Assembly: GCA_002269645.1 (NCBI GenBank)
Contig: NIVC01000556.1
Coordinates: 124,001-188,000, forward strand
DNA length: 64,000 bases
DNA from: Macrostomum lignano
Lineage: Eukaryota
Reading direction: 5' to 3'
Made by a program: the position numbers and the translations under genes. Numbering within the stretch: the first letter of the stretch is position 1; each line of letters starts with the position of its first letter. The notes under the pieces are model-generated. The model was given only the letters and a program-made list of their open reading frames with translations, was not told where the DNA came from and searched no databases. Positions 1 to 64,000 of this stretch are shown here, one piece after another.

Positions 1-352
<352 letters not shown>

Positions 353-1444
353 CTAACAAAATGACTCACTGCATAGTGCAAGTCACGCACCACCGGGTCA
401 GAAAGGAAATTCACTTTTACAACATGTCTGACTCACAAAGGGTTCCTATCTGAAATCAGGGGGGACCAGCCACTGATAAAATGTCAAAATCTTTAAATAA
501 CGCTTTGATAATCCTTTAATCTTTCCGCAGCAGGCGCAGCAACTGCTCTGAGCCCAGCTCTCTCTCTCTCTCTCTAAACTTCACTTCATCAAGCTTCGGC
601 TGGGGCCTCTTTAAATTACACAAAGCATTCGGTTCTTCTCCTCATTTGAGCACTCGGAAGTTGAAGCAAAATTCTTGCAACGCTAAAGAGGAGAGTAGAG
701 TTGAGTAATGATGCAGGCCAAGAGCCAAGAGTTTTGAAGTGGTCCGCCAAGTATCCATCCTCAGCGGTCCTTGCCGCTCTCTTGACTCGCGCGTAGTTCT
801 CATCATTCTGCTCATGAAAATGTTTTTATCCCCCGCTTGCCGAGAATCAGGGTGGAGGCGGGATTCGAGAATATGCGATGCGAGCCAGGGCTCCGGTTCC
901 TTCGGAGGAGGATCGGGGGGGGGGAGAAATGTATTTTATGGTCCCCCGCGTCTCTCCCTGCCCGCCCTCGACTCGTGGAAGCTGGCAGCTACATCTTATT
1001 TCCAAGGCTCCATTAGCTCTTCATCTAGCGGAGGCAACCGCCGCCCCCCACCCACCCTGGCTGCTAGAACCCGTCCGTTCCCCATTTGCCATGCTCCGGC
1101 ACTCTTCTGCTTTTTTCTCCTGGGCCCGACTACTTACTCAACTGGACTCGCCAGCCCCGATCCCCCGGCCCGCTTCTCCTCTCTCCGTCAGTCTTGGCGA
1201 AGATTCGCTCAGCTAGAAACTCTGACCAGGGATCGGGGCGTTTGCTAAATTGGGGCGGCGGGGGGGGCAGCTACCGAACAGACACTGCTTCTTGTGCGGC
1301 TTCTTTTGCTAGTTGAAATTTCTGCTTCAGATTGGAAACTATATTAGTTCAAGGCTTGGTGCTTGATTTAGCTGTCGAAAGGACAATAAGATTTTAAAAA
1401 GAAAAGTACATTTTTGGATTGAAAGATAAACAAGACTAAATGGT

Positions 1445-1779
<335 letters not shown>

Positions 1780-3012
1780 GTAAGACTGAGAAGTGAAGCG
1801 GCTTGGGCGGATGGAAATGCATAATGAGATGCCCAAACTATAACCATCAGAAATCGATCGCAAGCCTCTACACTGTAGCTTTATCCTTTCCTGGACTCCC
1901 AACTAAGCAACTGGACACTGATTGCGCAGAAATCTGAACCAGACTCTAAACTAGGCGAAGTATTGAAGTACTTTCAATAAGTACTGCTGGCCACCGCTTG
2001 GTTGAGTTGTCAATGGACTGACACTGAGAGCTAATTGTTGACAAGACAGAACTCTTTCTATCCTCTATGTATTGGACTGTATAATATCGCTTTTCCTCTT
2101 CTAATTCCTCATAGCTGTCTACCTACTGTTCACTGACCACTATTTTCCCAACTTTGCCACTTTGCTCATATCTGCCACTATTTTCCCAACTCCCTCAAAT
2201 CTCAAGCCGATGAAGCTTCAATGCAGATTCCTAAGAGTCTTTCCTGTTTTAATGTGAGCAAGAAGACAAAATCTCACTTCTCCACGCAGACCCGAGAATG
2301 TCTTCCATCCTATTTTCTCTGCCTGCGGGTCTGCAGCCCAGTGTGAGCTAAGCACTGCTTCAACTCCTGCTCAATATTCTGTTCACATCCCTTCAGCCTC
2401 TCAGCTCCCTTTTCCAAATTCTAGCTCGCATTGTTTCCAAATTCTCCTGACTCCGATACAGCTGTCTATCAGGCAGGCGCATCTCCCATTTTTGGGGGAT
2501 TTGGGGGGGGGGTAAAAATCCAGCACAACACCCCATCCCGTGAGTCCCCGCTTCATTCTGGGGGGGGGGGCTGTTTTGAGTAGGGAAAAGGAAGAGATGC
2601 GACACGCTTTACTCGACACCGCAAGCATGCCCTGCATCAATCCTGTCTCCCTCATCCCCTTTAGTTCAGCTTCCCTCCCGCACTGCTTTCGCCATTGCTG
2701 GTGGCGGCGGACCCCCCGCTCGATTGGGCAGCAGGCTCGCATAGTGCATAGGAGGGGGGATGGGATACGGTGGGCGATGAGCATAGGGAAGAAGAAAAGC
2801 TGTCCCCTATTTGGAGGATAGCTTGCTTGCAGTGTTTTATTCGCGTTCAGCCCCAAAGTAGCGGAGAGCGGAGGAACGTCTCAAGCCAGCGTGACTTGCA
2901 ACGGTTTAATGGCGTCGAAGGCTGAGTGAAGAAATCACAGAAAAAACATCACCTTAAAGACTCGCAGAGCTACTAAATAAATTAACTTATAAGATCCCCA
3001 AAACTGAGAGCT

Positions 3013-3118
3013 ATGAGCATATCGGAGTCGCAGCGCGAGTACCCTCACCATCCGGTGCCGGTCATGGGCCCCATGCGGGTCGGCAGCATGCGCAAAGACG
3101 GCGTTCGCGAGTCCATTG
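3013..3118 (+). CDS. stom: Putative distal first coding exon of stomatin ([36 protein letters not shown])
   Basis: ATG at 3013, open frame of 106 nt, then G|GTGAGT donor in phase 1, matching the phase-1 acceptor at 14603. Confidence 0.7.
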
Positions 3119-6100
3119 GTGAGTGAGATTATCTATTCTCAAATGTATGGGTTCTGTTCTCATTAAAATTTAATCTGCTCTCACGCGATCTCAATCTACT
3201 CCTAGCCCGATCTCGCTACAACTCGCACCCTGTCTCGATCTATTCTCACCCTGCTTCGAGCTACTCTCAACCTGTCTTGATCTATTCTCACCCTGCCTCT
3301 AGCTACTCTCAACCTGTCTTGATCTATTCTCACCCTGCTTCGAGCTACTCTCAACCTGTCTTGATCTATTCTCACCCTGCTTCGAGCTACTCTCAACCTG
3401 TCTTGATCTATTCTCACCCTATCTTGATCTACGAGATTATTATCAGTCGGTTTCGATCTATTCTCACTTTTTCTTGGTCTATTCTCAATCTGTCTTGATC
3501 AATTCTCACCCTTTCTCGATCTATTCTCATCCTGTCTTGATCTATTTTCACACCGCCTCGATCTATTCTTACTTTCTGGATCTATTCTCACTTTGTATCA
3601 ATCTATTATCAACAGATTCTTAAGATTCTTATCCAATCTCGATTGATCTAGTCTCATCCATCTATCGATCTATTCTCAGCTACCGATCTTGACGAATCCT
3701 CCACCAATCGCACTCTGTTCTCACCCTATCTCCACCCGTTCCCGATGGCTAACCCAATTCTTACTTATGTAAACCCAATCTATTCCGGATTCGGTTCTCC
3801 AAGCCAGTTCCAATCAGTAAAATCGGGGACTCAACGCGCTCGTTAGCGAATTTCTAGGCCTATTTTTTCAAACCTGCTACTTGCGTCATTCCCCGAGCTG
3901 AGAGACTTTGGTCAGTCTACGTTCAAGAATCGAATCCAATCCAATCAGTAGAGAGAAGCTATGACGCAACAACCTCTGTTTCGCTTTTTTTCAGGAGTAC
4001 CAGGCACCCTGCCCGCCCCCCATACCCAGGGCCCACTAAAGTAGTATCTGCTTCTTTTTGAGCTCCTGAGACAGCATAATTAAGCAGCGCTGGACAAGTA
4101 GAGGCAGAGGCTGCCGTACACTCAATATGCAGCTGCAGCAAAAACAAGCACGACGTGAAAGAGAATAGACCGCAGCAGCAATTCTTGTTGAATAATTTAC
4201 AGCGGCAGCTTGCGAAACTGACTCTCTGGGGCTTCCCCTTGGCTATTGCTGCGTCTGCTTTTTGTCAAAGCGCCTCTGCGCTCCCTCGCCTCATGTCTCT
4301 AGCCTCTTTATCAAGCACTGAACGGCTGGGGCTTTCTTTTGCTTCTTTGTTTCTTTTTCTTCTGGCCCGCGAATAGCGGCTAATAGTCGTACAAGTAGCA
4401 TTTTTCATGCATTCGAGTGAGGATGAGCTATTGGCAGAGAATTCCGAACAGAAGGCAAACAAACATTCGAATAGTACACGGCTCAAACTCTTTCCTTGTA
4501 CGTTGAGGAAGCTCTTACCCATAATCAATGTACATTGAGAAAGCTCTTACCCCCTCAGTGTACATTGAGGAGGCTCTTAACCCCTCAGTGTACATTGAAA
4601 AAGCTCTTACCCACTCAGTGTACATTGAGGAGTCTCTTACCCCCTCAGTGTACATTGAGGAAGCTCTTACCCCCTCAGTGTTCATTGAAGAGGCTCTTAC
4701 CCACTCAGTGTACATTGAGGAAGCTCTTACCCACTCAGTGTACATTGAGGAAGCTCTCACTCACTCAGAGTACATTGAGGAAGCTCTTACCCACAATCAA
4801 TGTACATTGAGAAAGCTCTTACCCCCTCAGTGTACATTGAGGAGGCTCTTACCCACCCAGTGTACATTGAAGAGGCTCTTACCCACTCAGTGTAAATTGA
4901 GGAGGCTCTCACTCACTCAGAGTACATTGAGAAAGCTCTTACCCCCTCAGTGTACATTGAGGAGGCTCTTAACCCCTCAGTGTTCATTGAAGAGGCTCTT
5001 ACCCACTCAGTGTACATTGAGGAAGCTCTTACCCACAATCAATGTACATTGAGAAAGCTCTTACCCCCTCAGTGTACATTGAGGAAGCTCTTACCCACCC
5101 AGTTTTCATTGAAGAGGCTCTTACCCACTCAGTGTACATTGAGGAAGCTCTTACCCACTCAGTGTACATTGAGGAAGCTCTTACCCACTCAGTGTACATT
5201 GAGGAAGCTCTTACCCACTCAGTGTACATTGAGGAAGCTCTTACCCACTCGGTGTACATTGAGGAGTCTCTTACCCACCCAGTTTACATTGAAGAGGCTC
5301 TTACCCACTCAGTGTAAATTGAGGAGGCCCTCACCCACTCAGTGTACAGTTAGGAAGCTCTTACCCACCCAGTGTACACTGAGGAGTCTCTAGCCCACTC
5401 AGTGAACATTAAGGAGGCTCGTACTCACTCCAAACACGTATTGATTACTTTGTTTTTACACGGGACTTCGAACAAAACAACAAATTGTTCGTCTGGGAAT
5501 AGGAATAAGGTCCCAATTCCTAATCCTTATTCCCTCTACAAGGATCATTTGTCAGAGTATAAAACGGCTTCTACAATAAGGACGTACTAAAATCTTGATT
5601 CAGCATCAAAATGGAATTTGGGTGTTAATGGGTGTTGCAATCCGAGCCTTGCTGTAGGGGGAATTCATCTTTGAAATAGTAGAATGATGGTATGATGTGG
5701 AAATAAATTTAATCATTTTTGTAGAAAATTGCACGCGACATTCCACTGGGTGAGCATTAAAAAATTATGATAGATGTTTGCTAGCAGGGTTTGCCATCCA
5801 TCTTGGAAAACGAGAACTGATAGCTTAGTTGGAAATCGTTAATTAAAACAACCGATCGTAAGAACCTTGGATGGCAGATCAGGTGTAAGCGACGAAGATT
5901 AAGGACGTTTGCGCCAAGCAAAAAATATGAATTCGAATAAAAAATCTAGAGAAGCACGTTGTTTCATCTAATTAATATTGGACGATAATCCCTAGGTTTT
6001 CGAGGATTAGGAAAAGGTATAGGACAACAACGCTTTGATATAAGTGTACTTTGCTAATGAGGAGCTTTAAGGTATCGTCTAGGGCTTACCTGGCAGTCTT

Positions 6101-9100
6101 CCCATCGCTCAAAAATTCCCTCAGTGAGCGAAGGTGGATTAGTTTGCTTTTTCCTACAAAAATACTTAATTCTTCACCAACCGATTTCAACTGGTCGTGC
6201 TTGCACGTACGAGCTAGATTCTTAAATTCAATGAGTCTACATACGCTCATAACTGTGCCATTTTAATGGGTTTTTAGTCACAGTACATGTACAATTGTAC
6301 GCAGCATATAAAACTAACATAGAATCCTAATTTTCAAAATAAAAAAGCTTTATGAATTATGAATATCAATAGAGCCATATAGGAAACGCAAGACATATCC
6401 TCCTATCAAAAACAATAGCAAAGTCCTTCGATCTACTTAAGTCGTCCTTGGCTTGGTCGTCCTTGGTTTCGTAGCTATACGTGATAGAGCAAGTAGGATT
6501 TCACAGTTTTGTAAAGTTGAAAGCCAATTTGTTCAGAGAACAAACTAAACAGAAGAAGTAGGAATAGAAAGAAAGCATGAGAGCCGGAGGAACAAATAGA
6601 GGAAGTGCATCCAACTCGCCCAATTTCAAGTCCAAGCGGAAACGAGCCCCCCTTTACGACATGCCGCATGGCTGGTCAAGACGGATTTCTGAAGAAAAAA
6701 AGAGCGACTACGCCAAAGACAGAGAGAATAGGCGGTGGTTGCTGCCATAAATTCCTCAAAGGCCATGCCTTTCATCTTTGCCCTGCCGTGCGCGCGTCGG
6801 GATGCTGCATGCAGCCTCGTTGCCCACCGATAATTAGGGGCCGATGGTAAAGGGAACAACTGTGCGCGCCGCTAGCGAAAGAAAAGCCCCTGTTTTCGGT
6901 GATTTATTATTCTCCACCAACTATTCTAGCTATTAAAAATGCCAGCTGTAGGCCGCTAATCGAAAAAAAATTTCTGAAAGGAAGATGCCCGTTTGCAACA
7001 TGGAAACGCTGACGATTATTGAACGAATTTGGTGAATCCCGGACATTTGACGCAGCTCGTGGACATTTAGATTTGGAAATATTTTTGTCTTCTTGTATCA
7101 TGATGCGCTAGTATGACATTCAAGACCTCAATAAACAGTGCGCAAGAAAGCTAAACTATAAATTATGATAAATAAAAATCATCCTGTGCCTTGTGCTCTG
7201 ATGGGATTCAGTTTGGTCTGAAAGTCATGGTTTCGGCATTTACCAAGCCTTCACGACCTCGCCACCGTGATTTGCTGCAGATCGCAGAAAGTAATGAGAT
7301 GAGGTTTTATGCATCAGCTATAAACAAATTCGTTGGTCTAGGGGTCTTTTGAAAGCATCATAATTCCCTTTGCACGGCGCATCTGAAGGCTGCGTACGGC
7401 TGTTCAGTCCAAGGACTGGGGAGTCGCCACACACACCCTCAATTACCCCAGCTAATGCTGACACCCATTTTACAGCTGGGTGAGCTGAAACAATGCAGAG
7501 TTAGGTGTCTTGCTCAAAGACACAACTTGTTCCGAGCGGGTCTGCTCCATATCTGTTGCATATCTGTCCATTAGGGTCGGTGCAATTAATTATTTATTAT
7601 TATATTGTTATTATGCTATTCCCCGAGATAAAATTCTGCCTATCATCCCACCGCTGCTGATATTTTAGTTCCGATTTAAGTCTGCAATTCGAGTGCCAGA
7701 CCAATTTTCCATCAGTCAGCGCGGAGACGCGAAATCACACAACAATGGATCATTTAAAAAGCATTAGAAAGTGAAAAAAGGCGCCAAGCAAGAATGAAAA
7801 TAAATATCAATGCTTTGGATGATGAACTATTTATATAGGCAACGGAGCAGAAAGAATATCGAGGCATTTTCGAAACATCCTCGACAGAAATTTTATTCAG
7901 GCGTGACATCGTGACTATATTCTTCTTGATTTGCGCACCCCCTTAAGCTTGAGCACGAAAGAGAAAGATATAGCTAGATTATGCAGAGATCCCGTTTCCC
8001 TGTGAGCAGAAACAGGGTAAGACGTGAGACTCTTCTCCAGTTAAGCAACCCACTAATGTCTCCGTTTCCATTTGATTCCCTTTAGCTTTCTATACATATG
8101 TGTCACATCGGCCCATCTTTCGTATACTCACCCGAAGGGAGGAGTTTTCTCGGTCTCCTTAAACCATTCGGTTCCTTCTCACTAAAGCCCCCGCGGGCTA
8201 GCAAAAAATTGAAGACCAAATAGAAAAAAAGCGGAGAAAGTGTATGGACAGTGACAGACAGTTTGAGACCTATATATTTTATTTGTACAGACGTACGTTT
8301 AGCAATGCATTTGATAGTCCCCTCTATCCCTTCCAGTCCTCACTTCAATTCTCCAAATCCACATTATTTTAAAAAGCTTAGCCACTTTATTCTCTCAAGG
8401 GACGGGCAAGGTTTTCCAGAGCGAAATGGAATACGGCAGTAAACAAAATTTGATGACAGTCGCATTTCAATATCTGTAGGAGATGGGTGAAAAGAGGCTC
8501 AAACCAGTCAAAAATTAATGAGTTGAAACCATCTCAGTCAGGATTGAATTTACCTCTAATGGAAACTAAACTAAAGAGGTAGATAGAAAATGTTCGTTTT
8601 TGCAAGTTGAAACGGGACGACCATATAGTAGGATCGGCTTGGCCTTCTAGCAAGGTAAACATAGGATAGGATCCTGAGATATCTTTTTCAAGGACTCAAC
8701 ACAGGTTATAATTGGACTCTAGGCAGACCCAAGCCCAGTTCCGACGTGACCAACCGGCGCTTGAAAACGCACAGTCTCGAGCTTTTTGGGACTAACACGA
8801 TTTCGCCGGATTAGATAGGTATTAGTTTCACACTTGGCCGCACTTTCGCACCTAACCAGGTTTCTACACTCTCTTCAGCTTTAAGGACAGGGGACTGGGC
8901 TGGTCCGATGAGTGTTCGTCTCAAACCAGATGTCTAGAAAGTGGCAAAGTGGCTAAAATCAAGAGAGTCCTCCGCGAGGACTCAGGCCGTCGCTTTGATT
9001 TGGTAAATTGATTTTATAAATCATTCATTCAACTGGCACTGTCGGTCTTTTAAATTTCTGCTTTGGAAATGAATTTCGCAAATTGTTCTGACCTCTTGGA

Positions 9101-11143
9101 GACCTGGGAATTTCTGACCGATTTTTACGGTCTCCATGGATCGGTAGCAACTTCCTTAGTGCTCGGGAAAGCTATGGGTTCGAATTCCCTGCCCTAATGC
9201 CCTGTGCAGATGTGTATTTCATTACACAGTCTAGCAATGCTACTGAATTCAGTAGCCAAGTAGGCTTGTATTTAATAAGCTTGCTTGAAATTGAGGAAAT
9301 TTTTATATAAAATCCGATACCAATCTACTAAGCTCAGTAGTGTGTCGTTCTGTGAACAATTTGTTGTTGAAAAACAACTAAAAAGCTATGCAATTTTCGT
9401 TGAATTGCATATCTGATATCTGCAGACGCTGTGGTTCGGTTCTTCTTGAGAACAAGGCCGTTCTAATGAGAAGGACAAGCCCGGGCGGCAGGGCCCGGCT
9501 GTCCAGTGTCCAGTGATTGATTTCACCGACTAAGTCCGCGTTTTTGCTAGTTTTTAGAAATTCTTTTCTGCTCCTCGCATTTTCGTCTGTTCATTTTTGT
9601 TGGAGAGGTGAGAGGACGTGATAGACAGCTGGCTAGGATTGGGGATTTCAGTGTCAGGCTTAAGAAATGATCCCAGATACTACTACACGGGGGCTTGAAT
9701 CTTCAAGGCAAGATATAATCCCAGAGAAGGAAGGCAAAGACCGCACTGTAAGTAGCGAACAGTATTAGATCCTGTGGCTATCCCAGGGAAGAATATTTCA
9801 TTAAATGATTGTGCATTCGTATGCGAAAAGCCCAAGTCATTTCTAATTCGATCTGTCACCGAGTGACTTCGGCTGACGACAGGCAAGCTACGTGAATGAA
9901 GGGGGTGGGGGCTACGAAGGAGGAGAGTGAAGAACTTCAAAAGCCTCAGTCTAATTCCAAGCACTAGTCGACTTGGACAGAAGCCACCCGAGGCTCTTCT
10001 ATAAGAATATGAGATATATCAAGAATAGGCCTGGAAATGAAGAGGGGAATGGGGGCTGCTGTGGGTTCGAAGAGAGCGAAGGTCCGCCCGCGAGTAGAGT
10101 GGAGAAGAAGCGTCGGCTTGAGGACAAATTCCAGCCGCGCCGTCCGTCCTCTGAAAACAACATCAATTCCCAATGCGCCGCCGCTTCCCTTGGCACTCAT
10201 TGCTCTTTCCCCTCCCCTCCTCTCCCTCCTCTCTCTCTCTCTCTCCTCGCGCCACCAAGGGCAAGGAGAAGCTGCCGGACAGAATGTAATTTGATTATAC
10301 CCCGAAGGCAGAGGAGGCCTTTCTGTCGAGTGTATGCCGGAGTGGTGTGTGCCTTTCGGCTTTCCGAGTATGTTTTCCAATGATGGCGGGTATTGAGGAC
10401 TTCTCCTGAGTATACACGGAACATATACGTTGATGTTTGCTTGGCGTGTGTAGCAGAGAGTAAGAGCTGACAGCAATGTCGAGTTGAGCCGACGAAGCAG
10501 CATCAACTTGCATGGTTGGGACTTAGGCCAGACTTGAGTTGTGTTGAGCTTGATTTTTAGCCCGACTAGCGTTCATCAAGTTTTTTTTATATTTTAACTT
10601 CTAGCCTCATAGGACACGAGTTTATGAAAATTAATTAAAATTAGTACGAAGAAGAATTTTCAAGTCATAAAAAAGATCGATTAACTACACACGCAAGGAA
10701 TTATTGATGCCGCTTGGGAATTTTTTTGGTGAAAGTTCCGCACCCTACAGTAGCGACTAGTTGTTTGTTAAGCCGTTGGTTATTAAGCGCCTTGCCTATG
10801 CTCTTCTTCGCAAGCTGTTCAGCTGCTAAGTCACCCGATCGCTAGGCCAGGGCCATGGGCTACTCCATAGCCAAGCAAGCATCAACCAATGAGAGGCGAC
10901 CTCCTATCTCTGGCGTGCGAGGCCGCCTGTACGGCCCGACGGATCCCCACCTCCCAGGCTTGGTTCGCACTTCCCCTCCTTTTCGGTTCAACTTCCCAAA
11001 AAGCGGCCCACTCGTTCGTATCAATCGAGCCAGCTATAAGAGGTAGGAGGTAGGGTTTCAATGTAGGCCGCGGCTACTGAAGACTCACGATCGAAAAATT
11101 TCTGCTCAGCACGCAATCGTCGCTGCTGTCCGGGTTAGAAAGG

Positions 11144-11196
<53 letters not shown>

Positions 11197-14100
11197 AGAC
11201 TGGCCCTGTCGAAAAATAAGATTGGAAGAAAACATTAAGTAGAGCGGACTGACCGACGAACGCGATGCATTCCGCTGCTATGCAGGACCGGGACAATCCC
11301 CCGGCAACTGGGCCGCTGAGCGACCCCGGTGAGTGAAGTCGGCTGACTTTCAGACAGCGGCTATTCTTTTTCTTTCTCTCTAGAGTTTTTTCTTGACTTT
11401 CCAAAACAACATCCGGGTTCCGGAGAGTTCGCACACTGTGTGTATGTGTTTTCCATGGGAACTAGACCAGCGGGTGGTCCTTATCGTCCTTTGGGTCCGT
11501 CTGGCCGACTTGGTGACAGACAGAAGCGGTCCGACGGCTATAAAGGCTCGCACCAGTGCTGGCATTTTGAGGCAGCTTTAAATTGATCGTGTACAATAGC
11601 TGAAGACGTCGTTGATTGGCATTGTGATAACCTGGAGTCGGCTAATTTAGCCAATCTACCCGTGGGGTCGCAGCTGCTGCACCTGCAGCCACCGCCGCAC
11701 TCGCAGCTAGGGAACTATAGAGCCAACAAGGGCTGCGTCAGGTGTTGCACTGCGCTGCTTCTTGGCTGCGGCAGTGGCGGCGAGGGTGGCGAAGGAGGCG
11801 ATGTCGACGGCGGCGGCGTTGGTGGTGGCCTCAGCTTGGAAGGAGGCCAAGTTAGCTCGGGAGGCAGCGCAAAATTCAAAGGTAAGCTGTGTCACCAAGA
11901 AGCCGATCATTTCAAGTGAACTAGCTTGAAGTCCTGCCTGGTCCAGTCGCGAGGTCAATGGCATCAACTCTGTCGGGGTTCTGCTAGCGACTGATTTGAA
12001 GTGAAGCGGCCCGTTTCCTACTCATTTGCTAGAGCAAGATTGGATCTGATCATTTTAATTGAGTCCATCATGGCAGACCAAGTCACTTTAGAAGTCTGTG
12101 CGTCACTGTGTGAGTACTAAGCTTCTGTGATGTCGCTCAAGTAACCGTTTTGTGACGGTTAGGAGAGTTTCGTCATTCGAACCGTTTCTAAGCCTCTTCC
12201 TGGACGGGAAAATTGGAAAAATTCTTCCAAACAACACGAAACCGATATTTGCATTTTGTCTGGCACAGCTTAGGCGTCGGTAAGCTGCGAGGCGCACTGC
12301 TCGGCTGGCAGAGTATTCAATATAAAACGGCCTCCAAAGAGAAACAGGGACAGGGAAAGAGAAAAGAGAGTTGATCAAATTTCTCCCAAGTTTCGATCAC
12401 TATTCTGTCGCGGCCACTGTCTCTCAGGTTTTTTGCCTTCCAATCCCTTCCTTTTTCTTGGCCTCGCGTCCCGTCCACTCAAGCCCGAAGGGGCCCAAAA
12501 GCTCAGACTTGACGACAGACTTCTCTCTGTCTGTCTCTACCCTCCTTTCCTATCTTTCCTTTAGTCTCTTTTCAGCAGCATTTTTTCAGCGTCTAGCGGG
12601 AGCAGAAACCGCTGACGACTCTTGAATTCCCCAGATACGAAGCAGCGGACAGCCGCCCCATCCGCCCCGGCTCTGCTCCAACCTCTGCCGCAAGCAGCCG
12701 ACCTCTCCTCCGCTCCCGCCCTGCCCCGTGTTGGTCTCCGAGCCCTGTGTAGTTGCAATCATTTAATGAAAAAAAGGAACGGATCTCTACTTCCCCATCT
12801 CCAACCCCTTTTCTCTGCCTCTCCTCTGTCTTGCGTCGCGTCCAGCTGATGCTTCCTCTATATGGACTTCGAGAGAATTTCTCTCCTTCTTCATCCTTTT
12901 CTCTCCTTTCAACCTAGAAAATTGTCTGCCTCTCTGCGTCTAACTGCTACCCAAATTCAGTCCTATCGCTTGTCCGCACCGCTCTTTACAGATGCCTGAA
13001 GAAAATTGGGGACAGAAAAGCTGGTTCAGAAGTCTTTGATGTGATTCTTGTCTCTTTTATCTGCTTCCTCCTCCTATACTTGCTGGTACCGCTCTGACCC
13101 CGCGATTTTGCTTCTCTCCCGGTCTCCGGTCCTTCAGGATATAATAACCTTCAAGAGTTCTAGCCTTTGCCACTGGGTTACCAATAACACAGCTGACAGA
13201 ATTTTTTACTCATATTTTCCGGCTTTGAACGAAGTTGGTCACTAATTTTTTTATATTCCAACGACAAAAGGTCCAGACTGCATGAAAAACTGGGACAGGA
13301 ATAGAACTGATGTGGTCGAATATAGGTTAGTGAGCGGCGCTTACATATAGTCTGATCTCGAATTTCCAATCGCCCAGTTCTGCAACTGCAGCGTCTTTTG
13401 CTTTTCCTTTTTGGAAAGATAGGGGATAGAAAAAGGGGAGCGGGAGAGAGCGAAAAGGGAAGAGCGAAAAACTGCAGTGGCGCCGATGACGCGCTGACAA
13501 GACGGCGAACCGAATTTCGTTCGTCTTTGCTGGAATTTTTTTCACTTTTTTCCCCAGCTACAAGCTTTGGCCACCACCCAAACAAAAACTAAGAGTGCAA
13601 AATGCGCCATTGCCAACACTGGTTCACCCAGTGGTCCTTGAACTCCTCTAATGAGGGATAGATATTTGACTTAGCTTCATGCTTTGTAAGTTACAACGCA
13701 ATCACTGCCTTATCGGTAGCTGTCTTACCAACCAAAACGCCTCAATGAAAAAAATGCAACTCTTCGGATGTAATTCCGCACGCTCCAAAGTTGTCGAAAA
13801 TTACGCGACATAACGCGACTTTTAAACCATAAATGAATAGTACAATCTTCAGTTCTAGTTTCTTAGCTCTTTACCAAAAGGTAATGCCAGGACCCAGGGG
13901 TTTAAGATATGCGCGGGCCGGACGTACAGAGCGGCTCGTTTATCAATTAGCTTGTTCCGCTTGTCAGTTCGTGGCGTTCCACCCAGGATTTTTGATGATT
14001 TATTACACGAAAAGCCGCAGCCGTTTTGTCTTAGACTGTACCGCTCATTTTGCAAAGCCAAGAAATGGCTGAACGTTTTGTCTTTCAATTAAAATTTTAC

Positions 14101-17100
14101 AGTTACAGTTCCATTTTGCCCAGTTCACAAGCTCTACTTCTCTTCTCCAATACCCCCGGTACGTGCATACAATTTTCTGATAATGCCAAGAGCTCTTGAA
14201 AAAAGAAGCAAACCTGAGCCACCCAAGCACCCCGATGCAGCAGTTATCTGCTACGCTTTAACACAGAAACGGAAGGGCGCCAGTGCTGAGTTGAAAATCT
14301 CGCAAAATTTGGCTTTATCAAACAGGAACTGGCTCAGTCATTCAGTATATTTCTCCAAGTCAAAAACGAACAGGAAGCAGCCTCCAAAGTGAGATTCCTT
14401 CAACCAGAAGGCTTCCATTGAGGCTGGCGTTGCCGCAATAAATTGATGAAGAGAGTATGTACCGTCTTCATTGTTAGGCCGCTTCCTCAAGCGGTCGTTT
14501 TGCGTTAAAAGCCCTCTACTTGAATGACAATGATTTCTTTGAGGCAAAAACCGCCGCTTGCCCGTGCATGCATCTCTTTATGCGCTTTTTTTGTCACCTC
14601 AGGTCAACAACGCGACAGCAAGGGCATGGGATTCTGCGGCGCAGTGCTGCTGTTCCTGTCCTACACGCTTATCTTTGCCACGTTCCCGTTCTCCCTGTGT
14701 CTCTGCATCAAGGTACGAAAGCGTCTTATTAATGCAATGGAAACTACAAATAAATTATTCATCTTAGTGAATGCACGTTGTCGAAAACCTTTTTGCAGGT
14801 CGTTGCTGAGTACGAACGGACCGTGATCTTCCGTCTGGGCCGCATCCTTGAGGGAGGCGCCAAGGGTCCCGGTCTGTTTTTCATCGTGCCCTGCATGGAC
14901 ATGATCCGCAAAGTGGACCTGCGTACTGTCACCTTTGATGTGCCGCCCCAGGAGGTGAGTTCGCCGGTTCGCTTGGACTTGAGATGGGCTAAGCTGGACT
15001 GAGATTCATGAGATTCATATCATGCGATTCATGGGATTCATATTATGAGATTCATGAGATTCATATCATGCGATTCATGGGATTCATATTATGAGAATCA
15101 TGAGATTCATGAGAGTCATGAGATCACGAGGTTCATATTTTAAGATTCATGAGATTCATGAGATTTATGTGATCCATGAGATTCATGAGATTCATATCAT
15201 GAGATTCACGAGATTCATGAGATTCATGAGATTCATGAGATCGATGAGATTCATATCATGAGATTAATGAGATCCATGAGATTCATATCATGAGATTCAT
15301 ATTTTAAGATTCATGACATTGAGTGGCATTGATAACACCGCTACTTCTAGTGGTCCTTTAGTAGGGACTAGTGATGGATTCTTTGTTGAAGGTCTTAATA
15401 CATCGACAGCAAGTGCTATTCAAAGCATCTAGTCCTAAACAGACGCAAATAGCTCTAAAGCCCTAATCTTTCTTCTTTCCGTATCCCGTTATTATCAGTA
15501 GGCTGTTTACGGATTCTAAAATTCGATAATATATTGCTTTTCCATAAAAGCTCCTCTAGACTGAACCCGTATAACCTTAGTCTCAAATAAATTCAGTTCG
15601 CACGAGCTATGGGGGGTGAAGCCTACAAACCTTCCATCCCCTCTGCATCACGCGCTCTCCATCCTCCAGCTTAGCGTGAATTCAATGCCTGAAGGCATCT
15701 GACTGAGGGGAGGGCGGCAAATTATAGGCAAAAGATTAGGAGACGATCAGGCGAAGGAGAGGTGGTTGGCTAGTCCATTTTCTCTCCATTTTTCTGCGCA
15801 CTCGCTTCTGTCGTGACGACGCGAAAAAACCCGAATGGGTGCGAAGGAGAGGACGAGGAGGACGATCGTAGGAGGAGGAGGAGAGAGACGGGGGGCGGGC
15901 AATCGAGTAGAAAAGGAAATTAAGGAAGGGCGACGAGCCCAAGTCATAGAGAGATCGTGGTTAGAGGATGGAGAGGAAGAAAAATGGGAGAATTCGAGAA
16001 GCAAGCGACTGCTCGGGCCTGACTATAGTCGGGTCTAGATCCACAAGAACTGAGAGAGAGAGAGAGAGAAAAATAAAGAAGTCGTGGGGAGAGAGCCAGT
16101 GTGTATTGCGTGTGTGTGTGTGTGCAAGCGTGAAGCAGTCCGAGTGAAACGCGTATACGTAGGCTCGAAGAAATTTGATTTACTTGATTGGATCCGCGAC
16201 GCGCGGTTTTGCGGCTGCTCCTCAGACGACGCACCGACGCCGGCCCGCTACCAGTTTCAAAAGAGAGTACTCGTACATGTATATGTGAAAATGTGGAGAG
16301 TTTCCTTCGAAAATTATTTCAGAATAAGATGTCAGATGTCAGATAGTAATATACACAAACTGTAGACTGTGCATATGCTGGTACATGCTCACATGGCGAT
16401 GCAGAGTGACCCTGACTTTTTAATCGTCAAGAGCAGGTAAACGTTTCGGCCACACGAGCCAGAACTAAGTGTGGCTCACTTGCACCCATGTACACGAGAC
16501 TGGAGACTGATAATGTGTATATACATGCGTCTTAACTTCAATAATGTCTATACTACGCAGGTGCTAACGAAGGACTCCGTGACGGTGGCCGTAGATGCAG
16601 TTGTTTACTACCGAATTTACAATCCGGTCATCGCTGTCACCAACGTGGAAGACGCCGATAGATCCACCCGCCTGCTGGCTGCCACCACTCTGCGCAATGT
16701 GCTGGGCACTAAGAATCTGTCCGAGATTCTGTCCGAACGTGAGAGCATTAGCAACATGATGCAGGTGAGTAGGCTACGCTACCTTATAGAACGGATCTTT
16801 GATTTTTAACTATTAACATTAAGGACCTATCGAAGATAGATTAGAAAAAGTTAGCTAAGTTTAGAAAATGTGATCGCAGAGAAAAACGAAAACCGCCTAA
16901 ATGTCATCCAATTTTCAAATCGGATCATGTTGGGCAGAAAAAATCATTTTTTTAGGTTACGAAAGAGTTGCATATACGTACGAGCCTGGATTTGATCCTA
17001 ACATTTCGTGCAGCAAAACTGCGTGTCTCACAGCAGATCTCAGTGCTACAGGCACACACGGAAGGAGTTAATCCTACAACTATCAGGACAGTCACGCCAG

Positions 17101-20100
17101 CATGAGGCACTGGCAGATAGGAAGAAGATTCAATTTCTGATTCAACCTCTCTTGACAAGCTCTTTTGCTTTATCCCCCCTGGTGCGGTTAGAACACGTGG
17201 GCGTTGCAGAGCTCCGAAAAGGGGAGTAGCTATATGTGTAGTAGGTAGTACGTACACGAAGGATTTTACTACTCTAATATGCCCTGTGAACTCGACGTAG
17301 TTGAAGCAGATAGCTTTTTTGATGGGACTGTCTAGGAAAGGAAAGGTCCGGGTTGTAGGAAGACCCGGGGGTAAAACAACAGCAACGGAAGTTTTCAACC
17401 GCAGGGCCTGGGCGTAAACCATGCAGGGGTTGGCAAACTCCGGTCTGTCAAGCCTCTCTATCCGGCCCTCAGGTCCTTTGAAACTTCACAATAGCAATCC
17501 GGACCGCGCAAGGTTTGCCTCTTCTCAGCTCTTTTCTCTTCTCTCCACTATCCCTTCTCTCCTCTTCTCTCCCCTCTCTCCTCTCTCCTCTCTCCTCTGT
17601 ACTCCTCTCTTTCCTCTCTATCCTCTTCTCTCCTTCTCTCCTATCTTTTCTCTCATCTATTCATCTAATCTTCGATTCCCTCTCCTTTCCACTCTCACCT
17701 GACTCGCAGCCATGAGCTGGATTCTCTATCCGGCCCCTGAGGTAAAAAAATTACTCAGTCGAAATTTCCTATAAATAGAAACTCTCGATGAGCTTCGACA
17801 GCCCAGTAAATCCCGAGCTGAAATGGGAGTTCTTTTTTATCTAGCAGTAAATCCCACAAATTTTCTTTCGCTTCTACATTGCCGCAATTTTCCCAAGAAT
17901 CCAAGAGCTCAAGCAATCTACTATGGGGCTCTTTCTAACTCCGAAATCTTAATCTGTATTCCCAGAGATAGGGCGAGCGAGGTAAAGTTTCATTTGCTAA
18001 TAGTGCATTTCCACAGCCACTCAATCGGAGATTCAGTCGACCAGAAATCTTCAGTCCGGCCTATGCAAATCCGATACAAATTGAGCAGTGAGCAGAGAAG
18101 CTATAGAATGCTAAAATAGGGGTCAATCCGAGGACAGAGTTCTTATATAGGTGCATCTTTATTCATCCGTGGCTGGAGATTTATTTCTGCTTTGGGATGG
18201 CTTGCTGCAGAAAGATTATATTATTGATTGTTTAGCGGAATTGCATGAGTATCTGGCTAAGGGATAACGAAAGAATAGGAATTAGCTCTGAAATCATTGA
18301 TGTTAACAAATGAAATGTACGTCGTAGCAGATTACTTGTTCCAGATACAGATTGAACTGAACAATCTGCAGATTGAATAAAACAACCTACGAATTGAACA
18401 CTTTACAAATTAAATTAAATAATCTACAGATTGCACTGAACAATCTACCGATTGGATTGAACAATCTACAGCTTACACTGAACAATCTACAGATTACACA
18501 GAACAATCTATAGATTACACAGAACAATTCATAGATTGGACTAAACAATCTACAGATTACACTGAACAATTTACAGATTAGACTCACCAATCTGCATATA
18601 CACAGTTCCAGCCTGCTATTAAACAGATTAAAATCATTCGAATAGAATGAGTATTTTTTTATGGAATTTTGTTTTAGAAATAATGTTTTTAATCAAATTG
18701 AAAGGCCGCGCAAGCAGTTAGGGATATTTTTCATGATTAGTGTGTTTTCATCTGTTGTCAGACAACAGAGAGAAATCGAAGCCATTTCAAATTGCAATTT
18801 ATTTTCGTCCTTGAACAGACGTGCATGTTTTGCTTTAATTTTCAGAATATGCTTGACGACGCCACAGATCCGTGGGGAGTGAAGGTGGAGAGAGTGGAAG
18901 TGTAAGTTAACTGCGGCCATATCATTTTTTAAATTAAGATCACGTGCCATTTGTTTTGTTTTAATTGTTGAACGAATTCAACTGAATTATTCTAAAAGAA
19001 AGGATCTTCGATTGAATTTTAAATAAAATTCGGTGAAAAAATCTATAGCATTGCCATATTCTTCCATAAAGAAATTACTATACGAGTGGTTGGTTGAAAA
19101 AGATTTACTGCTATCTTCCCCAAACGGAATTTGGCTTCGATAGCGTGCCAGTGCAGCTCTTTGATTGACAGTGTCTCCAGGGAGACAAGCTTGCAGGAGC
19201 GTCTGCAGTCTTGAGGGGACAGATGGGTTCTGGGCGAAAAGCAACCTACGGTTTAAAGTGAAAATCATCACCGCGTCGTATCAGGCATGTACAGTACTTG
19301 TTTAAAAGAACTTGGCTTGGCGGGTGGGCTGTGTACACTCTGCAGTCGACGGTCTTCTTTTCTAGGTTTTTCTCCCCCCCCCTCGTTCTTTTTCATCCCA
19401 GACATTTCTGAAGAAAGCAGACAAAGAGATAGAATAGAAAAAGTGAAGAGAGAAGGCTGAAGTTTGCCTCGACCTGTGTAAAGAGCTGAATATTAGGTGA
19501 CTGCTTGAGATTTTCACACGTTAAGTTGTTTCTTCTGTTGAAAGTATTCGACGTACAGATTGAAGGAAAAGTGTTGCCCAAATGACTAAATAAAACTTGT
19601 CAAAATAGAAGCAGGAAAACGGTACAAGCTAAGAAGCGTCCCAAAGTCGTTGCAGGAGAACACAGGTAAAATAGGAAAATTAAGTGACTTTATTAGACGA
19701 CTCTAAAACTACGAGATTTCACGATACAACGGCTAAATTTGATGTTTCCTTGTCTAAATAAAAGCCTTAAATAAGGTTCTGAAAAATTGAAAGACAATAT
19801 TGTATTTTGAGATTGTCTAAACTTAACAGTTTTGTTGAAATCGACTGGGAAAATGTGCAGAACAAAGTTGGTACTTTTTGATTGCCTAACGTGGAAGCAG
19901 GCACTCATTCGAGAATGAGAAAGAGGAGAGAGAGGCGGAGAGAAATGTGAAGAGAAGCAGAGGCCTTTGCTGCTCACCACGGAAGCAAAAAAGCCGCCGG
20001 TAACATTGCATTGATTGAAGATTCGCATGAGCCCGTCGAAAAACTGGGACGACACAAACACACACATGGTTTAACTCCCGTCCATATATACACGCGCACC

Positions 20101-23100
20101 CATCGTGAGGCTTTCCCATGCGATCCAGCAATGTAGCATTCATCCCCATCCCCCCTTCCTAGTCCCTGTTGCTTCCTGGTTTCGTTGGACTAAAAATGAG
20201 CAAACTATGATGGCAATGCACGGCTGGCGTAGAGACGCAGGGCTCAGGCTCTGGCTGGCCAAGAGTGAAATAATGCTGCTTCTCCACTTTGCTCTCTTCA
20301 TTTTCTGCCTCCCCCCCACCCCTCAACTGTCTCGTCAGCCGAAATCCCGGACTTTTCTATCCATCCCAGCAGGACGCAGGCATACGCATCCCTTTTCCTC
20401 ATTCCCAACTCAATTCCACTCTCGCGGTGGGCCAGCGGGAATGGATTTGGAATGATGGGGATGTGGGGGGGGGAGAGTCGTCTCAGATCCTCAGGAAGCC
20501 GCGCAGCCCGAAGGATTGCTCCCTTCGGATTAAAGAAAAAGATAGATAGCATAGATGGATAGAGAGATGGGAAAGGCGGAGATGGAGCGGCAAGAAAGTC
20601 CGCGGCTTTGCTGGTTCTCACTCAGCCTCTGTCTGTCCTTCATCTCTCTCTCTCTCTCTGTGTTCTTCCGCCAAGTTCTACTCAATTTTTTGCTTGACAT
20701 CATCCGCAGTCTCAGTGCGACATGTGCGCTGCTTTTTGGAACCCCTAGCGGTTGGAAAATTGTACTTCTAGGTGGCTCAGTAACTCTTTGACCATGCAAA
20801 TTTAGCATGTTGCTGCGTGTACATAAATATCAAAATCCAAACCATCGTTTTCTATCCATTGATTGAAATTCGAATTTCAACATAAATATTAACAAATTCA
20901 TTTACAGAGCTTGCAACTTTTAATTCTGTTCGAACTTAGATTGACAATAGCGATAATTTGCTATGATATTTTAAACACAATCCAAACAGCCCTATTATTG
21001 ATTTTGTTCATATTGATTTTAAGCGCCCGACGGAGCATGAAAAACTTAATTTATGAATATCATCAAATCCAATACCCAAAAGGAATTTCTGGGCTTAAAA
21101 ACAAAAATCTTGCGGAGCTTCTAACGGATCGATGCTTCACATCTAAAAAGCAAATAGTAAAAATGATTTCTACGTTAACTACGCTCGTAAAATCATTCCT
21201 CGGTCACAAAAATTACTTTTTTTGCTAAACTTTTTAACAAGCAGTCTAGGTCACACTAGATCAAGCAGTGTAGATCACACTAGATCAAGCAGTGTAGATC
21301 ACACTAGATCAAGCAGTGTAGAACACACTAGATCAAACAGTGTAGAACACACTAGATCAAGCAGTGTAGATCACACTAGATCAAGCAGTGTAGATCACAC
21401 TAGATCAAGCAGTGTAGATCACACTAGATCAAGCAGTGTAGAACACACTAGATCAAACAGTGTAGATCACACTAGATCAAGCAGTGTAGATCACACTAGA
21501 TCAAGCAGTGTAGAACACACTAGATCAAGCAGTGTAGATCACACTAGATCAAGCAGTGTAGATCACACTAGATCAAGCAGTGTAGAACACACTAGATCAA
21601 GCAGTGTAGAACACACTAGATCAAACAGTGTACTCGTAGAACACACTAGATCAAGCAGTGTAGAACACACTAGATCAAACAGTGTAGAACACACTAGATC
21701 AAGCAGTGTAGAACACACTAGATCAAGCAGTGTACTCGTAGAACACACTAGATCAAGCAGTGTAGAACACACTAGATCAAACAGTGTAGAACACACTAGA
21801 TCAAGCAGTGTAGAACACACTAGATCAAGCAGTGTAGAACACACTAGATCAAACAGTGTACTCGTAGAACACACTAGATCAAGCAGTGTAGAACACACTA
21901 GATCAAACAGTGTACTCGTAGAACACACTAGATCAAGCAGTGTAGAACACACTAGATCAAACAGTGTAGAACACACTAGATCAAGCAGTGTAGAACACAC
22001 TAGATCAAGCAGTGTAGAACACACTAGATCAAAGCAACAGTCGATAGTGTAAATCGTACACCTAGGTACGCCTTAGCCGTGAAAGCAGATTAAAACAAAA
22101 CTGACGGGATTTTTAAACACAAAAGAGATGAGATCATGCGGAAATTTAGCTTGCTCAAGCGAGGAGAGACTAAAATGAAGTTAAAAATTAATGGACTCGG
22201 CCTCTGGACAAATGTTACTTACATGCAACTCGAAAATTTAAACCGTGCTGCCCCGCGTCTAATCTGTTTACAGGAAGGACGTCCGGCTTCCCGTTCAGCT
22301 GCAGCGAGCCATGGCTGCCGAAGCTGAGGCCGCTCGCGAAGCTCGGGCCAAGGTTAGTTTAACGTGCAGCTAATAATTGTTTCGATACATATCGGGCACT
22401 ACGGAAGCTACGAAGGATAAGACAAAAAACAATATTAATAACTCTTGAAAACAGAAGATATGAAAATATTTACAATGTTAGTAGTATCCGTCTTATTTTA
22501 TGCCAACGTTTTTTAAGGATTTCTACGAAATACGCCTGATACTCTACTTATATAAGTCGCGTATATATGAGTATTAATTTTCTTAGTTTAAAATCAAGAG
22601 ACTTAAGAGTAGCTCAGCGATAAATCGTCGTTGCACCCTTGCGCTAAGCCGATCAGAGGCGGATATAGAAATATAAACTGAGGGGGGTGGATTTTAACCA
22701 TAAGAGTGGGGCGCGCCATAATACACTAGAGGGGCGCCATAATACACTAGAGGGGCGCCATAATACACTAGAGGGGCGCCATAATACACTAGAGGGGCGC
22801 CATAATACACTAGAGGGGCGCCATAATACACTAGAGGGGTTGCCGGTGATTCTTGTTCAGATAGTCATCACCCGTGTGAGCGGATGCTACAATAAAGCCA
22901 CGTAATTGAAATCAACATGCTTCCAGCTAAAATATTTTTCGATACATATCGGGCTCTTAATTGAGACAATGTAAATCTCAGCACAGTGCCTAACTAAATC
23001 CACACGCGCAGGTAATCGCAGCCGAAGGTGAGCAGAAGGCCTCCCGGGCTCTCAAAGAGGCCGCCGATGTTATCAACGAGTCGCCGTTCGCCCTGCAGCT

Positions 23101-23209
23101 GCGCTACCTGCAGACTCTCAACACCATTTCGGCCGAGAAGAACTCCACCATCATTTTCCCGTTGCCATTGGAGATTCTGGCGCACTTCATGCACAAGCCG
23201 CCGCTGTGA
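3013..23209 (+). CDS. stom: Stomatin / MEC-2-like SPFH (band 7) protein, spliced; isoform A about 302 aa
   Basis: Exons 3013-3118, 14603-14712, 14799-14954, 16561-16764, 18846-18901, 22274-22352, 23012-23209. All are GT-AG and phase-consistent (909 nt). The translation has stomatin hallmarks: GFCG...FP hairpin, [85 protein letters not shown]. The core exons are near certain; the first exon is inferred from ATG + GTGAGT + phase 1. Confidence 0.93.
3239..3680. repeat. 42-bp minisatellite decaying into ~21-bp TCTATTCTCA subrepeats
   Basis: About 4.5 copies of tctattctcaccctgcttcgagctactctcaacctgtcttga, then degenerate copies. Confidence 0.85.
4500..5430. repeat. 30-bp minisatellite (agtgtacattgaggaagctcttacccactc)
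   Basis: About 30 tandem copies with point variants; source of the [10 protein letters not shown]-type ORFs. Confidence 0.95.
7340..7548 (-). mobile_element. CORE-SINE (MIR-superfamily core domain) remnant
   Basis: Minus strand of 7463-7526 reads gttgtgtctttgagcaagacacctaactctgcattgtttcagctcacccagctgtaaaatgggt, recognisably similar to the CORE consensus (...ccttgggcaag...cttaacctct...ctcagttt...tctgtaaaatggg). The tRNA head is not evident and the outer boundaries are approximate. Confidence 0.65.
11265..11328 (+). CDS. stom: Putative proximal alternative first exon of stomatin ([21 protein letters not shown])
   Basis: ATG at 11265, 64 nt, G|GTGAGT donor in phase 1. Confidence 0.6.
11651..11881 (+). 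CDS. stom: Putative symmetric (phase 1-1) Cys/Gly-rich cassette exon of stomatin
   Basis: gctaatttag| acceptor, 231 nt open frame (...[23 protein letters not shown]...SAKFK), G|GTAAG donor in phase 1; in frame with exon 14603. Confidence 0.55.
15001..15315. repeat. 9-bp (GAGATTCAT)n-based minisatellite in a stomatin intron
   Basis: Directly visible degenerate tandem array. Confidence 0.9.
17424..17751 (+). mobile_element. Possible truncated hAT/Charlie-like MITE with CT-rich interior
   Basis: Starts with CAGGGGTTGGCAAACT, resembling hAT-Charlie termini, with repeated TATCCGGCCC subterminal motifs (~17460, ~17728). No matching right TIR or TSD found. Confidence 0.4.
18340..18600. repeat. 21-bp degenerate minisatellite (gaacaatctacagattacact)
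   Basis: Directly visible tandem copies. Confidence 0.85.
21241..22034. repeat. 24-bp minisatellite (agtgtagatcacactagatcaagc)
   Basis: About 32 copies, some with a 6-bp TACTCG insertion; lies in a stomatin intron and produces the [11 protein letters not shown]. Confidence 0.95.
22654..22840 (+). mobile_element. Truncated copy of the hAT-type MITE family seen at 61983-62916, with 21-bp minisatellite
   Basis: CAGAGGCGGAT terminus, then gaaatataaa...ggattttaaccataagagtg, then (ggggcgccataatacactaga)n; homologous to the reverse complement of ~62250-62916. Confidence 0.75.
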
Positions 23210-26154
23210 GCTTTGATCGCAGCCATGTTGCAACTGGGAATGGAGGCGTCAATTCAAACGCTGGAGCTGGAGAAGGTCAACTACTCCAGAAGTAATCCCA
23301 ATTTAAATAAGCTTTGGCAGTCAAAAATATCTTTTTGTCACAGAGACAATTTAAACGTCGCTGTTAGATTTACATATACAATATATATACATAAATGTGC
23401 ATAAATGTACTAAAAGCACCATTTTTGTAAACTCTTGCAGCTGTACATTAAGTGTACATGCCTATATATTACTCTGCGCTCCTATCTATTGTAGCTGTAT
23501 TACTTGTATTTGTAACAATTTGCAACTTATTTTTCTACCATTTCATGCACCAATTCTCGATCTTCTTGTGCTTCTCGCGTCGTCGCGTCAAATTATATAA
23601 TGGTAGATCCAGGATGTCAAGGAGGGTCATGCGATCTCAAAGAAAGAAAATAATGCATCCAACACTGAATCAAATCATGCATATTCTAATGTATGTGACG
23701 TGTGAATTTTTTAAAATAGTCTTAGCGTGTATTTTTGGTAATATCTACATCTTTTTAGCTCCACCTTGTTCTGTGTCTCTCTTGATCATAACAGTTCTTT
23801 GTTTTCTTGAGAGTTAAGACCCTGCCCCTACTACCCTTAAAGTCTGGAAGAGTAACAACCAATCGAAAACGACAGATAAGATAAGAGAAGAAAACGGACG
23901 CAGCCTGACGGGTTTTAATTGGCTGATGGGTTAATTGGTTGCTATTTTTAGGAACACGTGCGGGCAACCGTGTAGGCACGTGACTATAGCATCAGGCCAT
24001 AAAATATTTTGTTATTCTATGTAAATAGCTCCTCGTAGCTAGCATTAGTTTCTAGCCTTGAAAACTCCTAGGACTTTCAGATTTTAGCGTCAGTAGTAAT
24101 TTTAACTCTGACTGTGTGCTTATCTGATTTTTCAATTTGAACGAGTCTAATAAAGGCGAGAGAACTAGTGCCATGATTTACGAAAGCCTACGCGAGCAAA
24201 TTAAAGTTTGAATACGCCAATTACTATAACAAAAATGCAAAAAAGTTGCTGAAAAAACATTAACCCAAACAGAAATATAAAAAAAGAAACTCTCTCAAAT
24301 GCCATTTTTGTCTACGCATAGGCATCATATAGAGCCCCGATTTTACAACTAGCTAAACCCTTTAGGGAGACAATTGTAAAAGACCGAATCACTAGCTAAA
24401 AAGAATAACCGATATCGACAGTGATAACAACACTGTCACACTAATATTTCTCAATGCATGCATATCCTCGCACGGAAACACTTACCGTTTGTTTTCTCAA
24501 ACCCTGCAGTTAAGACTATTAGCTAATGGAACGCTCCTACAAAATTTCTTGCAAAAATTCTGCTATTAAATATTGTTGTCTTTCACCAATCGTAATTTTC
24601 ATCTAGCAACTATCTAAATCTGATTCTGATATATCTTATTCAGTGTGTTGGCGAGTGTTTTATTGGTGAAAAGTTTATTCAAAAAGTTAAATTCGCGGGA
24701 CGCAAATTGATTTTAAATTTAAATTCGCGCCAACAATTCGTAAATCGAAAACGTATTTTAGATTAATTTAATTAAGTATTTAGTATTTAATTATAATATT
24801 TTGTTTAATTTAGAGCATGCTCTTAGCTTTTTGTTACTTTTTATGATAAAACATTGACAAAACGTGACGTGAATTTAAATTAAGAAAATAATAGACATTA
24901 GGCATTCTTGGTTTGTAATTTTTAATCTTCCTTGGGTTTATAATAATTACACGACAATTTATTATTTACTACATTACAGTATAAAATTTAATAACACTAA
25001 TTAATTAGCATCATCTGTTTTTTAAACTCAAAAGTCAACTCAACCAGTTTTGCATCTCATCAACTCATATTTTGCTTGTATTTTTATTCAACGTGATAAT
25101 CGTAATAATCCGAATGATGCATGTTTGTTATTCTGTCCATGTTTAGCTTAGAAAGGACCTACACTGCCGCACGCCCATTGGCCCATAAACACTGACTTGT
25201 CTCTATGTCGAATTGGTTTATGTACAACAAGTGCGTCAAACTTATTCCCTTTTAATTGTCTGCTAAATAATAATAATCTGTCTGGCCGTTATTTAGTTTG
25301 CAATATTTCAGTGTTCTGTGTCGACTGTCAGCGCAATGTATCTTAACTATATGTTTATTATTATTTCACTCTGGACTTGGACCACAAAAAGCTTATAACA
25401 AAATCGTTTATCTTAACAAAAAATTCTTAATTAAGCTTCAAATGAAAATTACCTCGCGATATTAGTATTTTTAAAACATGAACAAATAAAAGTCTTTAAC
25501 TTTGAGTAAAGAAAAACCTAATTAAAGGTTTTTGGCTGTTCAACGAAATCTTTATTGTCTGCTTAATACACTACTGAAAGTAGAAACGAAGCAAAATAGG
25601 AATATCTGACGACGGTTTTTTTAAAACCAAGATTTTGAAAATGATTTAAAATTTTCTAGAATACGACGTTTTTAAAGTTAGAATCGCTAAAATGATTTAC
25701 AAGCAGGATTTTACCTACAAGTAAACTTTATAGCAGGTTGCTTAAGTCGCCACTTCTGACCATGCATAATAAGCAGGGAGTGAAGTGGAAGGAGGCTGAG
25801 AGAGCAAACAATATTTTAGGGCGTGGTCGCGCTCTGGTAGTCTCAGCGGTTTCGATAAGGCCTAGCGCTTATATGCCTACTCTTTGATAAGGCAGTAGTT
25901 TTTTCATCTGGCGCTCCGCTCAAAGTCGAACGAAATTGCTGAAATATGGCTAGCTGAATTGAGGCTAAAGCTTAGTGGTGCCAAGCCGCTATAGTCAATC
26001 ACGGATTAAATACTGTAAGTATTAGTGCACCGGGGTTCCATGCTTCTCTTTGGCGCCACTATTTTGAGTCGGAATTAGAAAAATTTTCTTTGAACAAACA
26101 TCTTTAAAGGAGCGTTGGAAACTTGCGTGAACTGTAGAACGAATGAAGCATGCT

Positions 26155-26600
26155 GTCAGTGGCTAATGAGTCATTGAGCCAAGTAAAGGTCACTGACTAA
26201 TGAGTCATTGAGCCAAGTAAAGGTCACTGACTAATGAGTCATTGAGCCAAGTAAAGGTCACTGACTAATGAGTCATTAAGCCAAGTAAAGGTCAGTGGCT
26301 AGTCATTGAGTCAAGTAAGGGTCAGTGGCTAATGAGTCATTGAGCCAAGTAAAGGTCACTGACTAATGAGTCATTGAGCCAAGTAAAGGTCACTGACTAA
26401 TGAGTCATTGAGCCAAGTAAAGGTCACTGACTAATGAGTCATTGAGCCAAGTAAAGGTCACTGACTAATGAGTCATTGAGCCAAGTAAAGGTCACTGACT
26501 AATGAGTCATTGAGCCAAGTAAAGGTCACTGACTAATGAGTCATTGAGCCAAGTAAGGGTCAGTGGCTAATGAGTCATTGAGCCAAGTAGCGGTCTGAGG
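26155..26600. repeat. 34-bp minisatellite (ctaatgagtcattgagccaagtaaaggtcactga)
   Basis: About 13 copies, nearly all containing TGAGTCA. Confidence 0.95.
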
Positions 26601-26621
26601 TTAATGAATCTGTGAATGAGG

Positions 26622-28927
26622 TCAGGTAGCTGGTGAGTCAATGCGCGAATGATGAGTCAGTGAGTCAGTCATTCGCAACAAACCGTTGACATCAACAATC
26701 AAAGTCGAGCAGAATTTTGATCGCCGAGCGGACGTATTAGGAAATTCCATAGCCGGCACCCGATCCCCGGTGTTCAAGTTCACCAGCAGGGGGCGTACGC
26801 ACTCAATGTGGCAGCGCGACCTTCCACCGTCGCCATAAAGGAAGGCAGGTGAAGAGGAGAATGAACTGCCTGCAGGTGAGCCTCGCTGCTGCTGCTGCTG
26901 TCTTTTCCTAATTCGTTGGGAAGGGCTCGAATCCTGGAGTCCGAATCTGTTTAGCCAGGAGTGCACTTTCTGAACCTCGATAGACAGCGCCGATGCAGAT
27001 GCTTCTGTCAGCGTCAGAGGCGACTGAGACGCCTGGCGCTTGGCCGCATTGGTACATGTAGATGATCCGCTCTCTCGGAGCTGGCCCTCCATTCGCTCGA
27101 TGTCGCCGCGAACCTGATCGGTAAGGCTGTGAATCGTCATTCTCACCTCGTCGATGTCATTCTGTAGCTCTTCAACCGCGGGATTCCAGCTGACGTCTTC
27201 GACTGTGTCGACTCCGGAAGCGTCGAGTTCAGCGTCGCAGTCAGCGACAGAGGCCGCGGTCAGCAGAGGACTGAGCCGATCGACATCAGCTTGAAGGCCG
27301 ACATCGTTGCGAACAGCTGCAGGAGGCAGCTGCTGTTCGACGACAGCGACAGACTCAAAACTACCAGCTGTCAGATCGTCGTCCCTGTCGATTACTGTCA
27401 GCGGCGTTGGAGGCGCTGGTGTTGCGGTGTTGACTCCGGCGCCTAAGACGCTAAGGCAGCCTCCGTTTCCGCAGCCGCCGCCGCTACCGCCAACAACGCT
27501 GCTTCGTCGAAGGCTGCTTCGTCGACTTCCGCCGAGCTGAAAGTCCGGAAGTACAACTGACAGCAGCGCCTGCTGCGGCAGCGGCTGAGGCTGCGGCACT
27601 GCAGACGACGTTTTTGGTGAAGACTCTTGAGTTATCGATATCGTCGACATGATTTCGCTGACCTCCTGGGAGCAACTGTTGCTGAGGCAACCATTGCTCT
27701 CGTTGTTGCATTCTGGCGGGTCATTAAGTTTGGACGCTTCATCAGCTCCAAATGCGACGCCATCAGTTTCGGTGAAGGAGCGCTCAAATCGACGACCTTG
27801 AAGGCGCCGTCTCGTGCGCATGTCGATCTGATGAGCCAACTCGGCGCGCTTGGCTGCCGCCGACTCGCTGATTGTCTGCGGCGGCTGCTGCTGCTGCGAC
27901 GGTTGCTTCTTCACACTTTCAAAGTTCAGTCCAGCGAAGGCGGCGTCTTGAGCAGCAACGCTGCATCTGCATGAAGAGAAAACTAACCAATGACTGACTG
28001 ACTGACTGACTGACTGACTGACTGACTGACTGACTGACTGACTGACTGACTGACTGACTGACTGACTGACTGACTGACTGACTGACTGACTGACTGACTG
28101 ACTGACTGACTAACAAAAAAGAATGATTGAAGATTGAACTTCATAAAAATACTTCTTAATACGCTGCTGCTGCGTCTGACGCTGCTGAAGCTGCTCTTCA
28201 GTCTGCATCTTAGAAACGGTTGCCGCTGTCGCTGCGGCTCGATTCACTGCCGAGTTCCTGGCGGCTGTGGCGACCGCAACCGCCCTCTGCCAGCGCTGCA
28301 GTCGAGCGTTGCCTCCTGAGACGCGCCTTTCGCCGCCGCTCCGTTTTCTGCCGTCAAGCGTCAGCAGCTGTCTGAGCACCCTGCGCAGCAGTTGACTCTC
28401 GTCCCGTTGCGCGGCGGAAGAGAAACTTGATGAAGCGTCGCTCAGGCTGGCGACGCCACCGCCAGCGCTGTCGGTCCGCGATGCCGTGGCGAGCGATCGC
28501 CGCCGATCGTCTAGCTGAGTCCGACGTTGCTGCCAGTTGCGGACGAATCGCTCCGGTAGGAAACGAAAATCACCGCCTGCCTCGTAGAGGTACTCGAGAC
28601 GGCGCACCTCAGCTGCGATGTCCGCTGGCGTCAGCGGAGTCTGCTGGCCACCAGCTGGCTGCTGGGGCGGCTGCGGCGGCAGCGAGACAGCCCCATGCGA
28701 GTCCATGGATGCTGGCGAGTCGGCGAATCTCGGATGAGTCAAACCCGACTGTTGCGGCAGGCCGCTGCTGCAGTAGGTCTGCAGATATTGCTGGATGGCT
28801 TCGTGCAGTCCAACGGAGGACATTCCCGCGCCAGCTGAAGACGAGAGCGAGTCACCAGTGGCGGCGGCTGCGGCGGCGGTGGCGCCAAATCCGCTTGTTG
28901 TCGTTGAAGAGCCACAACTGGACGCCA

Positions 28928-28962
<35 letters not shown>

Positions 28963-30564
28963 ATTCTTCTTTGGTGCCGTTTAAATTGGCTCTCACCGCG
29001 GCGTCCAACTAGCTCCGGGATGCTGTCCAGACTAGAGGGAGTCGGAGCGGCGGCGACTGCTCCAACGGCGGGTTCAGCGGTGCCGGCAGCTGCCGCCGCG
29101 ACAGCCCTTCTTTGATGATGTCGAAGTCGCCAGATAAGCCAGGAGCGACGGAAGTCCGGGTGGTTTGGCGGCTGCTGGTGCTGCTGCTGGTAGTAGCTGG
29201 GCCAGCCGCAGGCTAACCCGGGTTTTCGCGATCTGCGCCGCAGCAAGGAAGAAAAATCCTCGTCTCCAAAAATATCAAAGTAGAAAATATTGCGAATAAA
29301 AAAGAATGAGAAGAAATGCGAAGATGAGGGCGTGGCAAGAAAATTGATTCGTGCGACTTGGGGAGGCGGGGGTGCATTTTGGGATGCGGGGCATCACGCA
29401 GCAAGACATTGTGAGATGTCCGCCTTTTTGAGCGACAGGGTGAGAGGGGACGAAGGCCTGTCTGAGAGCCTTCGTTTTCAGTGCCAGTTCTCATGTGACT
29501 GACTGTACATGTACAGGCGTACTGTGGTATATTGAATGAGTTGGAATTGTTGCGTTCAAATTTCAACAGATTCTATTTTTAGTTGCTAATCAGTTTCTAC
29601 ATCAGTTGATACTAGCTCATAGACTCAGATGATGCTGGCTCATAGACTCAGATGATGCTGGCTCATAGACTCAGATGATGCTGGCTCATAGACTCAGATG
29701 ATGCTGGCTCATAGACTCAGGTGATACTGGCTTATAGAATCAGATGATGCTGGCTCATAGACTCAGGTGATGCTGGCTCATAGAATCAGATGATACTGGC
29801 TCATAGACTCAGGTGATGCTGGCTCATAGAATCAGATGATACTGGCTCATAGACTCAGGTGATGCTGGCTCATAGAATCAGATGATGCTGGCTCATAGAC
29901 TCAGGTGATGCTGGCTCATAGACTCAGGTGATGCTGGCTCATAGACTCAGATGATGCTGGCTCATAGACTCAGGTGATGCTGGCTCATAGACTCAGGTGA
30001 TACTAACGCATAGACTCAGGTGATGCTAGCACATAAGCTCAGATGATACTAATAGACTAAGATGACACTAGCTCATAAAAGATGAAACTAGCTCATAAAA
30101 GATGACACTAGCTCATAAAAAGATGATACTAGCTCATAAACTAAGATGATACTAGCTTACTAGCTCATAGACTCAGATGATACTAACTCAAAAATAAGAT
30201 GATACTCTTATAAACTCGGATGATACTAATAAGCTCAGATGAGACTAGCTCATAAACTCAGTTGATACCCGCTCATAGACTCAGATGATGTTCTTATAAA
30301 CTCAGATAATACCACTTCGTAACTCATAAACTCAGATGATGCTCTTTTAAACCCAGATGATACTAAAAAACTCAGATGATACTAATAACCTGTCACAAAC
30401 AAGAGCCTAGAACATCAGCCCTGCACTTACATGACCCTCCGTTTAAACGCTGCAGCATGTCGCCAAGTTCTGTCAGTTTGATATCGATGGCTTCCAGTGG
30501 CTTGCTGCGTGGCCTGCTGTTGCTGCAGCTCTGACGATGGCTCACCAGATTTGTTTTGCTGCAT
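26622..30564 (-). CDS. Orphan low-complexity Q/A/S/G-rich protein, about 852 aa, 3 exons
   Basis: Exons 30564-30431 (ATG with in-frame TAA 6 nt upstream, AT|GTAAGT, phase 2), 29232-28153 (phase 2-2, AA|GTATTT) and 27966-26622 (TGA); 2559 nt, phase-consistent. Short globular-looking islands plus a predicted coiled coil (VEELQNDIDEVRMTIHSLTDQVRGDIERMEGQL). No family recognised. Confidence 0.72.
27990..28112. repeat. (TGAC)n microsatellite filling most of orphan intron 2
   Basis: Directly visible. Confidence 0.97.
29612..30385. repeat. 23-bp minisatellite (catagactcagatgatgctggct), decaying 3'
   Basis: Directly visible; lies in orphan intron 1. Confidence 0.92.
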
Positions 30565-31726
30565 TTGTTAGCCCTCTGCTTCAAGGAGAAGCGCTTTGTT
30601 GAGCAGTCAAGAATTATTGAAACCTTTGCTAGAGTTTTATATACACGTCCTCGCCACGCAGCTTCGTTGATAAGAACATTTGAATCGATAATAAATTTTA
30701 TGTAGTGCAGATTTATTTATCTTTCTTTTAGAAGCCAGTTACTGTGGATGCCTTGGTATCAGTGCAACACGGATCCTTATCTCCAGTTTTTGTTCTGCAG
30801 CTCGCTACTGACGATAAGTAGGGTCTACCGAACATTTTCATGTGCGCGTATTTCATGTACAGGAAACATTAGAGAAATTTGCAATAGGGTACCGGCAGTA
30901 ATCTTAGTGCCACACAAGTTGAAGGTCCAGAAGTTCCGGCTAGGTGAAGGCAGGTGACTGACGAAGTGAGGGTCGACGTGCTGATGAAATTTGAAGGCTT
31001 GGCAGGGCTGCACCTGCAATTGGAACATATGGGGAAAACCCGACCTTCTGGAATAATTGTTGAACATCTTGACGATCCAGAGGGCTGGCGACTTGATTCT
31101 TGTTTGAGAAGGTGCTCAACAAAAAGTTAGCCCGTGTGTTCTTGAACTTCGCGTCTGCACAAGGACAACTTCATCATAGTGATTGACTAATCATAGTCAT
31201 GAGTTGTCCTTGCGTCTGCATTGATTTTCAGAGGGATTTCTGAGGGATTTGTGGTTGGCCCACAAGGAGGTGAAGTGCACCATAAGCTACGTACTTCAGT
31301 AGACGCTAAAACAGCATCATGTCATGTCATAGCGAATCTTGTGGAAAGCAAAGGGTAAAAAAGGGCTGGGAGAGACGAGAGCCAGCTGACCACTAAATGA
31401 GAGAAAAAATTCAATTCAAATCTAAGCCAGGCAGGACTATGGCGTGGCCCCCTTGTTGAAGGAAGTGTTCCGGCGACTGGAATGAGGTAGGGCAGACGGG
31501 GGGTTAGAGAAAATTAAAATCGATATTTTTTTTAAGCTTTGGCAGTTCCAACGGCACAGCTGTTCCGTACCTGAATTCGGGTAGTTTAGTGGAGAGCTGA
31601 TTTTCCAGCCATTTTTTAGCTTCTCAATCTCAAATCCGATTTACGAGCACTGAAAGGCTCCTGCCCGATCCTCAGCATACTTTTAGCTGTGCAGTACACT
31701 TTACTGTAAATTGCTGTAGCTTGCCT

Positions 31727-31727
31727 A

Positions 31728-31758
<31 letters not shown>

Positions 31759-31761
31759 TAG

Positions 31762-31795
<34 letters not shown>
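31727..31795. repeat. (TGTC)n microsatellite
   Basis: Directly visible. Confidence 0.9.
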
Positions 31796-31798
<3 letters not shown>

Positions 31799-32351
31799 TA
31801 GTGCCGCAGAGGTGATTTACGCAGTTTAGCTACAGAGACAAAATTCCTAGCAAGTTAAATTCAGCCATAGCGAATAGTGAGTCATAGCGCAGCTCAACTG
31901 AATGCACGAGTAGAGGCTGAACTGCCATTGGCTGACTGAAGCAGCAGGAAAGAGAAGGAAGAAAGAAGCCAAACAGTGTATAAGCAGGCCCTGCTTTTTC
32001 AAGCCGCACATATATATATATACAAGTGGGAAGCAAAGCCAGAGTTCGGGTCCTGACAGGTTTTCGAGTTTTCAAGAAAAGGCGTTCATTTAAAAAGCCA
32101 CTCGACAGTAATTAAAACTGCGAAAAGGTTCACCGGTTGAGACTGAAGGACTTGAGACAGGTGGAGAAATCGAGGAAGCGGCTTTTAAAACTCACTCGTG
32201 TCTCTCCTTAACAAGCAAGTTGGAGAACATGACGAACAGCTTCCAGGACCGCTGTCAACGAATTCAACGTAGACATCGATCTTTCTGTGGAAGCGAACAC
32301 TTTGACTAGTTTGAATTCTTTTTCCACATCGATCATTTTCGAAAGTTTAGG

Positions 32352-39656
<7,305 letters not shown>

Positions 39657-40109
39657 GTTTTGATTTTTACTTTTTACCCGACAAACTAATGGGATGTAGA
39701 AAAGAGAACATTGGTCGTATTTAAATTTGGTTTGAACTAAATTTGAAGGTGTCACAACACATACTAGATTGTTAGTGTTTCATTGTCGCTATTCAATAAA
39801 AATATATTGAGTGATGCTTAAAGAAGAAACTCCTTTTCCGACAGTTGAATTGCATTTGAATTGAAATTGTAGCTCTTGTTGTATTATGGAAGCAAAATGT
39901 TGTAGGATATTCACGTATTTTGCCAATGCTGTTTAACTCAGCTCAACTCTAGTAACTGGGATTACGGAGAATTACAGGTGCTCTGTGGTATATTTTTTAC
40001 GTCATCAGAGAGGTAAAGTACAAGTACGAGCTAAAGAAAAGTGAGAATTGAAAGTAAAAGAGAGGCTAGTTTGAAAGTTGGTGGATGAGAGAAGAAGGAG
40101 TGAAAGGGG

Positions 40110-40710
40110 AGACGGTCTAATGAGAGAGAGGGAGAGAGAGGAAAAAAAGGAAGATGATAGAGGGAAAGAGAGTGGGAGAGGTGAAAAGGAGAGAGAAAGC
40201 GAGAGAGGGAGAGGGAGAGGGAGAGAGGGAAGAGGGAGAGGGAGAGAGGGGAGAGGGAGAGGGAGAGAGGGAGAGAGGGAGAGGGCGAGAGGGGGATAAA
40301 GGGAGAGAGATGGAGAGAATGAGAGTCGGTGAGACAGAGGGAGAGAGAAAGAGAGGGAGAGGGAGAGGGAGAGAGGGGAGAGCGAGAGGGAGAGAGGGGA
40401 GAGCGAGAGATCGAGAGGGAGAGAGAAGAGAGGGGGAGGCGGGGAGAGAGAGGGAGAGAGGAGGAGAGGGAGAGAATGAGAGTCGGTGAGAGAGAGGGAG
40501 AGAGAGAGGGAGAGAGATGGAGAGAATGAGAGTCGGTGAGAGAGAGGGAGAGAGAGAGGGAGAGAGAGGGAGAGAGGAGAGAGGGGGATGCGGGGAGAGA
40601 GAGGGAGAGAAGAGGACAGGTAGAGAGAGAGGGAGAGAGGAGAGAGTGAGAGAGAGGGGGAGTGGGAGAGAGAGGGGAGTGGGAGAGAGAGGGGGAGTGG
40701 GAGAGAGAGG
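40110..40710. repeat. GA-rich low-complexity / (GGAGAGAG)n tract
   Basis: Purine-only tract with internal repeats. Confidence 0.9.
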
Positions 40711-41329
40711 TCACAGCCCTAAAAGAACACATGGCTTGCTAGTTTTAAAAAAGCACCCGACGCTCCCAGTGCGGTGCAGTCAGTGAGGAATTCCTAAGAG
40801 CCTCCCAAAAGTTCTTAACTTTATTTACTGCCAGCCCGGGAGAACTGAGGGTGGAACGGCATTGTAGGGAATTCAGTGTGGGAACGACAGAGACTTAGAG
40901 TGCTCCCGATTCCTAGTCAAGGTTCAGGGAATATTTTATTTTAGTTATCGGACTGCGAATGTTGAATTGTTTGACAAAACAGCTCCTTCGAAGTTGGTAC
41001 CCGTAGTTGGCGCTACAGGAGAGAGAGAAGTGGGGAAACAACGCAGCATGCAAAGACCGAAAATCTGCCGTTTTAACTTCCGCACGATGGAGCAATTAAC
41101 CCGAAGGTATAGGAATAATTTCTGGTCATAAAAATATCCAGCAAATTTTTCTCGTGAATATTTTTTAAACAGAAACTACAGTGTTTCCTGGCGCAGTTGT
41201 ACTTTAAGCGATCTTAGCTTGTGACCTGGATGCAATATTTGATGATTATTTAAAGAAAGCAAAGCTGCATTTCTGATATTCTACAAGTTCAAAACTTCAT
41301 ACCGTTGGAAAATTTCAGTTCTCCCAACT

Positions 41330-41670
41330 CTCACCTCTCTCTACTTCTCTCCCCTCTCTCCATGTCTCCCTCTCTCCCTCCCTCCTCTCTCTCCACTCTC
41401 CCTCTCTCCCTCTCTCCCTCTCTCTCCCCACACTCCCTCTCCCCTCTCTCCCTCTCTTCTCCCCCTCTCCCCTCCCTCCCTCCCTCCCTCCCTACCTCCC
41501 TCCCTCCCTCCCTCTCTCCCTCTCTCCCTCTCTCCCTCCCTCCCTCCCTCCCTCCCTACCTCTCCCTCCCTTCCTCTCTCCCTCTCTCCCTCCCTCTCTC
41601 CCTCTCTCCCTCCCTCCCTCCCTCTCTCCCTCTCTCCCTCTCTTCCTCTCTCCCTCTCTCACCTCTCTCT
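41330..41670. repeat. CT-rich low-complexity tract
   Basis: Pyrimidine-only tract. Confidence 0.9.
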
Positions 41671-42474
41671 GTATAGACGTTTTAAAAGAATTCTATTATA
41701 TTAACAAAAGCCTTTTGTAAAAATAGAACGATTTTTCCCAAGAACACGGTCAGAAAATAAAGTAATTCATTGAGCTGTGCTTTCGTCCTTAACTAACACT
41801 AAAAACGTTTGTGAGCTCCTGGGGAGAGACAGAAAGTTTGGGAGAGATCATCCCGGCAAGGAAAGAAAGTAATCAAAGCCAAGGTCAAGCTCTTCAGAAC
41901 TGGGAGAAGACTCAACAAACGTGACGGGTTTGCTAAATATTTTTTTAGCCTAAGAAGACCAAGAAGCCATCGTTGAATAAATATAATTAGTTAAAAAACT
42001 GCTGGTCACGAGGTGAACTGTGTGTGGGGGGGGGTATTTATCTGATAGCTTTAACTGTTTTCACCTGTAAACTTTTCGATATTAGAGAGAGGTAAAAATA
42101 TTGAGATTGAGAGTTGATTAAGAGAAGGGTAGAAAGAGAGGGAGAAAGACAGAGGGGGGTTAGAGAGGGAGAGGGGTAGAGGGGTAGAGAGGGAGAAGAG
42201 AGGGAAGTGGAGAAGCTACGTAAACAATTAAGACGGTATTAAAAAGCTTCTAGAACATTTCTATTTTAAATATCGTTGCAATTTGATACCATGAGACTGC
42301 AGTGATTTGGCACACTGAAGTCTCCAAAAAGATTTGCGAAGCTCCAAAGTTCCAACAAAATTACTGAATCAGTTGCACACTTTTATTTGTTTCTTAAGGT
42401 CTTAAGCATTTTTAAGAAGGTCTAGCAGGTGAAAATCTTGTAAACCATGTACAGTTTTGCTGCGGTTGCAATCC

Positions 42475-42725
42475 TATAATAACAGGTACAGAGCATTTAC
42501 GACAGGTACAGAGCATTTATAGCAGGTACAGAGCTTGTATAACAGGTACAGAGCTTGTGTAACAGGTACAGAGCTTGTGTAACAGGTACAGAGCTTGTAT
42601 AACAGGTACAGAGCTTGTATAACAGGTACAGAGCCTTCATAACAGGTACAGAGCTTGTATAACAGGTACAGAGCTTGTATAACAGGTACAGAGCCTTCAT
42701 AACAGGTAAAGAGCCGGTATAACAT
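42475..42725. repeat. 20-bp minisatellite (aacaggtacagagcttgtat)
   Basis: About 12 copies visible. Confidence 0.93.
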
Positions 42726-42949
42726 GTACAAGGACTGTATTACAGTTAGAATTTGTTAAAGAGATGCAGTGCTTGCAGCCTTGCTTATCAAAATATCTGA
42801 CTTTCTAAGTATTAACCAGATATTTTGAGAATTCTATCAATTTTATCTTTAGTTGACTACTAGCGTAATTATCTTGCCAGTAGTATGAATATAAAACAGG
42901 TAACTTTAGAAGTTACTATTTAACAGTGGTTAGAGAGAAAGAGAGTGGC

Positions 42950-43770
42950 GTTAGAGAGAGGTAGTGAGAGAAAGAAATAGAGAGAAGAGAGGCAGAGAAG
43001 GACAGAAAAAGAGAGAGAAAGAGGCAGAGAGGGAGAGAGGGAGAGATGGAGAGAGGGAGAGAGGGAGAGGGAGAGAGGGAGAGGGGGAAAAGAGAGAGAG
43101 GGTGAGAGGGAGAGAAAGAAAGAGGGAAAGAGGGAGAGAGGCAGAGAGGGAGAGAGAGGGTGAGTGTGAGAAGGAGAGAGGGAGAGAGGAAGAGAGGGAG
43201 AGAGGGAGAGAGGGAGAGAGGGAGAGAGGAAGAGAGGGAGAGAGGGATAGAGGGAGAGATGGAGAGATGGAGAGAGGGAGAGGGAGAGAGGGAGAGGGGG
43301 AAAAGAGAGAGAGGGTGAGAGGTAGAGAAAGAAAGAGGAAAAGAGGGAGAGAGAGGGTGAGAGTGTGAGAAAGAGAGGGGAGAGAGAGAAAGAGGGAAAG
43401 AGGGAGAGAGGGAGAGAGAAAGAGAGGGAGAGAGGGAGAGGGAGAGAGGGAGAGAGGGAGAGAGGGAGAGAGGGAGAGAGGAAGAGAGGGAGAGAGGGAG
43501 AGAGGGAGAGAGGGAGAGATGGAGAGAGGGAGAGGGAGAGAGGGAGAGGGGGAAAAGAGAGAGAGGGTGAGAGGGAGAGAAAGAAAGAGGGAAAGAGGGA
43601 GAGAGGCAGAGAGGGAGAGAGAGGGTGAGAGTGTGAGAAAAAGAGAGGGAGAGAGAGAAAGAGGGAAAGAGGGAGAGAGGGAGAGAGGGAGAGAGGGAGA
43701 GAGGGAGAGAGGGAGAGAGGGAGAGAGGGAGAGGGAGAGGGAGAGAGGGAGACAGGTAGAGAGAGAGAGC
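42950..43770. repeat. GA-rich (GAGAGAGG)n tract with internal block duplication
   Basis: Directly visible. Confidence 0.9.
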
Positions 43771-43808
43771 CAGTTCACTGTACAGTTTTCCAATCGCTCA
43801 TCAGCGTC

Positions 43809-46800
43809 TCAGCCGTTGCAGCGGAACTCGTTGGGCATCAGGCGCAGCACAGCGAAGCCCTGACCGCCTGGCAGGACGTTCGCTCCGCCGGCGAAAGCGC
43901 AACCAACTCCGCCACAGAAAGAGCCGCCGCCGCCTCCGCAGTTGCCGAACGCTGTCCCGGCGCCGCCACCGCTGAAGCCGCCGCCGGCGCCTGAAGCGCC
44001 ACTTCTTTTGTAATTTCCGCCGCCACCGCCGCCGCCACCAAAGCCGCCGACGCCGGTGTTGTTGTCAGCGGCGACTCCGCCAAGCCAGTTGTCGTCGCGA
44101 CTGCCGCCAGTTCCGCCCTCGTAGCTGCTGGTCCTGGGCCACGTCCAGCCGCCGAGCCATCCGGCGCCGCAGCCGCCCCAGACTCTGGTGTCGTTGTCAC
44201 CGCGGGGCGAGCTGCTCCCAGAGGCTCCGTTGGCGCCACCGAAGCCCGTGTAGGTGTACGTTCCACCAGTCGAGTCGATGCCGTTGACGCCCGGATTTCC
44301 TGGCTTGCCTGTTGCGGGAATATAAATTTGGATTAGGCGTTTCTTAGAAAGCTACAGAATCAAAATTTGGATTAGTCGTTTCTTAGAAAGCTACAAAATC
44401 CAAATTTGAATTAGGTGTTTCTTAGAAAGCTACAGAATCAAAATTTGGATTAGGCGTTTCTTAGAAAGCTGCACAATACAAACTTAAATTAGTCGTTTTT
44501 TAGAAAGCTACAGAATCAAAATTTGGATAAGGCGTTTCTTAGAAAGCTGCACAATACAAACTTAAATTAGTCGTTTCTTAGAAAGCTACAGAATCAAAAT
44601 TTGGATTAGGCGTTTCTTAGAAAGTTGCACAATACAAACTTAAATTAGTCGTTTTTTAGAAAGCTACAGAATCAAAATTTGGATTAGTCGTTTCTTAGAA
44701 AGCTACAGAATATAAATTTTGATTAGTCGTTTCTTAGAGAGCTATACAATATAATAGCTATAGAATTTTCGATTTCTGACTGAGAAGGTCCTGACGTGAA
44801 ACCAGTTGAGGTATTACCCACGTATGATCGGATACTACATTAGCTTAACTGACAAAATTCCAGCTGCATAGACACTCATGATACAGTCCTACTATACTCT
44901 AAACTAGTGTAGTGAGCCGCTAGTTTATGGTTAGGCGTCGCCCTTGTCAGCTGCTCCCTTGCCCTCCCTTTGGGTTGCTGTCTGCCGCTGGTCAGCTTCC
45001 CGCCCCCCTTTCGTTTGCCTGTCGCCCCCCCCCGTGTCCTTTCCGCCCTGCTGCGTCTCCGTTCTCAGCCCTCAGTCTCTCGACTATGGGCTGTCTCTGT
45101 TTCGCTTCCGTCCCGTTTTTCCCTGTCTTGTGAGCTAGTCACATGACAGTATTTTCTTGCGTTCTTTGAGTCTTAAAGTGCAGTAAACATGTTTACTGCA
45201 CTCGCTGGCCCTGTTTACCGGGTGAGTCACATGCTTTCGGACCCCTCCCTTCTCTAAGGAGAGGAGTGACTCATGTTGCTAAAAATAGCAACTGAGTCAC
45301 AGCCATGTGCACTCTGCCGGGGACCCTCAAGTGACGTCAGTTCTAAAAATAGAACAAGTCACGAGGTCTTCCGCGCGCTTGTACCCTGCCCGAGACTCTC
45401 GAGTGACGTCAGTTCTAAAAATAGAACAAGTCACGAGGTCTTCTGCGCGGGTGTTTCCCGGCTATAAATAGGAGCCCTCTCCCCATTGTTTCCGTCAAGG
45501 AGTCGTCTTCCCGAGCCTCGAGTTTGAGTTTCCAGTTCCTAAGTCTGAGACTGAGTGTCAGCCCGTCTGTGTGCGTTAAAGTTCTGTTCTTATTGGTCTA
45601 CCTGAGACCCTACTAAAGCAAACCCCAAGCCTACGAGAGGCTAACTCAGCCCTCCCTGTACCATCCAAGCCCGGCAGGTGCTGCTGACGAGACGCCTTGT
45701 ACGTTGAACTGCAAATCTGCACCTGGTGCTGAGTTCGTTGACTTCATTATTTCGTTCCGACGGGAAGCTCACCTCACCGAAGGCCGAGACCTGAAGGAAC
45801 TGGTGGCAGCACTACCTACGCTACTGAGAGAGTTAAGAAGGCTTCCGAGTGAGAAGACGGAGAGCCCAAATCACCGTGCTAGACAGCAGGAGAAGCACAG
45901 GTACAACACTAGCTACTTGAATGTAGCAAGCCATAAGTAACAATCGCAGAAAATCGATAGGCATCCAAGCAAAAGCATACCATCACATTTGTCAGAAGGG
46001 CCACCGCCACCTCCGGCGGACAGATACAGCAAATTCGCGCCTCCGCTGCCGCCATCTGGCGAGTGCACGAAGGTGCCACCGCCTCCGCCGGCCCCGGCAT
46101 TTTTGCAGCAAGCCGGGCCGCCCGCCTGACCGACAATGATGTGCAGCTCAGTGCCCACCGTCAGTAAAAAGAAGCCCGACGCTCGGGCTCCTTTGCCGCC
46201 GGGTCGTCCGTAGAACGCACTGCTGCCGCCTTTGGCTCCAGCGGCCTCGAGGTTGTAGCAGCCAGTTGCCGGGGTGACAAACTTTTGGACACTGCCGCTT
46301 CGGCCTGTACCTGAGTCTGAATTGGTTGGTTGGTTGGTTGGTTGGTTGGTTGGTTGGTTGGTTGGTTGGTTGGTTGGTTGGTTGGTTGGTTGGTTGGTTG
46401 GTTGGTTGGTTGGTTGGTTGGTTGGTTGGTTGGTTGGTTGGTTGGTTGGTTGGTTGGTTGGTTGGTTGGTTGGTTGGTTGGTTGGTTGGTTGGTTGTTGT
46501 TGTTGTTACTCCCGGCCGGTTGGATCCGGGGGGCGTGTCTGCGCCCCTACCGTGCGGAGGAAATCGAGCGCGCGGAGGCCGTCCGTCGAGAGGACGGCCA
46601 GGGACGGTTTTGGCCCAAGGATGCGGGCCCGAAGGTCGTCAAGGGCCCGGCAGTGCAGGAGGACGTGGGCCACGTCTTCGTCGGCGGCCCCGCAGCGGGG
46701 GCAGGTGGCGGCGGTGTCCAGGCCGATCCGGTGCCGATACCAGCGCAGGAGCGGTGAGTGGCCCGTGCGCAGCTGGGCGAGGGTCACCGCGTCGGCCCGG

Positions 46801-49800
46801 TTAAGGCGTGGCCGCGGGGCGGCGATGGCGGTTGCCAGACGGTGGGTGGCGCAGTGCGGGTCGGCCACGTTGGCTTCGCGGGTGCGCTCGGCGAGGACCC
46901 GGCGGAGGGCGGCCCGTGCAGAACCGAAGCCGATCGGCGTCTCGTCCTGGGGGAGGCCGGCCGCGGTCTTGGCGGTGACGTCCGCAGCATCGTTCCGCCG
47001 GAGGTCGCAGTGGCTAGGGACCCATTGCAGCCAGATGGGGAAGCGGGCGGCGACGTGGGTCAGCAGCGTCCAGATCTCCCGGCACGCTGGCGAGGAGGAC
47101 TTGGACGGTCCCTTCTCGAGGGCTCGGAGCAGGGACTGCGAGTCCGTCAGGCAGCGGAGGCCGCTCAGGGAGGCAAGGTCCGGCCTGGAGGCGGCGTGCT
47201 GAAGCCCCAGCCGGAGAGCCGACTCCTCGGCACGGAAGGAGGAAGAGTAACGGCCCGCAGCCTGCGACAGGTGGACTGGCGGCGCGGTCTTGCTGAAGAT
47301 GACCGCCCCCGCTCCGCCGTTGAGGGTGCCCCCGGAGGCTGAACCGTCTGTCCAGAGTTCCAGGTCGGCGGGCGGGAGGCTCGCCAGCGTCTCCAGCGCG
47401 GCCAGCTTTCTGACGTGGGGCGCGTCCTCTCGGGAGGTCGCGGTCAGGAGGTCGCAGCGGATGATGACCCGGCTGGTGTCGGACCATGGCGGCGGAGGGA
47501 GGTTCTCCTGCTCCCGGGGGAGGGGGGCCAGGCCGGCGGCGGCGCTCAGGTGCTGCGCCGAGTCGCGCCAGTTCCTGCGGAAGGCCCCAGGCTCCCCGTG
47601 AGCGCGCAAGCGGGGCGTAGAGGTCTTGCCCGCTGCAGCGCGGAGCGGAGTCGGTTGTCGGTGACGGAGGGCTCGCTCGAACAGGGCTGCGCCTGCCACC
47701 TCCGCTCTGGTCGCCAGGGGCACGAGGTCGGCCTCAGCCAGGAGGGCGCCAATGGCGGTCGAGCGGCAGCAGCCAGTGATGACGCGAGCGGCCGATCGAT
47801 GTGCAATCTCGACTTCTTCCCGGCAGGAGTCGGACGCGAAGGTGAGCCACGTGGAGGCGCCGTGGAGCGCGGCCGCCTCCGCGTAGGTGCGGTAGAGCTG
47901 GGCGAGGCGCTGGCCGTCCTGGCCCCAGTCGCGGCCCGCGAGGCAGCGTAGGACGCCGGTGCGCTGCTGGAGGGCGCGGCGCCGGAGCTTGGCGTGGTGG
48001 CGGAAGGTCAGCCGGGAGTCGAGGTGCACTCCCAGGAGCCTCGGGTGCAGCTCGAACGGAGCTGGCGAGTCGCCGAGGAGGATGCGCGGCTGGACCTTTC
48101 CGTTGACCTCCCGGGGGTCGAGCGAGAAGAAAGCGACGACCGACTTGGTGCGGCTCAGGTCCACCTTCCAGGTTTGGGACCAGCGCACGAGCCCGTCGGC
48201 CGCCGGTTGCAGGGCCCGCTCACACTCCCGAGGGGTGGTCCCTTGCGCGCCGAAGGTGCTGTCGTCGGCGTACACCAGCGTGAGGCAGTTCTTGGGGGCG
48301 CCGTCCAGGAGGTCGTCCATGTAGATCACCCACAGGATCGGGGCAAGGACCGACCCTTGCGGCAGCCCCTCGGAGAACACGGTTGGCTTGCAGGCCGCAC
48401 TAACCCACCGCACGAAGGCCCTCCTGTCGGAGAGAAATCCCTTGAGCCAGCGGATGAGGCAGGTGGGGATCCCCTTCCGACCGAGCTTGACGATGAGGGC
48501 GGCTCTCCAGACGCGGTCGTAGGCTCTGGAGAAGTCTGCAAGGAGCAGGGCGGTGCGGGCTGCCGGCTTCTTGGCCTGGAAACCGTCAAAAATGTACTGG
48601 GCCGCCGCGGCGATGTGCTCCTCCGTGGAGCGGCCCTGACGGAAACCGGCTTGCGACGGGTGGAGGGCGTCATTTGCCTCGAGGATGTAGGACAGCCGCT
48701 CGTTCACCATCTTCTCGGCGAGCTTGCCCAGGCAGCTGAGGAGGCTGATAGGGCGGAAGCTGGATGTCAGGCCGGCTGGCTTGTCCGATTTGGGGATCGG
48801 GCGGATCTCCGCAAGGCGCCACGGGGCGGGCACCTCCCCCGTCCTCCACGAGAGGTTCAGGAGGTCCAGGAGGCAGCGGAGCCCCAGGTCGGACAAATGC
48901 TTCAGCATGATGTTCGCGACCCCGTCCGGTCCCGGGGCCGAGCGGTCCGGCAGGCGCACCAAGGCGCGGCGGAGGGCGTCGGGCTGGAAGTCGGAGCAGG
49001 GGCCGCTGCGGAGGCCTTGGCAGCTGCAGGGGGCGCGGAGCGTGTGACGGGCTTCTTGGATGACCGGCCGGTCTACCGCCTTGTTCTTGGGGAGCCTGCT
49101 GACGGCGGCGTACTCCCGGCAGAAAAGCGCGGCCTTCTGTTTGTCGGAGACGGCCGATGCCCCCGTGGAGCCCTGGATGGCAGCCGACGAGGGGGTGCCC
49201 TGGGACCGTCCGTCGAGGGCCCGGATGATCCGCCAGAGGTCGGTGGAGCACAGGTCGTGACCCGGGTCGGTGATGAAATCACGCCACAGCGACTCCTTGG
49301 CGCGGCAGATGGCGTGAGCAGCCGCGGCGGCAGCAGCCTGGTACGCGGCCGAGAGCGCCGGGTCGTCCGGGCTCGCGCGAAGCGCTTCGAGCGCTGCGCG
49401 GCGGGCGGTGCAGGCCGCCTCGGCTTCCGGGCACCACCAGGCGATCGGGGCGCGCCGGCAGCCTCTCGGGATGGCCGCCTTAGCGGCGCTGGTGACGGCG
49501 GACGCGAACCGGCTGGCGGCGACGGGCACCGTGCGTGGGGGGCGCTCCGGCCAGCTGGCCAGGGCCTCGTCGAGGGTCCGCTGGAACAGGTCCCAGTCCG
49601 CCTTGTGGTAGGCGTACCGCGTCAGGCGCTTGGAGCTGGAGCGGGCCGGGCCGGAGGCTGCGATGTCGATGATGATCGGCAGGTGGTCTGAGCCGATGTG
49701 CTCCCCGGTTCGCCACTCAATCCGGTCTTGCCAGGAGGCGTGGGCGAAGGAGACGTCAGGGGAGCTCGGCAGGCCGCGGGGGCTGATCCTAGTTGGGGAG

Positions 49801-52518
49801 CCGTCGTTCAGAGCGACCAGGTCGTAGGTCGTCGCCCAGTCTTCGAGGGCCCTGCCCAGCTCGTCGTCGTCCGCCGAGGCGTCCCACATCCCGTGGTGGG
49901 CGTTGAAGTCGCCCAGCACCAACGAGTCCCGTGAAACGGGGATCCAGTCGGGCTCGAAGGCGTCCGTGCGGCCGTCTGCGGCGCGGACCGGCGGGAGGTA
50001 GATGTTGATCACATCCAGGGGGCGCGGAAGCCGGGGGTCGTGGATACGGAGGCCCGAGGCTTCGGCGGACGTGGCGTGGGTGACGAGCTCGCCTAGTGGA
50101 AGGTCGGCGAATTGAATGCCCTCCTTGACAAGGAAGCAGACGCCCCCGTGGTGGGTTCTGGCTGCCTCCCCGTCGCGGCCGGTGTTGCGGTCCTTCCGGC
50201 CAGCGATCTGCCACCCTTTGAGGCGTGGGGCCGCTGTGTGGCCGGACAGGTTCGTCTCCTGGATGCAGGCGACGTCGGCGCCCTGCTTCTCCAGGAAGTG
50301 GAGCAGTTCCAGCTTGCGGGAGCGGAGCCCTGCCGCGTTGAGCTGGACGATGCGGAAAGCCGCCCCGCTGTTGTTCGGCGCCCCCGCCCGCGCTGGTTGC
50401 GCCATCAGGGGGGGGGGTGCCGGCGCGGGGTTCGGGGGAGGTGGAGTCGTGGCCGTTGGCGTCTGGTGGGTGCCAGTGGGGCCTGCAGCCGCGGAGGGGG
50501 CCGGAGTCTCAGCGGGCTGCGGCGCTGAAGCGGCAGGCTGGGGGGCACAGGTGGGGCAGTGCCACGGCGCATTGTCCCGGTGGAGCCGGTTGATAGCCGC
50601 AATAGTGAGGCGGGAACAGCGGCGGTGCCACCACAGGCCGCAGCCGGAGCAGCGGGTGGAGTAGCCCCTGGCCACCTCCTCGGCACAGCCTCCGCACGGG
50701 AAGGCCGGCCCAAGGTTGGACTCGACGTCTCCAGCTCTGAGAAGCAGCTGAGCCAGGTGAGCTGGGAGGTCTGGCTCAGCGTGGAAAAACCCGGGGCGCT
50801 CGAAGACCCTCGCACGGGTCCAGGGTGGTGGCTGCACTTGGCCGGGCGAACCCGGACGGTCCCGCCGCGTGAAGGCGGCAGCCATGGGAAGCGCGCGAGC
50901 GCGCTCCGGGAGGCGGAACCTCCCGACCTGGTTGGTTGGTTGGTTGGTTGGTTGGTTGGTTGGTTGGTTGGTTGGTTGGTTGGTTGGTTGGTTGGTTGGT
51001 TGGTTGGTTGGTTGGTTGGTTGGTTGGTTGGTTGGTTGGTTGGTTGGTTGGTTGGTTGGTTGGTTGGTTGGTTGGTTGGTTGGTTGGTTGGTTGGTTGGT
51101 TGGTTGGTTGGTTGGTTGGTTGGTTGGTTGGTTGGTTGGTTGGTTGGTTGGTTGGTTGGTTGGTTGGTTGGTTGGTTGGTTGGTTGGTTGGTTGGTTGGT
51201 TGGTTGGTTGGTTGGTTGGTTGGTTGGTTGGTTGGTTGGTTGGTTGGTTGGTTGGTTGGTTGGTTGGTTGGTTGGTTGGTTGGTTGGTTGGTTGGTTGGT
51301 TGGTTGGTTGGTTGGTTGGTTGGTTGGTTGGTTGGTTGGTTGGTTGGTTGGTTGGTTGGTTGGTTGGTTGGTTGGTTGGTTGGTTGGTTGGTTGGTTGGT
51401 TGGTTGGTTGGTTGGTTATTTGGAAGGCTCTTGCATCACCAGAGCAAGCAACTCACTGTAGAACATCATGGCCAGCAGTCTGGCATTCAGCTGACTATAA
51501 AAATCCGGTGCAATCCACACTCTCTGGAAGCCGCTGTCCGAGCCAGTTGACAGCACCCTGACCACGTGACTCTCCGACGTCCCAGCAGCTCCTGTTGATT
51601 CGTCATTGATGATTAGCAGGCGACAGTTGATGGCTTTGTTAGTTGCTATGGCAACCACTATAGCCGCGCACAGATTCAAGGAGCAGGAGGCGAGGCAGTC
51701 AATGTCAGACTGGGCATTCGGATCTGTTAGAAATGTGCTGCTCACAGCAGAGCTGATAGTGATTGAATCAGTCACAGACTTATAGTTCCTCGCTGTCATC
51801 TCAGGTTGAGCAGTAGAGCTTTCTGAAAGTCATTAGAAAGACATTAGAAAGAACCACTAACAGAACATAATAATCTAATTGCTAATCCATAGCCTATCTA
51901 TGGATTAACGAATAGAATGGATTGCTAATCCATAGTTTATATGTGGATGAACGAATAGAATGGATTGCTAATCCAATGCCTACATGTAGATTAACGAATA
52001 AAATGGATTGCTAATCCATAGCCTATATGTGGATGAACGAATAGAATGGATTGCTAATCCAATGCCTACATGTAGATTAACGAATAAAATGGATTGCTAA
52101 TCCATAGCCTATATGTGGATTAACGAATAGAATGTATTAGTATTGGAATCTATAGCCTACACTCGTATATGTGGAGTAACAATAGAATGGATCGCTAATC
52201 CATTGCCTATATATGGATTAACGAATAGAATTGGATTGCTGTCTTGACTCTGCAAAAACTTAGTTCAACTTACCTGCAATTATTGCCAGACTAAAAACTA
52301 TAAAAAACATTATAAAAGCGTTTAAACAAACTTCTTCTGACTTTATTTTTAGGTTAATGCAAAAATTTTCCAAGTCTTGCGCACAGCGCATTGGATTTGC
52401 TGAAACCTCGTATTTATTAAGACAGACACTTACCTGTACTCGCCTCAACAAACGGCTTGTTGCTAAGAGCTCTCAATAAAATCCAATTGTTATCCTCTGA
52501 ATGGCAACATTCCAGAAT
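43809..52518 (-). CDS. PAN/apple-like + ALK/LTK-type glycine-rich-domain protein (no TM, no kinase); 5' end unresolved
   Basis: Exons 52518-52434 (tentative), 51822-51457, 46316-45981 and 44308-43809 (TGA), joined through phase-1 introns. Translation: [18 protein letters not shown]...INCRL (PAN-like), [23 protein letters not shown]...[25 protein letters not shown]...GGGGGTFV...[10 protein letters not shown], then [10 protein letters not shown]...[10 protein letters not shown]...GGGGGSF. This matches the ALK/LTK TNF-like/Gly-rich layout. The last exon is absent from the ORF track. Confidence 0.8.
44320..44750. repeat. ~39-bp minisatellite (gaatcaaaatttggattaggcgtttcttagaaagctaca)
   Basis: About 11 copies in two alternating variants; starts about 10 nt from the acceptor at 44309. 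Confidence 0.92.
44908..45908 (+). mobile_element. Solo LTR (1001 bp), Gypsy-like, 4-bp TSD CTAG
   Basis: ctag|TGTAG...CAACA|ctag (TSD at 44904-44907 and 45909-45912). TATAAATA at 45463-45470, a 41-bp direct repeat (45331-45371 and 45403-45443), and AP-1/CRE motifs. No gag/pol sequence. Confidence 0.78.
45463..45470 (+). promoter_or_regulatory. TATA box of the solo LTR
   Basis: TATAAATA lying downstream of clustered TGA(C/G)TCA and TGACGTCA motifs. Confidence 0.6.
46322..46493. repeat. (TTGG)n/(CCAA)n microsatellite, 3' flank of the LINE
   Basis: Perfect repeat, about 43 units. Confidence 0.98.
46506..50885 (-). CDS. Retrotransposon polyprotein: 2A-like, PHD finger, AP endonuclease, reverse transcriptase, RNase H, CCHC Zn finger (1459 aa, intact)
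   Basis: APE: [29 protein letters not shown]: [40 protein letters not shown]. RNaseH: WTDGS, FRAEE, TDSQS, WVPSH..RNDAAD. C-terminal CPRC..ED..HVLLHC. Confidence 0.96.
50829..50920 (-). ncRNA. Candidate HDV/CPEB3-like self-cleaving ribozyme at the LINE 5' end
   Basis: Manual fold: P1 GGUUCC/GGGACC, P2 UGGCUGC/GCAGCCA, P3 GCC/GGC, L3 UUCACGC, GU junction, P4 CCGGG-UUCG-CCCGG, J4/2 CCAA. Confidence 0.65.
50929..51418. repeat. (TTGG)n/(CCAA)n microsatellite, 5' flank of the LINE
   Basis: Perfect repeat, about 122 units. Confidence 0.98.
51878..52240. repeat. 43-bp minisatellite containing an ATGGATT-GCT-AATCCAT inverted repeat
   Basis: About 8 copies visible. Confidence 0.88.
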
Positions 52519-52859
52519 CTATTCAAATTCTCCATCTTTTGTTTTAATTATCGTTAAAGTAGGACAGAGACAAAGGGTGATTGAAATTCAATACAATTGC
52601 CATTGGTAGCTGAGATAAGCATTCACAGTTTTTGTTTGCAATGTCAACAGACAGACTTGTATTGGCACTTTCAAGACAATAGGAGCTACTAAGAAGGGAA
52701 GACATTTCTTTAAAAATTTCACTGAATTTCTACTTTGAATCTTGCTGAATCCATTTCTGGCTGAGTAGTTTGGCGCCTGGCGTCTTCTGTTTAAACTAAG
52801 TTTGCGTGGGCCTCCTGCTGCGCAAGCACGTAGCTACCCATCAACTTAACATACCCAAA

Positions 52860-53190
52860 AGCCTACTTACATGTACATCTCTCCTCCCTACCTACCTATC
52901 TTTTTACCTACACACCTACCTAACTACCTACCTACCTGCCTACCTACTTACCTACCTAACAACCTACTTACCTACCTACCTACCTACCTACCTACCTACC
53001 TACCTACCTACCTAACTGCCTACCTACCTACTTACCTACCTACCAACCTACCAACCTACTTTCCTACCTACCTACCTACCTACCTAACTGCCTACCTAAC
53101 TACTTAGCTACCTACCCACCTACCTACTTGCCTACCTACCTATCTACCTACCTACCAACTTACTTACCTAACTACCTACCTGTCTACCTC
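52860..53190. repeat. Degenerate (CCTA)n microsatellite
   Basis: Directly visible. Confidence 0.93.
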
Positions 53191-53375
53191 GTAGTCGAGA
53201 CTGGTTAGCTATAGATAGACTAATTGACTGTTGGACAAAAATTCTAAAATTAAAAACATTTCCTACGACATAGCCTCGTAGTTAACATAGCTGGTTAACA
53301 TAGATAAACACAACTCCTTATTAGTATAATTGGATGCTATCTTTTGGACTGTTTGTACCGGAAAGGGGGTTGTAG

Positions 53376-53770
<395 letters not shown>

Positions 53771-53794
53771 TAGAGTGTCGGACTGGGGCAGGGG

Positions 53795-53824
53795 TTATTA
53801 GTTATTATTATTATTATTATTAAG

Positions 53825-53922
<98 letters not shown>
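53795..53922. repeat. (ATT)n microsatellite
   Basis: Directly visible. Confidence 0.97.
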
Positions 53923-54278
53923 CTGATAGATACGAATCTCCAATAATGTTAGATACCTTGCTCTAACGCTACCTGTCAGATAAGGTAATGGCTGGTTAAC
54001 TAAATATCACCTAGCTCTGATAAAAGTGCTGCTTATTAGATATTGATTGTCACCTGTTAACTTGCCAATCAGATAAGCGCGTAAGTTTTTTTAGATAAGA
54101 ACACAACGTTATAAAGAAATGTTGCTTGTTAGATAGATAGAAAGTCCGATGCTATGTTACACAGCTGCTCTGTACCTATTGTACAAGCTCTTCAGAGACG
54201 ATCTTCAGGCTGACTTAAAATCGGGCCATTGACGCTAAAATTTCAGCAAATGTCGATGGGAATATCGGAGGTTAGCAA

Positions 54279-57200
54279 ATATATTTTGCATGTCCAATTG
54301 TCTATGGTTATTCAGTAGTGAATTCAACAATACATGAAGCTATATTTTGCATGTCCAATTGTCTATGGTTATACAGTAGTGAATTCAACAATACATGAAG
54401 CTATATTTTGCATGTCCAATTGTCTATGGTTATACAGTAGTGAATTCAACAATACATGAAGCTATATTTTGCATGTCCAATTGTCTATGGTTATACAGTA
54501 GTGAATTCAACAATACATGAAGCTATATTTTGCATGTCCAATTGTCTATGGTTATTCAGTAGTGAATTCAACAATACATGAAGCTATATTTTGCATGTCC
54601 AATTGTCTATGGTTATACAGTAGTGAATTCAACAATACATGAAGCTATATTTTGCATGTCCAATTGTCTATGGTTATACAGTAGTGAATTCAACAATACA
54701 TGAAGCTATATTTTGCATGTCCAATTGTCTATGGTTATACAGTAGTGAATTCAACAATACATGAAGCTATATTTTGCATGTCCAATTGTCTATGGTTATT
54801 CAGTAGTGAATTCAACAATACATGAAGCTATATTTTGCATGTCCAATTGTCTATGGTTATACAGTAGTGAATTCAACAATACATGAAGCTATATTTTGCA
54901 TGTCCAATTGTCTATGGTTATACAGTAGTGAATTCAACAATACATGAAGCTATATTTTGCATGTCCAATTGTCTATGGTTATACAGTAGTGAATTCAACA
55001 ATACATGAAGCTATATTTTGCATGTCCAATTGTCTATGGTTATACAGTAGTGAATTCAACAATACATGAAGCTATATTTTGCATGTCCAATTGTCTATGG
55101 TTATACAGTAGTGAATTCAACAATACATGAAGCTATATTTTGCATGTCCAATTGTCTATGGTTATTCAGTAGTGAATTCAACAATACATGAAGCTATATT
55201 TTGCATGTCCAATTGTCTATGGTTATACAGTAGTGAATTCAACAATACATGAAGCTATATTTTGCATGTCCAATTGTCTATGGTTATACAGTAGTGAATT
55301 CAACAATACATGAAGCTATATTTTGCATGTCCAATTGTCTATGGTTATACAGTAGTGAATTCAACAATACATGAAGCTATATTTTGCATGTCCAATTGTC
55401 TATGGTTATTCAGTAGTGAATTCAACAATACATGAAGCTATATTTTGCATGTCCAATTGTCTATGGTTATACAGTAGTGAATTCAACAATACATGAAGCT
55501 ATATTTTGCATGTCCAATTGTCTATGGTTATTCAGTAGTGAATTCAACAATACATGAAGCTATATTTTGCATGTCCAATTGTCTATGGTTATACAGTAGT
55601 GAATTCAACAATACATGAAGCTATATTTTGCATGTCCAATTGTCTATGGTTATACAGTAGTGAATTCAACAATACATGAAGCTATATTTTTGCATGTCCA
55701 ATTGTCTATGGTTATTCAGTAGTGAATTCAACAATACATGAAGCTATATTTTGCATGTCCAATTGTCTATGGTTATACAGTAGTGAATTCAACAATACAT
55801 GAAGCTATATTTTGCATGTCCAATTGTCTATGGTTATACAGTAGTGAATTCAACAATACATGAAGCTATATTTTTGCATGTCCAATTGTCTATGGTTATT
55901 CAGTAGTGAATTCAACAATACATGAAGCTATATTTTGCATGTCCAATTGTCTATGGTTATACAGTAGGGAATTCAACAATACAAGAAACTATATTTTGCA
56001 TGTCCAATTGTCTATGGTTATTCAGCAGTGAATTCAACAATACATGAAGCTATATTTTGCATGTCCAATTGTGTATGGTTATTCAGTAGTGAATTCAACA
56101 ATACATGAAGCTATATTTTTGCATGTCCAATTGTCTATGGTTATTCAGTAGTGAATTCAACAATACATGAAGCTATATTTTGCATGTCCAATTGTCTATG
56201 GTTATGCAGTAGTGAATTCAACAATACATGAAGCTATATTTTGCATGTCCAATTGTCTATGGTTATTCAGCAGTGAATTCAACAATACATGAAGCTATAT
56301 TTTTGCATGTCCAATTGTCTATGGTTATACAGTAGTGAATTCAACAATACATGAAGCTATATTTTGCATGTCCAATTGTCTATGGTTATACAGTAGTGAA
56401 TTCAACAATACATGAAGCTATATTTTGCATGTCCAATTGTCTATGGTTATACAGTAGTGAATTCAACAATACATGAAGCTATATTTTGCATGTCCAATTG
56501 TCTATGGTTATTCAGCAGTGAATTCAACAATACATGAAGCTATATTTTGCATGTCCAATTGTCTATGGTTATACAGTAGTGAATTCAACAATACATGAAG
56601 CTATATTTTGCATGTCCAATTGTCTATGGTTATTCAGCAGTGAATTCAACAATACATGAAGCTATATTTTTGCATGTCCAATTGTCTATGGTTATACAGT
56701 AGTGAATTCAACAATACATGAAGCTATATTTTGCATGTCCAATTGTCTATGGTTATACAGTAGTGAATTCAACAATACATGAAGCTATATTTTGCATGTC
56801 CAATTGTCTATGGTTATTCAGCAGTGAATTCAACAATACCTGAAGCTATATTTTGCATGTCCAATTGTCTATGGTTATACAGTAGTGAATTCAACAATAC
56901 ATGAAGCTATATTTTGCATGTCCAATTGTCTATGGTTATACAGTAGTGAATTCAACAATACATGAAGCTATATTTTGCATGTCCAATTGTCTATGGTTAT
57001 ACAGTAGTGAATTCAACAATACATGAAGCTATATTTTTGCATGTCCAATTGTCTATGGTTATTCAGTAGTGAATTCAACAATACATGAAGCTATATTTTG
57101 CATGTCCAATTGTCTATGGTTATACAGTAGTGAATTCAACAATACATGAAGCTATATTTTGCATGTCCAATTGTCTATGGTTATACAGTAGTGAATTCAA

Positions 57201-59031
57201 CAATACATGAAGCTATATTTTTGCATGTCCAATTGTCTATGGTTATTCAGTAGTGAATTCAACAATACATGAAGCTATATTTTGCATGTCCAATTGTCTA
57301 TGGTTATACAGTAGTGAATTCAACAATACAAGAAACTATATTTTGCATGTCCAATTGTCTATGGTTATTCAGCAGTGAATTCAACAATACATGAAGCTAT
57401 ATTTTGCATGTCCCATTGTGTATGGTTATTCAGTAGTGAATTCAACAATACATGAAGCTATATTTTTGCATGTCCAATTGTGTATGGTTATTCAGTAGTG
57501 AATTCAACAATACATGAAGCTATATTTTGCATGTCCAATTGTCTATGGTTATGCAGTAGTGAATTCAACAATACATGAAGCTATATTTTGCATGTCCAAT
57601 TGTCTATGGTTATTCAGCAGTGAATTCAACAATACATGAAGCTATATTTTGCATGTCCAATTGTCTATGGTTATACAGTAGTGAATTCAACAATACATGA
57701 AGCTATATTTTGCATGTCCAATTGTCTATGGTTATACAGTAGTGAATTCAACAATACATGAAGCTATATTTTGCATGTCCAATTGTCTATGGTTATACAG
57801 TAGTGAATTCAACAATACATGAAGCTATATTTTGCATGTCCAATTGTCTATGGTTATACAGTAGTGAATTCAACAATACATGAAGCTATATTTTTGCATG
57901 TCCAATTGTCTATGGTTATTCAGTAGTGAATTCAACAATACATGAAGCTATATTTTGCATGTCCAATTGTCTATGGTTATGCAGTAGTGAATTCAACAAT
58001 ACATGAAGCTATATTTTGCATGTCCAATTGTCTATGGTTATTCAGCAGTGAATTCAACAATACATGAAGCTATATTTTGCATGTCCAATTGTGTATGGTT
58101 ATTCAGTAGTGAATTCAACAATACATGAAGCTATATTTTGCATGTCCAATTGTCTATGGTTATACAGTAGTGAATTCAACAATACATGAAGCTATATTTT
58201 GCATGTCCAATTGTCTATGGTTATACAGTAGTGAATTCAACAATACATGAAGCTATATTTTGCATGTCCAATTGTCTATGGTTATTCAGTAGTGAATTCA
58301 ACAATAGATGAAGCTATATTTTGCATGTCCAATTGTCTATGGTTATACAGTAGTGAATTCAACAATACATGAAGCTATATTTTGCATGTCCAATTGTCTA
58401 TGGTTATTCAGCAGTGAATTCAACAATACATGAAGCTATATTTTGCATGTCCAATTGTGTATGCTTATTCAGTAGTGAATTCAACAATACATGAAGCTAT
58501 ATTTTGCTTGTCCAATTGTCTATGGTTATGCAGTAGTGAATTCAACAATACATGAAGCTATATTTTGCATGTCCAATTGTCTATGGTTATACAGTAGTGA
58601 ATTCAACAATACATGAAGCTATATTTTGCATGTCCAATTGTCTATGGTTATACAGTAGTGAATTCAACAATACATGAAGCTATATTTTGCATGTCCAATT
58701 GTCTATGGTTATTCAGTAGTGAATTCAACAATACATGAAGCTATATTTTGCATGTCCAATTGTCTATGGTTATACAGTAGTGAATTCAACAATACATGAA
58801 GCTATATTTTGCATGTCCAATTGTCTATGGTTATTCAGCAGTGAATTCAACAATACATGAAGCTATATTTTTGCATGTCCAATTGTCTATGGTTATTCAG
58901 TAGTGAATTCAACAATACATGAAGCTATATTTTGCATGTCCAATTGTCTATGGTTATACAGTAGTGAATTCAACAATACATGAAGCTATATTTTGCATGT
59001 CCAATTGTCTATGGTTATTCAGTAGTGAATT
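54279..59031. repeat. 61-bp satellite array, about 78 copies
   Basis: Unit tatattttgcatgtccaattgtctatggttatacagtagtgaattcaacaatacatgaagc (register shifts 1 nt per 60-nt line). Very homogeneous; each unit carries GAATTC and CAATTG. Confidence 0.98.
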
Positions 59032-59761
59032 AAGCGCAGTATATATTAAGAAAACTCTGATTTGAATAAATTTCAGCTGTTTAAAGCAAATTTATTCTTA
59101 CATTTTAAAGAGATCCGAGATCTGCATTTATTTAGTTTAAATATTGTTTAAATTTTAAACAAGAGCTTAAAGTTTAGACGAATGGTTAACTATAGAAAAA
59201 ACTTTTAATAGCAATTACGCTCGTAGTAAATAGAAAAAAACGAAAAAAGAAACACTTAGCTAGAGACACAGAAAATTGACAAGATCGCATGCAAACTATA
59301 TGCGCATAATACTACTGCCGTTGAGTTATACAGTAGGAACACTATACTAATGCAAATATATGACAATTGCAACACAAAGCACTGCAAGCAGAGTAAAGAA
59401 AAAGCAAACAGAAAATTGTCAATATTCTAATAAATAAATTCGAGATAAAAGTCTACTAAAATTGCAATAAAAGATTGTAACTAACTGAATGAATTACCAC
59501 AGTGGAGTAAGTAGAGTACACTAGAATAAAAAACAGAAGCTGCCGAGCAAATATTATAATAATTTGCTTTTTAAAATCACATAACTTACGTAGTTGTGTG
59601 TTGTAAATGAAGTGACTAGAAATAATAGGGTTTTGTTAAAGGCGTGCCAGCTGACACCAATATAAGTATCCGTGACACCCCTGACACAAGATGGAGAACT
59701 CGACAACACAATATGAAACCTCTGACATACAATATAGAGCCACTGAAACAATATTGCAACT

Positions 59762-60455
59762 GCTGACACAATACAGAGCCAGAGCCACTGACACAATACA
59801 GAACCCCTGACACACAGTTCAGAACCCCTGACACACAATACAGAGCCACTGACACACAATACAGAGCCAGAGCCCCTGACACACAATACAGAGCCAGAGC
59901 CCCTGACACACAATACAGAGCCCCTGACACACAATACAGAGCCCCTGACACACAATACAGAGCCCCTGACACAGTACAGAGCCACTGACACACAATACAG
60001 AGCCACTGACACAATACAGAACCCCTGACACACAATACAGAGCCCCTGACACAGTACAGAGCCACTGACACACAATACAGAGCCCTGACACACAATACAG
60101 AGCCACTGACACACAATACAGAGCCCCTGACACACAATACAGAGCCACTGACACACAATACAGAGCCACTGACACACAATACAGAGCCAGAGCCCCTGAC
60201 ACACAATACAGAGCCCCTGACACACAATACAGAGCCCCTGACACACAATACAGAGCCCCTGACACAGTACAGAGCCACTGACACACAATACAGAGCCACT
60301 GACACAATACAGAACCCCTGACACACAATACAGAGCCACTGACACACAATACAGAGCCACTGACACACAATACAGAATGCTTGACACACAATACAGAGCC
60401 CCTGACACACAATACAGAATCCCTGACACACAATACAGAACCGCTGACACACAAT
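59762..60455. repeat. ~22-bp minisatellite (ctgacacacaatacagagcccc) with length variants
   Basis: Directly visible; source of the Cys/Val-rich ORFs. Confidence 0.95.
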
Positions 60456-60652
60456 ATACAAAACCACCGACACGATACGGAGCTCTTGACAAGTATTTTT
60501 ACTGTTCATTAGGTAAACTCATTTGCGATAGATAGCTACACTGTACACAGAGACAGATAGGATGGAAGCCATATTTGAAATAGAGTTGCATTAGCTATGG
60601 AAAACATGGAAGATTGTATAGCTTTTTGAGACAATAGCTGGTAGACAGTAAT

Positions 60653-61088
60653 TCATTTAAGTCCGGAAGTTGAACCGCCACAATTCTGCCCATTGCCCAA
60701 TCGACCATTGTTATTATTTAGCTGTTGTTGCTGATAAAAAGAGCCGGACTCTGTAGCTGGTTCTGCATCAGCGATGGCGGAGGCTGCAGCGGCAGCTCTA
60801 GCCATCTGTGATCGAGTTCGCACAGTTGACGGATGCTCGGAGCCGAGGCTAATCGCGTAGATTTCTGTCGCTCGTCTGTAGTGATTCGATGCTTCCGTTG
60901 CTCGACCCTGTATGGGGGTTACATTTATGGTAATTTTCACAACTATTTAGCGGGATATTCATAGAATTTATAGAGGTTACAGTTTTCTGGGGCAGCAGAA
61001 TTTTGTACTTTTAGCTAGAATGGTTATCTCTTCATTGTTGGGTTGTTTCAAATAGTGAATGTATAGATAGATAGATAGATAGATAGAC

Positions 61089-61120
<32 letters not shown>

Positions 61121-61121
61121 G

Positions 61122-61156
<35 letters not shown>

Positions 61157-61177
61157 GGATAGATAGATAGATAGATG

Positions 61178-61222
<45 letters not shown>

Positions 61223-61265
61223 ATAGACAGATAGATAGAAAGAAGATAGATAGATAGATAGATAG

Positions 61266-61324
<59 letters not shown>

Positions 61325-63544
61325 TAGATAGATAGATGGATAGATAGATAGACAGATAGACAGACACATAGATAGCATTGGCAGATAACACTCACTTGAC
61401 TCAAGCACAGCGCCGCTAATCCGCACAGCTGCCTAGCAACATCCGGATGCTGGTTACCGAGTAGCGACTCCCTAATAGCCAGAGCTCTCGCACAGAGCGA
61501 CTCGGCCACAGCTGGCCGGCCCATTCTGCCTTGCAGCGCGGCCAGATTAGTGAGGCTGGCGGCCACCGCCGGACTGTCGTTACCGTAGGCCCGTTCCCGG
61601 ATGCGCAGCGATTCGGAGCAGAGCGCCGCTGCTTCGGCTAGACGGCCGCGTCGACGACTGACGCTAGAGGCGAGGCTTAACGCGGCCGCCAGATCGGGAT
61701 GCTCCGGACCGGGGTCGCGTCGGAGCTGCGCCAAGGAGCGCTGGCAGAGCGCGGCGGCGAGGTCCAGACGGCCAAGACTGACGCACTGACCAACCTGCGC
61801 GTTTAGTAGTACCCGTCTTAGAGACATTCCCAGGTAACTAATTAAGTTTTGAGGGCCTCTTTGAGCCCTCTATATCCTGCAGTAGATTCTCAGTCGGCTT
61901 TACAATTACCCGCTTCTTCAGTCAACGCTGCAAAACCCCTTTAAATTATGTAGTCACTTAGTTAGTTTGCAAGGGGACTTTATAGGGGCGGATTTAATTG
62001 GAGGGGCGGCCGCCTTCCCCTTGTGGCTGGCAATGATGGCGCCCCTTTTCCATTTGTGCTGGCAGTCTCAATATTATCATATTCAGAACTATAAAACTTT
62101 GAATGGACGGAGTTATTAAATCCGAAACAGGGAAAGAGACACAGTAGTGCCAGAAAAACAAAAGCATAGAAGTTGCCTCGCTAACTTCATGCTATTAGAT
62201 CAGGTAGTCATCAAAAAAGGTCCTTATCGCCTTCAGTTTGCTCATTATGGCGCCCCTCTCGTGTACATTATGGTGTCCCTCTAGTGTACATTATGGTGTC
62301 CCTCTAGTGTATATTATGGCGCCCCTCTAGTGTACATTATGGTGTCCCTCTAGTGTACATTATGGTGTCCCTCTAGTGTACATTATGGTGTCCCTCTAGT
62401 GTATATTATGGCGCCCCTCTAGTGTACATTATGGTGTCCCTCTAGTGTACATTATGGTGTCCCTCTAGTGTACATTATGGTGTCCCTCTAGTGTACATTA
62501 TGGTGTCCCTCTAGCGTACATTATGGCGCCCCTCTAGTGTACATTATGGTGTCCCTCTAGTGTACATTATGGCGCCCCTCTAGTGTACATTATGGCGCCC
62601 CTCTAGTGTACATTATGGTGTCCCTCTAGTGTACATTATGGTGTCCCTCTAGTGTACATTATGGTGTCCCTCTAGTGTACATTATGGTGTCCCTCTAGCG
62701 TACATTATGGCGCCCCTCTAGTGTACATTATGGTGTCCCTCTAGTGTACATTATGGCGCCCCTCTAGTGTACATTATGGCGCCCCTCTAGTGTACATTAT
62801 GGTGTCCCTCTAGTGTACATTATGGTGTCCCTCTAGTGTATAATGTAGCCTAGCACCCACACTCTTATGGTAAAAATCCGCCGTTTCCGCATTTTATATT
62901 TCAAAATCCGCCTCTGGGACTTTAAGCGAGAAGCCAGAAGGCAAGTAGAAATGACCATGACCAACGCACACGCTCACACGGGCTTTTACAACGGCCCTGA
63001 GTTTCTGCTATCACTCAAGCAATATCCTGTGTCCAAACCTCACCATTCGATGCAAGCTTCTTAGTCGGACTGGCACACCCTCGGAATCCGCGGAATCCAG
63101 CGAAGCAAATGAGGACAAAGGAGTAGCGGCTGAAGCGGAATTGCTGGACACGGCAGCCACAGATGCAGTTGACGTCGCCGATGATCCTTCAAATTTTGCT
63201 GACGAATCGCTTGGACCAACTTTTCCACTGCCATTAGGGGCACAACGATAATTCTTTAACTCGCGCAGAAATCTTAACTGTTCGCATTCGACATCAACTT
63301 CGGCGGCTCTGCATTCCGTTTGACGCAGGGCGTCCTGTGCGTCGGTTAGACTGCAACGTAGGCTGGCATTCTCGCGCGCTAAAGAGCGCGCTTGGGCGCG
63401 CAGTTCGGCACGCTGAGACTCTAACTGCAGGATGCGTTCGGCTGACACAGCCAATAACTGGGCTGCATCGGATGCCTCTGAAGCTGAAGTTGATGAACTA
63501 AACTCCTTCAGGTGCTCAACAACTGAGCAAGCTGTATGGAGAAG
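60653..63544 (-). CDS. Divergent kinesin-light-chain-like protein (heptad repeat + about 4 TPRs); N-terminus not resolved
   Basis: Exons 63544-63044, 61794-61396 and 60907-60653 (TAA), phase 0-0. [23 protein letters not shown] aligns with KLC [22 protein letters not shown]; [11 protein letters not shown] with IPARLRTLHNL; [22 protein letters not shown] with KRALEIREKVLGKDHPDVAKQL. Confidence 0.85.
61065..61372. repeat. (GATA)n microsatellite in a KLC-like intron
   Basis: Directly visible. Confidence 0.97.
61983..62916. mobile_element. hAT-type non-autonomous element (934 bp) with 8-bp TSD GGACTTTA and internal 23-bp minisatellite
   Basis: TSD at 61975-61982 and 62917-62924. TIRs TAGGGGCGGATTT and CAGAGGCGGATTT (11/13 match). 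Internal (tctagtgtacattatggtgtccc)n at ~62250-62845. Confidence 0.85.
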
Positions 63545-64000
63545 CTGTTGCAAATCAGACTGAAATATCAGTTTAATTGCAATTTCACTTTAATAGAAAC
63601 CTGATGATAATTTGCAGGAAGCTGAAAAACAAACTGAATCCAATTGACAAAAAGTACCTAAAAACAAATTAAATTAATTTTTTTGTATGAAAAAGTTGCT
63701 GAAACAAAAAATTAACTAATTTATAAGTCTAACTATAAATTCATTTGAAAAAAAACCTTTGTTATAAAAAAATTACGAGGAATGTAACTTTTCATAGTTT
63801 AAATCACCATTTGTTATAAAGCTACGATTTAGGCTAAATATTCATTTTATAAAATAGATTTAAATCGATATAACCTACTATCAAAATCAAAAGAAATTAC
63901 AAATAATACAAATACTAGGCCTATAAAACCCACCCATATGAGTCATGGAGTTATAAGCTTTAAAGTTTGCTAAATTTGCAGTGCCAAAACTTGAGATTTG

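What the first reader, a model, noticed from the sequence alone, without database searches (positions are those of the whole stretch)
46322..51418. Intact Ingi-like LINE apparently targeted to (CCAA)n microsatellites
Seen: the full-length element is flanked on both sides by pure (CCAA)n (about 43 units 3', about 122 units 5') with base-sharp junctions, inside a host intron and in host orientation. Established: sequence-specific non-LTR elements target simple repeats in other clades (TRAS/SART on TTAGG, Waldo on AC, Koshi/Kibi on TTC, Dong on TAA). I know of no CCAA-specific Ingi/I-group family. Inference: a microsatellite-homing retrotransposon using abundant intronic tetranucleotide arrays as safe harbours. 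One copy cannot prove specificity, and a TSD cannot be read inside a repeat.
Basis: partly seen in the sequence, partly recalled or inferred. Interest (0 to 1): 0.85.

Follow-up and report, generated by a model that had tools for sequence, protein, structure and literature searches.

The report
LINE retrotransposon inside a CCAA repeat
A young, apparently working jumping gene (a LINE) sits in the middle of a perfect CCAA repeat inside a flatworm gene's intron, but with only this one copy available there is no proof that the family seeks out such repeats.

Summary
On the minus strand, an uninterrupted 1459-aa ORF (2A-like motif, PHD finger, APE endonuclease, RT, RNase H, CCHC knuckle) lies between AA(CCAA)121CCA and (CCAA)43. 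Both arrays are 100% pure.

The stop codon is followed directly by (CAA)4, and ten relatives (27-50% identity) also end in short microsatellites, six of them (CAA)n-type. So (CAA)4 is the element's own tail and the CCAA arrays lie outside it. The element most likely inserted into a pre-existing intronic array.

The host is Macrostomum lignano, whose genome is 15% simple or tandem repeats. Long tetranucleotide arrays, including an intronic one, are common in this window.

Homing is unproven. No second copy of the family could be reached, since the nearest relative is only 50% identical. Most relatives have unique 3' flanks, and one has an ordinary 10-bp target-site duplication. Three relatives do have trinucleotide arrays just upstream.

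My best reading is target-primed reverse transcription helped by CAA/TTG pairing, which gives a preference rather than strict specificity. "Ingi-like" was not tested; the RNase H domain places the element in the I group only. "Intact" needs a caveat, because the 2A motif reads NLGP instead of NPGP. Interest is moderate.

The parts
50929..51417 (-). 5' flanking array AA(CCAA)121CCA, 489 nt, no interruption
50886..50928 (-). 5' UTR of the element (43 nt, GGTCGGGAGGTTCCGCCTCCC...). It contains two short palindromes but has no significant fold and no Rfam match.
46506..50885 (-). Single ORF of 1459 aa, ATG to TAA. GC is 71% and GC3 is 86%.
50706..50750 (-). 2A-like motif [15 protein letters not shown] (residues 46-60). 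Leu58 (CTT, 50712-50714) replaces the Pro that is invariant in relatives (NPGP).
   Evidence: PMC3708506 and PMC3894237 for the motif
50547..50696 (-). PHD-type zinc finger (residues 64-113)
   Evidence: weak Pfam PHD; Pygopus PHD, E=8e-5
49671..50345 (-). APE-type endonuclease domain (residues 181-405). The E210, N294, D326, N328, H330, D377 and S399-D400-H401 columns are invariant among relatives.
48132..48797 (-). Reverse transcriptase domain (residues 697-918), with YADD at 872-875
46959..47366 (-). RNase H domain (residues 1174-1309). D1180, E1220, D1248 and D1302 are kept.
46650..46703 (-). C-terminal CCHC knuckle (C1395, C1398, H1407, C1412), invariant among relatives
46494..46505 (-). 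The element's own 3' tail, (CAA)4, directly after the stop codon with no 3' UTR. The last CAA can equally be read as part of a CCAA unit, giving 3 nt of microhomology.
   Evidence: Matching tails in relatives.
46322..46493 (-). 3' flanking array, exactly (CCAA)43
46317..51456 (-). Inferred host intron (GTGAGT...TTCAG). Only 44 nt of it is neither array nor element. It joins the upstream exon in frame to an ALK/LTK glycine-rich-domain exon.
   Evidence: inference; no transcript data

Best explanation
This is a recent insertion of a single-ORF, RNase H-bearing (I-group) APE-type LINE. It appears able to encode its proteins. Its domain order is 2A-like motif, PHD finger, APE, RT, RNase H, CCHC knuckle. 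It has essentially no 3' UTR, and its own tail is (CAA)4.

It inserted by target-primed reverse transcription into a (CCAA)n array that already existed in a small intron of a Macrostomum lignano gene encoding an ALK/LTK glycine-rich domain.

Proposed mechanism (inferred):
- The endonuclease nicks the bottom strand (TTGG)n after TTG.
- The exposed ...TTG-3' end pairs with the terminal CAA of the RNA tail and primes cDNA synthesis.
- CAA-containing microsatellites in the sense orientation are therefore favoured landing sites.

This is a microhomology-assisted preference, not a demonstrated strict CCAA specificity.

What is shown: the anatomy, the tail homology with relatives, the purity of the arrays and the host identity. 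What is inferred: the order of events, the position of the nick and any preference.
For: - Anatomy and exact arrays.
- Tail homology. The stop codon abuts or nearly abuts a short microsatellite in ten relatives: L090 TAA(CAA)>=7, L085 (CAA)9, L086 (CAA)>=27, L087 (CAA)5, L002 (ACA)5, L084 (ACC)5(ACA)n, L083 TAA(GAA)4, L091 (AAG)5 and L001 TGA(GA)8. The C-terminal ...RPPD motif is shared with P0001 and P0009, so the 3' end is native.
- The sequence upstream of the 5' array is unique intron sequence (...CCTTCCAAAT). It carries no (CAA)n and no 3' element fragment, so the 5' array is not the tail of a recognisable upstream copy.
- Orientation and microhomology: CCAA contains CAA on the element's sense strand, and the junction CAA|CCAA is ambiguous over 3 nt.
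- Three of eight relatives have trinucleotide arrays immediately 5' of the element: L087 (CAA)>=25, which matches its own tail, L088 (CAG)13 and L084, which is CAA-rich.
- Tetranucleotide arrays of about 80 units are common in this window, and one lies in an intron-like gap.
- The host genome is 15% simple or tandem repeats (PMC5730564).
Against: - There is only one copy, so no preference can be measured.
- The combined array (165 units, 100% pure) is about twice as long as the other long tetranucleotide arrays in the window, and purer (79-88 units, 91-94% matches). That fits recent repeat synthesis or expansion linked to the insertion as well as it fits an old target.
- Relatives with (CAA)n tails mostly have unique 3' flanks (L085, L087, L002), and L083 has an ordinary 10-bp TSD. 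Tail pairing is therefore not sufficient to confine insertions to microsatellites.
- No CCAA array occurs in 668 kb of related loci.
Confidence: 0.5

Rival explanations
1. Strict (CCAA)n homing. The family's endonuclease, its RNA 3' end, or both, recognise (TTGG)n/(CCAA)n. Essentially all copies then sit in such arrays, as Waldo does in (ACAY)n or Koshi in (TTC)n.
For: - Both flanks are the same pure array in the sense orientation.
- The CCAA arrays lie outside the conserved (CAA)n tail, so they behave as target.
- Microsatellite-specific APE-type LINEs are known (PMC3812793, PMC4640811).
- CCAA arrays occur nowhere else in the 59 kb of window outside the finding, so a chance hit on this particular motif is improbable.
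Against: - Only a single copy is available.
- The relatives are not microsatellite-restricted.
- Known specific families lie in the R1, Tx1 and RLE-type clades (PMC4640811). The APE domain here gave no match to the solved R1Bm or TRAS1 endonucleases at E<=0.01.
- The finding was selected because it looked striking, and the host genome is very rich in simple repeats.
Confidence: 0.2
2. The arrays are made by the element or travel with it. The RNA tail would be (CAA)4(CCAA)n, either read through from a master copy or extended by RT slippage. The 5' array would be a previous tail-only (fully 5'-truncated) insertion at the same site.
For: - Both arrays are 100% pure and unusually long compared with the other long tetranucleotide arrays in the window.
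- Without the arrays and the element, the intron would be only 44 nt.
- Composite tails exist in a relative, L084 with (ACC)5(ACA)n.
- Very long tails or arrays touch relatives: L086 has >=27 units at its 3' end and L087 has >=25 units at its 5' end.
Against: - No relative has a CCAA tail, and none of the 668 kb of related loci holds (CCAA)>=4.
- Tails of relatives that have a unique flank are only 4-9 units long.
- The explanation needs two independent events at one site.
- Other pure or long tetranucleotide arrays exist in the window without any LINE.
Confidence: 0.13
3. Pure chance. A non-specific LINE happened to land in one of the very many microsatellites of this genome.
For: - 15% of the M. 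lignano genome is simple or tandem repeats (PMC5730564).
- Outside the finding, 27% of this window is tandem repeat and 4.5% is microsatellite of period 6 or less.
- Relatives insert into unique DNA.
Against: - The array type contains the tail's own trinucleotide and lies in the matching orientation.
- Three of eight relatives also have trinucleotide arrays at their 5' ends.
Confidence: 0.14
4. Assembly artefact. Reads from a LINE located elsewhere were joined into this intron through shared CCAA arrays.
For: - Both junctions lie in long perfect repeats.
- The element's composition (GC 71%) differs strongly from its surroundings (about 43%).
- The published assembly is described as difficult because of simple repeats (PMC5730564).
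Against: - It would need two false joins.
- Even then, the element's two ends would still abut CCAA arrays, so the main observation would survive.
Confidence: 0.03

Closest known systems
[quoted passage not shown]
   Same: The domain order is APE, RT, RNase H, followed by a C-terminal CCHC knuckle. The 3' tail is a microsatellite, as with the (TAA)n tail of the Drosophila I factor (own knowledge).
   Different: There is a single ORF with no ORF1, and the PHD finger is fused in front of APE. The clade within the group was not determined because no reference RT set was available.
Ingi/L1Tc of trypanosomes
   Same: Single ORF with APE, RT and RNase H. A 2A-like motif lies 40-80 aa from the N-terminus (PMC3708506, PMC3894237).
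   Different: The tail is (CAA)n, not A-rich. There is a PHD finger between 2A and APE. No HDV-like ribozyme or Pr77-type 5' end was detected. No trypanosome protein appeared among the homologues. The 2A motif is mutated to NLGP.
2A-PHD-APE single-ORF LINEs of sea urchin and amphioxus (Crack-17_BF, CR1-1/17/26_BF, STR-24/25/34/35_SP; PMC3708506)
   Same: The same N-terminal layout: a short leader, the 2A-like motif, a PHD finger, then APE.
   Different: Those elements belong to the CR1/Crack/L2/Rex1 clades, which are not among the RNase H-bearing clades listed in PMC4640811. This element has RNase H.
Microsatellite-specific LINEs: Waldo (ACAY)n, Mino (AC)n, Kibi (TC)n, Koshi (TTC)n, Dong (TAA)n, Togen (TG)n (PMC3812793, PMC4640811)
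   Same: This copy is flanked on both sides by one microsatellite in a fixed orientation. Waldo sets a precedent for a tetranucleotide target.
   Different: Those families were defined from many copies, and they belong to the R1, Tx1, R4 and NeSL lineages. Here there is one copy, the motif (CCAA) is different, and the relatives are not microsatellite-restricted.
Marine-metagenome relatives P0001-P0014 (TARA and other ENA/JGI contigs)
   Same: 27-50% identity over 63-95% of the protein, with the same domain order, the same 2A motif position and a stop codon abutting a microsatellite tail.
   Different: Their tails are followed by unique DNA in most cases. None touches a CCAA array. Their 2A motif is the canonical NPGP.

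Membership tests
APE-type non-LTR retrotransposon (LINE) | APE endonuclease N-terminal to an RT domain in one ORF, with no LTRs | tested here: met
   Pfam hits: Exo_endo_phos_2 9e-16 and RVT_1 1.7e-31. PDB best hits are the L1 ORF2p and R2 RT regions. No terminal repeats other than the flanking microsatellite.
I group (Ingi, I, Nimb, Loa, R1, Tad1, Loner, Outcast) | RNase H domain downstream of RT | tested here: met
   Pfam RNase_H 9.7e-09 at residues 1174-1309. The D/E/D/D columns are invariant. Group definition from PMC4640811.
I group | Placement within the group in an RT phylogeny | not testable with these tools
   No reference RT set was reachable: the supplement of PMC3708506 and the RTclass1 paper are not held. 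Named homologues were only a fungal protein and Chlamydomonas proteins.
Ingi clade | Single ORF without ORF1 | tested here: met
   One 1459-aa ORF starts 43 nt from the 5' end.
Ingi clade | N-terminal 2A-like recoding motif D(V/I)ExNPGP | tested here: inconclusive
   The motif is present at residues 46-60 but reads DVESNLGP. Relatives read NPGP. Activity was not tested.
Ingi clade | Pr77 / HDV-like ribozyme hallmark at the 5' end (PMC4035085, PMC3383444) | tested here: not met
   An Rfam scan of 46200-51500 at E<=5 found no ribozyme. The 5' fold has a z-score of -0.7.
Ingi clade | RT-phylogenetic clustering with Ingi/L1Tc | not tested
   No trypanosome proteins appeared among the hits, but the word-indexed search is not a phylogeny.
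Sequence-specific microsatellite-targeting LINEs | Most copies of the family are flanked on both sides by the same microsatellite in a fixed orientation | not testable with these tools
   Only this one copy is available, and it does meet the feature. No second copy was found in the window or in any collection.
Sequence-specific microsatellite-targeting LINEs | Close relatives share the target | tested here: not met
   There are no (CCAA)>=4 runs in 668 kb of related loci. 3' flanks are unique in L001, L002, L083, L085 and L087, and L083 has a 10-bp TSD.
R1 clade (home of Waldo and Mino) | Endonuclease similar to R1Bm/TRAS1 EN | tested here: inconclusive
   phmmer against all PDB sequences gave no APE-domain hit at E<=0.01. 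This argues against close kinship but is not a phylogeny.

The most novel reading that the evidence does not exclude
A previously undescribed I-group LINE family in the transgenesis-ready flatworm Macrostomum lignano preferentially or exclusively integrates into (CCAA)n arrays. It would do so using its 3'-UTR-less TAA(CAA)n end to pair with nicked (TTGG)n. This would be the first CCAA-targeting LINE, and the first microsatellite-homing lineage outside the R1, Tx1 and restriction-like-endonuclease clades. Its GC3 of 86%, against 49-68% in host exons, suggests it may be a recent horizontal arrival.
Probability: 0.3. Interest if true: 0.65.

Novelty: new member of a known kind. Interest (0 to 1): 0.38.

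Why it matters
If a census of the genome showed real CCAA homing, the list of microsatellite-targeting LINEs would gain a new clade and a new motif. It would also provide a simple model in which a 3'-UTR-less RNA whose tail pairs with the target sets the integration site. A natural safe-harbour integrase system would then be available in a flatworm that can already be made transgenic.

If the census shows ordinary dispersed copies, this is just one more young LINE that landed in one of the many simple repeats of an unusually repeat-rich genome.

Either way, the LINE group itself is poorly represented in annotated genomes and deserves a proper RT phylogeny. The group is defined by 2A, PHD, APE, RT and RNase H domains and by a stop codon that abuts a microsatellite tail, and it is known mostly from marine metagenomes.

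Tried and rejected
Search for further copies:
- blastn and tblastn of the element against the rest of the window found nothing.
- In the protein collection, the best hit is 50% identical and there is no M. lignano hit.
- The exact-protein lookup found no record.
- The JGI metagenome scan returned only relatives at 23-49% identity over their best matching segment, none of this family.

(CCAA)n next to relatives: there are no runs of 4 or more units in 668 kb of related loci.

5' ribozyme or promoter structure: there was no Rfam hit, and the fold is not better than shuffles.

Clade naming:
- Named homologues were uninformative, being one fungal protein and Chlamydomonas proteins.
- The PDB gave only the L1 ORF2p and R2 RT regions and the Pygopus PHD.
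- The Vingi paper, the RTclass1 paper and the RT reference supplement are not held.

Literature: no report of a CCAA-specific LINE was found. No report of LINEs homing to microsatellites in Macrostomum was found either.

Ideas rejected:
- The 5' array as the tail of a recognisable truncated upstream copy. No (CAA)n or element 3' fragment precedes it.
- The GC-rich region 26.6-29.2 kb as a second copy. It consists of two Q-rich host-like ORFs separated by an intron-like (GTCA)30.
- Reading a TSD or array phase across the insertion. Only the offset modulo 4 can be read.
Full report
**1. What is in the sequence**

The feature lies on the minus strand. Read 5' to 3' on that strand, it consists of the following.
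- Unique intron sequence ending ...GAGCCTTCCAAAT.
- AA(CCAA)121CCA at 51417-50929 (489 nt, no interruption).
- A 43-nt 5' UTR, GGTCGGGAGGTTCCGCCTCCCGGAGCGCGCTCGCGCGCTTCCC.
- A single ORF, ATG 50885 to TAA 46506, of 1459 aa.
- (CAA)4 at 46505-46494.
- Exactly (CCAA)43 at 46493-46322.
- TTCAG, followed by coding-like sequence.

A search for (CCAA)5 gives 158 hits against 0 expected from shuffles. All 158 lie in these two arrays, so no other CCAA array exists in the 64 kb.

**2. The element**

Pfam finds the following.
- APE endonuclease at residues 181-405.
- RT at residues 697-918.
- RNase H at residues 1174-1309.
- A weak PHD finger at residues 64-113.
- A weak zf-RVT match at the C-terminus.

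The PHD finger is confirmed by similarity to the Pygopus PHD in the PDB (E=8e-5).

Residues 46-60 read [15 protein letters not shown]. This is a 2A-like recoding motif at the position described for single-ORF LINEs (PMC3708506, PMC3894237).

I aligned the ORF with nine relatives. The endonuclease, RT (YADD), RNase H (D/E/D/D) and CCHC columns are all invariant and all present in the window copy. The C-terminus (...RPPD...) is homologous to that of P0001 and P0009, so the ORF end is native.

There is one blemish. Every relative that carries the 2A motif reads NPGP, whereas this copy reads NLGP (CTT at 50712-50714). Substitutions in this motif are reported to change recoding activity in L1Tc and other LINEs (PMC3894237, PMC3708506). 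"Intact" therefore holds for the frame and the enzymes, but not necessarily for 2A function.

The element is compositionally foreign.
- Its GC is 71% and its GC3 is 86%, against GC3 of 49-68% in three host ORFs.
- Its CpG observed/expected ratio is 0.97, against 0.76 in the rest of the window.

**3. The host and the intron**

A Cys-loop receptor exon at 36915-37616 is 99% identical to a UniRef protein of Macrostomum lignano. The window therefore comes from that flatworm or a very close relative.

On the minus strand there is a GTGAGT donor at 51456. It lies 39 nt upstream of the 5' array. A TTCAG acceptor at 46317 follows the 3' array directly. Splicing these two sites gives an in-frame join...[10 protein letters not shown]|NSGTGRSG.... 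The downstream exon matches the Pfam family ALK_LTK_GRD above its cut-off.

So "in a host intron, in host orientation" is a sound inference, although no transcript evidence was available. Of the 5140-nt intron, only 44 nt is neither array nor element.

**4. Tail or target?**

This is the key point, and relatives decide it. The nearest proteins are 27-50% identical and come mostly from marine metagenomes. I read the contigs of eleven of them. Ten reach the 3' end of the element, and in all ten the ORF ends at or within 16 nt of a short microsatellite:
- L090: TAA(CAA)>=7
- L085: (CAA)9
- L086: (CAA)>=27
- L087: (CAA)5
- L002: (ACA)5
- L084: (ACC)5(ACA)n
- L083: TAA(GAA)4
- L091: (AAG)5
- L001: TGA(GA)8

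More distant JGI relatives end in (AAT)-type runs.

The window's TAA(CAA)4 is therefore the element's own tail. It is the same as in L090, down to the stop codon. The CCAA arrays lie outside the element.

The sequence upstream of the 5' array shows no (CAA)n and no 3' fragment of another copy.

Such arrays are ordinary in this genome.
- Outside the finding, the window holds (TTAG)88, (GACA)83, (AGAT)83, (ATAG)79 and a pure (TGAC)30.
- The (TGAC)30 array sits in an intron-like gap between two long host-like ORFs.

**5. Is the family targeted to CCAA?**

This cannot be decided here, because every route to a second copy failed.
- There is no other copy in the window.
- There is no protein above 50% identity among 5.8 billion sequences, and none from M. 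lignano.
- There is no record of the exact protein.
- The metagenome scan returned no relative of the same family.

The base rate for landing in a repeat is not small. Simple and tandem repeats make up 15% of the M. lignano genome (PMC5730564). In this window, 27% of the sequence outside the finding is tandem repeat, and 4.5% is microsatellite of period 6 or less.

The wider group is not microsatellite-bound.
- After the tail, L001, L002, L083, L085 and L087 continue into unique DNA.
- L083 shows a 10-bp direct repeat, ACAGCAGTAC, at both ends, which is an ordinary target-site duplication.
- None of 668 kb of related loci contains (CCAA)>=4.

Three observations speak for more than chance.
- The array contains the tail's trinucleotide on the same strand.
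- The junction CAA|CCAA is ambiguous over 3 nt, as expected if a bottom-strand ...TTG-3' end primed on the terminal CAA of the RNA.
- Three of eight relatives have trinucleotide arrays immediately 5' of the element. L087 has (CAA)>=25, which matches its own tail. L088 has (CAG)13, and L084 has a CAA-rich tract.

I therefore favour a microhomology-assisted preference for CAA-containing repeats (confidence about 0.5) over the following alternatives.
- Strict CCAA homing (0.2).
- Arrays made by or carried with the element (0.13).
- Pure chance (0.14).
- Mis-assembly (0.03).

One fact does not fit the favoured reading comfortably. The combined array is 165 units long and 100% pure. The other long tetranucleotide arrays in the window are 79-88 units long and 91-94% pure. 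This fits recent repeat synthesis, expansion, or a long duplicated target as well as it fits an old array.

**6. Comparison with known families**

The APE-RT-RNase H order places the element in the I group as listed in PMC4640811.

The label "Ingi-like" rests only on the single ORF and the 2A motif. Against it stand the following points.
- The tail is (CAA)n rather than A-rich (own knowledge of Ingi/L1Tc).
- A PHD finger intervenes between 2A and APE.
- No HDV-like ribozyme was found (that hallmark is described in PMC4035085).
- No trypanosome protein appeared among the homologues.

The 2A-PHD-APE layout is known from CR1/Crack/STR elements of amphioxus and sea urchin (PMC3708506). Those clades are not among the RNase H-bearing ones. 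An RT phylogeny could not be run because no reference set was reachable.

Microsatellite-specific LINEs are well known: Waldo on ACAY, Mino on AC, Kibi on TC, Koshi on TTC, Dong on TAA and Togen on TG (PMC3812793, PMC4640811). The concept is therefore not new. A CCAA target and an I-group, non-R1 lineage would be new. I found no report of either.

**7. Verdict**

As it stands, this is a new member of a known kind of element, with a testable and moderately interesting hypothesis attached. A census of copies and an empty-site check in existing M. lignano assemblies would settle the question quickly.

Noticed in passing
window 54280-59031: A 61-bp satellite with about 78 copies at 97% identity. 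It occupies 4.7 kb just upstream (on the + strand) of the finding.
   Followed up: no
window 27991-28111 (minus strand (GTCA)30): A 100% pure tetranucleotide array fills an intron-like gap between two long Q-rich ORFs (26622-27914 and 28110-29246, minus strand). A pyrimidine tract and CAG follow it. This shows that intronic tetranucleotide arrays are ordinary in this genome.
   Followed up: partly
window 1-352, 1448-1780, 32472-32805, 61063-61375: Four long tetranucleotide arrays, (TTAG)88, (GACA)83, (AGAT)83 and (ATAG)79, each with 91-94% matches. Tandem repeats cover 27% of the window outside the finding.
   Followed up: partly
window 21222-22052 and 59616-60509: These ORFs give Pfam hits (T4 gp5 C-terminal trimerisation; grass antifreeze beta roll). 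They coincide with a 24-bp minisatellite (21238-22032) and a 21-bp minisatellite (59722-60456), so the hits are most likely repeat artefacts and not genes.
   Followed up: partly
window 36915-37616 (+) and 61048-61827 (-): Host gene pieces. The first is a Cys-loop (nicotinic-type) receptor exon, 99% identical to a Macrostomum lignano UniRef protein. The second is a TPR_12/NPHP3-like ORF.
   Followed up: partly
window 46506-50928: The element's composition is far from the host's. Its GC is 71% and GC3 86%, against 49-68% GC3 in host ORFs. Its CpG observed/expected ratio is 0.97, against 0.76. Its nearest relatives come from marine metagenomes. This could mean a recent horizontal arrival, but that was not tested.
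   Followed up: no
L084 4590-7377: The tail of this relative, (ACC)5(ACA)n, runs straight into a 5'-truncated LINE of a different family (RT plus RNase H, with no nucleotide similarity to the first copy). Its 5' flank is CAA-rich, so this is a nest of LINEs joined through microsatellites.
   Followed up: partly
L083 145-154 and 4806-4815: A 10-bp direct repeat, ACAGCAGTAC, flanks this 29%-identical relative. It is a candidate target-site duplication in unique DNA.
   Followed up: yes
window 51878-52240 and 44324-44744: A 43-bp tandem repeat (8 copies) and a 39/78-bp tandem repeat (about 11 and 5 copies) lie on either side of the gene segment that holds the finding.
   Followed up: no
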